Shown one piece after another: positions 1 to 64,000 of a stretch of DNA of 64,000 bases. The notes below the pieces were generated by a model. The model worked only from the letters and a program-made list of their open reading frames with translations, was not told the origin of the DNA and searched no databases. Each line of letters begins with the position of its first letter. The stretch's first letter is position 1. The translations under genes and the position numbers were made by a program. This DNA is from a virus. The DNA lies in the IMG/VR virus record IMGVR_UViG_3300002144_000620, positions 1 through 64,000 of that record; one strand, 5' to 3'.

Positions 1-1731
1 GGTAATAATGGTGGTAACGGTCTTAATAGAGTAAGTGGTGTTTCAGGTACTTCAGGGTCTAATGGATCTAACGGTGTTAATGGTAATGCTGGTAACAAAG
101 GCGTTTCAGCACTTTCTGGGTCTAGTGGGACATCAGGTTCGTCTGGTATTGCTGGTGCTATAGGTTCTTCAACTGTTAGCGGATCTTCAGGTTCATCAGG
201 TTCTAACGGTACTTCAGGTAATAACGGTGCTGCTGGTCTTAGTAGAGTAAGTGGTGTTTCAGGTTCGACTGGTACAAATGGATCTAATGGTGTTGCGGGT
301 AACTCGGGTAATTCTGGTTTATCAGGTGTTTCGGGATCAACTGGATCTTCAGGTTCTAATGGCGCTAATGGTAATAATGGTGCTAAGGGTGTTTCAGGGG
401 TAAGTGGTACTACTGGTTCTAACGGTTCTAATGGTAATAGTGGTATTGCTGGTAATAGTGGTGCTTCAGCACTTTCTGGATCTTCTGGTACTTCTGGATC
501 TTCAGGTAATAACGGTGGTAATGGTGCTAGTAGAGTAAGTGGTGTTTCAGGTTCGACTGGTACAAATGGTTCTAATGGTGTAACTGGAAATAATGGTAAT
601 AATGGTCTATCTGGTAACTCTGGTATTTCAGGTTTATCAGGTTCATCAGGTTCTAATGGTTCTTCAGGTAATAATGGTGGTAACGGTGCTAATAGAGTTA
701 GTGGTGTTTCAGGTACTTCAGGATCAAATGGATCTAACGGTGTTAATGGTAATGCAGGTAATAAAGGTGTTTCGGCATTAAGTGGTACCTCTGGATCTAA
801 CGGGTCTTCAGGTAATAACGGTGTTGCTGGAGCTAATAGAGTTTCTGCACTAAGTGGATCTTCAGGTTCATCAGGTACAGCTGGTTCTTCAGGTAATAAT
901 GGTGCTAATGGTCTTAGTAGAGTAAGTGGCGTATCTGGATCTTCAGGGTCTAATGGATCTAACGGTGTTAATGGTAATGCTGGTAACAAAGGTGTTTCGG
1001 GTGTGAGTGGTACTTCAGGATCAAATGGATCTAACGGTGTTAATGGTAATGCTGGTAACAAAGGTGTTTCGGGTGTGAGTGGTACTTCTGGATCTAACGG
1101 TGCTAATGGTAATAATGGTAACAGCGGTGTAAACGGTAATAGTGGTACATCGGGTAATGCAGGTGCTTCGGGTAACAACGGTGCTAACGGTAACTCAGGT
1201 AGAAACGGTACGAATGGTACGAATGGAGTTGCTGGTAACAGTGGTACATCGATAAATGGTACTTCTGGGATAAGTGGTGGTGTTTTTGCTACACCACTTA
1301 ATGCTTTTGTAAGAACTGTTAGTGCTAATCAGGTACAGAGTATTGATTATATGTATGTTAATACAGCTCAACAACGTGTTGGTATTAGAAATCCAACACC
1401 GAATTACACTTTAGATGTTACTGGTGATATATTTGCTAGTGGTAATATTATTGCTTTTTCAGATGAAAGAGTTAAGGATAATATCGTAACTATTTCTGAC
1501 GCACTTAATAAGGTTAGAAATTTAAGAGGTGTTAATTATACTAGAATCGAGGATGCGGATAAATCGTTAAGAATGGGTGTTATAGCACAGGAAGTTCAGA
1601 AAGTTATTCCTGAGGTTGTTGAGACACTTGAAAGTAACGGGTATTTAGCTGTAGCTTATGCTAATATGGTTGGTTTGTTAATTGAGGCAATAAAAGACCT
1701 AGACAAACAAGTTCAAGAATTAAAAAAATAA
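1..1731 (+). CDS. Long Gly-X-Y repeat fibre protein with C-terminal peptidase S74-type intramolecular chaperone (5' truncated by window edge)
   Basis: Frame 1 is open from base 1 (GNN GGN GLN RVS GVS GTS...) to TAA at 1731, so the ORF-track start at 1003 is internal. C-terminus has SDERVKDNI...LRGVNY...GVIAQEV...LLIEAIKDL, typical of S74 tail-fibre chaperones. Confidence 0.85.
   Translation, partial: GNNGGNGLNRVSGVSGTSGSNGSNGVNGNAGNKGVSALSGSSGTSGSSGIAGAIGSSTVSGSSGSSGSNGTSGNNGAAGLSRVSGVSGSTGTNGSNGVAGNSGNSGLSGVSGSTGSSGSNGANGNNGAKGVSGVSGTTGSNGSNGNSGIAGNSGASALSGSSGTSGSSGNNGGNGASRVSGVSGSTGTNGSNGVTGNNGNNGLSGNSGISGLSGSSGSNGSSGNNGGNGANRVSGVSGTSGSNGSNGVNGNAGNKGVSALSGTSGSNGSSGNNGVAGANRVSALSGSSGSSGTAGSSGNNGANGLSRVSGVSGSSGSNGSNGVNGNAGNKGVSGVSGTSGSNGSNGVNGNAGNKGVSGVSGTSGSNGANGNNGNSGVNGNSGTSGNAGASGNNGANGNSGRNGTNGTNGVAGNSGTSINGTSGISGGVFATPLNAFVRTVSANQVQSIDYMYVNTAQQRVGIRNPTPNYTLDVTGDIFASGNIIAFSDERVKDNIVTISDALNKVRNLRGVNYTRIEDADKSLRMGVIAQEVQKVIPEVVETLESNGYLAVAYANMVGLLIEAIKDLDKQVQELKK
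952..1088 (+). repeat. 72-bp-period tandem duplication inside the Gly-X-Y fibre gene
   Basis: aatggatctaacggtgttaatggtaatgctggtaacaaaggtgtttcgggtgtgagtggtacttc occurs at 952-1016 and 1024-1088. Related copies occur near 61 and 727. Confidence 0.85.
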
Positions 1732-1740
1732 CATAAAAAT

Positions 1741-1766
1741 AAAAGGGCTGATAAGGCCCTTTTTTA
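1741..1766. terminator. Bidirectional intrinsic terminator between convergent genes
   Basis: aaaagggc-tgataag-gccctttttt hairpin with A-tract and T-tract flanks. Confidence 0.7.
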
Positions 1767-2597
1767 TTTCTTTAAACTTAATAAAGATCTTAACGCATTG
1801 TTTTTTAGCGTTTGCTTGTCCACTACGATGTTTTCATCTATAAAATGATACTTTATGTTACCTAGAGAAGAAATGATCTCTAAGGCGATATTTAAGGCTT
1901 GTTTTGTGTATTTAAAACTAACATATTCACTACTTGAGTGCATATTGTAATATCCGACAGAATAATTGATACAAGAGAAGTCGTGAAAAGATCCTAGAAT
2001 ACTAACGTCAGTGTATGGGTGTCTACCTAGTTCGTAGTCGCCCATGTAATCTTCAAGGATTGGTTGAATTGTTTTGTAAAAATCACCAAATTCGTCAAAT
2101 AATTTAACACCGTTACAGTAATGTGTAACCCAATCAGATTCTGGTGCATCAAATTGTAATGTATATCCAACATTTTTAAAGAATGTTTCGTCTGAAAGTA
2201 TCGACCCAAAACACCCGTATTCTTCTGACACAAAAAAAACAACTTTAAGTACGTCAACACTTTCAAGTAATTCTAAACAAACGTAAACACCTGCTTTATT
2301 ATCGCCACCACAACCAGTCTTTTTTTTAGTACCTTTTTCGATGGCATATAAAAAATCGTCATTGTTATTATCTTCAATAATTTCCATATCAACTATCCCG
2401 TGAACTGAATCCGTATGTGCTACAACACATGGGTAGTTATCAGCAGTACCTTTCGTTACATATATGTTACCATATTGATCAATAACATATTTTAATTTAC
2501 TCTTACCGAGATATTTTACTATTTTAGCAATAAGATATTGTTCTTGACCACAGTATGTTGGTGTTGATAGTATATCTTTTAATTTTTCTTTACTCAT
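1764..2597 (-). CDS. M20/M28-type zinc metallopeptidase/hydrolase
   Basis: Metal-ligand motifs AHTDSV, GGDNKAG, SEEYG, FDAP and NMHS. Confidence 0.75.
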   Translation of the reverse strand: MSKEKLKDILSTPTYCGQEQYLIAKIVKYLGKSKLKYVIDQYGNIYVTKGTADNYPCVVAHTDSVHGIVDMEIIEDNNNDDFLYAIEKGTKKKTGCGGDNKAGVYVCLELLESVDVLKVVFFVSEEYGCFGSILSDETFFKNVGYTLQFDAPESDWVTHYCNGVKLFDEFGDFYKTIQPILEDYMGDYELGRHPYTDVSILGSFHDFSCINYSVGYYNMHSSSEYVSFKYTKQALNIALEIISSLGNIKYHFIDENIVVDKQTLKNNALRSLLSLKK

Positions 2598-2606
2598 TGG
2601 GTTTTT

Positions 2607-3866
2607 TTAGAAGAATTTACCAAATAGTCTTTTGGTTTCTTTTTTAACTGGTTCGATTGTTTTGTTTTTTCTGGATAGTGCTTTATCAACACTTTCTATT
2701 ACCTGATCAATAGTTATTGTTTTACTACACTCAAAGTGTCTATCGGTATCTTTGTGATCTGGGCACCATTCCCAATCACCTGGATTTAACCATTCTCTAT
2801 TAAAACAACCATTACAAGTATTTTCATTAGGTGTAAACACTCTTTCACAATCATTAAATTCTGATAAAGGTTTACTAAAACCAGATATTAAAACTGTGGG
2901 TGTTCCGATGGCCCATGATATCCAACTAAGACCACTACCTAAACCAATAAAGGCGTCAGCGTGTTTTATATCAATCATACGGTCATTTAAGTCTATGTGT
3001 CCACCAGTTTTATCAATCACACCTGTTAAAGTACCACCTAATTTAGAATCGTGCCAAGGGTCATTTAATTTTTCTGACGTAATCATAACTACTTTATAAC
3101 CTTTATCATTTAAATAATCAACAACTTTTTGCCACCCACCTGGTGTGTTCCAGTATTTAGCGTGAGCTGATGCGTGTGGTGCTATAACAACGTATTTACC
3201 ATCAAACCTACTAGGTTCATCAGGTACGCTTACAATAGGTTTTATCTCTTCATAATCTAACCCTAAGATGGAGCTAGATGTTTGTTGTAAAGGGAATTTT
3301 TTAAAATCTATGGGTATCTTTGTTGTAACAACTTTTTTATCATCATAAAACCAACCTATGTTATACATAGCGTATAGATTTTCAACAGGGGTACCTGGTT
3401 TGACAAATTTAATATTAGGGTATTTTGATTCAAACCAATCATTGTGGAAAGTAGAGCAAATCATTTCACAGTTATGTTTTTTCTGGAACTCATCAATATA
3501 TGGGAACCAAGCTAATGTGTCACCAACAGCTGAACTACCCATGTGTATGTAAACTCTTTTATTTTCAGCATTATAGTTATGTTCAAACACAATTTCATTT
3601 ATACTAAGATCGTAAATCTTAATGTTCCAATCAACAAAATACTCTAACGAACTTTTTGTCCACATGTTATTTGTTATTTCAGAACTGTGATGTATCTTAC
3701 CAGTTCTATTATCTGTAAATACAACTTTATATTTACCCTCTAACGGACCCTTTATTTCGCAAAAGGGTCCATTTGTGAAATGTGTTATAAATGAGTTGGT
3801 TGGTTCTTTATAACCTTTTCTTAAAATTTCTGTGTTATTGTACTCTTTAATTAATATTTCCTTCAT
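2607..3866 (-). CDS. TibC/Aah-like (autotransporter strand-loop-strand) O-heptosyltransferase, GT9-related
   Basis: SAVGDTLAWFPY, AKYWNTPGGW, FIGLGSGLSWISWAIG and ISGFS motifs, plus Cys cluster CNGCFN...WCPDHK...FECSKTIT matching the iron-finger region of TibC/Aah. Confidence 0.8.
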   Translation of the reverse strand: MKEILIKEYNNTEILRKGYKEPTNSFITHFTNGPFCEIKGPLEGKYKVVFTDNRTGKIHHSSEITNNMWTKSSLEYFVDWNIKIYDLSINEIVFEHNYNAENKRVYIHMGSSAVGDTLAWFPYIDEFQKKHNCEMICSTFHNDWFESKYPNIKFVKPGTPVENLYAMYNIGWFYDDKKVVTTKIPIDFKKFPLQQTSSSILGLDYEEIKPIVSVPDEPSRFDGKYVVIAPHASAHAKYWNTPGGWQKVVDYLNDKGYKVVMITSEKLNDPWHDSKLGGTLTGVIDKTGGHIDLNDRMIDIKHADAFIGLGSGLSWISWAIGTPTVLISGFSKPLSEFNDCERVFTPNENTCNGCFNREWLNPGDWEWCPDHKDTDRHFECSKTITIDQVIESVDKALSRKNKTIEPVKKETKRLFGKFF

Positions 3867-5484
3867 ATTTCTTATAAATAAAATTGTTTATGATTAATAG
3901 GTCAACAACATCATTATCTAGATGTGTAAACGCTTCGTTTGGATGACATACTATTGGTTCACCGTGTACGTTAAACGATGTGTTTAAAAGCACGGGTACT
4001 TGGGTTATCTTATTATATTCATCCAGTATCTTATGGAAAGTTGGGTTACTATCCTTAGTCACTATTTGTATCCTAGCTGTTTTATCAACTGGATGCACTA
4101 CCGTTGGTATCCTATCAACCCATTCAGGTTTGGTATCGTATAGCATTGTCATAAACTCAGCTGTGTATCTTGATTTAGTTACCTCAAATATATCACTAGC
4201 ATATTCACTCATAACAGCAGGTGCAAATGGCATAAAATCATTTCTTTGTAACTTATTATTGATTTTATCATATGTATCTGGGTTAGTTACCTCACCTATT
4301 ATACTTCTATTACCTAGTGCTCGTGGTCCGTGTTCGTATCTACCATTAAAAACACCTATGATTTTACCTTCGGATAAATATTTAGCGGCTATTTCTGGTG
4401 TGAATAACTCTCTACTGAATTTATTCATATCCCAATACCCCTCACCAACCTCTTGATCAGTAAAACTGGTACCTAAGTACATATCACTTAACTTAAAAGG
4501 TTTAAATTCAGGTGTGTTAATTTTATGTGTCATTATGGCACAACCTAAAGCACAACCTTCGTCACCCATTGGGGGTGCCACAAACATTTCGTCAACCCAA
4601 TATAATTCATTTAATACTTTATTAAGTTTTACGTTAGCAAAAATACCTCCAGCTACTGCTAGTTTTTTAATGTTTGGGTACCTGTTGTGTAGGTTGTTTA
4701 CTATAGTTAAAACCTTTTCTTCAAAAAATTTCTGTCCAGTATAAGCTATATCGGACTTGTCACCAAAATATACTTTTGAACCTAATTCTTTGTAATAAGC
4801 TGTATAGAAGTCTAAATAAAGTTTACCTAAAATCACATCGTCACTATCTTTTTTATTATCGTCATCGGTATGTATATCAATGACTTTAAAAGCTTCGTTT
4901 AATGCGTGATATGTTATTACGTCATGATTACCGTGAGCCGCCATACCAACAACCTTACCTTCGTCTTTAAGTCGTTTAAAACCTAAAAACTCGGTTATTA
5001 ATGAATATAGATGTCCGAATGATTTTTTCTCGATATCTATACCGTCAATAAAATTTAAATTACCCTCGCTACCAACAAAGTATTTAGCACTGTACTCACC
5101 ACCGCTAGCATCCATTGTTACAACTAACGTATCGTCTTGGAAATTACTCATATAATAAGCTGTTGCTGCATGAGAATCGTGATGGTCAATAAAAACAAAT
5201 TTTTCATCAGGAAATTCACCTAAGTTCATTTCCTCCCAAAACGATTTAACCTCTTTTTTGGGGTAATAACTAGTAATATAATCAAGTGAGTTTAAATCTA
5301 AACCAAACTTGTTAATAGCTATGTTTATTGAATCCATTGGGTATCTAAAATACCCGTCATAGAAATCTTGATATACCTTTACCCTTACGTGTCTTTCTTC
5401 TTCTAAGGAGAACACAATGTTACCATCCTCAACTAAGGATATACCGCAACAATGTTCACCAAATGACATTCCTAATATTTTCAT
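3847..5484 (-). CDS. O-carbamoyltransferase, NodU/CmcH/TobZ family
   Basis: EEERH, HHDSHAATAY, DASG, EGKVVGMAAHG, AGGIFANVKLN, GPRALGNRSI and LNTSFN motifs. Confidence 0.9.
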   Translation of the reverse strand: MKILGMSFGEHCCGISLVEDGNIVFSLEEERHVRVKVYQDFYDGYFRYPMDSINIAINKFGLDLNSLDYITSYYPKKEVKSFWEEMNLGEFPDEKFVFIDHHDSHAATAYYMSNFQDDTLVVTMDASGGEYSAKYFVGSEGNLNFIDGIDIEKKSFGHLYSLITEFLGFKRLKDEGKVVGMAAHGNHDVITYHALNEAFKVIDIHTDDDNKKDSDDVILGKLYLDFYTAYYKELGSKVYFGDKSDIAYTGQKFFEEKVLTIVNNLHNRYPNIKKLAVAGGIFANVKLNKVLNELYWVDEMFVAPPMGDEGCALGCAIMTHKINTPEFKPFKLSDMYLGTSFTDQEVGEGYWDMNKFSRELFTPEIAAKYLSEGKIIGVFNGRYEHGPRALGNRSIIGEVTNPDTYDKINNKLQRNDFMPFAPAVMSEYASDIFEVTKSRYTAEFMTMLYDTKPEWVDRIPTVVHPVDKTARIQIVTKDSNPTFHKILDEYNKITQVPVLLNTSFNVHGEPIVCHPNEAFTHLDNDVVDLLIINNFIYKKYEGNIN

Positions 5485-6431
5485 TAAATTGATAATGGTT
5501 TTTGATAAACTTTTAATAATTCTACTGATCTATTGTACCAGGATAGTGATTTAGCATGATTTATAGCCTTTGTTCGGTAATTATCGTAATCACTGATAAT
5601 ATCATCCAAACCATTAACTAAAGCTAAAACATTTCTATTAGCTCTCCACATACCACTAAAATCCGTCTCCATCTCAATCCAACCATTAATAGGTAGACCG
5701 CATGCAGCAGCTTCTAATATAGTTAGATTAGGGTGACCAGCCTCTAACTCAGATGGGTGCATAAATATTGTATGTCTTTGATATAAATCTAATAACCCAT
5801 CCTGATTAGGTTCCCACTCTAAATTTAATTTAGGGTAACCGTAAACCCATGGGTTTTCTTTTAAGAAGTTTTCATTATTTCTTGGCCCAGCTATTGTAAT
5901 TGGTAAGTTTTTGGCCATAGCAGCTTTAATAGCGAATCCAAACCCTTTTCTATCGTAACCATCCATACCAGCCATACCGTTATTCGCTAAGCAAAGTAAT
6001 CTATGTTCTTTAGGTGTTTCCGATGGTTTAAAAAAGTCTGTGTTAACACCATGTGAGAAATAAACTGCTTTAGGTGTATTGAAGTATGGTACTAAAAATC
6101 TACCTGGCATTAGAGATACTTCAGAGTTCTCAATGGCTAATAAATTTTGTTTAAATACCTGAGAATCTTTACCATAGTAATATGCGTGATGATCATGTAG
6201 TTGGTATATGTATTTAACACCTCTTTCATGTAGGAAAATAGCTAGGTTAGCCATATGTACGTGTACTACATCGTAATCACCTGGTTTTATCTCATTAGCA
6301 TACTTTATATCAACAGTATGACCTAATTTTCTTAAGTTTTGGGTAAACTCCCAAACTATTTTTTCTACAGCACCCCAACTTGGTGGTGGTACTGGTATCC
6401 CGCATCCAGGGTGTACTTGACATATTTTCAT
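5484..6431 (-). CDS. Glycosyltransferase family 4 (GT-B)
   Basis: PPPSWGAVEK N-terminus, HGVNTDFF, RKG, and HPSELEAGHPNLTILEAAACGLP (EX7E-like motif). Confidence 0.85.
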   Translation of the reverse strand: MKICQVHPGCGIPVPPPSWGAVEKIVWEFTQNLRKLGHTVDIKYANEIKPGDYDVVHVHMANLAIFLHERGVKYIYQLHDHHAYYYGKDSQVFKQNLLAIENSEVSLMPGRFLVPYFNTPKAVYFSHGVNTDFFKPSETPKEHRLLCLANNGMAGMDGYDRKGFGFAIKAAMAKNLPITIAGPRNNENFLKENPWVYGYPKLNLEWEPNQDGLLDLYQRHTIFMHPSELEAGHPNLTILEAAACGLPINGWIEMETDFSGMWRANRNVLALVNGLDDIISDYDNYRTKAINHAKSLSWYNRSVELLKVYQKPLSI

Positions 6432-6461
6432 ATTATTACTATATTCTTTTACTTATGTAAA

Positions 6462-9209
6462 TTATCCCGCAAAAATTTGTGGATAATCATTGTCTTTGCT
6501 TTTATCCTTTTTATCAACAATTGAATAACCTGGTAGGTGTTTAGTATAAACTTTATCAGCCATTGCACCGTGTAATCCAGCAACCTTAGTCATCCAAAGA
6601 TCAAAAGCTTCCCATTTGCATGTCTCAAACTTACTAACAAAGTTAGGTAATTTTTCTCTATTAATCAAATAAGATTGGGCTGGTGCAAAAATACTTAGGT
6701 TTAAAAGTAAATCTTCTCTTTGACCACTATATCTTTCCGCACAGTAATTACCAAAACCAACCATATCAATATTCTCTTCTTTAGCTAATTTTGACCATCT
6801 AATTAAATTATCGTACAACTCATCATATGGGGAATCTATAATAACATCACCCTCAAACACCAAAATAAAATCAAATTCATTGTTGCTTTCCATGGTTATA
6901 CCATTTTTATGTGCTAAGAAGCACCCGTAATGACCTGGGGATAATTTAAAGTAACCTGGTTCCATCGCAACGTCTTTAGGTCTGTGGCACGTATCTAATG
7001 GGGGTAATTCCTTGTATATAACATTTACCTTTTCATAGTACTCGATATTATCGAAATCACTAGCAAAATCTTTTAATGATTTAGATGAAATTAACTCTTT
7101 AGGATTTGTATCTGGTTCCGTAACTAAATGAACTATTCTAATCTTAGGTTTTTTATTACCAGATATAATTTTAACCTCATCAATTTTATTATGTGTGAAT
7201 TTACCGTTATTAGGTAATATATTGATTAGATAGTTATTATCAACTATTATAGTTTTATTTTCTATCAATTTGTTGGAATGCATATCAAAACTAGTGTACT
7301 CGATTGAGTATTTACTGTTTTCAGATAGGTTGTATTCGACAAGTTGGTATGAACTACATTTACCAGAAACTGATACATCATAGTTTTTTATTAAATCACC
7401 ATCTTTATTTATTTTAATATTAACTATACGACTATCAACTGAATTGGATATTTGTAGATATACTACAAATGTGTTCGGTATGTTACTAGGTAATATAGTA
7501 AAATATTCTACCATAGAATAATCTTTGTGTGTTAAATTAGTATTAACATCGGCAATAAAATTATTTTCTGGCACTAATTCAATTTGATCTAACTTATCTT
7601 TAAAAGCAAAATACATTAAATTCTCGTAACCGTTGCTAAATGAACCCCATTTTAGTCTTAAATTTTCATAATCGTTAGCAGAATTAATTCTATCAACGGT
7701 GTCTAAATAAAATTCTGGACGAATTCCCATAAAGTATGTTACAACCGAGTGACCCTCGGCATTGTCTGGCATATCACCAAAATAAGCTGACTTACTGTTT
7801 AGTTTTTGTGATATATTATTTAAATATTCTGTATTAGGGTTTAATATATAATCATAATTTAAAAAATATACTTTGCTAATACCTAATTCTTTAGCTAAGG
7901 CAGCTCCATTATAATAATTAGTGTAACATGTTGGTCCGTGATATATGTCATTACCTTCACCTCTTAAATTAACAAAAGAATGGAAATCACCTTCACTATA
8001 CCTACTTTGAGAATAAAAAGTGTGTTTAGTTAAAATATTATTTTTATCATACACAAAATAATCAACCAATTCTTGTAATTCAGTTGATATTGGTAAGTGT
8101 GATGTTAATATAACTTTTCTACCAGTGGCTTTAGCTGACATAATACACTCTATGGTTGTATCGTAAGCACTCTTTGTTTTTGGATAGGTTGATATTATAA
8201 TAGCTTCATTACTAGGGTCAATAACCTCATTAATAGTTGTTGCAGGGGTTTTGTTTAGGGTTTCACTTATTAATTCACAATTTTTATCAAAATTAGTGAA
8301 GTCTAGGTAACCAATATTTTCAAATTTATCAAAATAATCTAAATAAACACCTAAGTTGTAGATTAATATTGGTAGGTTCCATGAAATAGCCTCACGAATA
8401 ACTAGTGGCATTGTTTCTTTATCGTTATTTGAACCTCTTGATGTAAATAAGAATAGGTCCATGGCTCCATAAAAACGTTCTACATCATTTCTTTCACCAT
8501 GCCATATAACATTTTTTGGTTTATTGATCATTAAAGGTTCCCAGTAATAAGCGAAATTACCCGATTGGTTACCAACAGTGTGGAAAACGTGATCTGGTAA
8601 ACTCCTAGCGTATTCAAAAAACTCAGCCTGATTTTTTCTAGGTGTAAATAAACCAACGTGTAGAATATGTTTTTTTGTTGGGTCTAAACCTAAGTCAATT
8701 AAAGATTTTTCTCTATTGGGTCTATTTTGGTATTCGATTGGGTATTCTACCAGTACTTTAGGTATTTCATTTATACTTTCAAATAATTTTATTTGCCAAT
8801 CAGATACAAACATAAATTTATCTGGAAAGAATTTTTTTTGTGTTGCATCGTATGATGAATCGTGTGATGTTTCGACAATTACGTAATTTCTATCGTCTTT
8901 GTAAAGATTTTTTGCGACATTAAAATCCATGAAATACTCTGGTATTTCTTCTAAGTGTACAATATCTGGTTTAACTCTATTAACAATATCAATGAGTTCC
9001 ATTTTATTCTCGTGTAGTGTGAAAAATCTATCAGGATCAACCATAGATGTTATCCTGTCACGCTGCACCACTAACACGCCTCCAGTATGATTTGACCATT
9101 CTATTACATAGATCTCAAACGTATCCTTAAGTAATTCTATTTTTTTCGTTAGATACTGCGGTAAACCACCTGTAGATAGGTGCGGTGCGATATATAATAA
9201 TTTCTTCAT
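6462..9209 (-). CDS. Multidomain glycosyltransferase: N-terminal GT4, central unknown domain, C-terminal GT25-like domain
   Basis: N-terminal HLSTGGLPQY, VGLFTPRKNQ and ETMPLVIREA. C-terminal GHYGCFLAH, ILVFEGDV and AQSYLIN. Confidence 0.75.
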   Translation of the reverse strand: MKKLLYIAPHLSTGGLPQYLTKKIELLKDTFEIYVIEWSNHTGGVLVVQRDRITSMVDPDRFFTLHENKMELIDIVNRVKPDIVHLEEIPEYFMDFNVAKNLYKDDRNYVIVETSHDSSYDATQKKFFPDKFMFVSDWQIKLFESINEIPKVLVEYPIEYQNRPNREKSLIDLGLDPTKKHILHVGLFTPRKNQAEFFEYARSLPDHVFHTVGNQSGNFAYYWEPLMINKPKNVIWHGERNDVERFYGAMDLFLFTSRGSNNDKETMPLVIREAISWNLPILIYNLGVYLDYFDKFENIGYLDFTNFDKNCELISETLNKTPATTINEVIDPSNEAIIISTYPKTKSAYDTTIECIMSAKATGRKVILTSHLPISTELQELVDYFVYDKNNILTKHTFYSQSRYSEGDFHSFVNLRGEGNDIYHGPTCYTNYYNGAALAKELGISKVYFLNYDYILNPNTEYLNNISQKLNSKSAYFGDMPDNAEGHSVVTYFMGIRPEFYLDTVDRINSANDYENLRLKWGSFSNGYENLMYFAFKDKLDQIELVPENNFIADVNTNLTHKDYSMVEYFTILPSNIPNTFVVYLQISNSVDSRIVNIKINKDGDLIKNYDVSVSGKCSSYQLVEYNLSENSKYSIEYTSFDMHSNKLIENKTIIVDNNYLINILPNNGKFTHNKIDEVKIISGNKKPKIRIVHLVTEPDTNPKELISSKSLKDFASDFDNIEYYEKVNVIYKELPPLDTCHRPKDVAMEPGYFKLSPGHYGCFLAHKNGITMESNNEFDFILVFEGDVIIDSPYDELYDNLIRWSKLAKEENIDMVGFGNYCAERYSGQREDLLLNLSIFAPAQSYLINREKLPNFVSKFETCKWEAFDLWMTKVAGLHGAMADKVYTKHLPGYSIVDKKDKSKDNDYPQIFAG

Positions 9210-9230
9210 AATGTAACTATATTGTTGTTA

Positions 9231-9238
9231 CAAATATA
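9231..9238 (-). promoter_or_regulatory. Bacteroidota-type -7 promoter element (TATATTTG) upstream of the glycosylation operon
   Basis: Minus strand reads TATATTTG about 22 nt upstream of the 9209 start and just downstream of the capsid terminator. The -33 element is imperfectly spaced. Confidence 0.45.
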
Positions 9239-9262
9239 AACATATTATTATGGAATATAAAC

Positions 9263-9293
9263 AAAAAAGGGTGAGAAAATTTTCCCACCCTTT
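9263..9293 (-). terminator. Intrinsic terminator after the major capsid gene
   Basis: Minus strand aaagggtgggaaaattttctcacccttttttg. Confidence 0.75.
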
Positions 9294-9324
9294 AATTATT
9301 TGGTATAAAACCCTAGATAAAATA

Positions 9325-10902
9325 TTATCTGAAACCTCCGATACCGAAGCTAACGATATTTTTACACTTGATAACACCATAGAAACGGTTATTAACCATT
9401 TTCTTAGCGTAACGAGTCATAATACCTTTAACTGGTGCGAAAGTGAACGGGTTGTACATTGTTGGAGTTAATTGCATCGGCACGTATGGTGCGTAGATGT
9501 AACCAGTATCCAATAATGAAGTACCTTTGTGTCCCATTAAGATTGTGTCAGCTGGGAAGTAAGGATCACGGTATACTTGGTATCTTCCACCCAATGAACC
9601 GATTCTTTCGATACCCATGTTGAATTTATCTTGCTCTGGAGCTGCATTAGATACGTGGAAGTACTCTAAATCGTCCAAAATAGCTGAAACCTCAGCAGAT
9701 ACAACGATCCAGTTAGCACCACCTCTTAATGTAGCTTTGTGAATTTGTGCAGAAACTTGGTTAACCGCAGTGATTAACGTTTGGTTCCACTCTTTTTGAG
9801 TATAGAAACCATTTGATGCAGAAATACCACCAGTATTAACTCTAGATCCAGAGTAATCCCATGTCATTCTCCATGCAGCACCTCTACGTAAATCTCTTAA
9901 GATTTCACGATCGATTTCAGCAGCAACTTGCTCAGATAATAAAGCTGTTAATTCAGCTTCAGCATCGATGTTGTGGAATGCACTAACATCTTGAGCTAAT
10001 TCTGGAGACCATTGAGCTCTTAATTTTCTCTCGATAACAGAAACTGTTACAGATTTAAGTTCAAAAGAAACTTCACCCATTTCATCACTGTACTCTAAAG
10101 ATTCGTATTCTTTAGCAGTTGCAGTAATACCTGATAAAGGTAAAGCTACTGTAGTACTGTTGTTAACTATAGCAACATAAACGTCACCGTTAGCTTCCAT
10201 AACTGAATTACCATATTTTTGAGCTGGTAAATAGAAATCGAAATCAGCGCTAGCTGTAGCAGAAAGTACAGATAGTGTTGACATAATTTCTTCAGAATTT
10301 TCCCAGTTTGAGATACTTGAAACGAAATTCATTTTTACGATTGAAGTAGTTCCAACTGGTACAGAAGTACCAACTAAAGCAGCGTAACCATTACCATTAG
10401 CGTCAAATTCATAAAGATTTGCAACAGTAACTGTTGCAGTTAGAGATGTAGCAGCACCTTTAGAGTTGTCATAAAGACCATTTTCTCCGTAGAATGCGTC
10501 ATACAAGTTAGGGCTAACTGAAGTTCCTGTTGGATCGATACCAGCAGAACCAGCACCAAATGCTGAATTCTCCAATTTCGGGATAAAGTAGAACAATTTA
10601 CCAATTGGTAAGTTCAACGCTTGTACCGAAACGATTTCGTTAGCTAATAATTTTGAGAATACTCTTCTCACGATTGGGAATACCACAGTTTCGAAAGAAC
10701 CTTCGTTACCTAATGCAACTGATTCATTAAGCATGTAAGATGCTTGATTTTCAAATAATTGTGCGATATTCTCTTTTTTGTGACCACCTAGACCTTCTAA
10801 AAGTCCAAGTCCGTCCCATCTGTTAATTACGTCAGTACGTACCTCTTTTAAATGATTAAGGCCTACGTTACCAACTTTTCCTGATTCTAATAATGCTCCC
10901 AT
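9325..10902 (-). CDS. Major capsid protein (T4 gp23-like)
   Basis: FPIVRRVF..LLANEIVSVQ, RKLRAQWSPELAQD, DAEAELTALLSEQVAAEIDREIL, YAPYVP and GIMTRY motifs. Confidence 0.96.
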   Translation of the reverse strand: MGALLESGKVGNVGLNHLKEVRTDVINRWDGLGLLEGLGGHKKENIAQLFENQASYMLNESVALGNEGSFETVVFPIVRRVFSKLLANEIVSVQALNLPIGKLFYFIPKLENSAFGAGSAGIDPTGTSVSPNLYDAFYGENGLYDNSKGAATSLTATVTVANLYEFDANGNGYAALVGTSVPVGTTSIVKMNFVSSISNWENSEEIMSTLSVLSATASADFDFYLPAQKYGNSVMEANGDVYVAIVNNSTTVALPLSGITATAKEYESLEYSDEMGEVSFELKSVTVSVIERKLRAQWSPELAQDVSAFHNIDAEAELTALLSEQVAAEIDREILRDLRRGAAWRMTWDYSGSRVNTGGISASNGFYTQKEWNQTLITAVNQVSAQIHKATLRGGANWIVVSAEVSAILDDLEYFHVSNAAPEQDKFNMGIERIGSLGGRYQVYRDPYFPADTILMGHKGTSLLDTGYIYAPYVPMQLTPTMYNPFTFAPVKGIMTRYAKKMVNNRFYGVIKCKNIVSFGIGGFR

Positions 10903-10935
10903 TTTAGTTTTTTTTAAGTTTTTATTTATTTATTT

Positions 10936-12138
10936 TTATTTAATTTTATTAATGATGTCAAGAACTCTTGTTAATTGTGGATCCTGATAAGCTGTTGATT
11001 CATTTAATTTTGATGAACCACTAGATTTAGGAGTTTCCATAATTCTCTCTTCTACCATTTGTTTAACAGCTGTTTTGTTTGAACCAATTTGGGTTTGCAT
11101 ACTATTAAAGATTTCTCTAGATTCAATTAAGTTTTTAGCCGTATCGAATCTTTTAAGGATTTCTAATTTTTCATCCTTAGTTGTAGAGTTTTCAGTAATA
11201 AGCTTAATTGCATACGTCAAGTTTGACGAAAACAAAGCAACTTCTTGTAACTGAGACTTAAGGTTTTTAATAGCTGATTTATATTCACCTTCAGAACTTT
11301 TAAATTCTTCAGATAGATTTTTAAAATCAACTAATTCTTGAGTCTTTTTATTATTTTCAGACACAACTTCTTGGTATTTTTTTCTCATAATAACCAAGCT
11401 CTCGTGTAACTCTTGTTCTTTAGTTTTAACATTTTCAACCTCTTCTACAGTTTCTTCTTCCATTTCAACTTCGGCAGCTTCTTCAACTGGCATTTCTTCT
11501 TCAGAAACGGTTTCAGCTAAATCAGCAACATCCTCTTCAGAAATTTCGATTTCATGTATAGGTTCTTCTTCCATATTGATTATTTCATCTTCCGAAACAT
11601 ATCCTTCTAGGTTTTCAGAAGCTTCGCTAGATTCCTCTAACTCTTCTGGTTCAAACGCAACAATTTCTTCTTCAGAACCTTCTTCAGGAGACTCTTCAGT
11701 TTCCTCTTCAGTTTCCTCTTCAGGGTTAATGTTGATTTGTACACCGCCTTCAGGTGTTTGGATGATTTCGATTTCATCTGCTGGGTTCATCAGTTCAAAG
11801 TGTTTTATAACATCTTCATCTGATTTATCGGTTAAGTCAATTACTTCCTCACCTTCTTCACTTTCGGGTTCTTCACCTTCTTGATCAAAAGCTTCTGGAT
11901 CAATATCCATAACCTCTTCTTCACCAGCCTGTTCTAAATCACCAGGTAAATCAGTACCTGGCATGTCATCTGTTAATTCATCGCTATTAATAACTTCTTC
12001 TTGTAAGTTATTTTTAACAATTTCTTCTAATTCATTCTTAAGGGTGCTTTTCAATGCGTGGTTAGCATTCTCTTTGACAGCTTGTCTTAATTCATGAATT
12101 TCAGCAAGGGTGTCTGCTAAAATATTTGTTTTACTCAT
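10936..12138 (-). CDS. Prohead scaffold/core protein (gp22-like)
   Basis: Very acidic coiled-coil protein directly upstream of the capsid gene, with many L/I-X-E putative protease sites. Confidence 0.75.
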   Translation of the reverse strand: MSKTNILADTLAEIHELRQAVKENANHALKSTLKNELEEIVKNNLQEEVINSDELTDDMPGTDLPGDLEQAGEEEVMDIDPEAFDQEGEEPESEEGEEVIDLTDKSDEDVIKHFELMNPADEIEIIQTPEGGVQININPEEETEEETEESPEEGSEEEIVAFEPEELEESSEASENLEGYVSEDEIINMEEEPIHEIEISEEDVADLAETVSEEEMPVEEAAEVEMEEETVEEVENVKTKEQELHESLVIMRKKYQEVVSENNKKTQELVDFKNLSEEFKSSEGEYKSAIKNLKSQLQEVALFSSNLTYAIKLITENSTTKDEKLEILKRFDTAKNLIESREIFNSMQTQIGSNKTAVKQMVEERIMETPKSSGSSKLNESTAYQDPQLTRVLDIINKIK

Positions 12139-12240
12139 ATCTTTAAATAATTAAAAATCGTTATGGTGTGTTATCTTAGTAATAAATACTATGAAAAAAT
12201 TAAAAATTCATAAAATTGTTCAAAGTATTAAATATTAAGC

Positions 12241-12272
12241 AAAAAAAAACCACCGTGATTAGCGGTGGCTTT
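12241..12272 (-). terminator. Intrinsic terminator
   Basis: Minus strand gccaccgctaatcacggtgg followed by a T run. Confidence 0.7.
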
Positions 12273-12293
12273 AATTAGAGTTTCAACTTTTCT

Positions 12294-12533
12294 TTAATCA
12301 GCGTTGATATCAACGTCTTTTGGTACGATAACTTTTACGAATCTAGACTCGTCAATTTTTAGGATTCTATATTCACCCGAATAACCCTCTAGATCCTTAA
12401 TTACCGTGGCTTCAGCATCAGTAACTGATATAGCTTTAGCTAAATAACTTTCTTTAATTTTTTTAATTTTACCTGTTTGATCGTCTTCAACGATGAACTG
12501 GATTGTAACTGTATACCAATAGTATGTCTTCAT
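12294..12533 (-). CDS. DUF4494-like small protein
   Basis: WY..TIQF..E...GKIKKIKESYL..A.SVTDAEA pattern resembles the Bacteroidota DUF4494 family. Confidence 0.6.
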   Translation of the reverse strand: MKTYYWYTVTIQFIVEDDQTGKIKKIKESYLAKAISVTDAEATVIKDLEGYSGEYRILKIDESRFVKVIVPKDVDINAD

Positions 12534-12555
12534 GAATTATATTTTTTTATTAGTA

Positions 12556-12586
12556 CAATAATAGATGTTTTTTTTTAAAAAACAAA
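12556..12586 (-). promoter_or_regulatory. Bacteroidota-type promoter
   Basis: TTTG-N19-TATTATTG on the minus strand upstream of 12533. Confidence 0.45.
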
Positions 12587-12587
12587 A

Positions 12588-13307
12588 TTACATACCTAAA
12601 AATTTATTCAAATTTGACATAAATTTATCTTCTTTACTAACATTGGTATCGCTTTCAGCTATTTCGTTAGGTTCTTTTAATACTTCGTCATACGCTTTAA
12701 AATCCTTAGCGTCTTTGTAAAGATAAGAACCAGGTGTAGATGGTGATGATACGATATCCCAACAGATTAATTCAAAATCATCTTGTACTACGTTCATACC
12801 GTTAACCTTTTTAAGACTACCAACACCTCTAGATGAGATACCTAATGTCATACCATACGATAAATACATAGCTACTAAATCACCGTTGCATGATATAAAA
12901 CCGTTTTTTCTAAACCCTTCTGAAACAAGTATTTCTAGTTTACCTATCAATACATTATCTTTCCAGAACATGTCGACAATTCTGTGTGGTGAACCCCCTT
13001 TTAGTGATATAACCGATTCTTGTGGGTGATCTAGTTCGTGGAAACTTGAGTTTCTCGCTATAACCTCTCTATATTTTTCAACTTCTCTCTTTAAGATGTT
13101 TTCTGGGTATACTCTACCGTTTCTATTTTCGGTACCATATTTTTGTAAAGTAGCGTAGTAATATATTGGACCAGATAAATCTATAGTACCTCTATCAGAT
13201 TCTTCGTTAATTATTTGACCATGTATACCGTCTGATACTGAACCAGCATCACCTTCGACTAAAATACCGAAACCCTCTTCGTTTTCTTTTAAAATTTTTA
13301 AACCCAT
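12588..13307 (-). CDS. Prohead protease (T4 gp21-like)
   Basis: NRNGRVYP, ELDHP, LGISSRGVGS and DIVSSPSTPG motifs. Confidence 0.92.
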   Translation of the reverse strand: MGLKILKENEEGFGILVEGDAGSVSDGIHGQIINEESDRGTIDLSGPIYYYATLQKYGTENRNGRVYPENILKREVEKYREVIARNSSFHELDHPQESVISLKGGSPHRIVDMFWKDNVLIGKLEILVSEGFRKNGFISCNGDLVAMYLSYGMTLGISSRGVGSLKKVNGMNVVQDDFELICWDIVSSPSTPGSYLYKDAKDFKAYDEVLKEPNEIAESDTNVSKEDKFMSNLNKFLGM

Positions 13308-13378
13308 TTGTATAAGAATTATATCATATAAATATAAAGAAAATGGTTTAAATACCCATTTACATATAAAACATTTTT

Positions 13379-13525
13379 TTACCGTTCATTTACCCAGTCT
13401 TCACATTCTTGTCTTGTTACAGCGGAAAAAACTACGCTTTCATTTAAATCTTTTACTAAAAAGAAGGGGACGTTACCTTCTATAGCTTCTTTAGTGTTTA
13501 TAAAGGGTTCTGATATTGTATACAT
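13379..13525 (-). CDS. Small hypothetical protein, 48 aa (not in ORF track)
   Basis: MYTISEPFINTKEAIEGNVPFFLVKDLNESVVFSAVTRQECEDWVNER*. ATG lies 3 nt after the stop of the LamG gene. Confidence 0.55.
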   Translation of the reverse strand: MYTISEPFINTKEAIEGNVPFFLVKDLNESVVFSAVTRQECEDWVNER

Positions 13526-13527
13526 AA

Positions 13528-14487
13528 TTAAAGTACTACTCGTGAAGATACGGCATTATAATTTTGAGTCATCTCTGTATCTGTTAATTGCCTATCGTAA
13601 AATAAAACATGATTTATGTAACCAGTACCTATTTGATCAGGTGTATAAATTTGTAAATTAGAAGTTGTTGAAGTTGTTGACCCTAAATTACCGTTATTAC
13701 CTGATCTACCACCAGTTTTACTTCCGTTTACCCATGATTGACCCCCTTGTGTTGAGTTATATTGGAGAGCAATCCATTTAGTTTGTCCAACACTTAATCT
13801 AGTAAAACCATAACCACCAATACCTACCCAACCTGAGTTTGTACCACACCCATACCACCCTAGTTGACCATCTTGATTATTCCCCTGATAGTTTTCAAAA
13901 TGGTATAAAATAAAAGAAGCGTTAACGTTATACCCTGCATTCCATTTATTTATTGGATGGTTAGCATATCCCGTCCCTGTTGATGTTTTAGTAATTAACG
14001 CACAAATTGTTAAATTCGAAATATTATTAGCCCATGATGGATTTCCGTAAATGGTACCGCTATATGAATTACCACCCATTAAATCATACATAGCGTTACC
14101 TGTTGTAGGGTATGAACTTACCTCACCAGCATCTAAGTACGATACTAAACCATCAGTAACTATATTAGGTAAGGAATTATTAACAGCTAATAAATTGGAT
14201 TGAGTGGCAATCCAAGATAAAGCTGATCCAACTGAAGTTATATTGCTTTGATTACCACCCTGCATTATAACGAAATTATAAAGCTCTTGATCAGACTGAG
14301 GTGAAAATATATAAGGATCACCTAATTCCGATGTTTTATAAATTACATAGTTTCCAGGGGTTGGGGTGATACCATTATACCAGCCCGTTGTGGTTGACAT
14401 ATCAATATTATTAACCCCTAAAGCTACATTTCCTTTACGTAAAGCGTTTGGTGGTGTTATAGTGGAATATTTTATTGAATTTGACAT
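13528..14487 (-). CDS. LamG/concanavalin A-like virion protein
   Basis: IVTDGLV.YLDAG..SSYP and YDRQLT..E.TQNYNA signature. N-terminus is paralogous to the 51375 and 52823 genes. Confidence 0.7.
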   Translation of the reverse strand: MSNSIKYSTITPPNALRKGNVALGVNNIDMSTTTGWYNGITPTPGNYVIYKTSELGDPYIFSPQSDQELYNFVIMQGGNQSNITSVGSALSWIATQSNLLAVNNSLPNIVTDGLVSYLDAGEVSSYPTTGNAMYDLMGGNSYSGTIYGNPSWANNISNLTICALITKTSTGTGYANHPINKWNAGYNVNASFILYHFENYQGNNQDGQLGWYGCGTNSGWVGIGGYGFTRLSVGQTKWIALQYNSTQGGQSWVNGSKTGGRSGNNGNLGSTTSTTSNLQIYTPDQIGTGYINHVLFYDRQLTDTEMTQNYNAVSSRVVL

Positions 14488-14543
14488 TATAACCCGTTTT
14501 ATTTATATAATATAAATACAAATAAAACGGATTAAATACCTAT

Positions 14544-15458
14544 TTAGTCATCAGAAATATTAAATCCAATCTTCTCATCAAATATTTTTGATTTACGTAA
14601 TCTTTTGATCGTATCATCATAACCATTCTTAAGTATGTATAAAGAAATAAAAACCTCTTTTAAGTGGGCCATTGTATAATTGTTAGTATCTTTAACTAGT
14701 TTAGTTATATTATATAACTTTTTATCTTCTTTAGTTAATACAGATTCAAAATATAATTTTCGGTCCTCTTGGTTCGGTTTGTTAATTTTATATTTTTTGT
14801 CGAATCTAGATGGTCTATCTTTAATTCTTTCAGGTATTTTTTCTAGGTTATTTGTTGTGGCGACATATACAACATTATCAACTGAATTTAAACCATCTAA
14901 AAAATTTAAGAATACTTCTTCACCAAATTTTTCGATAACTAAATCAATATCCTCAATAATACAAAGTATTGGTCTTTCTTTTTCAACTTTTCTAACTAAT
15001 TTAGCCAATTCGATCCAATTAAATGGGTTATCGAAATATATTGATAACCCATTATATTTTTTTAATTCGTCAACAAGTAGATGTATTAGTGATGTTTTAC
15101 CACAACCAGGTTCACCGTATAATATAATACCTCTCTTTGGTGTTAGGTTATATTGTCTGAATCTTTCTATATTTTCCCAGAAATTGGTTAAATCTTTTAT
15201 TATTTCAGCATGTGGTAATGATGGTAAGTGAAAAAATTCGTCACTCTTGTAATCTAACCTAGAGATACCAAAACCACTACTATCGTTATATATCATATTA
15301 TATAAACCAGATTCGACAGATGCCACTGATTTAAAATTAAAATAAAACTCATTATTATTAATGGTATACCAAGATTCGATTGATGGTAAAATCGCAGCGA
15401 CCTTTTCTTTCGTGTAATCTACATCATCTTCGTAATATTCGTCTTCTAAATCATCCAT
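14544..15458 (-). CDS. AAA+ ATPase
   Basis: Walker A GEPGCGKT, Walker B IIEDID, ATTN sensor and RPSRFD arginine finger. Confidence 0.9.
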   Translation of the reverse strand: MDDLEDEYYEDDVDYTKEKVAAILPSIESWYTINNNEFYFNFKSVASVESGLYNMIYNDSSGFGISRLDYKSDEFFHLPSLPHAEIIKDLTNFWENIERFRQYNLTPKRGIILYGEPGCGKTSLIHLLVDELKKYNGLSIYFDNPFNWIELAKLVRKVEKERPILCIIEDIDLVIEKFGEEVFLNFLDGLNSVDNVVYVATTNNLEKIPERIKDRPSRFDKKYKINKPNQEDRKLYFESVLTKEDKKLYNITKLVKDTNNYTMAHLKEVFISLYILKNGYDDTIKRLRKSKIFDEKIGFNISDD

Positions 15459-15479
15459 ATTTTTCTTTGTTATTATTTA

Positions 15480-15905
15480 TTATATTTTTTTTGAGTAGTA
15501 TGTTAATTTGTTTTGTTCGAGTGACTGTATAACAATATTAGATACTTGTTGCATTTTTTTAAACATTAAATCTGAGTTAAATTCTATTTTAGTTATGGGG
15601 TATAGAGTAACTTCAATCGCCATAAAACTTCTTTTATCAATAGACATACCTGATGATCTTAAATCTAAATCTACTATAAAATTTTCTGAAAAAATAGTTC
15701 TGTCAAACCCTTCCCTTATTTTTAACATTATTTTTTTACGTATAGAGCGTATGTATGAATCATAATTATCGATATCACCTGGTTTAACCCATGAATCAAT
15801 ATTTAAGTATACAGCGTTTAATTTTACGGCATTTATAGTACCGTATTTAACCCGAAATCTTTCATCGGTGAAAAGTTTCTTTTCCTTACCAAATTTGCTT
15901 TGCAT
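15480..15905 (-). CDS. Hypothetical protein
   Basis: 141-aa ORF in operon orientation. Confidence 0.6.
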   Translation of the reverse strand: MQSKFGKEKKLFTDERFRVKYGTINAVKLNAVYLNIDSWVKPGDIDNYDSYIRSIRKKIMLKIREGFDRTIFSENFIVDLDLRSSGMSIDKRSFMAIEVTLYPITKIEFNSDLMFKKMQQVSNIVIQSLEQNKLTYYSKKI

Positions 15906-15988
15906 TCTTCTGTTTTCATTTTAATTTACTTTTATTATTAATATTTATAATAATAGTAAATTAAACGTATTTAAACAAATTTTTATGC

Positions 15989-16106
15989 TATTTATAGGTG
16001 TTATATTGGACTAAATTAGATTAAAGATATTCCGTCTTAGGACGGTGTTTTAGGACCGTTACCGTTTCGGTAACAAAAAAGCCAGGAATTCGCTACCCTG
16101 GCTTTT
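15989..16106 (+). ncRNA. Candidate structured non-coding RNA (three hairpins) preceded by a TATTTAT motif
   Basis: CCGTC-TTAG-GACGG (16032-45), GTTACCG-TTT-CGGTAAC (16058-74) and AAAAGCCAGG-N10-CCTGGCTTTT (16077-106) form a GC-rich island in an AT-rich intergenic region. Confidence 0.4.
16075..16106 (-). terminator. Intrinsic terminator for the portal operon (possibly bidirectional)
   Basis: GCCAGG/CCTGGC stem with U-tracts on both strands. Confidence 0.6.
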
Positions 16107-16127
16107 ATATTTTATGTGTTTTTGTAC

Positions 16128-16841
16128 TTAAATAAGAGTTTTATTTAAATCTAATATCTCATCGATTGTTTCTAATGTTGGGATATTTTTTTTCATTTCA
16201 TTTAATTTAACATTAACGGATAAAAGTTTTTTAACAACTATAATATCATCAGACTCGTTAATTGTTTTATCAACCAAATTTTTTGTGTCTTCTATTAACG
16301 TATCGTAATATTCTGTTATTTTAGAACTATCGTTTTCAGCAAAAATATTTAAAGCTTTAACCTGTTCCTCATTTAGTTGGGATATTTTATCGGTTAGGCT
16401 ATCACTAATCTTATCCATAGATTCTTGTAGAGATACTGTTTCAACATCAGATTTCATAAGATTTTTTATTAAGATAGTTTTATGTGTAACTTTTTCAAGT
16501 AGTGGTAATTTGTCGTTAAATACTAACTGGTCTATACTGTTATTTATAGTACCTTCTATTGAAACAACTACCTCTGTTAATTTTTTTAACTCGTCAGTAC
16601 ATGAACCGTCCAATGTTTTTAAATGTTTTATCGATTCCTCGACAAATTCTTTAGCAACTAATTCATCATCAAATTTTAATTCGTTTAATAAGTTATAAGT
16701 TTCATTAAATTCTCTTAACGAATTATTCTCTCTTAAAACCTTAACATATTTAGCAAAGGCTGATTTAAGGTCTTTCTCACCTTTATTACTCATTGTATTC
16801 TCTAAATTCGAGAGTACGCTTTCTTTTAATTCTCCAAACAT
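16128..16841 (-). CDS. Hypothetical head-associated helical protein
   Basis: Follows the portal gene, has an upstream TATTTAT motif and several L/I-X-E sites. Confidence 0.55.
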   Translation of the reverse strand: MFGELKESVLSNLENTMSNKGEKDLKSAFAKYVKVLRENNSLREFNETYNLLNELKFDDELVAKEFVEESIKHLKTLDGSCTDELKKLTEVVVSIEGTINNSIDQLVFNDKLPLLEKVTHKTILIKNLMKSDVETVSLQESMDKISDSLTDKISQLNEEQVKALNIFAENDSSKITEYYDTLIEDTKNLVDKTINESDDIIVVKKLLSVNVKLNEMKKNIPTLETIDEILDLNKTLI

Positions 16842-16865
16842 TTTATTTAATTTTTATATAAATAC

Positions 16866-18689
16866 TTATTCATTTATTAAATTATCGAGTTCGTTAATTG
16901 TTTTAATAAGCGACTCGTTAATTAATTTATTTTTATAATCTAATCGTTTTTTAGTTGTTTCAGCTAAAGGTTCTTCTGGAATGGACTCTTCAGGGCTAGA
17001 TACTTCTAAAGGAGTTGTGAAATCTGTACCTAAATCATCGGCACCAGTATCACCTAAATCACCACCAAGATCACCACCTAAATCACCACCTAAATCACCA
17101 CCACCAGATTCATTACCAAATCCAGTTCCTGTTTGAGTTTCATCACCAATCGTCATATTTGATGGGTCTATTTTATATAACTTATATATATCTCTAAATA
17201 TACCAGTTTGTTTAATAGTTTCACCAAGAGATTTAATTTCTTCACCACCAGCCTTTTCAACCGCTTGTCTTTGGATATCTAATTTAATCTCATCGTCACT
17301 CATGTTTAGGATCTCTTTCTTAGCATAAGTCATTGACATTGCACTAAACCCATTACCAGCATCTGAAACAGCGTCACGATACAACATAACTTTTTCTTTC
17401 CAGTTTTGGATTTTAAGCATCTCGGCTTGTGTTGATGGGCTGGTTAAAGTTAAAGTGAAGTTTTCTAAATCATCTTCAAAACCTTTACTATAAAGGTGTA
17501 CAATAGCCATTTTATTTAGTTCTTGTATTAAAGCTTTTTGTACTCTATGTACGGCTCTAGCAAATCTAACATCTAATATAGCTAAATTTTTACCATCACC
17601 TAAAGTCTCTTCAAAACCGATAAAGGCTTTAGGGACTCTTAGAGCGGCTAACATTTTTTTCTGGATATATTCTATATCTGCGATCTCAGAAAGGTTTTGT
17701 GCCCCAGGTAACGTCTCGATAGGCATAGCTAAGCCAGGATCTCTAACTGGAATAAAATAGTCTTGGTCAACAGCTAGAGCATTGTATCTAGTATCTTGGT
17801 TACCGTTCTCTTTATCAACCATAGTGGTTCTCTTAAAGTTATTAGCTATCTTATCAACGTAAGCGTCAACATCTTTATCATCCATATTACCAACGAATAC
17901 CTTGTAAACACGTCTTTCTGGCGCTCTAGTAACACGATAAACTAACATCGCATCTTCAGATAGTAATAGTTGTTTCCATATACGTCTAACCTTTTCCAAC
18001 ATAGATGTACCATAAGGTAATCTTCTATCGTCACCCAATAACCTGAAGTGTGATATTTCAAAGGAATTAAACTCAACATTTTTATCTTTCCAGAAGAAAG
18101 CAACGTTCTTTTCTTTTTGTTGACCCGCTAAACTAGTTACTTTCGAGAATCCAGGTTCGGATCTAGTCATTTCAATATTTGGTAACTGTGTTACACCAAC
18201 AATACCTTGACCAGGAACAACTTTATTATAAACGAAATTATCCCCATATTTACATAAGTTTCTAGCCCATGCTGTTAGGTTTGCGTCTATATCTAGTACG
18301 TTTGTAAATAAACGATTTAGTTCGTTTTTAATTCTAGTGCTATCAGAAAATACTGTTAATACACGACCGCTTTCGTTAGCTGTTGTGGCTTCTTCAGCGA
18401 ATATATCTAAAGCAACTGAGATCTCAGGAGTGTATTCCATAGCTTCGTAATCATAGTACGATGCGATTCTAGTTGGTTCGTAATAAACCGCTTTTTGATA
18501 AAGTTCGTTATCAATTTTTTTCCATTGGTTTTGTAAGTATATTGTTTGTTGAGCCTCTAACTTTTTTTTGTCTAGAGCTTCCCCTTCTAATCCATCAAAG
18601 GATTTTGGGTCAATAACATATTTAGGTCCATCGACCTCGTTACCCAGTACTTTATTTAACCTCTGGAATATTGTTAAATTATTTGCCAT
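16866..18689 (-). CDS. Portal protein (T4 gp20-like)
   Basis: KQLLLSEDAMLVYRVTRAPERRVYKVFVGN, DYFIPVR, IETLPGAQNL and ALRVPKAF motifs. Confidence 0.95.
   Translation of the reverse strand: MANNLTIFQRLNKVLGNEVDGPKYVIDPKSFDGLEGEALDKKKLEAQQTIYLQNQWKKIDNELYQKAVYYEPTRIASYYDYEAMEYTPEISVALDIFAEEATTANESGRVLTVFSDSTRIKNELNRLFTNVLDIDANLTAWARNLCKYGDNFVYNKVVPGQGIVGVTQLPNIEMTRSEPGFSKVTSLAGQQKEKNVAFFWKDKNVEFNSFEISHFRLLGDDRRLPYGTSMLEKVRRIWKQLLLSEDAMLVYRVTRAPERRVYKVFVGNMDDKDVDAYVDKIANNFKRTTMVDKENGNQDTRYNALAVDQDYFIPVRDPGLAMPIETLPGAQNLSEIADIEYIQKKMLAALRVPKAFIGFEETLGDGKNLAILDVRFARAVHRVQKALIQELNKMAIVHLYSKGFEDDLENFTLTLTSPSTQAEMLKIQNWKEKVMLYRDAVSDAGNGFSAMSMTYAKKEILNMSDDEIKLDIQRQAVEKAGGEEIKSLGETIKQTGIFRDIYKLYKIDPSNMTIGDETQTGTGFGNESGGGDLGGDLGGDLGGDLGDTGADDLGTDFTTPLEVSSPEESIPEEPLAETTKKRLDYKNKLINESLIKTINELDNLINE
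17053..17106 (-). repeat. 12-bp tandem repeat encoding (GGDL)x4 in the portal C-terminal tail
   Basis: GGGDLGGDLGGDLGGDLG. Confidence 0.8.
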
Positions 18690-18701
18690 ATTTTTTTTTT
18701 A

Positions 18702-18941
18702 TTAATCTACGTATTCACAATCAACAAATGGTGGGAATTTATAGTTACCAATTTCTGGTGACCATTCTTTTTTCTGTGTATAAGTTGTTGTGCCATCTGA
18801 TTCGGGTGAACATTGTAAAGCACTTAAAGTAACTTCTAACGCAATACCAGTTATCGGATCTACTTTTTTATTTGCTGCTCTTATTATGGATGATGATCCT
18901 GGTCCTGAGCTCCTACCTTGTTTAATGATTATGTTTCCCAT
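18702..18941 (-). CDS. Hypothetical protein between terminase and portal
   Basis: 79-aa ORF, tightly packed between its neighbours. Confidence 0.55.
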   Translation of the reverse strand: MGNIIIKQGRSSGPGSSSIIRAANKKVDPITGIALEVTLSALQCSPESDGTTTYTQKKEWSPEIGNYKFPPFVDCEYVD

Positions 18942-18963
18942 TTTGTTTTAATTTGATATTTTT

Positions 18964-20763
18964 TTATTTTTTATTAGGTGTTACGCCAAATAACCACCCA
19001 AAATCTTTAGTATTTCTTACCGTATTATTAACATTATCTTTATCAGGATCATGTTTTCTACCAACTTCTGGTGAACTGGTTATATCCTCTAATAAATAGT
19101 TTGATTCTGATTTTGTTGTATTAGTTGACACTTTCCAGCTATCTAACATAGCTCTAGTCATATTATCAGACTCTTGTAATCTTTTAAATGATGTGTTAGC
19201 AACAAATAACGCCATACCTAAAGACATTATTAAATCATCATGTGACCCTTTCATGTGGTTAGGTTTACCGTTTTTATAGACGAATTTTTTTAATTCAGCT
19301 ATTAGTCGCTCACTTCTAATTTTGAAACCACCTCTAGACACTGCTTCTTCAAGAGCTGCGACTATTTGACTCCTTCTGTTTCTAGACGCAAAATTTATAC
19401 CAGGTATAGCGTTATCATCTTGCATGTAGTACATACTGTTAATATCACCATCTTTATCATAGTGTAGTAATTTTTTTGGGTAATTTAATTCTTTTAGTTT
19501 TTGTGTTGTTGCAACACCCATACCACCAGTAATATCAACAGTTGTTAACGCATCGTACATTTTACCGTATTGGTCAACTAATTGTGCTGCTATGTCTGGG
19601 GGTACTTTACCATGATATTCTAAAACCTGTTCAAATGTATCATAATCAATAATACACATACCAGTAGCATCCTCGGAATCACCTCTAGATACGTCTAGCG
19701 CTAATATATATCTATGACCTTTTTGTGGTAATTCCCATATCCATAGATTACTATCCCAAGTCTTATCTTTAATTGAAGGTTCTTTTACATTCTCTTGTTC
19801 TTGTTTTCTTATAATTTCACCCTCAATAACATTGTCACCTGAACCAATAAATGCACACTCTAACTCTTGGTTGATCATACGTTTGTTAAAGTTCATATCT
19901 CTACACATATTTTCGTACCAAGATGAATACGGTTTATAACCATCTTCAATAAATTTATTAATTACGTCAATATGTAAATTTACAGCTGAATCAATAACCT
20001 CCTCAGTTTTTTCTTTAATAGGTTTCTGAAACCAGTCTACAATATCTTTTGTTTTAACCAATTTTAAGTCTTTATTAAATCTAGGGTCTCTCCACCATTT
20101 TAAGTGTGTTACACAAAAACTATTATTACCCTTAATAGCACCTTCGTATGATGCGTAATATATTGGGTCTAAACCATTTGGGGTTGATATTAACACAGCT
20201 TTACCCCCAGTACCTATCGAAGCTAAACACGCTGTCCATAATTCTTGACCACCTTCAACGAATGCAGCTTCATCAATTAATAAAACGGTAGGTGTGTATC
20301 CACGTAATGCGTCTTGTGAGGTTGCAACGGCCTTAATTTCAGAACCGTTTGATAACCTGACGTGTTTTTGTGAGGATTTTTCAAAACCCACATTAACCCA
20401 GCTAGGTAGTTGTTTTATAAAGTTTATAATTTTATTTTGAAACTCTATGGCTGTTTCCTGTTTATTGGCTAAGATTAGAACTTTTTCTGGTCTTTCTGGA
20501 CTAGCAAAAGCTGTTAACACAGCTGAATACGCTGCTGTTACGGTTGATATACCCGCTTGCCTATATTTTAAAACTAGATTAAATCTATGTTCTTTGTAAT
20601 TCGCAACTAACTTTTTTTGACCATCAAATAATTCAAAAGGTACATACCCTTCCCTAGTTTTATCAAAAGTTTCAAAATAACTTTCAATAACATAACTAGG
20701 ATCTTGTGAACACTTTGCGTATTCTAGTAGTAATTCTCTTTTATCTGTTATTTGTTTACTCAA
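18964..20763 (-). CDS. Terminase large subunit (T4 gp17-like)
   Basis: KYRQAGIST, LIDEAAF, ISTPNG, ALDVSRGDSED and HDDLIMS motifs. Confidence 0.95.
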   Translation of the reverse strand: MSKQITDKRELLLEYAKCSQDPSYVIESYFETFDKTREGYVPFELFDGQKKLVANYKEHRFNLVLKYRQAGISTVTAAYSAVLTAFASPERPEKVLILANKQETAIEFQNKIINFIKQLPSWVNVGFEKSSQKHVRLSNGSEIKAVATSQDALRGYTPTVLLIDEAAFVEGGQELWTACLASIGTGGKAVLISTPNGLDPIYYASYEGAIKGNNSFCVTHLKWWRDPRFNKDLKLVKTKDIVDWFQKPIKEKTEEVIDSAVNLHIDVINKFIEDGYKPYSSWYENMCRDMNFNKRMINQELECAFIGSGDNVIEGEIIRKQEQENVKEPSIKDKTWDSNLWIWELPQKGHRYILALDVSRGDSEDATGMCIIDYDTFEQVLEYHGKVPPDIAAQLVDQYGKMYDALTTVDITGGMGVATTQKLKELNYPKKLLHYDKDGDINSMYYMQDDNAIPGINFASRNRRSQIVAALEEAVSRGGFKIRSERLIAELKKFVYKNGKPNHMKGSHDDLIMSLGMALFVANTSFKRLQESDNMTRAMLDSWKVSTNTTKSESNYLLEDITSSPEVGRKHDPDKDNVNNTVRNTKDFGWLFGVTPNKK

Positions 20764-20791
20764 CTTAAATTATTTCTATATAAATAGTTTA

Positions 20792-21937
20792 TTATAACCC
20801 TAAATCGCTTAAATCGATATCATCCATCGTACTCTCAAAATGATATTCCATAATTTCAGATCTTTTTTTACTAACTATCCGATTAATCTCATCTTTTGCG
20901 CTATTTGGTTTATTTTCTAATAGTTTCATGAAATCAATAAATTCATCAGCACTTTTCTTAAATAATTCTAATAATATTAATTTTTTAATATCGTAATCAT
21001 TTTCATCTATCTGTTCATTAAGTTTTGTCCAAATTATTGGAAATAATCTTATGTCCCAGATTTCAGATGTTACGGTGTCAGTGTAATTAATAACCTCTTT
21101 CGCTTTATCTTTTGGCATACCAGCAACCGATAATAAAGAGATGATACCTTTTATCATTTCATGTATTAATATCGGGAAATTGATAGCTTTGACTATAATT
21201 TTAGGTATATCTCCGCTAAAGTCAAGGTCAACGTAACCAGCATTATTTGAATCGTTACGTTCTATTGTACTCTTAAATTCATCGTCACTGACCATGTAAT
21301 AAATCAAATCATTAGCTATTAAAGCTTTTTGGTAAAATTGGATTACATCAGGTACTATATCATGTATTTCATCACTATATAAATGAAATATGTAGTGACC
21401 TTTTAGTGAAGCTCCTTGGGCTAGAGCATTAATTGTTCGTCTCTTAACTATTTCATCACCCATCTCTTTCTCTAACTCATCTTTTTCTTCATCAGTTAAT
21501 GGGGATTCCATGTTGGTTTCTTCAGGTAGACTGATTGTACCTGGATTCATTAATTCTAAATCAAAAATAACCTCATCGTTATCAATATTCCATTCCTCTC
21601 TTATGATTCTTTCAGCTAAAGAACATAATTCTTCTCTATGACCATTTTCTTTTGAAATAGCAGCAAAATTAGCTGTTGCTGCTCTCATCATAACATCAAT
21701 TTTTTTAATATCTTTTTTATCAACCTGAAATGTATTTGAATAAGAATCGATAAGCTCTGTGTATCTTTTAGTAGCAATATCCTCTTCTCTCCAAATATCT
21801 GGTTCTAAAGATCTGTTGTAATAAGGCATTTTAGCCAGTGCGTGTGTTCTTTCTGATAATTTATAAATAATATCAGTGTTTACTAGATTTGGGTAATCTA
21901 GATCTTTTAATTGTTTCTCTATACCAGATTTTCTCAT
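20792..21937 (-). CDS. Hypothetical protein
   Basis: 381-aa ORF with an upstream host-type promoter. Confidence 0.65.
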   Translation of the reverse strand: MRKSGIEKQLKDLDYPNLVNTDIIYKLSERTHALAKMPYYNRSLEPDIWREEDIATKRYTELIDSYSNTFQVDKKDIKKIDVMMRAATANFAAISKENGHREELCSLAERIIREEWNIDNDEVIFDLELMNPGTISLPEETNMESPLTDEEKDELEKEMGDEIVKRRTINALAQGASLKGHYIFHLYSDEIHDIVPDVIQFYQKALIANDLIYYMVSDDEFKSTIERNDSNNAGYVDLDFSGDIPKIIVKAINFPILIHEMIKGIISLLSVAGMPKDKAKEVINYTDTVTSEIWDIRLFPIIWTKLNEQIDENDYDIKKLILLELFKKSADEFIDFMKLLENKPNSAKDEINRIVSKKRSEIMEYHFESTMDDIDLSDLGL

Positions 21938-21967
21938 AAAAAAAAATGTCTTATTTTAATAATAAGA

Positions 21968-21998
21968 CAAATTTAGTTAAAAAATTCGATATAACAAA
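21968..21998 (-). promoter_or_regulatory. Bacteroidota-type promoter
   Basis: TTTG-N19-TAAATTTG on the minus strand. Confidence 0.55.
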
Positions 21999-22001
21999 GT
22001 T

Positions 22002-22118
22002 TTAAGCTTTCGGTTTACCTTTTTCATCTGGTTTGGGTATATCTATTTTAGATGGATTTTTGGTTGGTGTGATAACTGGTGTTATTACTGGAGCTATTTT
22101 TTCTTCGTTACTGTACAT
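22002..22118 (-). CDS. Small Pro/Lys-rich hypothetical protein, 38 aa (not in ORF track)
   Basis: MYSNEEKIAPVITPVITPTKNPSKIDIPKPDEKGKPKA*. It starts 5 nt after the upstream stop codon. Confidence 0.45.
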   Translation of the reverse strand: MYSNEEKIAPVITPVITPTKNPSKIDIPKPDEKGKPKA

Positions 22119-22123
22119 GTTTT

Positions 22124-22930
22124 TTATTTTTTTCTTTCGCTAATAAATGATATTATATCACTTTTTGTTAATCTAGGTGTTTCTGACTCTGCAATAATAC
22201 TTAATATTTCTGGATTAACAAAATGTTCCTCATTAATATTTTTAACCATGTCTAGCATACGTCTTATTTCACGATAGGCTACCATAGTATCCCCACCCTT
22301 AATTACATCAATAGCTTTTTTAATAACCCAACCTTTAGCTCCCATCATTTTAATTAAATTATCGACCTCAATAGGATCCATCTTACTAATTACCTTAGAA
22401 TAGTCAGGGTCATTTGATGTAGAATCTTTTTTAGTGAATAAAGATATTTGGTTTGTGTCGTTTGTATTAATTATTTTACCTAATTTATGTAATTCCAATT
22501 CTTGTTTAGCGTCATCAAACGTAACAATTTCTTTATGCATCTCATTGTCATCATATTTTAATAAACCTTTGGCGTAATCAATTACCTCGTCTTTTGATAA
22601 ATTTTTTGCTACCTCATCACCTTCGTAGTCGGTAATGTTATATAGATCTGATGATCCCTCTTTTTCAATTTTATTTTCAGGTGAAATATCATAATATCTA
22701 TAACCACCTGTTAATCTTTCTAACAAATTATCGATAACAACTGTAAACTCTTCTGGTGAATTTTCATTTAATTCTTGTTCATCGGATTCATTCTGTTGTG
22801 TCATGGCTTCAACGGAGTCTTTTGTGTCCATTAAACTTTTTATAGCATCTTTAGCTTTATCAAGCGATTGAATCGTTTCTTCTGGATTCGTTATAGCTTG
22901 TTTTATCGCATCGTCATTTTTATTTTCCAT
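22124..22930 (-). CDS. Hypothetical protein, possible internal head protein
   Basis: Acidic protein with LNE, INE, IAE and ISE motifs. Confidence 0.55.
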   Translation of the reverse strand: MENKNDDAIKQAITNPEETIQSLDKAKDAIKSLMDTKDSVEAMTQQNESDEQELNENSPEEFTVVIDNLLERLTGGYRYYDISPENKIEKEGSSDLYNITDYEGDEVAKNLSKDEVIDYAKGLLKYDDNEMHKEIVTFDDAKQELELHKLGKIINTNDTNQISLFTKKDSTSNDPDYSKVISKMDPIEVDNLIKMMGAKGWVIKKAIDVIKGGDTMVAYREIRRMLDMVKNINEEHFVNPEILSIIAESETPRLTKSDIISFISERKK

Positions 22931-23334
22931 TATATTTTATGTATTTCATCTTTGTTTATTATCGTTAATTCTTTATCTCTACTGTAAATTTTACCTTTAA
23001 CGCTTTCAATATCCTCACCATATCTAAAAACTAATCTATCCTCTATTTCAGGTGATTCTGTTTCCCAGGCTAATGCTATTATACCTTCAACACAATCGTA
23101 CATTGAGAAATTATCTGAATGCATATTTAATGTCAATTCAATATCGGTTGATTTAAGTATACCCACCTCATCGACCTGATCTATATTAGGTGGTGTTGGG
23201 GTACCGCTAGATGCTGGTTCAACATCCCAGTCTTCACCATATTCAACATTATCAGTTCTTTTTGTAAAGATAAATTCGTATATGTTTTGACCTTTAAAGT
23301 CTTTATTAAGTGGGTTTATATATATTAAATACAT
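22930..23334 (-). CDS. Hypothetical protein
   Basis: 134-aa ORF translationally coupled to its neighbours. Confidence 0.6.
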   Translation of the reverse strand: MYLIYINPLNKDFKGQNIYEFIFTKRTDNVEYGEDWDVEPASSGTPTPPNIDQVDEVGILKSTDIELTLNMHSDNFSMYDCVEGIIALAWETESPEIEDRLVFRYGEDIESVKGKIYSRDKELTIINKDEIHKI

Positions 23335-23335
23335 A

Positions 23336-24760
23336 TTACTTTAATTTACTTACTAGCTGAAACTCAAGTTCATTTTCGTATATATTTGTTTCACCATTTG
23401 TTTCAATTTTTATATCGATAAAATAATCCTGTGGTATTAACCACGTAGTATCTATAGTGAAATAATTATTATTCGTTGTTTTATTAACCCTTTCCCATTC
23501 GGTTATAGGTATTACGGTTGTACCTTGTTTTGTATACATTCTGTAATAAAGTGTATTACTAACCTCGTATTCAGAAACCGTATACGGTTTTCTTAGTAGT
23601 ACATTAACTTTTCGTTTTTCACCTTGCGTTAGCTTTTCTTCTCTTCTAATACCACTAACTGATAAACCATATCTAGTATCGTCCAATACTTCCGTATTGA
23701 AGGTGAAGTATTTGTCAGCATCAATTGGTACGAATCTCATATCAACTTTAGGTCTTTGTGACCCATTATAAATTATAGCATCCCATATGTCGTTGTATTC
23801 TGAATAGCTAGTGAAAATATCTTCACTACCATAAACATTAACGTAATAAATACCCTTAGTTTTTTGATATACTGTTAGGTCAACACCATTTATAGAACAT
23901 GTTGGTAAGGAATCTAAGTTCTGTAATTTACCACCAATTATTGAGGTAAAAAATAATTTATTCGCTTTACCTAAATAAAAACTATTTCTATCGTCCTCGA
24001 TATAATCATCGTATTTTGTTTCAATGAAAGGTTCAAAAAATGTTTGGGTGTGTCTAGTAAATAAACCCAGTGCAAAAGTTTTTGGGTCTGATGACGTATC
24101 TATATTTTCTATAGCTTCACTGTATTTAATACAAAACCCCATATATTCAGTCGTACCAGTTGTTGTACCAGTTGTTGTACCAGTTGTCGTACCAGTTGTT
24201 GTACCAGTTGTTATATAATTATTAACAAAGTCCGTTATGTCCATCTCAATATCCTCATTACCTTTATCTAAGTGAGCTATAGCTATAGGTGTGCTACTAC
24301 TAGGTATTATACCTGGTGTAGTAAAAGTATCAAGAAGGGTACTGTTAAACCAGTTTGATGGCTCTGCAATATAATCCCTATTCTCTGGTGTTGATATTAC
24401 ACTTTCTTCAAAATCATATCCAGTACCTTCATCCCATTTTTCATTAATAACGTGTAATTCTAAATCTACAGAATTTGGTCTATAACTGTTGCCTAACATT
24501 AGGTTGTTATTAACACTTAGAAAAGATTTAATATCAAAACTAGATGTATTTTTAATTTTTAGTGTATGCGTTAAAGTACCATTAGTATTTATAGTTTTAT
24601 CATTAACTAACGATTTTATTTCATCGAAAGAGCAATAAAACAAAAATCTACTGGTTTTTGAACCAAAATATAGTTCAGACACTTGGTTTCTACCAGTGTT
24701 TATGTCACTATCTTTAATGATAGTATTGTTTTTATCGAAGTATGTTCTATAGATCCCCAT
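23336..24760 (-). CDS. Putative virion structural (baseplate/tail) protein
   Basis: Beta-rich composition, lies among structural genes, has a late motif upstream and an internal (TTGT)n linker. Confidence 0.55.
   Translation of the reverse strand: MGIYRTYFDKNNTIIKDSDINTGRNQVSELYFGSKTSRFLFYCSFDEIKSLVNDKTINTNGTLTHTLKIKNTSSFDIKSFLSVNNNLMLGNSYRPNSVDLELHVINEKWDEGTGYDFEESVISTPENRDYIAEPSNWFNSTLLDTFTTPGIIPSSSTPIAIAHLDKGNEDIEMDITDFVNNYITTGTTTGTTTGTTTGTTTGTTEYMGFCIKYSEAIENIDTSSDPKTFALGLFTRHTQTFFEPFIETKYDDYIEDDRNSFYLGKANKLFFTSIIGGKLQNLDSLPTCSINGVDLTVYQKTKGIYYVNVYGSEDIFTSYSEYNDIWDAIIYNGSQRPKVDMRFVPIDADKYFTFNTEVLDDTRYGLSVSGIRREEKLTQGEKRKVNVLLRKPYTVSEYEVSNTLYYRMYTKQGTTVIPITEWERVNKTTNNNYFTIDTTWLIPQDYFIDIKIETNGETNIYENELEFQLVSKLK
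24150..24212 (-). repeat. 12-bp tandem repeat encoding (TTGT)x5
   Basis: gtaccagttgtt units; the protein reads ITTGTTTGTTTGTTTGTTTGTTE. Confidence 0.85.
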
Positions 24761-24773
24761 GGTTATAAATATT

Positions 24774-26426
24774 TTAGTTTATACGGAAGTTATGATTAAT
24801 TATACTAGTTGGTTGATTTAATTTATTTCCGTTTATTTCTTGGGTTAATTCACTAACTAAATCAGTTAACAATTTTCTAGCGTCATTATTGATAGAGTTG
24901 TCAACTTGTCCTATTGAATGTCCGTGTGTTAGTACGATATCGATTAATCTATTAATAACACCTAAAATCTTTTCACCCCTAACCCACCCATAAGTTTCAT
25001 AGGATCTATTACCATCACTAGTTAGACTAGAAACAAATTTAGCTACCGTTTGGTTATCCATACCAGAATCGTTATTATCTAAATAATTTGGTGAATTTAA
25101 ACTACTTAACATTAAAAACTTATCAGAATATATTACATGAGCTGTAACGTCCTTATCCTCAGATGACTCATTAACACTATTAATTGTTTCAGTTGTTGGT
25201 GGTTGTAAGTTTTGGTTACCTAAGTATCTTTCGGTATTGTATTTCCTAACTTTACCAATAAACGAATTAAATTCTTTAAATCTAATATAATCAAGCGATA
25301 AAGTGTCATTTGGTTGTAATCTAGGTATAAACAAATCATCTTGTAATTGTATTGTTGGTGTCATATATAGATCCCTAGTATTTGTTGATATTCTTACAAC
25401 AGAGTTGTTTAAATTAACTACCATGTCTGGTGTGTCATTTATAGCACCACCATTGTTAGGTCTTGATGTAACTCGATTAACTAAATTAATATTACCGCTA
25501 GGTTCAGTGTACTGGTTAGTACTTGGTGTATCTGGGTTAAAAAATTTAATTTTCTTTTGGTTATATGCCGATAATATCGCTTCAATATTATTATCCATAG
25601 CCTCAATACTATTGAAATTAAGTACGTGTCTAACAGCGTATTGGTTATTTAAACTACCAGAAGTGTAATCACTATACTTATTGTAGTTTTTCTTATTTAA
25701 ACCACTTTTACCTTTGTCATCCTGAATAACCTCTAACGTATCGTAAATTGATATTATACATTGTATGTTTTTGTCTTCTGGATTATTTTTTCGTGTATAA
25801 TTAAACTTTAATTCAATAATATAATCTAAGAATACGTCTTTTACTTTTGTTACTGTTTTAGTTGTTTCTTTATAAGTTAAACTTTTTCTATACTTCGATA
25901 ACTGGATTATAGGGTATTGTGTTTTACTAGTTCTATTATTAATGTGGTCTAACCTTATTAAAACTCTATTGTTACCTAATAATATTTGTTCGTTATTAAA
26001 ACCCGTTAAACCAGTGTCACTGGTTTTGTTAGCTATTTCCGATGGGGTTTCCGACTTTTGTTTATTAGCTTCATCTCTGAAGTTACTAGTTAAATATATT
26101 GGGTTATCAGTAATGGGGCCAACATATGACATAGTACCATCATCATCCGTTATTAATCTAACTATTTGTCCATTTAATGGTATTATATTTAGATTACTTG
26201 GTAAGAAAGGTGTAGCTACGTATCTGTCTGATAATTTTTCACCTTCTCCTACATAAGCCCATGGTATATATTTAATGTTACCAGAGTTATTATTATTAAC
26301 ATAATCTTGTATTTGGTTTACCGAAAAATAAGTTCTGAATTGTTTGTAATCCACAACACGGATTCTACCATGATTTTCTGGATCACGGTTATCAAAACAT
26401 ATTCCTTTTGTGTAATTACTATTCAT
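24774..26426 (-). CDS. Baseplate hub/central spike protein (gp5/VgrG-like OB fold)
   Basis: N-terminal DNRDPENHGRIRV resembles the gp5 D-N-x-D-P...GR-x-RV motif. C-terminal HxH (THGH) is typical of metal-binding spike tips. Confidence 0.6.
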   Translation of the reverse strand: MNSNYTKGICFDNRDPENHGRIRVVDYKQFRTYFSVNQIQDYVNNNNSGNIKYIPWAYVGEGEKLSDRYVATPFLPSNLNIIPLNGQIVRLITDDDGTMSYVGPITDNPIYLTSNFRDEANKQKSETPSEIANKTSDTGLTGFNNEQILLGNNRVLIRLDHINNRTSKTQYPIIQLSKYRKSLTYKETTKTVTKVKDVFLDYIIELKFNYTRKNNPEDKNIQCIISIYDTLEVIQDDKGKSGLNKKNYNKYSDYTSGSLNNQYAVRHVLNFNSIEAMDNNIEAILSAYNQKKIKFFNPDTPSTNQYTEPSGNINLVNRVTSRPNNGGAINDTPDMVVNLNNSVVRISTNTRDLYMTPTIQLQDDLFIPRLQPNDTLSLDYIRFKEFNSFIGKVRKYNTERYLGNQNLQPPTTETINSVNESSEDKDVTAHVIYSDKFLMLSSLNSPNYLDNNDSGMDNQTVAKFVSSLTSDGNRSYETYGWVRGEKILGVINRLIDIVLTHGHSIGQVDNSINNDARKLLTDLVSELTQEINGNKLNQPTSIINHNFRIN

Positions 26427-26427
26427 T

Positions 26428-26631
26428 TTATTTAAACTTTAATCTATCTTGTAGTTCACCATAAATTTTATTATAGGTCACTTCGACCTCTTCTAGTGTT
26501 GTTGTTAACTTAACAATAGTCTCCTTTACATCATAAAAATCGTTTTTAAGTGCCATCAATAAAGTTGCTAAATCTTTATTAGATTTTTTTTCGATGTTAT
26601 CGTGAATTTCTTTTAATTTTGGGTTATTCAT
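26428..26631 (-). CDS. Small coiled-coil hypothetical protein
   Basis: 67-aa helical ORF in the operon. Confidence 0.55.
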   Translation of the reverse strand: MNNPKLKEIHDNIEKKSNKDLATLLMALKNDFYDVKETIVKLTTTLEEVEVTYNKIYGELQDRLKFK

Positions 26632-26633
26632 TG

Positions 26634-28541
26634 TTACTGTATTTGTCCATATCCTATCGAAAAACCAACACCTGTGCTGCTTACTTCAACTTTTGCGTTA
26701 GTTTTTATACTACTTGTCATTAATTTAACAGTTTCCTCGAGTGCTATCATTAGGTGGTTTGGTGTCCCGTCTGGAAATGTTGAAGCTGTTTCTATACCCT
26801 TTTCACTTAAGTTAGCTTTTAAATCGTTAATCATAGCAACAGAATTTAAACCAGGCTTAAGAGCCCCACCTATAAGTACTAATGGTGGTGGCATTGGTGG
26901 CATTGGTACCACATTTAATAGTTTTAATAATCTCAATACTTGTGCAATTATTGATTCACAACCACTTATTTTAGCACCTTTTAACGCTTTTAATAACGCC
27001 AATAAACTACCCAGGGATGCAGCGTAATCTAAACCTCTTTGTTTTAAAAAATCAGCACTTAGTTTTTTGGCTAATTTAATCAAATCTTTCTTAATTAAAT
27101 TAAATATGTTTTGTACAACTAAATCAGTTACTGTAGAACCTATTTTTTGTATTACTGGTTTTATAAAGCTAATGTGTTCTTCAGCAGTTTTTTTATCGGT
27201 ATCACCTTTAAGTGCTAAAAATAGTTTAGGTACAAGCATTAATTTAGGTGTTACAACCATTTGCATAACTGCGTATGGAATTGATTTTAATACCCCTAAC
27301 TGAACTTCAGCGTTAATGTTACCTAAATCTATAATAGCATTAACCTCACCGTCATTTACAACCTTTGTGATTCCGTTATTTAAACTTTTATCTAGTAATG
27401 AAGCAGCTTGGTCTAGATTAGGCACTCGTTTTGAGTTATCTAATTTAATACTCTCGTCTGGTGCATTAATTGTATTAGGGTTTTCACCAGGAAATAATAA
27501 ATTATTTTCTTGACTATTGTTAAATAATTCTTCTAATGAGTTTATGATATCGTCAGAGTTTATAGATACATCTAAATTACCGCAAGATGAGAATCTTAAA
27601 AAACCTTTTGACCTTAAATCACCTATTTGGTTAATCTCATCTAATTCTCTACTATTGAAATTAAAAACATTATCATAATCAGCGTCTGAGTTTAAAATAC
27701 CGCTAGTTTCACCGTTTTTTTGTGATTGATTAGCACCGTATTCATTATTTAAAAAACCTTTGTTAGTTGAGTCAGGTATTGTGGTATCTTCTTCTTCGTT
27801 ACAAAAACCGAACATTTTCTTTAAACCTTTAGTTAAACCGCTTTGTTTAACCACAATATTTTTACCTAATTTAGCTTTAATCGAAACAGCACCTGTTAAT
27901 ATGTCTGTTAGTATTGTCATAAAGTTAGGGAAGTTGAATACAGGTGTAACAACTTTCATATAGTCCTCTAAAAATTCACCAAATTGTTTTTTAGAATAAC
28001 TAGCACCAAATTGTAGTAGGTATGTTGAGCTATCTTTTGCGTGTAGTGTAAATAAAACCCTATCACCAATTTTAAGTTCTAATGGTGATGATTTAGTTGC
28101 GTTTTGGGCTTTATAAAAAAAGTAATTAATGTGTTTTGTTATATCATTACCTTCGTACATTAATTTACCAACACGACCGTCTGGATCTATATTTAATAAA
28201 CCGTAACCGTCTATTTCTGATTTAGTGATTTCTATACCTGAAACAGAAAGTGTTGTATATTTTTCTGGTATAATTAAATTAACATCACAACCAAATTTGG
28301 TTATGAAGGAATCTATAATTACTTTATTTATAGAATCAAATTTTTTAAACTGGGATAAACTACCCTTAAGTATTAAACTTTTAAACTCTTTTTGTCCCCT
28401 AGTTGACTTAACTAGTTCAACCAAAAAATCAATAAACTCTAATTTATTGATTTTCTTTTGGGATTCTGTAACGAATCCTTTTTGAGTGTTCGATATTGTT
28501 AAAGATCTGTATCTAGAGAATATTTCGCTTTGTGAACTCAT
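26634..28541 (-). CDS. Hypothetical (probable virion) protein
   Basis: 635-aa ORF in a late operon upstream of the spike-like gene. Confidence 0.6.
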   Translation of the reverse strand: MSSQSEIFSRYRSLTISNTQKGFVTESQKKINKLEFIDFLVELVKSTRGQKEFKSLILKGSLSQFKKFDSINKVIIDSFITKFGCDVNLIIPEKYTTLSVSGIEITKSEIDGYGLLNIDPDGRVGKLMYEGNDITKHINYFFYKAQNATKSSPLELKIGDRVLFTLHAKDSSTYLLQFGASYSKKQFGEFLEDYMKVVTPVFNFPNFMTILTDILTGAVSIKAKLGKNIVVKQSGLTKGLKKMFGFCNEEEDTTIPDSTNKGFLNNEYGANQSQKNGETSGILNSDADYDNVFNFNSRELDEINQIGDLRSKGFLRFSSCGNLDVSINSDDIINSLEELFNNSQENNLLFPGENPNTINAPDESIKLDNSKRVPNLDQAASLLDKSLNNGITKVVNDGEVNAIIDLGNINAEVQLGVLKSIPYAVMQMVVTPKLMLVPKLFLALKGDTDKKTAEEHISFIKPVIQKIGSTVTDLVVQNIFNLIKKDLIKLAKKLSADFLKQRGLDYAASLGSLLALLKALKGAKISGCESIIAQVLRLLKLLNVVPMPPMPPPLVLIGGALKPGLNSVAMINDLKANLSEKGIETASTFPDGTPNHLMIALEETVKLMTSSIKTNAKVEVSSTGVGFSIGYGQIQ

Positions 28542-28543
28542 AT

Positions 28544-28924
28544 TTATTCATATTCTTTTTCACTAGTATCTGATGGTTTACTCGGGTCGCTTTTTAAAAA
28601 ATCTTCAGCCCATTTCCTGTCTTCATCAGTGATTGTCATATTAGCACCTTGGCCATCAATTGGTTTACCAGATTTATAGAGAATATCCCCTTGTATCTTA
28701 ATTAACCTTAATTTTTTTTCTATCGAGGAGTCTATTATTTTAAGTAGGTCATTAGTTATCTTACCAACTAGAGCAATATCAGAATTTTCATTAATATCTT
28801 TACTGAATTTTTTGTAAGCTGATAACGCACGACTTCTTTCGTCAACAATTTCATTGTAGGTCTCCTGCATCAATTCTCTCATGCTATCTTCAGAGATATC
28901 TACTTTCTTTTTCTTTGGTGTCAT
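28544..28924 (-). CDS. Hypothetical helical protein, possibly terminase small subunit
   Basis: Size and the amphipathic helix VGKITNDLLKIIDSSIEKKLRL are reminiscent of gp16-like proteins. Late motif upstream. Function is an inference. Confidence 0.3.
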   Translation of the reverse strand: MTPKKKKVDISEDSMRELMQETYNEIVDERSRALSAYKKFSKDINENSDIALVGKITNDLLKIIDSSIEKKLRLIKIQGDILYKSGKPIDGQGANMTITDEDRKWAEDFLKSDPSKPSDTSEKEYE

Positions 28925-28948
28925 AATAATGTTGTTTACTAATAAATA

Positions 28949-29662
28949 TCAATCATCTAGATAATTATCTTTAAAAATTTTATATAATGACTTAAATCGT
29001 CTCATACTGTTTCTAATTTCCTTAGTATTAAGACCCGTCATATTCCTGATATACAATAATATTAGGTTCTTATTAAACTTTGGTGAGTTCTTACCATCAT
29101 TTACATCTGAGAATAATTCACGCCAGTCTTCTAGTATTTTAGCTAATGCGTAGCCAACTTTAAACTCATTATCAGATAAATTATCGTTTTTTAACTCTTC
29201 TCTAACACTTGTAGCTAATGATTCTAGGAATTGTGTAAAATCTATTTCATCATCATCTATTCTATATGTGTAACCATCTCTTTTTAGTACATCGTTTTCG
29301 CTATGATCTATATCAACTAAAGATATGTTTCTTTTGTACTCCTTAACCATTTCACCAAAAAGATAATTTTTACAAATGGTACCAAAGTATGAATAAGATC
29401 TTTTACCCTTTTCTGGTTTAAACTTATCAAATTTTGTTATTAAGAAAGATAGTGTGTCGGCATGTAGATCCTGATATTCGTATGATACCCTATAGAGTTT
29501 ATAGGTTCGTATAATACTATCTATTAAAGTATTTATAGGTTCTAATAAGTGTTCTCTGTAAATCTTTTCACGTTCAAACTCACATTCGCACTCTAAAAAC
29601 ATGACGACAGCCTTTTCTTGTTCTGGACCGTAATAGTTCCGAGTTTTCTTTTTTCTCGGCAT
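28949..29662 (-). CDS. Sigma-factor-like late transcription protein (gp55-like)
   Basis: DL..DTLSFL..KFDKFKPEKGKRSYSYFGTICKNY resembles sigma region 2 of gp55-like factors. Confidence 0.7.
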   Translation of the reverse strand: MPRKKKTRNYYGPEQEKAVVMFLECECEFEREKIYREHLLEPINTLIDSIIRTYKLYRVSYEYQDLHADTLSFLITKFDKFKPEKGKRSYSYFGTICKNYLFGEMVKEYKRNISLVDIDHSENDVLKRDGYTYRIDDDEIDFTQFLESLATSVREELKNDNLSDNEFKVGYALAKILEDWRELFSDVNDGKNSPKFNKNLILLYIRNMTGLNTKEIRNSMRRFKSLYKIFKDNYLDD

Positions 29663-30495
29663 TATTCAACTATTACATCTTTTTCATAAATTATATTTCT
29701 ATCATCATTAAATAAATACTCTTTTTTTGAAGTTTCCATCCAGAATGCGGCTTCCTGAGGTTCAATTTTATATTCTAAAGCCTCACTATTTTTGTATAAC
29801 CAAAATAACGAACCGTCTCTCATGTTAACATGTTTGTAACCGATTTTAGGGATTACCATTGATTTATAACCATTTTTATGGAATCTCAATAAAAACTCGT
29901 AATTAAATGTTAATTTAATTTGTTTTAAACCACCAATATTATTATACACATCAGTTTTGATAACCATACCACATAAACTAATATTAGGGTATTCTAATAA
30001 TGTTTCCAAATCGACATTACCAACAGTTTCGGTAAAATTATAAGCCCATACAGCTTCATTTGATAACCCAACGAAATTACTTTCTTCATCAACATCGTTA
30101 ATGATTGGTAAGAATAGTTCTATATCAGGGTAAGCGTCAATATACTCACTAACATTTTTAAACCATGTCTTAGATAGTTCGTCATCAAACTCTAATACAC
30201 TCATGTATTCTGTTTTAACCTCTTTAGCGGCAAAGTTAATCTGACTTTGGTAATCAGTCTCACCAGTATTAATAATAACTTCTACATCTAAACCTTCGTA
30301 TCTACCGAAGTCAATAGAGTTCATTTTTTCAGTTACTTCAACACAATCGCATGTAACCACTAAAACTTTTTCTGGTTTGGTCGTATTTCTACTAATCGAT
30401 GATAGTGCTATATCGAACATATCATCAAATTTATATTTACCCATATCTTCAACCGAGTGTACGGGTACGATAACTGTTAAATTACTTTTGCTCAT
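29662..30495 (-). CDS. Glycosyltransferase family 2 (GT-A)
   Basis: LTVIVPVH, YQSQIN, LEFDD (DxD-like) and YEFLLR motifs. Confidence 0.8.
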   Translation of the reverse strand: MSKSNLTVIVPVHSVEDMGKYKFDDMFDIALSSISRNTTKPEKVLVVTCDCVEVTEKMNSIDFGRYEGLDVEVIINTGETDYQSQINFAAKEVKTEYMSVLEFDDELSKTWFKNVSEYIDAYPDIELFLPIINDVDEESNFVGLSNEAVWAYNFTETVGNVDLETLLEYPNISLCGMVIKTDVYNNIGGLKQIKLTFNYEFLLRFHKNGYKSMVIPKIGYKHVNMRDGSLFWLYKNSEALEYKIEPQEAAFWMETSKKEYLFNDDRNIIYEKDVIVE

Positions 30496-31561
30496 CTTCT
30501 TGTAATGTTTCTTTAAAATTTTCTTTTATTTTTTCTAATTTAGACACTTTCTTATCGAATAAGTGTTGGTAAACCTCTAAAGTGTTTTTTTCAAACAATT
30601 CTTCTGAATATTTTTCGGTGATAGTTTCACTAACACTTGTTAGGTTTTCTGGTAATGTATCATCTAACCAGTTTTTCAAAAAGCTGGATAAGATCTCAGG
30701 CATTTGATTTTCATCGTAAACCCAAACACCATTTTCATCAGTCATCCATTCTGGTATGATATTAGGTACTTTACCAATTACAGGTACGTTACACTTAATT
30801 GATTCAACGGGGAATCTACCAAAAGAAGAGTCGTCATCAATCCATACCGATACACAACATTCTTTTAAATTTTTTGCGAAATCCTCATGATTCATAGTAT
30901 GCATATCTTTAAATGATATAAACCTATAGATTGGGTATTTCATATAAAATGACTTAATTATTTTAGCCGCTTTCCTAGCTTCACGACAATGGATTGCAAC
31001 GATAGGTTTCTGTGGTTTTTCACTCGGTGAAAAATTAGGTCCTACTTTTGGTTCGATAAACTGGACATCTTTGATAGATACAGTATCTTCAATCATATTT
31101 TTAAGTGTGTTCGATGTAGTGATACATTCTTCAGCACCAGAATCAAGCCAAGACTTACCTGGTGAGAAGGCTTCTAACATATAGTCAAATGACTGTACAT
31201 AAATAACTTTCTCTAATGGCATAGTAGCAATTTGTTCAAAAACACTACCATATACTTCTGGTACGATCATAAAGTCAGATGGTCCAACCACTAGATTATT
31301 ATCTTCGATTGACATATGTTCGATTTCATCACATTCGGTTGATAGCCATGCACCAACTTTAATAAAATCATTTTTTTCATGTAACATAGCTACATTGTAA
31401 CCAGCTTTTTTTAAGGTTAGCGCTTGGTTGTATAAATGAATTACACTTGATTTACCATTACCTTTAGTATCTGGTACCATAAAGATTACTTTATGTTCTT
31501 TGTTTTGAATCTTAGCTATTGCTGATTCTAGGTTTTTAACTATTTCTTTACCTTTTTCCAT
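30482..31561 (-). CDS. GT4-like glycosyltransferase (GT-B)
   Basis: IVPEVY and SSFGRFPVESIKCNVPVIG (variant of EgFGlpplEAmacG.PV). Confidence 0.7.
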   Translation of the reverse strand: MEKGKEIVKNLESAIAKIQNKEHKVIFMVPDTKGNGKSSVIHLYNQALTLKKAGYNVAMLHEKNDFIKVGAWLSTECDEIEHMSIEDNNLVVGPSDFMIVPEVYGSVFEQIATMPLEKVIYVQSFDYMLEAFSPGKSWLDSGAEECITTSNTLKNMIEDTVSIKDVQFIEPKVGPNFSPSEKPQKPIVAIHCREARKAAKIIKSFYMKYPIYRFISFKDMHTMNHEDFAKNLKECCVSVWIDDDSSFGRFPVESIKCNVPVIGKVPNIIPEWMTDENGVWVYDENQMPEILSSFLKNWLDDTLPENLTSVSETITEKYSEELFEKNTLEVYQHLFDKKVSKLEKIKENFKETLQEDEQK

Positions 31562-32192
31562 TTTTTTCTTTGTTTAATTTTTTTAGGAGCTTGAATAATT
31601 CCTTTGTATTAATTATAGTATAATCAGATTTAATGTCAATATTAAAATCATTTTCATACTTTATTGAAATTTTACCCTTTGGTTTTGACTTTAATAACTT
31701 AGGATTGTCAGTGACCATTACATCACAATAATCCCAAAAATCTCTCCATTTTTTAGGGAAAATAATTTGCTCTAAATTGTAATAATTTTTACTTAGGAAG
31801 AATAATGTTGCTGCTTTAGATCTTTGACTTTCATTGTTTAGTAAAACCACTTTAATTTTACTTTTATTAGAGAAATCTGAGATACTTTTAACTATACCGT
31901 ATTCTGATTCTGGCTCATCTGTTCTACCGAATATCTCAAATGATGCGTCTTCGTATAAAAACTTATCTAAAATAAATGACTTATCCTTCTTGTTTTCAGA
32001 GAATTCTATTTCCTTACCATCATCTTTAAATTCAGGTGAATCGGTTACACCCTCAATATCTGGAAAGGATTCTGATAAATTAAAGGGGTTTATCGGTCCC
32101 TCAATTTCTTTTTCAAACTCAAATTCATATAGATCTTTAAGTTTTGTTACGTGATCACGTAAAATATTATTTATTGTTACACCAACTACCAT
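31548..32192 (-). CDS. HAD-fold 5'(3')-nucleotidase-like protein with degenerate motif I
   Basis: VVGVTINNILRD replaces the usual IGIDIDGVL. C-terminal CDVMVTDNP matches motif IV of the NT5C-like family. Confidence 0.5.
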   Translation of the reverse strand: MVVGVTINNILRDHVTKLKDLYEFEFEKEIEGPINPFNLSESFPDIEGVTDSPEFKDDGKEIEFSENKKDKSFILDKFLYEDASFEIFGRTDEPESEYGIVKSISDFSNKSKIKVVLLNNESQRSKAATLFFLSKNYYNLEQIIFPKKWRDFWDYCDVMVTDNPKLLKSKPKGKISIKYENDFNIDIKSDYTIINTKELFKLLKKLNKEKNGKR

Positions 32193-32243
32193 GCTATTTT
32201 TTTATAAAAATAATAGTAAGTTGGTGTAAAATAAAGTCTACAT

Positions 32244-32999
32244 TTAATTTTCTCTAAATATTTGTTCTATTTTTTTTATTAAAGGGTTTCTAACAACATC
32301 ATCTTCATTAAGTATGACAGTACCAACTTCATCAAAGTCACTAAATTTACCTATGATAAAGTTGAGGGAACTTTGGTCTTTTCTTTTCATGTCAATTTGG
32401 TTTTCGTCACCCAAGAATATCATCTTAGAGTTTTCACCTAATCTTGTCATTATTGTTCTTATGTTATCTATTGAGATATTTTGCGCCTCATCGATTATTA
32501 CGATAGAGTTATCTATGTTAATACCTCTCATGTATGCTATTGGCATTTCTTCGATCATACCAGCATTTCTTAACATCTCAACATTGTACTTACCAATAAC
32601 CTTTTCAAAATTATGCATGAATGAGTACATAAAAGGTTCCATTTTTTCTTTCATAGTTCCCTTTAAGAAACCTATTTCTTCATCCTTTAAAGTTGTAACC
32701 GATTTAACAATAATAATTTTTCGGTATCTACCATCATTTTTAATTAAATCTAAAGCTACAGCACATGATAGAAATGTTTTGCCAGTACCTGGTAAGCCAG
32801 AACATATAACCATTTCTTTATTTTTTATCTCTTTAACTAATTTTTTTTGGTTAATTGTTTTACATTTTATATCAACCCTTAATTTATCTAAGATATTACC
32901 ACCATGATGATTTGCTGACATCGATTCTAAGATGTCATGTTCCTCTTCAGGGGATAATTTTCTTTTTGATTTTCTATTAGATATTGGTCTACCACTCAT
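32244..32999 (-). CDS. phoH: PhoH family ATPase
   Basis: GLPGTGKT, IGFLKG, AYMRG, IIDEAQN, TRLGENSK and GDENQID motifs. Confidence 0.93.
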   Translation of the reverse strand: MSGRPISNRKSKRKLSPEEEHDILESMSANHHGGNILDKLRVDIKCKTINQKKLVKEIKNKEMVICSGLPGTGKTFLSCAVALDLIKNDGRYRKIIIVKSVTTLKDEEIGFLKGTMKEKMEPFMYSFMHNFEKVIGKYNVEMLRNAGMIEEMPIAYMRGINIDNSIVIIDEAQNISIDNIRTIMTRLGENSKMIFLGDENQIDMKRKDQSSLNFIIGKFSDFDEVGTVILNEDDVVRNPLIKKIEQIFREN

Positions 33000-33005
33000 A
33001 AATTT

Positions 33006-33302
33006 TTAATTTTTAAAATAATTTTCACTGTTTATATTTTTATCATCAATGAATAAATCGTAAGGTGGTTTACCGAATTTTAGTTCGTGGTATTTAACCC
33101 CCCACTCTTTAAACTGTTTCTTAGTTAATTCAGAGTGGTCTATGCCAGTGACCGAACCTCTAGCTGTCCAATAAACAATTGTATTACCTTCATCGTATAA
33201 TTTATTTATTTTATCTATTCTGTCAGGTATAGGTTTTGATTTTGTGTAATCAGTACTATCTGTCTTAAATATTGTATTATCTATATCTACGTATATTAAC
33301 AT
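33006..33302 (-). CDS. Small cap-less HAD phosphatase
   Basis: YVDIDNTI, WTARG and GKPPYDLFIDDK motifs. Confidence 0.8.
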   Translation of the reverse strand: MLIYVDIDNTIFKTDSTDYTKSKPIPDRIDKINKLYDEGNTIVYWTARGSVTGIDHSELTKKQFKEWGVKYHELKFGKPPYDLFIDDKNINSENYFKN

Positions 33303-33305
33303 ACA

Positions 33306-34151
33306 TTACTTTCTCAAACTTTTCATTTTCGATAACTCACCACCAAATAATTCTCTTGGTCCTTCTGGTATTAATAAAGATTCTTCAATATCTCGTATAC
33401 CTTTAACCAATTTAAATAAACCAGATGGTTCAATAGATGCTGAGTGATCTGACCCCCACATACCTCTGTCTAATGTTATATGACGCTCTACCCATGTCAC
33501 ACCCATCGGTATTGTAGCAAAAGTAGTTACTAAACCGTATTCGTGTCCACTATAACCTATTTCTTTTTCGGTGTAATGGTTTTTTAACCATGTTATATAA
33601 TTTAAGTTTAATTCACTTACTGGGCATGGGTATGTTGAGTTTGTGTGCATTATAACGTCAGGGTTACACGAGTCTATACATAAAGTTACTTCATCTTCAT
33701 TACTCATACCCGTTGAGACCATTAGGTAGTCAGCTTTATCTCTAGCGTATTTACATAGTTCGATATCGGTTATTAGTGCTGATGGTATCTTCATAGCGAT
33801 TCCTAGATCACTTTTATACCTCATCATAAAGTCTACTGACGTTTTGTCCCAAACGGATGCAAACCAATTAATACCAATCTCTTTGCAGAATCTGTCTATC
33901 TCATCATATTCAATCTCACCAAACTCAGTTTTCCATTTGTATTCTAAGTAAGTTATCTCACCCCACGGTGTTTGTCTCATCTTATTTTTTTGTTCTTCTG
34001 GTACACAGATATCTGGGTTTCTTTTTTGAAACTTAACGTAATTACAGCCAGCTGCTTTAGCCACTAATATTAATTGTTTGGCAATATTAATGTCACCGTT
34101 GTGATTAATACCTATTTCACCTATTATTTTAACACTATTTTTTTTATTCAT
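33306..34151 (-). CDS. neuB: N-acetylneuraminate/nonulosonate synthase (NeuB family, lacking the C-terminal AFP-like domain)
   Basis: IIGEIGINHNG, VKFQKR, KIPSA, STGM, HTNSTYP, GYSGHE and ERHITLDR..WGSDH motifs. Confidence 0.92.
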   Translation of the reverse strand: MNKKNSVKIIGEIGINHNGDINIAKQLILVAKAAGCNYVKFQKRNPDICVPEEQKNKMRQTPWGEITYLEYKWKTEFGEIEYDEIDRFCKEIGINWFASVWDKTSVDFMMRYKSDLGIAMKIPSALITDIELCKYARDKADYLMVSTGMSNEDEVTLCIDSCNPDVIMHTNSTYPCPVSELNLNYITWLKNHYTEKEIGYSGHEYGLVTTFATIPMGVTWVERHITLDRGMWGSDHSASIEPSGLFKLVKGIRDIEESLLIPEGPRELFGGELSKMKSLRK

Positions 34152-34761
34152 TGTAATATTTTTTATTTAAAAGTATATAATCATTTTGTTTAACATTTAT
34201 TGATGATGATTTAAATATAGAGTAAAAACCTTTATTGTAAATATATTCTAAAACCTCTGGTTCTAATGTTTGTCCGTTAAAATATTCAACCTCTTCAGTT
34301 TCAATTTGTAAGACTTTAATGTTTTCCAATAAATTACCAAAGCTTTCTAGAGCCTCTAATGTGGCGCCTTCAACGTCTATTTTAACTAAGTCTGGTGTTG
34401 GTGAGTTATTTTTATTTATAAATGTATCCATTCTTTTGCATTCTAACTCAACCAATACTTCTTTAGTTTTAGATAAATTTTGTTCAAAAATACTATGTAT
34501 ACCATTTTTTTCTTTATGAAAAAAATTAGTTTTACCATCGTAATTACGTATAATCATGTTATGGAAATTAACTTTATCCGTATCTTTACCTAATAAGAAT
34601 TTTTCGTAATTATCAGGTAAACCTTCAAACCCAATAACTTTACAGTTGAATAGTTCCGATAATAGAAAACTGTCAAATCCGTTAAGGCAACCTATATCGT
34701 AAATTAATTTTATTTCAGAAGTGTTTATTTTTTTATCTAAAACACTTTTTATTGTTTGCAT
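34144..34761 (-). CDS. FkbM-family SAM-dependent methyltransferase
   Basis: YDIGCLNG, FEG and LVKIDVEGA motifs. Start moved to ATG 34761 to avoid overlap with the upstream gene. Confidence 0.8.
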   Translation of the reverse strand: MQTIKSVLDKKINTSEIKLIYDIGCLNGFDSFLLSELFNCKVIGFEGLPDNYEKFLLGKDTDKVNFHNMIIRNYDGKTNFFHKEKNGIHSIFEQNLSKTKEVLVELECKRMDTFINKNNSPTPDLVKIDVEGATLEALESFGNLLENIKVLQIETEEVEYFNGQTLEPEVLEYIYNKGFYSIFKSSSINVKQNDYILLNKKYYNE

Positions 34762-34763
34762 CT

Positions 34764-35615
34764 CTAATCTCGCCATTTTTCGTAAATTTTTATATATTCG
34801 TTTGCGATTATTTCTGGATCCCAATTTGCTTCCATCCATAATCTAGTTTTATACCCAATATCTAATATATCATCTAATCCAGATTCAATTAAATCTATTA
34901 ATTTATTCTCTAAATCATAATAATAGACATTTATAAACGGGTTATTTTTAGCACCTGAAGATCTTAGTAATACCTCCTCCACGCTATTGTCGGTTGAGCA
35001 TATTGTTGCAATACCCATAGCCATTGATTCTAAGCCAGATCTATGGTATGATGATGTTTTAACTTCATCTATGAATATGTTACACATCGACTTTCTATCT
35101 AGACACACTTCTAGTGGTACACCAGTTATTATATCTAACTCAACTTTACCCTTATATAGTTCTTTTATTCTATTTAAGATTGGTATGGTCTCTGAATAAC
35201 CTTTATCAGCCCATTCGGATGTTGGTTCTATCGTTGATGGAGAGTAACCTATACGTATAACTTTATCTTGGTATTTAGGTAAAAAATCTATGTCGTATAA
35301 ATCAACTGGGTTTCTAACTATTCTACAATTATGGTACTCTTTTAGTGTTGCGTGATACTGCGCTATAACCAATTTCGGTAAACTAACATTTAAGTCAACT
35401 CTAAAGGGTTCACTATGATATTGTATGATACTTTTTTTATTGGTTCTAAAGACTTTATTATGTTGATGTATGATGTCTGAATCAGGTCTTATTAATTTAT
35501 TAGGATACGAATATCCTATTACAAATGATTGATGATCAGTATATTTATTAATTACACCACTAATAGCCTCAGGAGCTTTAGCTATGCTAGTATTTTTAGT
35601 GTGTGTTATCACCAT
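34764..35615 (-). CDS. GT4-like glycosyltransferase
   Basis: DKG, IFIDEV, SYHRSGLESMAMGIATIC and the terminal W.PE.IA..Y...Y helix. Confidence 0.7.
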   Translation of the reverse strand: MVITHTKNTSIAKAPEAISGVINKYTDHQSFVIGYSYPNKLIRPDSDIIHQHNKVFRTNKKSIIQYHSEPFRVDLNVSLPKLVIAQYHATLKEYHNCRIVRNPVDLYDIDFLPKYQDKVIRIGYSPSTIEPTSEWADKGYSETIPILNRIKELYKGKVELDIITGVPLEVCLDRKSMCNIFIDEVKTSSYHRSGLESMAMGIATICSTDNSVEEVLLRSSGAKNNPFINVYYYDLENKLIDLIESGLDDILDIGYKTRLWMEANWDPEIIANEYIKIYEKWRD

Positions 35616-36591
35616 AGTAAGTTATGATATTGTCTTTTTTATTGTATTCGTATGCGTTACCTATTATAAAATCCTTTTCATTATCATAGTTATGTACTTT
35701 AGATATAACATATTTTAAACCCTCTTCAGTTCTTAATATACTTTTTTCACCGTCTTTATAGAAATTAAAACCGATTAAGTTGATTTCTTTATAACCACCT
35801 AATTTTTTTAATAATTTTAACATAACTAAACCGCTAGTGGATGGGTTTGAGTCATTAGTTACCCCTAACAAATCATTATGGTGGTTGTATTTTAATATAA
35901 TACTTTGTTTAAACTTATCTAATTTCAACACAATATCTCGCCAATTTTGCATTTTATTCGATATTATAAATCTTATTGGTACAAATTTATCTAAATTAAC
36001 TACTTGTAAGTATACACTCGTATGTATTGTCGTTTTGTTACCAGTAAAAACCTTATCGATTTTATAGGAATTAAATCTAATAACTATATCGTGATCATCT
36101 ATAAATTTACCTTTTTTTAATTTTAATAGATCGGATGAATTAGCCACTAATACGATTCGCTTACCTTTAATAAATCTTTTAAAATTAATTAGTGATAAAA
36201 ACGATATTTTTTTTTTATTATTACCTAAAAATAAATTAACTTTATTATCATAATTAATGATTTCACTATTATCATTATTAATGATTTCACTATTATCATT
36301 ATTAAGGATAATATTATCCGTATTTATTTGGTGTAATTTGTTTTCGTCTATAGGGGCACAGATACCCTTTTTAATAATTATTGGTCGTGTATCTGATTTC
36401 AGATTTTTACCATCTTTAAACGTAACACGAATCGTTGTACTTGGCTGGATAGGTCCAACCATTTCTATAACTGGTTCTATAACTGGTTCTATAACTGGTT
36501 CAGGTGCCCTTACAACTGGCGCCATAACTTTATTTACGAGTTTCTTTGATTTATTATTTAGAAACTTATCTTTTCTTGTGAAGTAACTCAT
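35596..36591 (-). CDS. GT29 (sialyltransferase-like) protein with low-complexity N-terminal extension
   Basis: Sialylmotif-L-like LVANSSDLL..KKGKFIDDHDIVIRFN, S-like PSTSGL...INLIGFNFY and VS-like HNYDNEK. Confidence 0.7.
   Translation of the reverse strand: MSYFTRKDKFLNNKSKKLVNKVMAPVVRAPEPVIEPVIEPVIEMVGPIQPSTTIRVTFKDGKNLKSDTRPIIIKKGICAPIDENKLHQINTDNIILNNDNSEIINNDNSEIINYDNKVNLFLGNNKKKISFLSLINFKRFIKGKRIVLVANSSDLLKLKKGKFIDDHDIVIRFNSYKIDKVFTGNKTTIHTSVYLQVVNLDKFVPIRFIISNKMQNWRDIVLKLDKFKQSIILKYNHHNDLLGVTNDSNPSTSGLVMLKLLKKLGGYKEINLIGFNFYKDGEKSILRTEEGLKYVISKVHNYDNEKDFIIGNAYEYNKKDNIITYYGDNTH
36254..36501 (-). repeat. Short coding tandem repeats (NNDNSEII x2; EPVI x3) in the GT29 N-terminal extension
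   Basis: 24-bp unit at 36254-36301 and 12-bp unit ttctataactgg x3 at 36463-36498. Confidence 0.75.
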
Positions 36592-37213
36592 TTAACTCTT
36601 TTTCCGTATCAATATCAATAACATCACTTATCCCAAAAAAATAAGTTTCGTTATTATATAAATTATTATTTAGTTTATTAATCTCATTTATATTAAATAT
36701 ACTGATGTAGTGTGATATTTCAAAAATATTTGGATAATCTTGTCTACGATACATATCATGTTTAATTAGTTGGGTACCTTTATTTTCACCAGTATCCAAC
36801 ATGTATAAATACGGGTGTGTACCTTTTATATCTTTTTTACATAATAAACTTTTAATATTTTTATTAGTAAAAATATTATACACCTCTTTGATCTGATTAA
36901 ACGTTCTTTCTGGATAAGTTAAGTATAACATTATTACCACATCGTCTTCATTTAAATCACCGTTTTTTACGAGGTATTCAACAACTTCTTTTGTACTAGT
37001 TGTATCAATAGATAGCTCGTCTGGTCTAATAGATACCCTTAAACCAATTGATTCACATTTTTCGATTAAGTATTCATCGTCTGTTGATACAATTATTTGT
37101 TTATGGTATTCTTTTGGTATAACATCAATAGTTTTATTAAAAAGTAATCTATTTTTAAATGGTAATCCTTTTGAGTTCCTTCTGGCTGGTATTAGTATTT
37201 TTACGTTATTCAT
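36566..37213 (-). CDS. neuA: CMP-nonulosonate synthetase (acylneuraminate cytidylyltransferase)
   Basis: IPARRNSKGLPFKN, VSTDD, RP.ELS.D, LYLTYPER, RRQD and IDIDT motifs. Confidence 0.88.
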   Translation of the reverse strand: MNNVKILIPARRNSKGLPFKNRLLFNKTIDVIPKEYHKQIIVSTDDEYLIEKCESIGLRVSIRPDELSIDTTSTKEVVEYLVKNGDLNEDDVVIMLYLTYPERTFNQIKEVYNIFTNKNIKSLLCKKDIKGTHPYLYMLDTGENKGTQLIKHDMYRRQDYPNIFEISHYISIFNINEINKLNNNLYNNETYFFGISDVIDIDTEKELNELLHKKR

Positions 37214-37745
37214 CTATTAAAACTTTAACCTTACCGTTATTAATTAAACCATCTACTAACTTTTTTTCAATTTCTGGGTTATGACCAGACATTTTACAAT
37301 CATCTTTATAATAATGAACACCTCCAGTAAAAAAGTCGAAACCATGTATTTTGACCATATAACCTTTTGATATAAAGTAATATATCATTAGTATGCCAGT
37401 TGTAGCCCATAACCCATTAGTATTTATTATTTTATTAATTTGGTTATAAAAAATAAGTGGTACTATGGTGTGCCCACTTTTTTCAAGGATGTTTAAAGTT
37501 TCGGTGTTGTGTGGTAATAAACCTGGGTATACATAAATTTTTTCATCAAAATTAGTATCTAAATGTTTTTTAGAAAATTTTGTTCTAACCCATATGTTTG
37601 TTTTTGTACCAACAAAATCCTCATAACCGTTTAACTCAAAATCATTGAATCTAACAACGGTCTCATGTGAATCAATTAAGTCACGACATTTATTTTTCAA
37701 ACACGATGGTCCGTTACCTATTAATAATATCTCTTTAACACTCAT
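37206..37745 (-). CDS. Minimal GT29 sialyltransferase-like protein
   Basis: LIGNGPS...IDSHETVVRFN..GYEDFVGTKT (L), TTG...KIHGFDFF (S), HYY (III) and HNPEIEK (VS). Confidence 0.78.
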   Translation of the reverse strand: MSVKEILLIGNGPSCLKNKCRDLIDSHETVVRFNDFELNGYEDFVGTKTNIWVRTKFSKKHLDTNFDEKIYVYPGLLPHNTETLNILEKSGHTIVPLIFYNQINKIINTNGLWATTGILMIYYFISKGYMVKIHGFDFFTGGVHYYKDDCKMSGHNPEIEKKLVDGLINNGKVKVLIDE

Positions 37746-39187
37746 AATACTTTTATAGCCTTTTCTAAATCTGAATTAAAATTTTCTATATGTTTATCTT
37801 TAGTAAAATCATACTGGTAACCTAAGGCTCTTTCTCTGTTAAAACTACTTAATCTATTATGGTAATTTTTCATTTTATTTAAAAAATATTCTAAACCAAT
37901 TTTTTTATAGTGTAATAGCTTTATTGGTTCTTTGAAATAAATAACATTACCCACTGGACTAGCCACATGACAACCAAAATTAAAATTAATTTCACTAATA
38001 TCGTTAGGTTTAAACATACATAATTTATTAAAATGATCATGTTTATAACCGTATTTAACGTCATTAACTATGTTTTCAGTCGTTGTAACGTCAAAACTTT
38101 CGATTATCATGTCATAACCCTCTGGTTTCACTATAGTGGCCTCACTGTTGTTAAAATTGGTTATGTATTCGTTTATGTTTTCTGTATAGAGAAATTCATC
38201 CATATCACAGACAATAACAATATCTGATTTACCTCTAGAATTTTTCCATAAACTATTTTTTATTTGTAAGTAAGCATCGTCACGTATTTCACCACCAGTA
38301 TCGTAACTAATAATAGTTACTTTAGGGTGTTTGTTTAATATCTTAACACTATTGTCGTCAGATTTATTATCATAAACTATAATTTTATTAACCCAGTTCT
38401 CGTAATGTTTTAAAAATGATGGAATTATTTTCTCTTCGTTCCAACATAAAACATGTAGGTCTACTTTAGGTAATGATTTATCAAAAATTATTTGTGATAC
38501 ATCTTCGTTTAATGTTAGTGGTAGTTTTTCTGAATATTTTTTCTCAAAAATTTCTTTATTACTAACCCATTCATCGTTGGTACCCCCAATTGATTTATGT
38601 ATTAACTTTATATTTGATATTAAACCTAACTTAGCACCGTTTATGTGGTTTTCAAAACAGAATGATATGTCGTAAAAATGGAACCCCTTAAAAGATTCAT
38701 CAAATTTATTTTTTATCTTATTTCTATCCACAGCCAGAAATAGACCATCAAGTACAATCATTTCTTTTAATTGATTACCATAATTGGTTGAGTATTTATT
38801 TTCCCAGGTCTTATTACCATCAGTGTGTTTTACCGTACCGTGCATAGCGTTACGTATTTCCCACCACATACCATTAATCATATGGTTGGTACCAGCTACA
38901 CCTAGTATAGAATATTCTGGGTTTTTACTAAACTGTTTTATTAGTTTATCACCCCAATTTTTGGTTTCGAATATTATATCGTCATGACAAAAAACAATTA
39001 TATCACTAGAAGCTTCTTTTAAACCTTTATTGTATATTTCTGTTAGAGAGTATTCTCCGTTATTTACATAAGGTAATATTTCAACACCTTTATGTAGACA
39101 CGTTTTTTCTAGATGATCTATAAAGGATTGGTCGATTAACCTTGTTGAATAAACTATACTTATTTTAACGTTTATCATTTTCTTCAT
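37742..39187 (-). CDS. Two-domain GT2 glycosyltransferase
   Basis: N-terminal domain has YNKG, FCHDDI, LDGLF and FHFYD. C-terminal domain has WNEEKII, YDNKSDDNS, VCDMDEF and LLHYK. Confidence 0.82.
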   Translation of the reverse strand: MKKMINVKISIVYSTRLIDQSFIDHLEKTCLHKGVEILPYVNNGEYSLTEIYNKGLKEASSDIIVFCHDDIIFETKNWGDKLIKQFSKNPEYSILGVAGTNHMINGMWWEIRNAMHGTVKHTDGNKTWENKYSTNYGNQLKEMIVLDGLFLAVDRNKIKNKFDESFKGFHFYDISFCFENHINGAKLGLISNIKLIHKSIGGTNDEWVSNKEIFEKKYSEKLPLTLNEDVSQIIFDKSLPKVDLHVLCWNEEKIIPSFLKHYENWVNKIIVYDNKSDDNSVKILNKHPKVTIISYDTGGEIRDDAYLQIKNSLWKNSRGKSDIVIVCDMDEFLYTENINEYITNFNNSEATIVKPEGYDMIIESFDVTTTENIVNDVKYGYKHDHFNKLCMFKPNDISEINFNFGCHVASPVGNVIYFKEPIKLLHYKKIGLEYFLNKMKNYHNRLSSFNRERALGYQYDFTKDKHIENFNSDLEKAIKVL

Positions 39188-39479
39188 CTTCTTCTATTAA
39201 GTCATAATCGGTATTATCTTCCTTAAATTTAAGAACTGGTATGATACCATTAACTTTTTGTATAAATGTAAATTGTAAAGCAACTTCATTTAACTCTCTT
39301 TCCAGAAAAGTAGCTAACTTATATTCTTCCGAATTCATCGGATAAACAAAAGCGTACAAAACTTTATCACCAACCTGTATTCTTTTACCAGACCATACTG
39401 TTTTATATTCAACACGCTCAAGTACATCTGGTGTAATCGTCTTGTAAGCTTTTATCTGATCTTTAAATTCGTTGTACAT
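39165..39479 (-). CDS. Hypothetical protein
   Basis: Probable start MYNEFK immediately after the dUTPase stop. Confidence 0.5.
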   Translation of the reverse strand: MYNEFKDQIKAYKTITPDVLERVEYKTVWSGKRIQVGDKVLYAFVYPMNSEEYKLATFLERELNEVALQFTFIQKVNGIIPVLKFKEDNTDYDLIEEDEENDKR

Positions 39480-39480
39480 A

Positions 39481-40065
39481 TCATTTAATACCTGTGGATC
39501 CAAACCCGCCATCACCTCTTTCTGAGGTTGATAACACATCTTTCTTTATAAATTTTGTTTTACCTATAGTTTGTACAGCAGAAATAACACCTTGTGCAAT
39601 TCTATCACCGTTATTAATAAAAAACCCTGAAGTCTGGTCCGTATTGTATAGAATAATACCTATCTCACCCCTATAACCAGAATCAACAGTTCCAGGGCTA
39701 TTTAGTACCATGATACCGTTTTTTAAAGCTAAACCACTTCTAGATCTAACTTGTAATTCATAACTAGAAGGGATTTCGAAATATAAACCAGTGGGTATTA
39801 AAGCTCTTTGACCAGGTTTAATCGTAATCGGTTCGTTAATAAATGCTCTAATATCAAAACCGCTATCACCATCTTTTTCATAAGATGGGTCTGGGTTATT
39901 AGATTTATTAACAAAAGAAACTTTCAATTTAACATTCATTGTTTCTGGGTCGTAATCCCAGTCACCCATTAAGTTGGTTGTTTGACCCAATAAGTCGTCT
40001 AAATCTCTTTTCATCCCGTCATTAAGGAATTCACTCATATCCATATTTTCTAAAAAATTGTTCAT
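39481..40065 (-). CDS. dut: dUTPase (trimeric)
   Basis: SGFDI, RSRSGLA, GTVDSGYRGE, GDRIAQ and RGDGGFGSTG motifs. Confidence 0.95.
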   Translation of the reverse strand: MNNFLENMDMSEFLNDGMKRDLDDLLGQTTNLMGDWDYDPETMNVKLKVSFVNKSNNPDPSYEKDGDSGFDIRAFINEPITIKPGQRALIPTGLYFEIPSSYELQVRSRSGLALKNGIMVLNSPGTVDSGYRGEIGIILYNTDQTSGFFINNGDRIAQGVISAVQTIGKTKFIKKDVLSTSERGDGGFGSTGIK

Positions 40066-40066
40066 A

Positions 40067-41290
40067 TCAAATTAATGTTTTGTATATTTCAGCTCTAACT
40101 TTTGTTACGTTATTAATATCGTAACGATCTTTAACAGTTTCATATAATTTTTCACCTAAATCAATAACTAAATTAGGGTTATCGATTAAACGCTTTGCCT
40201 GTTGACTCCATTGTTTATGGTTTTTAGTTGTTTCTACTAGTAATGAGTTACCATCACTATTTGATGTGCCACCCTTGTTAATAGCCGATATAAGATCAAT
40301 AGTATAAGGTCCGTAATTTTGTGCAATGATAGCCTTTTTATGGAAACCAGCCTCAATAACTTTTAACTGAGATTTATATTTGTTGAATGGGCTATCATTT
40401 AGCGGTATTAGTGCTATATCGAATTCGTTATAACCTTTAGCGTAGTTATCAATATTTTTAGTCCAAATTCTTCTATAAGGCATATCTTTATCATTATAGT
40501 TTATTTCTGGATCAAATTTTAATAAGTGTTTTAGGTACTCTGACTCACCTTCTAATAATCTAAAATTATTTGTGATAAAAACCTCGTACATAAACCAGGT
40601 GGTCTCAAGTGGTTGCATTTGTCTCTCCATCCACTGATTGGTTTCTTTGTTAAAAGTCCTAACCGTACCTCTAGTATCAAAACCACACAAAACAAACTGA
40701 ATATCATTTTTGTTACCACTTGTTGTTTGTGGTATACCTTTAAGTAATTCAATATCTTTTATATGAGATGAACCGCCAAGCCACCCGAATCTAAGTCTAT
40801 CTGATTCAGTTGGATTTGGTTTAAATTGTTGTTCATTTGGGTTTATTGCGTTTGGTAAAACAATGCAATTCTTATTATGTTTTAAAACTTCTTTTTGTAA
40901 TATATCAGTAGTTACAGTAACTAGGTCAGATTTTTTAACTAGGTTAACTATAGTACCAGCATAATTATTTTGTTTAGCTTGGTGGTATAAACCGTGTGAT
41001 GGGTCTAAGTTCCAATGATCATCTAAATCTAGTATAATTTTACCACCAAATGATTTTATTTTTTTAAAAATTTCTTCACTCTGAGCATAATTAGCCCCAG
41101 GGACTCTATGAAAGAAGAATAAATGGAATTTTTTTAAATAGTTATCATCATTAAAGTCTATATTTTGGTTTATCTCAACAAAAAAATCTTCATTGTGATT
41201 ATTTTGAAGCGTTACGTGTGGGTCTATACATCTGTATTTGCCAGATCCAGCACGATCGTTTGGGTTTACTAGGATATTTATCTTACTCAT
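40067..41290 (-). CDS. GT4-like glycosyltransferase
   Basis: YRCIDPH, DLDD, LPNAI, GWLGGSSH and DIALIPL...FNKYKSQLKVIEAG motifs. Confidence 0.8.
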   Translation of the reverse strand: MSKINILVNPNDRAGSGKYRCIDPHVTLQNNHNEDFFVEINQNIDFNDDNYLKKFHLFFFHRVPGANYAQSEEIFKKIKSFGGKIILDLDDHWNLDPSHGLYHQAKQNNYAGTIVNLVKKSDLVTVTTDILQKEVLKHNKNCIVLPNAINPNEQQFKPNPTESDRLRFGWLGGSSHIKDIELLKGIPQTTSGNKNDIQFVLCGFDTRGTVRTFNKETNQWMERQMQPLETTWFMYEVFITNNFRLLEGESEYLKHLLKFDPEINYNDKDMPYRRIWTKNIDNYAKGYNEFDIALIPLNDSPFNKYKSQLKVIEAGFHKKAIIAQNYGPYTIDLISAINKGGTSNSDGNSLLVETTKNHKQWSQQAKRLIDNPNLVIDLGEKLYETVKDRYDINNVTKVRAEIYKTLI

Positions 41291-41349
41291 TAGTTACTAT
41301 TTGTATAATAATAACGAATTTAAATTAAAAATCAAAGGTTATTGTTAAT

Positions 41350-42096
41350 TTATTTGGGTGTTACAACTCCTCGTCTACTTACAACATCAGCTGATTTTTT
41401 GTTAGCGTCCATTATGGATAAACCTATATTGCCAGTAATGTAATAAGCTGATATAAATGCCGCTGTAAATGTATCCCCAGCACCACTGACATCAATTGTC
41501 TCTTGTGGATTTGGTGATGGATAATGGTTATTTTTATAACTAGCACCATTTTGACCTAGAGTTACGATGATGCCTTCATGATTTAAACTATCGTTATTCA
41601 TGAACTCATTTTCGTTTAGTTTAATAAAACTAAAATCTTTAATAATTTCATCCGTTAATTTTCTTTTACTATCTAATATAGATAACTTTGAATTACTAGA
41701 TATTTTTTTTAAATCAATGTCCGATAAAAAACCTTTGTTGTAATCACTTACAATAACAATATCCGAATCATTTATTACTTTATTGATATTATTATCATAT
41801 TTAAAAGGGGTTATAGATCTTTCACCATCATCAACACGTAAAAACATGTGATTAGATTTAGATTCAACATATCTAGTTTTTGTTATATTTTCTATCTGAG
41901 TAATTGTAGATACGTTTGATTCGTGTAGTATTACTCTGATATTAGCCTCTGTATTACCAGCCATACCGTTATTTTCGATTATTTTAATAGGGTTCAGAAC
42001 TGGAACTGGTGCTTCTGGTGATAATCTGTTTACATCGCAATAGATAAATCTATCTATACAAGTTTCACCAATAACTAAGACGTTAACGTTATTCAT
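41350..42096 (-). CDS. PfkB-family kinase, HldE/RfaE heptose-7-phosphate kinase-like
   Basis: RLSPEAPVPV, TKTR, SDYNKG and DVSGAGDTF motifs characteristic of the HldE kinase domain. Confidence 0.82.
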   Translation of the reverse strand: MNNVNVLVIGETCIDRFIYCDVNRLSPEAPVPVLNPIKIIENNGMAGNTEANIRVILHESNVSTITQIENITKTRYVESKSNHMFLRVDDGERSITPFKYDNNINKVINDSDIVIVSDYNKGFLSDIDLKKISSNSKLSILDSKRKLTDEIIKDFSFIKLNENEFMNNDSLNHEGIIVTLGQNGASYKNNHYPSPNPQETIDVSGAGDTFTAAFISAYYITGNIGLSIMDANKKSADVVSRRGVVTPK

Positions 42097-42100
42097 AATT

Positions 42101-42132
42101 CAAAAATAGTAAAAAAAAAGGGGGATATCAAA
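42101..42132 (-). promoter_or_regulatory. Bacteroidota-type promoter overlapping a terminator
   Basis: TTTG-N20-TATTTTTG on the minus strand. Confidence 0.5.
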
Positions 42133-42138
42133 TCCCCC
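42111..42138 (-). terminator. Intrinsic terminator
   Basis: Minus strand gggggatttgatatccccc followed by a T run. Confidence 0.7.
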
Positions 42139-42161
42139 AATAATTTTTTTAAAAATAAAAA

Positions 42162-42347
42162 TTATTTTTCTTTGACAACTAAATTGTCAAATTTACCTGA
42201 TTTAGCAGCTTCAACAAAATCTGAAAACTGGTTTTTAGTCCAGGTAGTTATACCTTCAGGACCTTCTTTATCACCTAAAACAATAGAGTTTTCTTGCACT
42301 TCTATTACTGGGCAACATTTGTTTTTACAAAATTTAATTACATTCAT
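42162..42347 (-). CDS. DUF397-like small protein
   Basis: C.VIEV....IVLGDK..P.G...WT..QF..FV.AAKSGKFD resembles the DUF397 pattern. Confidence 0.45.
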   Translation of the reverse strand: MNVIKFCKNKCCPVIEVQENSIVLGDKEGPEGITTWTKNQFSDFVEAAKSGKFDNLVVKEK

Positions 42348-42352
42348 TGTTA

Positions 42353-42529
42353 TTAAATTTCTTCTGATTTCGTTTTAGAGACAATAGACCATATAATACC
42401 AATAGCTGTCATAGCAGCACCAGTTAATTCTACCATAGCGGCATCAGTTGTTAAACCTTTAGCTACAATAACACCACCAACAAAAGTTAGTATGTGTCTT
42501 ACGATTCCAATTACTTGTTCTTTCTTCAT
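42353..42529 (-). CDS. Putative small holin, 58 aa with two TM segments (not in ORF track)
   Basis: MKKEQVIGIVRHILTFVGGVIVAKG...AAMTAIGIIWSIVSK; the RH.LT..GG..V..G and WS motifs resemble Pam3-gp28-type putative holins. Confidence 0.6.
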   Translation of the reverse strand: MKKEQVIGIVRHILTFVGGVIVAKGLTTDAAMVELTGAAMTAIGIIWSIVSKTKSEEI

Positions 42530-42547
42530 TTTTTTAATTAATTAATT

Positions 42548-43132
42548 TTATTTTTTATTATGTTCTTTTAGTGTCATTAATTTTCCACCAAAAATCTTAT
42601 CACCTATTTTAATCTGTATAGTTTCGTCAATAGACGATTTTTTACTAACTTGTTCCAATGTTTCCTCCACAGTTTTTTTAATTATATATTCAATTAATTT
42701 AGTATCCATTGCTGGTACCGAAGTTTCGTTAATAACCACTCTTTGTTGATCTGTGTGTAAAACATTTTCCTGAACTTGTTTTAATTCTGGTTGCGCAGCC
42801 TTTACTTTAGCTATTACACTATCTAAACCAACTGGCATTGTTGGGTCAACGATAGGGTTGCTAATGAAAGATTCTAATATTTCTTTGGGCATTTTAGATG
42901 AAGATAAATTTCTCATCGTATTTTTTTGTCCAGTATTTTTACTTTCGACTCTGGATCTCATTTCAGATTCGGAAATATACTCTGGTTCCTTTTCACTATA
43001 AGGGTCGGTATTACCTAAACCGTTATTATTAGAATTACTCCCATAGGAAGTATTTCCTTCTACTTTTTGCATTACTTTTCTAGCGTTAGCAATTCCTTGT
43101 GCTAATCTCTCTGCTTTATCTTGATTATCCAT
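42548..43132 (-). CDS. Hypothetical protein
   Basis: 194-aa ORF with several I/V-X-E motifs. Confidence 0.6.
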   Translation of the reverse strand: MDNQDKAERLAQGIANARKVMQKVEGNTSYGSNSNNNGLGNTDPYSEKEPEYISESEMRSRVESKNTGQKNTMRNLSSSKMPKEILESFISNPIVDPTMPVGLDSVIAKVKAAQPELKQVQENVLHTDQQRVVINETSVPAMDTKLIEYIIKKTVEETLEQVSKKSSIDETIQIKIGDKIFGGKLMTLKEHNKK

Positions 43133-43673
43133 ATGTGTTATATATCCATTTTAAAAATCCAGAGCTATATGATTCATTGATTGTTGTTTCAAGATTTTCA
43201 TTATCCTCTGTTTCATTATCTATTTTAGGTTCTTTATCATTAGGGGTTGTTGTTCCAGCTTCTTTATTTACATCGGTGTAATATATAGCTTTATCGTTAT
43301 CCATCTTTTTATCAGAACCATCTGTTTTATAATCGTTTTTAGGTACGAATGTTTTGTATTCTCTTCCTGTTGAGTCATATAAAACTTCTATACTACCATC
43401 TTTTATTTCATCAACAATGAAAGTTTTCCACTTTTGGTTTTTAGTATTTGTAACACCAGTTGTTTGGTATCCTCTAAGCATCCATTTACCAGTACCTTTA
43501 CTTTTACCTAAAGCGACTGGTTGTACACGTCTATAGTTTTGTTTCGTGTATCTTTTTTCAGCTGGGTCACTAACTTTAATACCTCGATACCAGAATGTGA
43601 TCTCATATTTATTTTCGATCGCATCTTTAATCTTACTTAGTTTATCATCACCTTCATTTTCAATTATAAGCAT
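43125..43673 (-). CDS. Stand-alone WYL-domain-like protein
   Basis: IKDAIENKYEITFWY...RRVQPVAL...WMLRGY...WKTFIVDEI follows the WYL SH3-like pattern. Confidence 0.6.
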   Translation of the reverse strand: MLIIENEGDDKLSKIKDAIENKYEITFWYRGIKVSDPAEKRYTKQNYRRVQPVALGKSKGTGKWMLRGYQTTGVTNTKNQKWKTFIVDEIKDGSIEVLYDSTGREYKTFVPKNDYKTDGSDKKMDNDKAIYYTDVNKEAGTTTPNDKEPKIDNETEDNENLETTINESYSSGFLKWIYNTYG

Positions 43674-43685
43674 AAAATAAAAAAA

Positions 43686-43967
43686 TTAAACCACAGATGA
43701 GTCTGGATACGTATGTGAATCTTTATAGTTGTTAACAGCGAGTAATTTAGATCTTTCTGCGATGTCGGTATCGTTACCGACAGTACCTTTACCCAAATCA
43801 CCTTTACCTTTAGTGTCACCATCACTAACAGCGTTTGGATTCGTAGCGCCATACTCAAATGAGTTTGGTTTATATTCGTTAACGGGGATTAATTTACCAT
43901 CCCTTTCGTCATTAGCAACTTGTCTAAGTTGTTCTGAAGCAGGTATTTTTAAAATGTTATTAGCCAT
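43686..43967 (-). CDS. Hypothetical protein
   Basis: 93-aa ORF with an internal duplication (R.KL..VN.YK...Y occurs twice). Confidence 0.55.
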   Translation of the reverse strand: MANNILKIPASEQLRQVANDERDGKLIPVNEYKPNSFEYGATNPNAVSDGDTKGKGDLGKGTVGNDTDIAERSKLLAVNNYKDSHTYPDSSVV

Positions 43968-43972
43968 AATTA

Positions 43973-44488
43973 TTAAATTTTATTCATTAAATTTTTTATT
44001 TTATTTATATTTTCTAATAAAGCACTATTTGTCATTAAGTCAGGTGTATCCATGATTCTATCACCTAAACTAGTATCAAAATCATCATCTTTATTATCTT
44101 GTCTAAATTGTTTGTCCATACCAGCATTTGTTCTGGCCACTTTCTCACCTTTAACACGCTCTCTTTCACTTTTTATTAAACCTTGTACCCATTTATCCAT
44201 AATCTCACCACCATTTAAGTTGTACTCAATTGGGTCAACCTCATCAATATTTAAATTATCAAAATAATGTTTTATCATCACCAGATTAACGAATGGTTGG
44301 TTTGGATTGTTAACTAGATGGTTAGCTCTTTTGTAACCTTTAATTGTTTTGTGGTCAGAATATTTAGATAAAGCTTCCTTAAGAAATTCAATCACTTCGT
44401 TAGGTAAGTCGTAAAACTCATTATCTAATTTAGAATTCCTTTCCTGTAAAGCAACCTTTAGTTTAAATATATCACACAATTTATCCAT
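43973..44488 (-). CDS. Hypothetical protein
   Basis: 171-aa ORF ending LLENINKIKNLMNKI. Confidence 0.6.
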   Translation of the reverse strand: MDKLCDIFKLKVALQERNSKLDNEFYDLPNEVIEFLKEALSKYSDHKTIKGYKRANHLVNNPNQPFVNLVMIKHYFDNLNIDEVDPIEYNLNGGEIMDKWVQGLIKSERERVKGEKVARTNAGMDKQFRQDNKDDDFDTSLGDRIMDTPDLMTNSALLENINKIKNLMNKI

Positions 44489-45047
44489 TATTTAAAGATT
44501 TTTTAAAATAGTCTAATAGAACGTTCTTTTCAGATTCATTCATGTTTTGGTTAAAAAATTCAATCATTTGGTCAAATTTACCTAAGATTAAGTTTTCTTT
44601 ATCTCTAATCTCTTCTATGGTAACAGGCATATTTCTAGATATTATACTACTGTCATTTGTTTTAGACATCAAATCCTCTAACATTTTAAAAGCTTTTTCT
44701 TTAGCGGCTTTTTTAAGCGTGTCTTTAGGATTAGCTGGTTTAACTTCTTTCTTAGCTTTTACTTCAATAAAGTAATCCTCAAAAGTATTTTCCAAACCTT
44801 TTTCATATAAGAAATTATAAAATTTTCCTGGTGTATCTTTGTGTTTGTCAGCTACCTCGTTAAAAGGTAATGTTGACTCACCGTAGTATCTTCTGTAATT
44901 TTGAAATACGAAAGGTTGTCTTGTCATTAAAATAGTCGCATCAGTTGTTTTACGTGAAGTGTTTTTGTGATCAAAATTTTTAAGATCACCACTTATCATG
45001 GTACCATCTGAATTGATAAATTCTTTAATTTCTTTATTATTTTCCAT
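44481..45047 (-). CDS. Hypothetical protein
   Basis: 188-aa ORF with a late motif upstream. Confidence 0.6.
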   Translation of the reverse strand: MENNKEIKEFINSDGTMISGDLKNFDHKNTSRKTTDATILMTRQPFVFQNYRRYYGESTLPFNEVADKHKDTPGKFYNFLYEKGLENTFEDYFIEVKAKKEVKPANPKDTLKKAAKEKAFKMLEDLMSKTNDSSIISRNMPVTIEEIRDKENLILGKFDQMIEFFNQNMNESEKNVLLDYFKKSLNNG

Positions 45048-45091
45048 TAGATATTTCTATATAAATATCCTTAACTTAGGTAATATTTCAA

Positions 45092-48000
45092 TTAAACTGG
45101 AATTTCTTCATTGAACCCAGGTATTTTAAACACAATATTATCATCAAACCAATAATCTGGGTTATATGACATTTTAGCCCAGAATTCTTTTTCCATAGGG
45201 GATGGTGTGTAGAACTCTATTAAAGTATCTTGATCACCTATATCATTTGGTTGGTTATTAACTAAATTCAATTCTGATTTAAGATACATTTTCTTATCTT
45301 CTGGCTTTGTAATTAATATACCATCTCTAATATCAATTGGGTAAGACACTAATAAAGGTCTAATTTTTTTATTAAACGCATCTAAGTATTTCGGTACATT
45401 ATATTCACCTATGTAGTCTGGTTGATTTTCAATTATATCCATAGGTACTAGAGACGCATACATGTTTCCGTTTTTATCCTCCTGAGCATCACCATGTGAT
45501 TTTGTTTTACCGTTATTAACGTAATATATTGTATCACCTAAATTAATATTTAAATTATTTAAAACAGCTAATTCCATATGAGCTTGTTTTGGTAATTGTC
45601 TACCATTTTTATCAACACCCCTATTTTTATAATCACTGATACCCTTTTTAACTCTGGATTTAGTTGCTATTTTAGCTAAAGGTATTTCTTTATTATATAT
45701 CTTTTCAGCGTATTCATGGTAGTATTTAACGAAATCATAACCTTTACCCTCTAATAACATCTTTATCCCTTTATTAAGAAATTCTTCGATATATAAAGGT
45801 AATTTTTTTGACTTAATACTGTTACCAGTCAAACTAATATTACCATCGTATTCGAGTAGTGCGTAATTTTTTCTAGATAAATTAATTGTGGATGGCCATA
45901 CACCATCTAAACCTAACCCCATCTCGTTTCGCATATATAGGTCGTTAAATTCAGCCACCACAGCTTCTACACCAGTATATATCTTACCAGCTGTAACTTC
46001 ATCATTTAAACCTTTACCAACATATGTAAATGGTTCACCATCTTCTGGTGCTGTAAAGTTAACACCGTCAGTATCTAATACTGATGGTTCGTAACCTTTC
46101 TTTATAAAGAAATTAACCAGTAGTCTAAGATATTGTCTAGCTGTACACGTTATTTGTTCACTAACATCTATCTCAGCCCATTGAAACGCCATGGGGGCAC
46201 CAAGGGCACCAAACATTGAGTTAATAAATATCTTAAGCGGTAACTGTTTACGCTTATATTTATCGGCTAACTGATAATTCCCATCTTTTTTGTATTTACT
46301 AGCTAAGTTTTTAGCGTTAAATCGTTCGGTATGGAAGTATTTTAACATCGACTTCATAGCCCCATTTATATCGGCAGTGGGAAAAATATCATGCGCTAAT
46401 TGAATTGCTGGATAAAGTGAGTTGTAATCCATCTTTCTTAATTCCTCTGAATAACCAACTTTAAATAATCTAGATAAACCACCTGTAAAATCACGTCTAC
46501 CTTCTGGTACTGGAATAGCTAAATTATTTTCAAATGAATATGCCATCATTAGTAGTTTCCATAAACCAGCTGTACCCATTGTTGATACTCTTTGATAGGT
46601 TGTTGGTACTAATTTAGCTAGTAAAAATGAAGATTGGTTATAAACTTCGTCAACTTCCATAGTTTCCCATAAGTCGTCAATAAGGTATCTTTCAACAATA
46701 TATTTGCCGTCAACCTCTTCTATTGTGTCTATGTAAGCACGTAAAGCTTTAAGTGTCTGAATTAAAAAAGCATATGTTTTTGGTGCTCTAATTTGTAATT
46801 GGGATGAATCGTTACCGATACCACTTTTAGGAAAAATAATTCTTTTACCTTTATTGATATGGTGTATTATATTTTTTATACCTTGGTTAATGATAACCTT
46901 ATTATCATCAAGTTCTAGATCATTAAAAAATGAATCGTCAGTGGTTTCTGATTTTTTCTTTGTTATAATACCGATAGCGTTTGTTTCACCACGCATTTCT
47001 TTAGATTGTTCACCGTAACCACTCATTAATACATTGTCACTATAAACAAATATATCATTAGGGTTTGACTTAACGTATTCACGGGTTATGTTGTCAATAA
47101 ATTCGATTGAAGGTTTTGTTTTAGTGAAACCACCAGTTCTGTTATTGAAATAGAACTTTTCTTCAGAATACCAAGTGTTTCCAATTTTATCACCATCGAT
47201 ATAAACACGATTACTTTTATTAATTTTGTTGTATTTACAAACATACTTAAGACCAACAGACTTCATACTAGAATCAATTGCTTGTGCACGTCTAGCAGAA
47301 TGCATTATATCGATGATGCTGTAACCAAACATATTTGTTTGTTCATAGTTCTCAACCTCATTACCTAGTTTAAGCATACCAGATTTATTGTTAATTAATT
47401 CACCAACTTTAAGTGTTATAGCTATCTTTTGTATATCTAAACCCAATATTTCACACCTCTTAAAAAAGAATGGCCAGTCGAAATTAGAGCTATTGTATCC
47501 AGCGATAATAGCGGGTTTTATATCATTAATTTTATCAAAGAATTTAATGATACCTTGTCTTTCGGATTCATCATCATCTTCTATAGGTATAATTTCTTCA
47601 ATACCTTGATTGGTGTATATACCTATCATGAATATTCTACTAACTTTAGGGTCTAAGCCAGTTGTCTCTAAATCGAATACCATTTTATGTATTTCTGAGT
47701 ATTCATCGAACCCTTTGAATAAACGTTTACCTGTATGTATTAAATATTGTTCAACAGGTGATACCATTAAGAAATGGTTATTAATATCACTTCTTTTATC
47801 GTAAATGTAGATCCCACCATCTTTAAAAAATTGTAACATTCTTTGATGACCTTGATTACAAGTAACTAAGTACTTATACCCATCAATTAATTTAGGGTGA
47901 TTACCGTTTTCTAGAGACTTTATTTCGATACCAAATTTTTCTCTAGCTGATTTTATCTTGGCATGACTATTACCGTAAAAATTAACAATTTCTTTAACCT

Positions 48001-48193
48001 TATTAAGGTTTTTTATCCACATAAAAGCTAATAGCGGTTCTTTCTCAATATATAAACCTTTTTCTGGATCTTGTTTTATCTTATGGATAAGATTTGTATC
48101 ACGATCATACTCTATATTTACTATATATTTCTCATCATCATGTCCATTCAAAAACTTCTCTATTTCGTCTAAAGGTATTTTATACTCAGCCAT
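45092..48193 (-). CDS. Family B DNA polymerase with an inserted domain
   Basis: Exo I FDLETTG, Exo II YNSSNFD, Exo III YLIDD; polymerase motifs DYNSLYP, KIFINSMFG, DTDG and RKNYA. Start set at ATG 48193 because a promoter overlaps the TTG at 48214. Confidence 0.93.
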   Translation of the reverse strand: MAEYKIPLDEIEKFLNGHDDEKYIVNIEYDRDTNLIHKIKQDPEKGLYIEKEPLLAFMWIKNLNKVKEIVNFYGNSHAKIKSAREKFGIEIKSLENGNHPKLIDGYKYLVTCNQGHQRMLQFFKDGGIYIYDKRSDINNHFLMVSPVEQYLIHTGKRLFKGFDEYSEIHKMVFDLETTGLDPKVSRIFMIGIYTNQGIEEIIPIEDDDESERQGIIKFFDKINDIKPAIIAGYNSSNFDWPFFFKRCEILGLDIQKIAITLKVGELINNKSGMLKLGNEVENYEQTNMFGYSIIDIMHSARRAQAIDSSMKSVGLKYVCKYNKINKSNRVYIDGDKIGNTWYSEEKFYFNNRTGGFTKTKPSIEFIDNITREYVKSNPNDIFVYSDNVLMSGYGEQSKEMRGETNAIGIITKKKSETTDDSFFNDLELDDNKVIINQGIKNIIHHINKGKRIIFPKSGIGNDSSQLQIRAPKTYAFLIQTLKALRAYIDTIEEVDGKYIVERYLIDDLWETMEVDEVYNQSSFLLAKLVPTTYQRVSTMGTAGLWKLLMMAYSFENNLAIPVPEGRRDFTGGLSRLFKVGYSEELRKMDYNSLYPAIQLAHDIFPTADINGAMKSMLKYFHTERFNAKNLASKYKKDGNYQLADKYKRKQLPLKIFINSMFGALGAPMAFQWAEIDVSEQITCTARQYLRLLVNFFIKKGYEPSVLDTDGVNFTAPEDGEPFTYVGKGLNDEVTAGKIYTGVEAVVAEFNDLYMRNEMGLGLDGVWPSTINLSRKNYALLEYDGNISLTGNSIKSKKLPLYIEEFLNKGIKMLLEGKGYDFVKYYHEYAEKIYNKEIPLAKIATKSRVKKGISDYKNRGVDKNGRQLPKQAHMELAVLNNLNINLGDTIYYVNNGKTKSHGDAQEDKNGNMYASLVPMDIIENQPDYIGEYNVPKYLDAFNKKIRPLLVSYPIDIRDGILITKPEDKKMYLKSELNLVNNQPNDIGDQDTLIEFYTPSPMEKEFWAKMSYNPDYWFDDNIVFKIPGFNEEIPV

Positions 48194-48211
48194 TATATTG
48201 TTTATTTTGGA

Positions 48212-48243
48212 CAAATATAGTATAAGCTTAGTTAAAAAACAAA
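48212..48243 (-). promoter_or_regulatory. Bacteroidota-type promoter for the DNA polymerase
   Basis: TTTG-N20-TATATTTG, a perfect -33/-7 consensus. Confidence 0.65.
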
Positions 48244-48261
48244 GTTGTACTGTGTTTTTTT

Positions 48262-48663
48262 TTAAACTATGTCGGTTTTTACAAATGAATCTAGTACGTG
48301 AATGTACAGTTGTTCTTGTATTGGTGCTATTAATTCACCGTATACAGAAGTTGGGTCAGCTAAATTAAATAGCGTGATTTTAAACTCACCTAAAAAAATA
48401 CCAGGTTTGTTTGTGTCATTTTTTGTGAATTGGTATGTTATGATATAATTTTTATCAGAAGTATCCTCACATGGTTTTTCTAAAACAATATTTGCTTCTT
48501 TATTAGCTACTTTATATACACCAGTTTTCTCATCCTTCATAGCAAATGTTACCACTGCATTTTCGAGTAATTCCTCAAAGTGTCTAAAGTCGTTACGACC
48601 ATCCCTAAAAACTTTCATTTTTAAAATAGGTAATGTTGAATTTTGTCTTATACTGAATATCAT
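48262..48663 (-). CDS. BppU-like/Ig-fold structural protein
   Basis: F.IRQN.TLP, VTFAM and Y.F...DT..PG.F.GEF pattern. Confidence 0.5.
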   Translation of the reverse strand: MIFSIRQNSTLPILKMKVFRDGRNDFRHFEELLENAVVTFAMKDEKTGVYKVANKEANIVLEKPCEDTSDKNYIITYQFTKNDTNKPGIFLGEFKITLFNLADPTSVYGELIAPIQEQLYIHVLDSFVKTDIV

Positions 48664-50195
48664 TAGAATAATTTATTTATAAATATCTTTCTTCCACCTT
48701 TTATCGTTTTCAAATTGTATTTAGTGGTTATGTTTTTAATAATATCTTTAATTTCCATCGTATATAGAGGTGTACATAGCATTTGAAAATCTTTAACACC
48801 ACCTAGAAAAGTGCCTGTAAAGAATTTATCTAATATAGTATCTATTTGTTTAGTGTTATCTAAATATAACGCCTCATTTAGGTTTTGAGTACCACCTCCG
48901 TATGATAAGTTATAAGGTACACCTTCTTGATAAACATCTTCAGTATCTAAACCGTGCGTTATTAATTCAATGAAATCGGTATTCCTTAAAACTAGAAATC
49001 CGTTTATGTATATCGAAAAATTACCCTTTTTATACTCACCATATTTAAGTTCACAAGCATCATTATAAGGGAAATCACGTTCAAAAACACAACTAATATG
49101 CATAAATTTCTCTTCATTTACATCTATCATGGGTTTTTTTGTGTAACACTCTTCTATAGTGAAATATTTTGTAACTATTAAACTAGTAGTGTGGTTTTTA
49201 CACGGATTATCTGGTTGTAGTACAAATGATTCGTTTGTTACACCTGAAACTTCTTGTGTTTCGCCTGTGTAACATATGTCGGTTGGGTATATTGTTCTAT
49301 AACCAATTCTACCGTCTGGTGTAATTCTTACACCTATTGAATTATAATATAAGTCAACGTATTCTTGCTTATATTTTAATTTTTTAGACTCTTCGGTATA
49401 TTTTTTACCAGTGTACATTGACCCATCATGGTAGTTATAGTAACCGATGTATTTATTAATACCATCTAATGTTATTAGATCGCTGTATGTATATATGTTT
49501 GCACCTTCTTTAGGTGCTATACCGTAACCATCGTTTAGTTTCTGAATTTCTATATCTGTTAAATCAGTAAATTTATTTTCAGCTCTAGTACCCATGTAAA
49601 ATATAAAACCTGTATTACCAGAGTAATCATCGTTTAATATATTTTTAGTCGCACCAGTTATATTTGTATACATCGGGAAATGTATTACCATGTTTGATGT
49701 CCACCCTAATCTAACTCTAGATGGAAACCATTCTACTGGTTGATTCTCAACTTTATAAAACCCTTGATAGAAACCACCGTTTAGTTGGTTATAATATTCA
49801 TTGTTATAAATCTCATTTGTATTGATATCGTAACCGTATAGACCAGTGTATCCAGAAACTGAATGGAAACAAAAGGTATCACCACTTTCGATAACATATG
49901 TTAAGGTTGGGTCGACCAATATTTCATTACCATTTTTAGTTTTAGTCGATACTGGGTTGTTTATACCGTTAAATATAGTATTATCGTTAGGTATAAAAGT
50001 ATTATCATAACCAGTTAAACTTATATTTTTAAGATATATATCATCACCACTATAAGCGTTTTTGATAGAACATAGATTATTGGTGATATCAATGTTAATT
50101 AAATCGCATTCACTATAGTCACGGTAAAAATCACGACAATCTTTACTTACGATTAAATCAAAATAATCACTTTTATCTAGTTCGTTATAAAACAT
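48663..50195 (-). CDS. Putative virion structural protein
   Basis: Downstream of the neck gene, with a LamG-like C-terminal strand pattern (HISCVF...IYING) and recurring S/T-G-x-T motifs. Confidence 0.55.
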   Translation of the reverse strand: MFYNELDKSDYFDLIVSKDCRDFYRDYSECDLINIDITNNLCSIKNAYSGDDIYLKNISLTGYDNTFIPNDNTIFNGINNPVSTKTKNGNEILVDPTLTYVIESGDTFCFHSVSGYTGLYGYDINTNEIYNNEYYNQLNGGFYQGFYKVENQPVEWFPSRVRLGWTSNMVIHFPMYTNITGATKNILNDDYSGNTGFIFYMGTRAENKFTDLTDIEIQKLNDGYGIAPKEGANIYTYSDLITLDGINKYIGYYNYHDGSMYTGKKYTEESKKLKYKQEYVDLYYNSIGVRITPDGRIGYRTIYPTDICYTGETQEVSGVTNESFVLQPDNPCKNHTTSLIVTKYFTIEECYTKKPMIDVNEEKFMHISCVFERDFPYNDACELKYGEYKKGNFSIYINGFLVLRNTDFIELITHGLDTEDVYQEGVPYNLSYGGGTQNLNEALYLDNTKQIDTILDKFFTGTFLGGVKDFQMLCTPLYTMEIKDIIKNITTKYNLKTIKGGRKIFINKLF

Positions 50196-51286
50196 TATAT
50201 TATTTTAATTGGTACTGGGAAGGCTCTATATTTAAGCGCTTTATTAATTTCTTCGGCTTCAGATGACATTCTTTTTAACATTTCTAATGGGTTAAATCTA
50301 ATCATTCTATCCTCTAACTCTTTTTTAAGTGTAACCATTTCATCTTTACCTTCTGATAATAACGATTGATATTCCATTTCCATCGCAGCGTCTGGTACTG
50401 GTATTTTACCACCAAAAGTACCTCTTACTCTTCCTAAAGTCTCTTTACATAAAGCAACAAAATATCTTCTAATCCATATTTTAGCTGGGTCATTTAAATC
50501 ATCGAAATCAATGTTATCCAAAGGTACGTCCATTGGTGACTTAATAATGTCTTTATTTTTAGCTAAACAATCATCTTTTGTTTCTGGATTAATATCGTAA
50601 TACCAATACCAGCATTTACCAGCATCCATCATTGAACCTCTAAAATCAAATCTACCTCCAGGTGTGTTCATTAAGTGAACGTATTTTTTGCCGTCAGGTG
50701 CGTTTGTTATTTTATAAATTAATTCTGAACGAATCATTCTATTTTTAAGATTTCTATCCGTTGTTCTCATTAAAATATCAAAAGCTGGTAGTATGTAATA
50801 ACTACCTAAACCCATATATTCAGCACCAAATTGGTTATTCCATACACCTAAAAAGGGATCTATGACAGATTGGTCTAATGAAGCTGGTGTAAACCATAAA
50901 ACTTCATTTATTTCTCTATTAGCTGGTAATTCGTACATCTGCTGACCTTTAGATAATTCGAAGTAATCTTTTTTCATTACATAACCCCCTTCACCAGCAC
51001 CTAACCCAACTATTTTTGAGTAAGAGTATGTGTATTGTGTAACTAAGTCAAATGTTCTGTATAAAAAAGCTCTTGTTAGATCAGCTTCATTAACATTTAA
51101 ACCAACTAAGCTAGGCCATTGATGTTCAATTAACCAGTTATGGATAAATTCAACATAATCTTCTGTAGCTAGTTCCAGTAGTGAATCTAATTGCTCATTT
51201 TCTAATTGGATTTTTCTAATTGGAGCACCAAGCCTGTGTTTGGCTTGTTTGTAAATTTTTTCTTTTTCAACTGGGTTTATTCTCAT
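50195..51286 (-). CDS. Neck/head-completion protein (T4 gp13-like)
   Basis: RLGAPIRKIQL..EQLD, WIRRY..ALCKETLG.VRG.F and EG..E...L..EL motifs. Confidence 0.75.
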   Translation of the reverse strand: MRINPVEKEKIYKQAKHRLGAPIRKIQLENEQLDSLLELATEDYVEFIHNWLIEHQWPSLVGLNVNEADLTRAFLYRTFDLVTQYTYSYSKIVGLGAGEGGYVMKKDYFELSKGQQMYELPANREINEVLWFTPASLDQSVIDPFLGVWNNQFGAEYMGLGSYYILPAFDILMRTTDRNLKNRMIRSELIYKITNAPDGKKYVHLMNTPGGRFDFRGSMMDAGKCWYWYYDINPETKDDCLAKNKDIIKSPMDVPLDNIDFDDLNDPAKIWIRRYFVALCKETLGRVRGTFGGKIPVPDAAMEMEYQSLLSEGKDEMVTLKKELEDRMIRFNPLEMLKRMSSEAEEINKALKYRAFPVPIKII

Positions 51287-51374
51287 CTCTTAGGTATTTA
51301 TGATAAATAGTTAGATATAGGTAAAAAACACCTTATTTGGGTTTATATACCTATATAATAAATTTAAAAATATT

Positions 51375-52802
51375 ATGGGTAGACCAATAAAATATAGTAC
51401 AACTAAACTAACAGGAGCTTTAAAGAAAAGTAATTTACTTATTGGTGTCGATAAAGATGATTACGACCTTACTTGGTATAATAGTATTTCACCAACCTAT
51501 GGTTATTATGTTGTTTACGAAGCGGTACTGAGTGGTCCACCTCGTATGTATGTACCACAAAACGCTAGTGAATTAATTCGTTTGGTTGTTGATAAAGGAG
51601 GTATATCTGTTTCAACCGAAGCAGATGCTTTAGAATGGTTAGTTGGTAATGGTTATGTTATTGGTGGTAATTTTAATCATATAGTTACCGATGGTTTAGT
51701 TTTAAACTTAAATGCATCTGAGGTGTCTTCATACCCAAAACGTGGTAATATATGGTATGATTTAAGTGGTAATGATAAAAACGGCACATTAATAAACGGT
51801 ACATCGTTTAACCCTAACGGTTTTTTGGTTTTTGATGCCTCTAACGATAGAGTGACTACCAGTCAAGGTGATTTAGGTGATAACGCTAGTTATTCTGTTT
51901 CACTAAAATCATATGGTAGGGCAAATGCGTATAATATGTATATGGGTCAATATCTTCCGTATATGGGTGTTTATGAGGGTGATCGAATTGTTTATTCGGA
52001 TCGTATTAATAATGTTCAAACTTGGTTTACTACAGCGTCTGGAACCATAACAACCAATAAATTACATAATATAGTTTGTACAAGGGTTTATAATGGTTCG
52101 ACAGGTACTGACATGAAGATATATATCGATGGGGTAGAGTCGGCCTCAATTTTTAGTGTTGGTAGAAAAACTACGTTTAATGCACCTGATACAATTACAG
52201 TGGGTGATGGTGCCGCTTTTACTTGGTATCCATTTTATGGTGAAATAGTTTCAGCTCAAGTGTATAATAAAGCTTTAACTAATCAAGAAATATTAAGGAA
52301 TTTTATTGGTGAGGAGAATTTTGAGATTGATGGGGATTACCTTAAAGTTTTTAGACATTATTCTGGTACGGGTGATTTTTTTTCAAATAATAATTCTTGG
52401 GAACAAGCGAAAAGGTCAAACCCAGAAAACCCGCAAGCAAATAAATATTCTATTTTAGATAGGGTTTCTGATTTCTTAATAGATGATAAATATACATTTA
52501 AATTAAATTACCCTCAATTAGGTGTTACAAATATATGGTCACAAACAAATAACCCAGTAACTGGTAATGGTTCTGGTGGTGTTAACGGTTATGTTGATAT
52601 ATCGATTGGGTTATCGAGTAACGGTTGGGGAGGGCTGGAAAGATATGATGTTCAAACATCAACTTTTTTAGATGGTACATTAACACCTCAATCTAACTGG
52701 TATTATGCTGTTGGTGTTAAAGATTATTGGGGGGGAGCTACTACTTTCCCTGGACCTAATTCGGCAGTAAATACAGTTGAGCTTTGGGTAAAGTACAAAT
52801 AA
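51375..52802 (+). CDS. LamG-domain virion protein with extra C-terminal (fibrinogen-like?) domain
   Basis: IVTDGLVL.L.A...SYP...WYDLSGN and YNKALT..EI..NF. C-terminal KYSIL...F.L.YP...W.QT.NP...WYYAVG...VELWVK. Confidence 0.7.
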   Translation: MGRPIKYSTTKLTGALKKSNLLIGVDKDDYDLTWYNSISPTYGYYVVYEAVLSGPPRMYVPQNASELIRLVVDKGGISVSTEADALEWLVGNGYVIGGNFNHIVTDGLVLNLNASEVSSYPKRGNIWYDLSGNDKNGTLINGTSFNPNGFLVFDASNDRVTTSQGDLGDNASYSVSLKSYGRANAYNMYMGQYLPYMGVYEGDRIVYSDRINNVQTWFTTASGTITTNKLHNIVCTRVYNGSTGTDMKIYIDGVESASIFSVGRKTTFNAPDTITVGDGAAFTWYPFYGEIVSAQVYNKALTNQEILRNFIGEENFEIDGDYLKVFRHYSGTGDFFSNNNSWEQAKRSNPENPQANKYSILDRVSDFLIDDKYTFKLNYPQLGVTNIWSQTNNPVTGNGSGGVNGYVDISIGLSSNGWGGLERYDVQTSTFLDGTLTPQSNWYYAVGVKDYWGGATTFPGPNSAVNTVELWVKYK

Positions 52803-53104
52803 AAAGATAGTAATTAATTGATATGGGAAGACCAATAAAATATAGTACAACTAAACTAACAGGGACTTTAAAGAAGGGTAATTTGATTGTTGGTATGGAT
52901 AAAGATAATTACGACCTTACTTGGTATAACAGTATTTCACCAACTCATGGTTATTATGTTGTTTATGAAGCTGTACCAGGTGGTTCTCCACGTATGTATG
53001 TACCGCAAAACGCTAGTGAATTAATTCGTTTGGCTGTTGATAAAGGGGGGGTAGCGGTTTCAACCGAAGCAGATGCTTTAGAATGGTTAGTTAGTAATGG
53101 TTAT
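51375..53104 (+). repeat. 282-bp highly similar 5' modules shared by two adjacent LamG genes (51375-51656 and 52823-53104)
   Basis: Both begin MGRPIKYSTTKLTG.LKK.NL..G.DKD.YDLTWYNSISPT...ADALEWLV.NGY and are colinear without gaps. Confidence 0.9.
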
Positions 53105-54403
53105 ACAACTAAAGATAAGAATCTAGACATTAATATAACCGATGGTTTAGTTTTGTATTATAACCCATCTGACGTATCATCTTACCCTGGTAAAGGTAGT
53201 GTTATATACGATTTAAGTGGTAACGGTAATAACGGTAGTTTATATAATGGTGTTACCATGTCTTCTGGTTTAATTAATTTAGATGGTATTAACGATTATA
53301 TACGTATACCTTTTAATTCTAGCATGTCTGGTTGGAATAGTGGTCAAACTATATTAATGTGGTTAAAACATAATATTTCTAGTGGTAGGCGTAATCCGTG
53401 GAATCAAGCTTATGGTGGTTATGGTACATGGACTCATGAACAAGGTAGTGATATATCACAATATTTTGGTGATGCTGGTGCTAACGCCTCGCCTTATATA
53501 GGTGTTAGCTCACCTACAATACCTAAAAATACGTGGAATTTAGTTGCCACTACACGAGATACTTCAACCCATAGTTGGTACTTAAACGGAAACTTAAGTA
53601 GTTCTAGGGGGCATTCTTATGGAGTTTTAACCACAGACACTAACCAAGTTCTTATTGGTTATGGTTATGCTGGTTATTGGCAAGGTCAAATGGGTCCTAT
53701 TACAGCTTATGATAGAGCTTTAACACAGGGTGAGATAAAATCTGTATGGTTTAATGGTGATATAGTTACTGATGGTTTAGTATTCGCTATAGACTCCGAT
53801 AATTTAGGTTCTTACGAAAAAGATTCTTTAACAACAAGTTCACTAATAGGTTCTTCCGCTGGTACCCTAACTAACGGTGTTGGGTTTAATGGTGGTGCTT
53901 GGACATTTGATGGTACTAATGATTATATTTCTTTCCCCGATAATACCGATTTAAATAGCCAATCTATTACTATGGAAAGTTGGAGTAAGTTAGATACTGT
54001 TTTTCAAAATGCATTTTTATTTGAAAAGGGTGTAGTAAACACACAGTATAGTAACTTCTATAATGGTAATGGTACTTTTTACTTTAGAACAATAGGATTA
54101 AGTTCTCATGATTTAACATTCTATTACCCTTCTTATGTAACTACTAGTACTTGGAACCATATTGTATGTACATATGCTTCTGGTATTAAAACTATATATT
54201 ATAACGGAGTTGTAGTAGCTCAAGCAACTGGGATAACAGGTACAATTTCTACAAATACCCAAATGTATATAGGGGCGTATGGGAGGGGATCCAGTTACTT
54301 TATGAACGGAAACATAGCGGTTTCTAGAGTGTATAATAAAGCGCTAACATCATCAGAAGTAACTCAAAATTATAATGCACAAAAATATAGATTTACTAAT
54401 TAA
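52823..54403 (+). CDS. Virion protein with two tandem LamG domains
   Basis: Two (I/V)TDGLV...YDRALT/YNKALT..E units. Confidence 0.72.
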   Translation: MGRPIKYSTTKLTGTLKKGNLIVGMDKDNYDLTWYNSISPTHGYYVVYEAVPGGSPRMYVPQNASELIRLAVDKGGVAVSTEADALEWLVSNGYTTKDKNLDINITDGLVLYYNPSDVSSYPGKGSVIYDLSGNGNNGSLYNGVTMSSGLINLDGINDYIRIPFNSSMSGWNSGQTILMWLKHNISSGRRNPWNQAYGGYGTWTHEQGSDISQYFGDAGANASPYIGVSSPTIPKNTWNLVATTRDTSTHSWYLNGNLSSSRGHSYGVLTTDTNQVLIGYGYAGYWQGQMGPITAYDRALTQGEIKSVWFNGDIVTDGLVFAIDSDNLGSYEKDSLTTSSLIGSSAGTLTNGVGFNGGAWTFDGTNDYISFPDNTDLNSQSITMESWSKLDTVFQNAFLFEKGVVNTQYSNFYNGNGTFYFRTIGLSSHDLTFYYPSYVTTSTWNHIVCTYASGIKTIYYNGVVVAQATGITGTISTNTQMYIGAYGRGSSYFMNGNIAVSRVYNKALTSSEVTQNYNAQKYRFTN

Positions 54404-54463
54404 TAGGTATTGAGAATAATTAGTTAAAAAGTAATTAATAATAAAAAACAAGTATTTATAAAC

Positions 54464-54724
54464 ATGGAAAGGGAATATGTGATTTTTAATGTATCTGAGT
54501 TAAGTAAGATTGACTTTTCTCAGGTATTAGAAACTTCAGCAGATACAGTTAGAAAATCTGTTGATGAAACTAAAACATTTGTAAAATGGGATGGTGATTT
54601 AAACGGACAAAATGTTCCAGTTTGCGTTCAAGGTCTTACAACTAAAGAGGGTCCTTATACGCATTCAGAAATAGTGAGTATACTGTCAACAAATGTGTGG
54701 ACAGATAATACTATAACACCTTAA
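54464..54724 (+). CDS. Hypothetical protein
   Basis: 86-aa ORF following the LamG genes. Confidence 0.6.
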   Translation: MEREYVIFNVSELSKIDFSQVLETSADTVRKSVDETKTFVKWDGDLNGQNVPVCVQGLTTKEGPYTHSEIVSILSTNVWTDNTITP

Positions 54725-54732
54725 TAAAGAAA

Positions 54733-55899
54733 ATGAGTAATAATAGTATAGAAGAATCTTTAAATAGATTAAAAGAATTATATAGTTATAGATTAAATGA
54801 ATCTAATAACATTAACGAGGTTGATTGGGATAATCAGTTTAGTGATGTTAAGAAAACTTGTATGGCACCAGAAGTGGTTGTTAAAATGCTTAATGATCAA
54901 TTAACCAGATTAAACTCTGACGGTGATAGAGCAAAGATAGATGCGAATACACCTATATTTAGTAGAGGTAATATACCTCTCAAGGATGGTGATGTTGATG
55001 TTGAACACTTTATTAAAGAAATTACCGCTAAACCTAAAATGATTTTCGATAGGAACCCTAAGATGGAAAAGGGTGATCAAGGTGGTTTACAGTACACTGT
55101 TAACACTGGTTTACCAGCTTTAAGGAGTATATTGTATGATAAAGAGGGTAATGAGTTTTATACCATAAACACTTGTCCTGGGGCTGGCGCTTGTGCTGTA
55201 AATTGTTATGCTAGAAAAGGTTTTTATATCATGAATGACGGTAAAAACTTAAAATATACACAAAGATTAAATTTATTACTTAATGATCCTGAAGAGTATG
55301 AAAATATTATTATGGACGAATTGGATCCTTTGGCTTATAAAATTAAAAGAGAATCTAGGGGGTTAGGTGAAGATATAAAATTAGTAATAAGATGGAATGA
55401 TGCTGGTGATTTCTTTGCTAAGAAGTATTATGATATAGCTAGAAGTGTAACGAGTCAATTAATTAAGGCTGGATTTAATGTTGAATCCTATGCTTATACA
55501 AAAATGGGTGATATAGCTAATATTGCTGATGACAATTTTATAATGAATTTTTCTGATGACGCTAATAAAAGAGAAACTGAAAAGGTTGATACGGATTCAG
55601 TTAAAGTTTCTAAAATAGTACCAAAGAGTTTGTTTAAAGATATCTTTATTAAAAAGGGACCGCATTATGTTAAAGATGAAAAAGGTAAAGCTACGTTTAA
55701 AGATGGTGGTGACCAAGAATTAAAAAGATTGGTAAGTTCTGAGTATAACGTACCTTACGACTCATTAGTTTATACTAGCGAATTACCATCAACACAGGGT
55801 GAACCATTAAAGTATAACGTCATTGTTTTACCAACTGGTGATAGTGATGTTGGTGCACAAAGAAGGGATGTAAAAATTAGTTTTCTTTGTGAACACTAA
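54733..55899 (+). CDS. GP88-family (radical-SAM-like, Cys-cluster) protein with N-terminal L/I-N-E leader
   Basis: TCPGAGACAVNCYARKG, IRWNDAGDFF and YAYTK motifs. Confidence 0.7.
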   Translation: MSNNSIEESLNRLKELYSYRLNESNNINEVDWDNQFSDVKKTCMAPEVVVKMLNDQLTRLNSDGDRAKIDANTPIFSRGNIPLKDGDVDVEHFIKEITAKPKMIFDRNPKMEKGDQGGLQYTVNTGLPALRSILYDKEGNEFYTINTCPGAGACAVNCYARKGFYIMNDGKNLKYTQRLNLLLNDPEEYENIIMDELDPLAYKIKRESRGLGEDIKLVIRWNDAGDFFAKKYYDIARSVTSQLIKAGFNVESYAYTKMGDIANIADDNFIMNFSDDANKRETEKVDTDSVKVSKIVPKSLFKDIFIKKGPHYVKDEKGKATFKDGGDQELKRLVSSEYNVPYDSLVYTSELPSTQGEPLKYNVIVLPTGDSDVGAQRRDVKISFLCEH

Positions 55900-57674
55900 C
55901 GTTTTAAACTTTTAATAACTTCTTTACTAACCGATATATCATCTTCTTTAGGTGAATCACCCATTATTGTAGCTATAATTTTCATTTTAGCTTGTAGCGC
56001 TTTATACATTATAATATCTAGAGTATCCGTAAACAATGGGTAAATGATATGTACTTTATTTTGTTGTCCTATTCTGTGTGCTCTGTCTTCGGCCTGCATG
56101 TGATTAGCTGGTGTCCAATCTAAATCATTGAATATAACAACGCTACCTTCTGTTAGTGTTAAACCAACACCAGCAGCAACAATGTTACCTAAAAATACTT
56201 TAACGCTATCGTTATTCTGAAATCTTTCTACAGCATTTTGTCTATTTACACTTGAAACAGATCCATCTATAACAACAGCTTTACTACCAAAATGTGCTTG
56301 AAATTCTTTAATTGTGTTAGTAAAACAACTGAATATAATAACTTTTTGACCATTCTCAATCATTTCTTCAGCCATTTCAATCGTACTTTGTATTTTATCG
56401 TAAGATAGTAATTGTCTAACTTTTATTAATTTAGTTAGGTGATCAGTAATGCTAGGTTTTTCACCGTTAGATTCCATTTCACTTAACCAATCATTATATT
56501 CCTCCATATATGCGTTATAGCTTTTTGAGAATTCTAGTGGTAAGTAAACTGGTTTAATTGTTTTTTGTGGTAAATCAATAGAATCGCTTTTAGTTCTTCT
56601 TAATATAACATCGGATGAAAATTCATTTAATTCTTCTAGGTTAGATGAACCTGAGCATATCCAGAATTTTTTTGTTGTACCTTTTCTGTTTAACTGTTTA
56701 CCAGCGCAATATCTTTTAACGTAACCAACCCAGTTATCAGCAACTGGTGAATTACATAGGTAAAGTAAGTTGTAAAAATCTATAGGTTTATTTGTTATTG
56801 GTGTACCTGTAAGTAACCACCTTACTGGTATTTTCATAGCAAAATCATTAAATATCTTAGTTCTATTTGAGGCTGAGTTTTTTAAATAATGAGCTTCGTC
56901 AGCAATAACTAAATCAAATTTATAATAATCTATTGGTGATACTGGTAAATCTTCTGTATTAACACCTCTTCTAGGTAGGTGGTGAAAATTCTTTAAGATA
57001 TCGTAATTAACTATAGTCCATTTTTTAGCGGTAAAATTATTACCATCAACAATACTTACGTTGTCAACAGAATCGTAATTCGATATTTCAATTTTCCAAT
57101 TTAATTTTAAAGATGCTGGGCATACAATTAGAATTCTTTCAAAACCACCTTCAACAGCCGCTATTATTGCCGAAGTTGTTTTACCCAAACCCATTTCATC
57201 TGCTAAGATAAATTTGTCATTACTTAATAATTTTTTAATAGCAACAACTTGATGTGGTTTTGGGTCTCTTTCGTATTTAGTTGGATCTATTTCTGGTTCT
57301 GGTTTGTTAGCTTTTATACAGGACTTAGATAGGTAGAATGTATAAAATTTATCACAACCTTCCTCAAAGCAACCGTGAATATGTAACATATCATCTTTAC
57401 GACTTAATAATTTTTTTATGAAAACTTTATCGGGAAAGAAATCTAACTTTAATTGTTCAGTAACAAAATTCCTACATGACGCACTTATGTCAAATAATTT
57501 ATTAACAACAACTGGTTCAACATACCCATTTCTTAGAATGTAACTACATTGGTTTTTTGTTGGTATGAACCTTTTATTACGTGAGTATTCGTTTTTTATA
57601 TTTAGTATATGGTCGTTGGTGCCATTATAAACTTTAAGTATATCTAACGCTCTTTTTTCTATCGGTAATTGCAT
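55896..57674 (-). CDS. SNF2/SMARCAL1-like superfamily 2 helicase
   Basis: LADEMGLGKT, CPASLK.NW, DEAH, LTGTP, AGVGLTLT and QAEDRAHRIGQ motifs. Confidence 0.92.
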   Translation of the reverse strand: MQLPIEKRALDILKVYNGTNDHILNIKNEYSRNKRFIPTKNQCSYILRNGYVEPVVVNKLFDISASCRNFVTEQLKLDFFPDKVFIKKLLSRKDDMLHIHGCFEEGCDKFYTFYLSKSCIKANKPEPEIDPTKYERDPKPHQVVAIKKLLSNDKFILADEMGLGKTTSAIIAAVEGGFERILIVCPASLKLNWKIEISNYDSVDNVSIVDGNNFTAKKWTIVNYDILKNFHHLPRRGVNTEDLPVSPIDYYKFDLVIADEAHYLKNSASNRTKIFNDFAMKIPVRWLLTGTPITNKPIDFYNLLYLCNSPVADNWVGYVKRYCAGKQLNRKGTTKKFWICSGSSNLEELNEFSSDVILRRTKSDSIDLPQKTIKPVYLPLEFSKSYNAYMEEYNDWLSEMESNGEKPSITDHLTKLIKVRQLLSYDKIQSTIEMAEEMIENGQKVIIFSCFTNTIKEFQAHFGSKAVVIDGSVSSVNRQNAVERFQNNDSVKVFLGNIVAAGVGLTLTEGSVVIFNDLDWTPANHMQAEDRAHRIGQQNKVHIIYPLFTDTLDIIMYKALQAKMKIIATIMGDSPKEDDISVSKEVIKSLKR

Positions 57675-57779
57675 AATGCGAATCCTTATTGTAGGTAATT
57701 CATTATTTTAATAAAATTAAGATATTTTAATAGCAAAGTCAATTCATTAATATATTAAACTATTTATATATAAATTATA

Positions 57780-58301
57780 ATGGAGAGGAAAACTAGAATA
57801 CCCAACACTAGACTGAACAAATTTTACGATGAAGATGATTTCAGATTAGAATTAGATATGGCGACAGATCTAATAGAGGGTGACATGAATTTCACTATAG
57901 TTTTATTTAGAATTGATCGGGTTAATACTCAAGTTGATGATGTTTATTGGGAAAGTAATACTTCAGATATTAGATTTAAAGCTCCTGTTGAGCTTAAAGT
58001 TATACTCAATTTGTCTAGTAGTGAGACTAAATCATACTCACCTAATGGTAATATGATGTATAAAGAATATGGTAATTTAGAGTTTACCGTTTTAAAGAAG
58101 CAGCTTGAAGAAAAAGGTGTTGATATTAGTTACGGTGATATGGTGGGTTATTCGGATTATGAAGATAATTTTAAGTATTTTAATGTCTTTGATGATGGTA
58201 GAATTAATAGTGATAACCCTAGTACACATTTTGGTTATAAAGGTTACTTCAGAAAAATAAAATGTACAAATGTTGACCCTAACATTTTTAACGGAAAATA
58301 A
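57780..58301 (+). CDS. Head-tail joining/neck protein (gp14-like)
   Basis: Lies immediately before the tail terminator and sheath genes; DDVYWES...F..PVE and GD.V pattern. Confidence 0.55.
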   Translation: MERKTRIPNTRLNKFYDEDDFRLELDMATDLIEGDMNFTIVLFRIDRVNTQVDDVYWESNTSDIRFKAPVELKVILNLSSSETKSYSPNGNMMYKEYGNLEFTVLKKQLEEKGVDISYGDMVGYSDYEDNFKYFNVFDDGRINSDNPSTHFGYKGYFRKIKCTNVDPNIFNGK

Positions 58302-58303
58302 AT

Positions 58304-59071
58304 ATGGCATTACCTGGTTCATTTAAAAAGAAAATTAACATAACAAAAGATCGTGCTAATATTTCATACCCGTACTCTATGCAAAGTGGTGCGGCCGAAA
58401 ATATGAAGGATATGATTATTGATAAAGACACTTATCTACCTAAAGGTGTATTACATATAGATTTAGATAGGGGTTTTAAAGAGTTTGTTAATAACGAATT
58501 GTCATTATCGCTTGATGGTGATAAAGTACCTGTTTTTATGATGGGTATTCAGGCTTGGAATGAGTTTTCACAAACATGGAAATTCTCTGATGAATATAAG
58601 AACGTTAAGATACCTTTTGTAAATATAGTTAGGAGTCCAGACACGAGGTACGGAACTAACCCATCAATGAGATACAATATTCCAACTGGTAAACATTATA
58701 CTTATTCTGAGGTACCAACTTGGGATGGTAATAATAAAGGTGTTGATATATATCAAATACCACAACCCATACCTATTGATATAATGTATTCGGTTAGAAT
58801 ATTTGCTTATAGACAACAGGAATTAAATAAATTTAACGCTAAAGTACTTAAGAATTTTCAAAGTAGGCAAGCTTACACGGTTGTTAATGGACATTATATA
58901 CCAATAGTTCTTGAAGATACTTCTGATGAGAGTCAAGTAACTGATTTAACTAACAAAAGATTTTATGTACAGTTATATACATTTAATTTACAAGGTTTTA
59001 TATTAGACCCTGACGACTTTATTGTAACTCCGTCAGTTAGTAGAACTTTAACTATAACAGAAAGTAGGTAA
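58304..59071 (+). CDS. Tail terminator/sheath stabiliser (gp15-like)
   Basis: IP.P.PIDI.YSV.I...Q.ELN pattern and synteny with the sheath gene. Confidence 0.6.
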   Translation: MALPGSFKKKINITKDRANISYPYSMQSGAAENMKDMIIDKDTYLPKGVLHIDLDRGFKEFVNNELSLSLDGDKVPVFMMGIQAWNEFSQTWKFSDEYKNVKIPFVNIVRSPDTRYGTNPSMRYNIPTGKHYTYSEVPTWDGNNKGVDIYQIPQPIPIDIMYSVRIFAYRQQELNKFNAKVLKNFQSRQAYTVVNGHYIPIVLEDTSDESQVTDLTNKRFYVQLYTFNLQGFILDPDDFIVTPSVSRTLTITESR

Positions 59072-59175
59072 AAATAAATAAACTTTTTTTAAAATGAACC
59101 TACTTTAAGGTTTTTTGGTAAAAAGTTTAATATTTATCAATAAGTAAAATTAAATTATAAATAAAATTAAAAGAT

Positions 59176-62100
59176 ATGGCAAACAAAGTTTATACATCAC
59201 CAGGTGTTTATACGACAGAAAAAGACTTAACATTCACAACTGAAACAGTTGGGGTAACTACTTTAGGTAGTGTTGGTGAGACATTAAAAGGCCCAGCGTT
59301 TCAACCAGTGTTTATTAGGAATTTTGACGAATTTAAAACAACTTTCGGTGGAACAGACCCGCAAAAATTTAAAAACACACAAATTGTAAAATATGAGTTA
59401 CCTTATATTGCTAAACAGTATTTAACACAATCAAACCAATTATATGTAACGAGAGTATTAGGTTTATCTGGTTACGAAGCTGGTATGTCTTGGGCTGTTA
59501 AGACTATGGGTGCTATTGATGATACAACATTATCAACTACAGGTGTTACTAAAACAACAATAAGTTTCGAGTTTGATACAGCTACTAACGAATTCTATGT
59601 AGGTTCAACGAGCTTAGCTCAGTATATTCAAGATGAAACTGGTATTAACCAGACTGAGTTTGATGTTGCTTTTGATAGTTATTTCACCACAATAGGTGGT
59701 TATGTAGACAAACCTTTTTATGATAAAAAACACTCAATGTACTGGGGTTTATTAACCAGTGGATTAGAGTCTGATATTGATACAGATGCTCTTACTGATA
59801 ACTTATCTTTACCAATTTACGTTGATTCTTATGAGTTACCGTTAACAATACCGACAGCTGATAGAGACGCTTATATACTTAACAATGAATTAGTATATAA
59901 CCCAACTACTCAAATGTATGAAGGTGTTAGTTTTGGTTTGTATTGTCATTCTTTTGTACCTGAGTCACCAAGTGTTCTTGCTGGTAAATTAGAGTTATAT
60001 ATCACTAAATTAGAAGCTGAGCCGTTTGCGGAAGGACATAATAAAACAATCGCTACTATTAGAAGTAGAGGTAATTATGTTTCAGATGTTTTACAATACA
60101 AAGTTGGATCTTTAGCAATGGTTGCTCCTGCTGATTTAGCTAATAACCCGTATTTATCATTTGATTTAACTGGAACTACAGCTAATCCATCTGGTAATGA
60201 ATTTACATACACAGTATCATTGGAAAAAGGTAAAGCTAATTATATTAAAAATGTAATAGGTTCTACTGTTGATGATAAAGACGCTTTAATATATGTTGAA
60301 GAAGTTTATGACAACTCATTAAGTTTTGGTAGATTGGGTGGTAAGATTAAAGGTTTATTTACTGAATTAATTTCAGTAAATAGCTGGGATCACTACAAAT
60401 TCCAATTCCAATCACCTGTTACACCTTTCATAGTTTCAGAATTAAGAGGTGGTTTACCTCAAAGATTGTTTAGATTGATTTCTATTTCTGATGGTAGTAA
60501 CGCAAACTTTGATATTAAATTATCTATAGCTAACGTTGATCTTTCAAAAAGAACATTTGATTTATATATTAGATCTTTTAACGATACTGATAAAGCGGCT
60601 GTTCTTTTAGAGAAATTCCTTGATTGTACAATGGATGAAACTTTAGATAATTACGTTGGTAGAAAAATTGGTACAATAGATAACAAATACCCACTTAAGA
60701 GTAGTTATGTTGTTTTAGAAATAGCTGATAACGCACCTAATGATGGTGTTGCAGCTGGTTTTGAGGGTTATGAATTTAGAACAAATGGAGAAACTGGTAA
60801 TGCAGCTCTTTTAGTACCTGAAATGCCTTATAAATTAGAATATTATGCACCTGGTGATACAATTTTTGATCCACCATTTGCTAATCCAGTTATTTCTTCT
60901 GGTGACGTTGTTCGTAAACACTACTTAGGATTTTCTTCTCAGTTTGGTTACGATAAAGACTTACTTTTATTTAAAGGTAAAATTAGTACATTAGGTGATA
61001 ACGCTTACAATACTGGAGATGATTACGTAACCAAAACAAAAGGTTTCCATATGGATATTAATGCTGGCGCTATTGTTGACTCAGTAACTAACGAAGAAGT
61101 TTTTGCTGTTGGTGTCGCTACATTTAATGACGCTACCGTTGTTGATTCTAATACTAATCATCCGTATAATAGTATGAGAACTAGAAAATTCACATGTTTA
61201 TTCTCAGGTGGTTTTGATGGATGGGATGCTTATAGGGTTAACAGAACAAATACCGATGATTATAAAATTGGTAGAACTGGTTTTATTAATAGTTCATTCG
61301 ATACATTTACAAATGTTGAATATGGAGAATTATTCGGTACTTCTGATTACTATGCTACTTTGTATGGTATGAAAACTATGCAGAATCCTGAAGAGATCGC
61401 TATTAATATTTTAACGACTCCTGGTATTGATATGTTAAACAATACAGACTTAGTTAGGGATGCTATAGAGATAGTTGAGGAGAAACGATTAGATTCAATT
61501 TACTTACCTACATTACCAGATATTAAATTACTAAACAATAGTAACGCATCTGACTCTGAAAGTTGGTATTATGCTGAAGACATTGTTGATGAGGTTGAAA
61601 ATACTGAAATCGATTCTAGTTATACAGCTATATATTACCCATGGATACAGATTACAGATACGGATAATAATGCTAACTTATTTATTCCTCCTACAGCTGA
61701 AGTAGTAAGAAACATGGCTTACACAGATAATGTGGCTTACCCATGGTTTGCAACAGCTGGTTATAATAGAGGTTTAGTTAAATGTAACAGAGCACGTATA
61801 GCACTTGATCAAGAATCTAGAGATATACTTTATCCTGGTAGAATTAATCCATTAGCAACTTATTCAGATGTTGGTGTTGTAATTTGGGGTAATAGAAACT
61901 TACAAATCAAATCAAGCGCTCTTGATAGATTAAATATTAGAAGATTGTTATTACAAGCAAGAAGGTTAATTATGAGCGTATCTAAAAGATTATTATTTGA
62001 TCCGAACGATACTACAGTAAGAAATCAATTCTTATCACTTGTTAACCCAATCTTAGACAACATAAGAAAAGAAAGAGGTTTAACTGACTTTAGAGTTACA

Positions 62101-62235
62101 GTTGAGATGGATGTTGAGGATGCGGATAGAAATACCTTAAGAGGTAAGATATTCATTAAACCAACACCTACACTAGAATTCATTGAACTTGAGTTCACGG
62201 TAACTCCACAAAACGTATCTTTCGATAATATCTAA
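59176..62235 (+). CDS. Tail sheath protein (gp18-like)
   Basis: SPGVYTTEKD, GETLKGPAF.P, YYPW, PWFATAGYNRG, INPL, WGNRNL and LDRLNIRRLL motifs. Confidence 0.95.
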   Translation: MANKVYTSPGVYTTEKDLTFTTETVGVTTLGSVGETLKGPAFQPVFIRNFDEFKTTFGGTDPQKFKNTQIVKYELPYIAKQYLTQSNQLYVTRVLGLSGYEAGMSWAVKTMGAIDDTTLSTTGVTKTTISFEFDTATNEFYVGSTSLAQYIQDETGINQTEFDVAFDSYFTTIGGYVDKPFYDKKHSMYWGLLTSGLESDIDTDALTDNLSLPIYVDSYELPLTIPTADRDAYILNNELVYNPTTQMYEGVSFGLYCHSFVPESPSVLAGKLELYITKLEAEPFAEGHNKTIATIRSRGNYVSDVLQYKVGSLAMVAPADLANNPYLSFDLTGTTANPSGNEFTYTVSLEKGKANYIKNVIGSTVDDKDALIYVEEVYDNSLSFGRLGGKIKGLFTELISVNSWDHYKFQFQSPVTPFIVSELRGGLPQRLFRLISISDGSNANFDIKLSIANVDLSKRTFDLYIRSFNDTDKAAVLLEKFLDCTMDETLDNYVGRKIGTIDNKYPLKSSYVVLEIADNAPNDGVAAGFEGYEFRTNGETGNAALLVPEMPYKLEYYAPGDTIFDPPFANPVISSGDVVRKHYLGFSSQFGYDKDLLLFKGKISTLGDNAYNTGDDYVTKTKGFHMDINAGAIVDSVTNEEVFAVGVATFNDATVVDSNTNHPYNSMRTRKFTCLFSGGFDGWDAYRVNRTNTDDYKIGRTGFINSSFDTFTNVEYGELFGTSDYYATLYGMKTMQNPEEIAINILTTPGIDMLNNTDLVRDAIEIVEEKRLDSIYLPTLPDIKLLNNSNASDSESWYYAEDIVDEVENTEIDSSYTAIYYPWIQITDTDNNANLFIPPTAEVVRNMAYTDNVAYPWFATAGYNRGLVKCNRARIALDQESRDILYPGRINPLATYSDVGVVIWGNRNLQIKSSALDRLNIRRLLLQARRLIMSVSKRLLFDPNDTTVRNQFLSLVNPILDNIRKERGLTDFRVTVEMDVEDADRNTLRGKIFIKPTPTLEFIELEFTVTPQNVSFDNI

Positions 62236-62245
62236 TTAAATTAGG

Positions 62246-62279
62246 AAAGGGGTACTCTAAAAAGTATCCCTTTTTTTTT
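62246..62279 (+). terminator. Intrinsic terminator after the sheath gene
   Basis: aaaggggtactctaaaaagtatcccttttttttt. Confidence 0.7.
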
Positions 62280-62306
62280 AAAGAAAAGTTACAAAAGAAA
62301 ATATAT

Positions 62307-62602
62307 TATAGAGTACCTATATTAGTATTAATAATTAATTAAATTAATAATATATATTATATATAAGTACTATAGTATAGAGTACCTTGCTTAAGACCCT
62401 TAACAAAAATAAACATTTGAAATGATAAAGTCAAGTTTTTATAAAAATAATTTTTATTTATGTTAAGAATTAAATAAAATAGTATAGAGTACTATTTATA
62501 ATAAAATAATAATATTTAATATTTATATATAAGTACTATAAGATAGAGTACCTTGCTTAAGACCCTTAACAAAAATACGGATTAGAATTTACAAAGTCAA
62601 GT
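62307..62602. repeat. Two approx. 166-bp-period direct repeats with a 55-bp near-identical core, TAGAGTAC boxes and embedded minus-strand promoters
   Basis: ttatatataagtactata(gt/ag)atagagtaccttgcttaagacccttaacaaaaata at 62357-62411 and 62523-62577. Each is followed 15 nt later by aaagtcaagt. Confidence 0.85.
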
Positions 62603-62692
62603 CCTGATAAAAAAAATTTAAAAAGGTGTGTACAAAGCGAAATGTGTAGATATTTATAATTAACAATAAAGAAAAAATTAAATATATAAAAT

Positions 62693-63181
62693 ATGGCTAA
62701 CTTATTAATGAAAATGCCTGTTCCTTACGAACCAAAGAAAAAGAACAGATTTATTTTAAGATTTCCAAGTTCACTGGGTATTAACGAGTGGTTTGTGATC
62801 TCTACATCTAGACCTAAGGTTACAATAAACGAAGTAGAGATACCTTTCTTAAATACATCAACATATGTTGCTGGTAGATTTAACTGGGAAAGTATTGATG
62901 TTACGTTTAAAGACCCTATTGGGCCTTCAGCTTCTCAAGCTCTAATGGAGTGGGTTCGTTTACACGCTGAGTCGGTAACAGGACGTATGGGTTATGCCGC
63001 TGGTTATAAAAAAGATATTGAACTAGAAATGTTAGATCCAACAGGTGTTGTTGTCGAGAAATGGATTCTTCAAGGAACATTCTTAACAAACGTTGATTTC
63101 GGATCGTTAGAGTACAGTGATGATGAAATTGCAGACATATCAGCTACATTGAGAATGGACCGTTGTATTCTGGTTTACTAA
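62693..63181 (+). CDS. Tail tube protein (gp19-like)
   Basis: EPKKKNRF, YVAGRFNW, GYKKDI.L..LDP.G..VE.W...G.F and L.YS motifs; follows the sheath gene. Confidence 0.88.
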   Translation: MANLLMKMPVPYEPKKKNRFILRFPSSLGINEWFVISTSRPKVTINEVEIPFLNTSTYVAGRFNWESIDVTFKDPIGPSASQALMEWVRLHAESVTGRMGYAAGYKKDIELEMLDPTGVVVEKWILQGTFLTNVDFGSLEYSDDEIADISATLRMDRCILVY

Positions 63182-63209
63182 TAGAAGCTACTATTATTGC
63201 AAATTATTT

Positions 63210-63241
63210 AAAAGGGGTTGTATTTTACAGTCCCTTTTTTT
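63210..63241. terminator. Terminator between convergent tube and endonuclease genes
   Basis: aaaaggggttgtattttacagtccctttttt. Confidence 0.6.
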
Positions 63242-63244
63242 ATT

Positions 63245-63646
63245 TTAATCATTTAGTAGTTTACTATGTTTATCTATAAATTTATTAACCTTCTCAACCA
63301 AAATATCACCTTCCTTCATTTCATGTTCCCATATAATCAATAAAGTATAGTTATGGTCAAACTTAACTAGTTTAACTTTATATTGGTCATTCTTTAAATT
63401 ATTTCTCTGAAAAGTGTACTTAGCTTCTGGGTTATGTGTTTTACAGCAATGGTAAAAACAACCATGTGTTTCAATTATAATACCGTGATCTGGTAATAAA
63501 AAATCAAATTCTCTCTTTTTAAAAACAAAATGTTGTTCATACTTAATACCCAATTCATTAAGTATACCAGCAAACGCAACCTCTAATTTAGACGTTCCGT
63601 TCATTTTTTTTCTAACAGTACGCATTTTTACTTTCTTTTTAGCCAA
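63245..63646 (-). CDS. Vsr/DUF559-like PD-(D/E)xK endonuclease
   Basis: SKLE, FDF, IETHGCFYH, ND..K and LIIWEHE motifs. Confidence 0.75.
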   Translation of the reverse strand: MAKKKVKMRTVRKKMNGTSKLEVAFAGILNELGIKYEQHFVFKKREFDFLLPDHGIIIETHGCFYHCCKTHNPEAKYTFQRNNLKNDQYKVKLVKFDHNYTLLIIWEHEMKEGDILVEKVNKFIDKHSKLLND

Positions 63647-63760
63647 AATATTATTACTTTTAAGTAAATAGGTAATGTTATAACTAAAAAGAAAAAAATA
63701 ACCTTTACACTATTTAAGAATACACTATTATTAAAGAGATTATAATTAAATAAAAAAAAT

Positions 63761-64000
63761 ATGGACGATTCACAACAAATTTACTTTGAGCCAGCACATG
63801 ATGTTATCTCACTACCTTCGGGAGGTATGTTTTACAAGAACAAAAAAGATTCTGTTAAAGTTGCATACATGACAGCTTCAGATGAAAACATTTTAACTTC
63901 ACCAAACTTATTACAGAGTGGTAAAGTATTAGACGTACTACTAGAAAAGAAAATTCTAGATAAAGATATAAAAGCTGGTGACTTACTTCCAGGTGATAGA
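63761..64000 (+). CDS. Baseplate hub assembly protein (T4 gp26-like), 3' truncated
   Basis: MDDSQQIYFEPAHDVISLPSGGMFY...VAYMTASDENILTSPNL...LLPGDR; frame is open to the window end. Confidence 0.7.
   Translation, partial: MDDSQQIYFEPAHDVISLPSGGMFYKNKKDSVKVAYMTASDENILTSPNLLQSGKVLDVLLEKKILDKDIKAGDLLPGDR

Follow-up and report, generated by a model that had tools for sequence, protein, structure and literature searches.

The locus examined here raises the question of what a set of glycosyltransferase (GT) genes, placed between a phage capsid gene and a collagen-like fibre gene, serves to modify. The window, that is, the whole 64,000-nucleotide stretch that we analysed (positions 1 to 64,000 of IMG/VR record IMGVR_UViG_3300002144_000620), belongs to a 154-kb contig. 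A first-pass annotation had suggested that the phage O-glycosylates its own fibre or capsid and then extends and carbamoylates the glycan. Each gene that it named was recovered at its position, and the features that matter are as follows.

1..1731, plus strand: collagen-like fibre, C-terminal 576 aa (Pfam Collagen 7e-51, Peptidase_S74 7.7e-16)
1741..1763, both strands: hairpin between two convergent stop codons (9 and 8 pairs, T-runs on each strand)
1764..2597, minus strand: short MH-clan (M20/M28/M42-like) peptidase-like protein (PHROG 4191 8.5e-38; weak NCBIfam/Pfam matches)
2607..3866, minus strand: BAHT-family (TibC/Aah-type) protein O-glycosyltransferase (TIGR04414, 4rap, fold, residues)
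3847..5484, minus strand: O-carbamoyltransferase, NodU/TobZ/GdmN type (Carbam_trans_N 1.8e-40, Carbam_trans_C 5.4e-59)
5484..6431, minus strand: GT4-type glycosyltransferase (Glycos_transf_1 2.2e-6)
6462..9209, minus strand: 915-aa multidomain glycosyltransferase (N-terminal GT4, unassigned middle, weak GT25-like C-terminus)
9266..9293, minus strand: strong terminator-like hairpin lying between capsid and GT genes, just past the former (12 pairs, T-rich tail)
9325..10902, minus strand: gp23-type major capsid protein (Pfam Gp23 1.2e-72)
41350..42096, minus strand: HldE-domain-I-like PfkB sugar kinase, 248 aa (rfaE_dom_I, the best NCBIfam family, 98 bits)

The ORF at 2607-3866 is a bona fide BAHT by HMM, residue and fold tests. 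It scores 321.6 bits against TIGR04414 (hepto_Aah_TibC; cut-off 200), matches TibC in the PDB (4rap) at E 1e-57 and is 33-37% identical to TibC/Aah. Its AlphaFold model (pLDDT 90.7) superposes on 4RAP with a TM of 0.79-0.87 and an rmsd of 2.5 A, as against a TM of 0.44-0.59 on WaaC/WaaF. Residues D116, K237, R296 and W315 correspond to TibC D110, K230, R286 and W305, and all four iron-finger cysteines are kept (C351/354/368/380, TibC C339/342/358/370). TibC positions D110, K230 and W305, together with the four Cys, do not vary in the 119 distinct phage homologues compared; the R286 position, Arg in the window protein, is hydrophobic in about half. The window enzyme differs from TibC at the stereoselectivity residue P300, which is Gly, and at the thumb tip, whose hydrophobic character the TibC dodecamer depends on; here the tip is not conserved and reads Lys-Leu. 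The TibC/Aah identity first assigned to this gene is thus upheld by HMM, fold comparison, catalytic Asp and Cys ligands, and the protein is probably a heptosyltransferase, which we propose as the priming enzyme. Since TibC, which modifies Ser and not Thr, accepts short synthetic peptides (PMC4358343), an unfolded repeat is a plausible substrate.

The proposed acceptor of the sugar is the fibre at 1-1731, which is open at the contig start, its 5' end lying off the contig. We counted 131 G-X-Y triplets, with Ser in 45% and Asn in 37% of the Y positions, in line with the well over 100 triplets with mostly Ser or Asn in Y noted at first; there are just 4 Pro. The protein matches PHROG tail-fibre families (best 1e-56), and its C-terminal part, after the triplets, is an S74-type intramolecular chaperone. 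More fibre genes sit at the opposite end of the contig.

Linkage between cassette and fibre extends well beyond the window. In ~160 related viral loci and several gene orders, the GT-GT4-BAHT cassette adjoins genes for giant fibres built of G-[T/S]-S triplet repeats; the co-occurrence of cassette and G-X-S fibre in related phages, proposed earlier as a check, is seen. The order is capsid, GT cassette and a fibre converging on the cassette in lineage A; fibre(s), GT, GT4, FkbM, BAHT and sheath in lineage B; and giant S/T-rich protein, GT-methyltransferase, BAHT, adenylyltransferase and kinase in lineage C. Additional orders place the fibre downstream. Where at least 6 kb is available on each side (64 loci), a repeat ORF (at least 20 G-X-Y triplets) is present in 44. 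A classical G-X-Y ORF is absent within 21 kb in ~16 of 39 locus clusters, most of which have a giant S/T-rich non-collagen protein. Among capsid relatives of at most 68% identity, cassette and fibre are both absent downstream of the capsid gene. The adjacency of cassette and fibre may be partly a clustering of variable late genes.

The BAHT gene and the two genes at 5484-6431 and 6462-9209 form a conserved three-GT core. The GT4 enzyme at 5484-6431 is barely over the Glycos_transf_1 cut-off (27.7 against 26.4 bits), and a gene of this type is a conserved neighbour of BAHT in both lineage A and lineage B; in LR756501 the two are fused. Nearly every phage locus keeps the N-terminal part of the 6462-9209 protein next to BAHT. 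This protein had been described as GT4 plus GT25-like; the GT4 domain is clear (Glycos_transf_1 4.1e-12), but the GT25 match is weak and under the Pfam cut-off (E 0.0016), with GT25 found in 17% of the members of its Atlas cluster. The carbamoyltransferase, matched by TobZ, GdmN and NovN in the PDB at about 1e-46 to 1e-52, accompanies the cassette in lineage A only. The same holds for the peptidase at 1764-2597, whose Atlas clusters are widespread across phages generally. The 'hydrolase' of the presumed operon does exist, but it belongs to a peptidase family common in phages, and we saw no sign of its membership in the glycosylation system.

A similar pairing is found in cells. The closest BAHT homologues in free-living Proteobacteria have, at a distance of 100-1500 bp, genes for small secreted proteins or lipoproteins that carry the repeat seen in the phage fibres. 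Of 37 bacterial loci, 26 have a G-X-Y Ser/Thr ORF no farther than 1.5 kb from BAHT, while the remaining 503 kb hold only 6 such ORFs, a roughly 20-fold enrichment near BAHT. Phage fibres and bacterial partners share a signature in which X is Thr (34-52%) or Ser (22-36%) and Y is Ser (50-69%), with Pro at no more than 2.5%. In the tree, the repeat-linked BAHTs (89 rows) split from autotransporter-linked BAHTs with a branch support of 100.

We favour, with a probability of about 0.68, a phage-encoded system that glycosylates the virion fibre, by O-glycosylation of fibre Ser followed by extension and O-carbamoylation; this reading held in each computational test applied. Late in infection, the BAHT enzyme would move a sugar from an ADP-activated donor, most likely ADP-glycero-manno-heptose, to the hydroxyl of the Y-position Ser of G-[T/S/N/V]-S triplets in still-unassembled collagen-like fibre chains, encoded at 1-1731 and at the opposite contig end. 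The GT4 enzyme and the multidomain GT would extend this sugar, and the TobZ/NodU-type enzyme would O-carbamoylate the glycan at a sugar hydroxyl; the fibre would trimerise afterwards, aided by its S74 chaperone. The kinase at 41350 would feed donor synthesis.

As to the donor, it is possible, if clearly the lesser prospect, that the fibre O-glycosyltransferase uses another ADP- or NDP-sugar made by phage kinase and nucleotidyltransferase; such a change of donor would leave fibre glycosylation as the main reading. Related phage-like contigs are binned mainly in Bacteroidota MAGs, and HldE-I or GmhA above cut-off was found in 0 of 61 Flavobacteriaceae genomes sampled; heptose is doubtful as donor if the host is one of the Bacteroidota. 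The Bacteroidota are candidate hosts; their promoter motif shows no enrichment (7 matches against 3.8 expected). The 154-kb contig holds no adenylyltransferase, GmhA or GmhB, and five phage contigs hold no SIS isomerase. Phage kinases score 98-123 bits against an HldE cut-off of 345, and the adenylyltransferase 98 against 181.5, yet rfaE_dom_I and rfaE_dom_II are their best-scoring families by a wide margin. Although R286 varies and P300 is Gly, D110, K230 and W305 are invariant, and W305 of TibC contacts the heptose O4 hydroxyl; Proteobacteria with the BAHT-repeat pair also carry true HldE. The HldE-like kinase first proposed as donor supplier is indeed a homologue of BAHT-linked phage kinases (40% identity, E 2e-54), but at 98 bits it falls far under the HldE cut-off and no adenylyltransferase accompanies it in the contig. 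Those kinases, together with an rfaE_dom_II-like (HldE-II-like) adenylyltransferase, follow the BAHT gene in locus L160 and some 25 further loci, and in two phage lineages HldE-type genes for both come directly after it.

It is unlikely that the cassette modifies another virion protein (capsid, decoration protein or tail tube) instead of, or besides, the fibre. The lineage A cassette does lie directly downstream of the gp23 gene, as the first-pass annotation had it, among head genes; and in mycobacteriophages GT genes beside structural genes act on subunits of the capsid and tail tube, as far as the citing article describes them (Freeman et al. 2023, cited in PMC12619734). But capsid adjacency is confined to lineage A and is not kept in lineage B, lineage C or the other gene orders. 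Terminators follow the capsid gene and separate the convergent units, the 1741-1763 hairpin being terminator-like in both directions; because the strong hairpin at 9293-9266 stands between them, capsid and GT genes are adjacent but not necessarily one transcript. In addition, bacterial clade members pair with repeat proteins without phage structural genes, and long G-x-S repeats occur in no further ORF of the 154-kb contig. The capsid gene is late structural context and not a conserved partner of the cassette. Of the two targets first envisaged, linkage supports the fibre, and comparative evidence narrows the target to it.

Less likely still is a remodelling of the host surface (LPS, capsule or host G-T-S lipoproteins), for instance for superinfection exclusion or receptor masking, with an accessory-gene hot spot accounting for the nearby fibre. 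Enzymes of the GT4, GT25-like and GT9 families typically serve LPS and polysaccharide synthesis, the same phage carries a nonulosonic-acid cluster, and the bacterial partners of the clade are secreted proteins or lipoproteins. However, a BAHT-specific N-terminal beta-barrel and iron finger, both missing from LPS heptosyltransferases, are present in the enzyme, and its fold is that of TibC (TM ~0.8) rather than WaaC/WaaF. All lineages place it in a strictly late structural context, the cassette and the fibre are acquired or lost jointly, and the phages' own fibres hold hundreds of copies of the motif common to the bacterial partners. Hypermodification of phage DNA by the GTs and carbamoyltransferase is very improbable: phage GTs acting on hydroxymethylated bases are known and a dUTPase/dCTP-deaminase-like gene lies beside a second GT cluster, but the contig has no thymidylate-synthase-like hydroxymethylase and no Tet/JBP family match (a weak test, its control search likewise giving none), BAHT enzymes are protein Ser transferases, and the bacterial repeat-protein linkage has no DNA-modification context.

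The closest known system is TibC/Aah (TIGR04414; 4RAP, 4RB4; PMC4358343), which shares the curated HMM family, fold, catalytic Asp, donor-contact Lys/Arg/Trp and four-Cys iron finger, as well as a neighbouring, highly repetitive Ser-rich surface protein with many acceptor sites. That partner is an autotransporter beta-helix, whereas phages pair the enzyme with a G-[T/S]-S triplet-repeat fibre free of Pro. Unlike TibC/Aah, the window enzyme is virus-encoded, its repeat-linked relatives form a separate clade whose bacterial members pair with a small secreted protein or lipoprotein, and two more GTs and a carbamoyl- or methyltransferase accompany the phage enzyme, which points to an oligosaccharide and not to single heptoses. 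BclA of Bacillus and BclA3/SgtA of Clostridioides difficile likewise combine a collagen-like G-X-Y surface filament with a dedicated GT nearby; their hydroxy-amino-acid positions are O-glycosylated, and the sugars are thought to aid hydration and stability of a hydroxyproline-free triple helix (PMC8968730, PMC7157674). In these cellular systems Thr fills Y and Pro fills X, whereas the window fibre has Ser/Asn in Y and repeats free of Pro; their enzymes are of families other than GT9/BAHT, and their sugars are rhamnose/anthrose or GlcNAc-based. The mycobacteriophages, so far as PMC12619734 reports them, also keep GT genes within the structural module and modify their own virion proteins, but the sites are C-terminal, on capsid and tail-tube subunits, with different enzyme families and in Actinobacteria. 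Mimivirus, too, encodes collagen-like fibres and their glycosylation enzymes independently of host machinery; it is a eukaryotic virus that glycosylates hydroxylysine, encodes the hydroxylation as well and uses unrelated enzymes (PMC8968730; review PMC9614988).

We found no published description of such a phage fibre glycosylation system in the literature. New here are the linkage of cassette and fibre across viruses, the bacterial repeat partners, the separate clade and the BAHT-linked HldE-type genes. A glycan on the fibre may in turn affect fibre stability, host recognition or shielding.

Within the 153,961-bp IMG/VR contig of which the window forms the first 64 kb, six minus-strand genes at the left end converge on a fibre ORF on the plus strand. 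The capsid gene, glycosyltransferase (GT) cassette, carbamoyltransferase, TibC/Aah-like enzyme and convergent fibre named in the first-pass annotation were all found as described:

1-1731 (+): collagen-like fibre, open 5' end at base 1, 576 residues (Pfam Collagen 7e-51, Peptidase_S74 7.7e-16)
1741-1763: two-sided hairpin between the convergent stop codons
1764-2597 (-): short M20/M28/M42-like peptidase
2607-3866 (-): 419-aa GT9 protein of the TibC/Aah-type autotransporter heptosyltransferase family (TIGR04414; BAHT)
3847-5484 (-): O-carbamoyltransferase (Carbam_trans_N 1.8e-40, Carbam_trans_C 5.4e-59)
5484-6431 (-): GT4 enzyme
6462-9209 (-): large GT, 915 aa; its GT4 domain is clear, and its C-terminus is weakly GT25-like
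9293-9266 (-): strong terminator-like hairpin 3' of the capsid gene
9325-10902 (-): gp23-type capsid protein

These genes had been taken for an operon adjoining the capsid gene. The adjacency holds, but the strong hairpin directly after the capsid gene separates it from the GT genes, which therefore need not share its transcript. The operon's 'hydrolase' is present, as a member of a peptidase family common in phages generally. In the carbamoyltransferase, the Kae1-like Carbam_trans_N and YrdC-like Carbam_trans_C domains both scored above cut-off, placing it in the NodU/CmcH/TobZ type, and the structures of GdmN, NovN and TobZ match it at 1e-46 to 1e-52. Neither the BAHT gene nor the large GT has a PHROGs family, and a PDB sequence search returned no match for the peptidase or the large GT. 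Several copies of a 'late motif', TATTTATA, lie just 5' of late-gene starts, that of the BAHT gene included; the motif was not enriched overall (26 against 22 expected) and was not relied on. Further into the window, 45092-48214 (-) encodes a family-B DNA polymerase with a DUF7831 insertion (1.1e-32) between its exonuclease and polymerase parts.

The BAHT protein scored 321.6 bits against the curated TIGR04414 cut-off of 200, covering profile positions 21-373 of 374, and was matched by TibC in the PDB at E 1e-57. Residue roles in TibC (PMC4358343) were transferred to it by alignment. The catalytic base Asp110 corresponds to D116, and the donor contacts Thr226, Lys230, Arg286 and Trp305 to S233 (a Thr-to-Ser change), K237, R296 and W315. 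Window residues C351, C354, C368 and C380 align with C339, C342, C358 and C370 of the TibC 1Fe-0S iron finger, and are predicted to form an iron finger here. Across 119 distinct phage homologues, the equivalents of Asp110, Lys230 and Trp305 and the four Cys are invariant, while the Arg286 equivalent is retained in 61. The TibC stereoselectivity residue Pro300 is Gly in the window protein; the thumb tip, F265/V266 in TibC (hydrophobic, dodecamer assembly), is K275-L276 in the window and Y-M in other phage homologues.

An AlphaFold model built with 29 homologues (pLDDT 90.7) aligned to TibC 4RAP with a TM of 0.79-0.87 and an rmsd of 2.5 A over about 390 columns, versus a TM of only 0.44-0.59 for the LPS heptosyltransferases WaaC/WaaF. 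The predicted fold is that of the TibC protomer, with an N-terminal beta-barrel, a GT-B catalytic domain and inserted modules. Both the profile and the structure comparison proposed earlier thus uphold the assignment to a TibC/Aah-like enzyme, as do the retained catalytic Asp and intact iron-finger cysteines, and we conclude that 2607-3866 belongs to this family. TibC modifies Ser and not Thr, and accepts short synthetic peptides (PMC4358343), which fits action on unfolded G-x-S triplets.

The convergent fibre contains 131 G-X-Y triplets and 9 Pfam Collagen stretches. Ser occupies 45% and Asn 37% of its Y positions, the X position takes Ser, Asn, Val or Thr, and the 576 residues include only 4 Pro. 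The long uninterrupted G-X-Y tract and the C-terminal Peptidase_S74 intramolecular chaperone identify it as a collagen-like S74 fibre, and many PHROG tail-fibre families match the ORF. It lacks the bacterial-collagen composition of Pro in X and Thr or charged residues in Y; in bacterial collagens, X is 19-31% Pro and Y is 32-48% Thr (PMC8968730). Because a G-X-Y chain without Pro or charge would by itself make a poor triple helix, and because BclA glycosylation is thought to aid hydration (PMC8968730), glycan-dependent stability of the fibre is a reasonable guess. In the head-gene region, a 474-aa protein that matched no PHROGs family (23336-24760, minus strand) carries a (Thr-Thr-Gly-Thr)5 linker, which we rejected as a second acceptor as too short and without a triplet repeat.

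Both ends of the contig lie inside collagen-like fibre ORFs, 1-1731 and 152260-153960. The 3' end of the latter runs off the contig at its last base; this ORF carries GTSGID-type repeats and is just preceded by a second, complete fibre (149325-152237; 971 aa, 203 triplets, Y = Asp or Ser). With both ends in fibre ORFs, the genome is probably circularly permuted and its assembly interrupted within a single fibre gene, and the CheckV completeness of 52% may therefore be too low.

Conserved gene neighbourhood served as our test of the substrate. A scan of viral contigs with the window enzyme returned 217 relatives, and a further scan that used the TibC domain from Mel-JY01, a Microcystis phage, as its seed added 347 contigs; in metagenomes, more than 5,000 homologues were found. 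The best 80 of the 217 relatives were fetched and displayed two gene orders. Lineage A, the order of the window (74-79% identity), runs capsid, large GT, GT4, carbamoyltransferase, BAHT, peptidase and then the convergent fibre. In lineage B (60-66% identity), giant collagen-like genes, one or two in number, come first; large GT, GT4, often FkbM methyltransferase, and BAHT follow, ahead of the genes for tail sheath, tube and baseplate. The Mel-JY01-seeded set showed additional orders, with the fibre upstream, downstream on the same strand, or convergent. Lineage C consists of a 1,900-2,000-aa S/T-rich protein, a GT-methyltransferase, BAHT and two small genes. Of the 64 loci flanked by 6 kb or more on either side, 44 contained a repeat ORF of at least 20 G-X-Y triplets, in line with the co-occurrence of the BAHT gene with G-X-S fibres suggested for related phages; the rest of the 64 were mostly lineage C. 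Canonical BAHTs are partnered by an adjacent autotransporter with strand-loop-strand repeats, a pairing that we saw in two control loci (L216 and L218). In contrast, neither the window nor about 160 phage loci contained an autotransporter partner, and the G-X-Y fibre stands in its place.

Where the capsid was at least 83% identical to that of the window, the cassette and the convergent fibre both lay 3' of the capsid gene, and where identity was 68% or lower, neither occurred within the 5 to 10 kb fetched downstream. Since they are jointly present in close relatives and jointly absent from distant ones, we conclude that cassette and fibre behave as one module, placed differently in different lineages. 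The core of N-terminal GT4 domain, GT4 and BAHT persists even as fusions. The 735-kb huge phage LR756501 encodes a 725-aa GT4-TibC fusion (L091:14014-16191) preceded by a 1,140-aa large-GT homologue. Mel-JY01 encodes a 1,226-aa fusion of a GT4 domain and a C-terminal TibC-type domain (L001:4750-8430; WWT39291), which was deposited as 'methyltransferase FkbM' and adjoins an 18%-Ser 'structural protein'. Conservation of the trio down to 38-45% BAHT identity argues that the GT4-type pair and BAHT act in one common pathway.

Some lineage B loci depart from this layout. In L045:2-2293 and L082:1-4290, the adjoining fibre is non-collagen and G/S/T/N-rich with an S74 chaperone at its end; its repeat weakly matches a beta-roll antifreeze repeat and is nearer in style to the beta-helical substrates of canonical BAHTs. 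In L037:482-2986, L056:211-2735 and L047:3-1249, the adjacent fibre is replaced by an additional GT2-like gene and a pair of small ORFs (about 200 aa each) immediately 5' of the large GT.

A scan of species-representative genomes yielded 43 BAHT loci. Those also carrying a large GT or GT4 look like phage contigs placed in MAGs, several of them Bacteroidota; the others are ordinary chromosomal contexts (Methylobacter, Methylomicrobium, Polaromonas, Arenicellales and others) in which the BAHT gene stands without other GTs. Near these chromosomal genes, at 10-200 bp and at most 1.5 kb, are one or two small ORFs (100-330 aa) whose products have a signal peptide or lipobox and contain extended repeats, for example GTSGTSGTAGTSG. 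A partner repeat ORF lay within 1.5 kb of BAHT in 26 of 37 loci, with only 6 in the other 503 kb of fetched flank, an enrichment of roughly 20-fold. In free-living Proteobacteria, partner proteins include:

L174:8941-9804: repeat protein of Methylobacter luteus
L190:11169-12065 (-): repeat protein at a bacterial locus
L177:11118-11435 (-): repeat protein at a bacterial locus
L205:11184-11807 (-) and 8528-8992 (-): two repeat proteins at one bacterial locus

Partner proteins show long (G-T/S-S/A)n runs, with about 35 consecutive GTS in L190. The bacterial BAHT and its repeat protein form a candidate enzyme-substrate pair, apparently undescribed. All four sets (lineages A and B, the Mel-JY01-seeded viral set and the bacteria) share one repeat signature, with Thr or Ser at X, Ser at 50-69% of Y positions and Asn next in frequency there, and at most 2.5% Pro. 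In a FastTree phylogeny of 93 BAHT sequences, a branch with 100 support (supports being SH-like only) divides the autotransporter-linked enzymes, such as Aah, whose neighbour is AIDA-I, and a Gluconobacter enzyme encoded beside an outer-membrane protein, from all repeat-linked ones. The bacterial repeat-linked groups are nested among phage sequences in this tree.

The donor sugar was approached through HldE-like genes in the window and in related loci:

41350-42096 (-): 248-aa HldE-kinase-domain-like kinase, best family rfaE_dom_I at 98 bits
L160:11071-12205: split HldE-like pair directly 3' of a phage BAHT gene, also in L102, L112, L118, L128, L147, L156-L163 and other viral loci

The window kinase scores far below the rfaE_dom_I cut-off of 345 bits, and this family beats ribokinase by about 65 bits. 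In lineage C and a second lineage (L102, L104, L112, L118, L151, L153), two HldE-like genes follow BAHT at 0-400 bp. The product of the first, 129 aa long, scored best with rfaE_dom_II (98 bits, below the cut-off of 181.5); that of the second is a 250-aa rfaE_dom_I-like kinase (123 bits). The window kinase is 40% identical (E 2e-54) to a post-BAHT phage kinase, which gives real backing to the first-pass suggestion that it contributes to the donor. True HldE is present in proteobacterial genomes with the paired BAHT system. Together, the HldE-like genes 3' of BAHT, the homologous window kinase and the proteobacterial HldE support ADP-activated heptose as the donor. The conserved donor contacts and the HldE-like neighbours in relatives are consistent with heptose transfer from ADP-heptose to Ser. 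A complete ADP-heptose pathway in the phage was rejected, as searches for the adenylyltransferase and isomerase families (rfaE_dom_II, CTP_transf_like, GmhA, SIS/SIS_2) gave no match in the 154-kb contig, which is possibly incomplete; no GmhA-like isomerase was found in five whole viral records (G000, the contig of the window, to G004).

Binning of related phage contigs gives the only hint, a weak one, of a Bacteroidota host. Cassette-bearing phage-like contigs (L173, L192, L193, L203, L208, L210) are binned in Bacteroidota MAGs of Winogradskyella, Bacteroides, Chitinophaga and Saprospirales, and a 246-aa kinase frame of phage type lies on a contig (C132) of the same Winogradskyella MAG. The Bacteroidota-type promoter TTTG-N17-21-TAnnTTTG occurred 7 times against 3.8 expected, a count equalled in 6 of 100 shuffles and not significant, and the window contains no tRNA genes. 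Neither HldE-I nor GmhA scored above cut-off in any of 61 sampled Flavobacteriaceae genomes, and a Flavobacteriaceae or other Bacteroidota host probably could not supply the ADP-heptose pathway.

In the mechanism that we propose, BAHT would act in the cytoplasm late in infection, priming the serines at Y positions of fibre chains as they are made, and the sugar would then be extended by the two GT4-type enzymes. A hydroxyl would be capped, by the carbamoyltransferase in lineage A and by FkbM or another methyltransferase in lineages B and C, with trimerisation then driven by the S74 chaperone. The capsid or another virion protein is a possible target of the same enzymes, though this would leave the conserved repeat partner unexplained. 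Remodelling of the host surface by the cassette does not fit, being at odds with both the BAHT-specific fold and the behaviour of cassette and fibre as a module. Hypermodification of phage DNA by the GTs and carbamoyltransferase has no support and was ruled out mainly on enzyme family, the contig also having no thymidylate-synthase-like hydroxymethylase and no Tet/JBP match, the latter a weak test in that a control search also matched nowhere.

A separate nonulosonic-acid cluster in the window was considered as part of the fibre system:

33306-39187 (-): NeuB (3e-57), FkbM, two GT29-like proteins with sialyltransferase motifs, a CMP-sugar synthetase-like protein and a double GT2

Three related contigs with the BAHT cassette gave no NeuB match, so that any link of this cluster to fibre glycosylation is at most a lineage-specific addition.

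O-glycosylation by the phage of its own fibre serines is our main reading. To our knowledge, the only role described for BAHT enzymes until now is the modification of autotransporter adhesins in Proteobacteria, and as far as we could find, virion protein glycosylation in tailed phages is documented essentially for mycobacteriophages. Literature searches on TibC in phages, heptosyltransferases with collagen-like proteins, phage fibre O-glycosylation and phage HldE returned nothing relevant. The enzyme family is known, and by analogy the concept of a glycosylated collagen or a glycosylated virion is shared with BclA-type collagens and mycobacteriophages; new elements are the proposed class of substrate, the occurrence in a virus, the elaboration by several enzymes and the HldE-type genes linked to it. 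Our joint reading, to which we assign a probability of about 0.5, is that a second, larger and older BAHT branch has Pro-free G-[T/S]-S as its cognate substrate. Bacteria would use it on small secreted proteins and lipoproteins, and very abundant aquatic myophages, possibly of Bacteroidota, on fibres hundreds to thousands of residues in length, most of whose triplets would carry a sugar. Extension and carbamoyl or methyl capping would follow, here perhaps with nonulosonic acid, and part of the ADP-heptose pathway would be brought into hosts that lack it.

If this is true, the fibre would form a collagen stabilised by its glycans, or a mucin-like bottle-brush, and would determine adsorption or shield the virion. 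This could account for the function of collagen-like repeats without proline or charge pairs, and phage HldE-type genes may serve to make the virion's own sugar donor, a possible new auxiliary metabolism. For a virulence-associated enzyme family, G-[T/S]-S would be a new substrate class and a possible glyco-engineering tag; as it is simple and portable, the idea is testable with peptides. There would then be a second route of virion glycosylation, not related to that of mycobacteriophages and apparently far commoner, which would change the view of fibre-based host recognition, environmental stability and antigenicity in aquatic phages.
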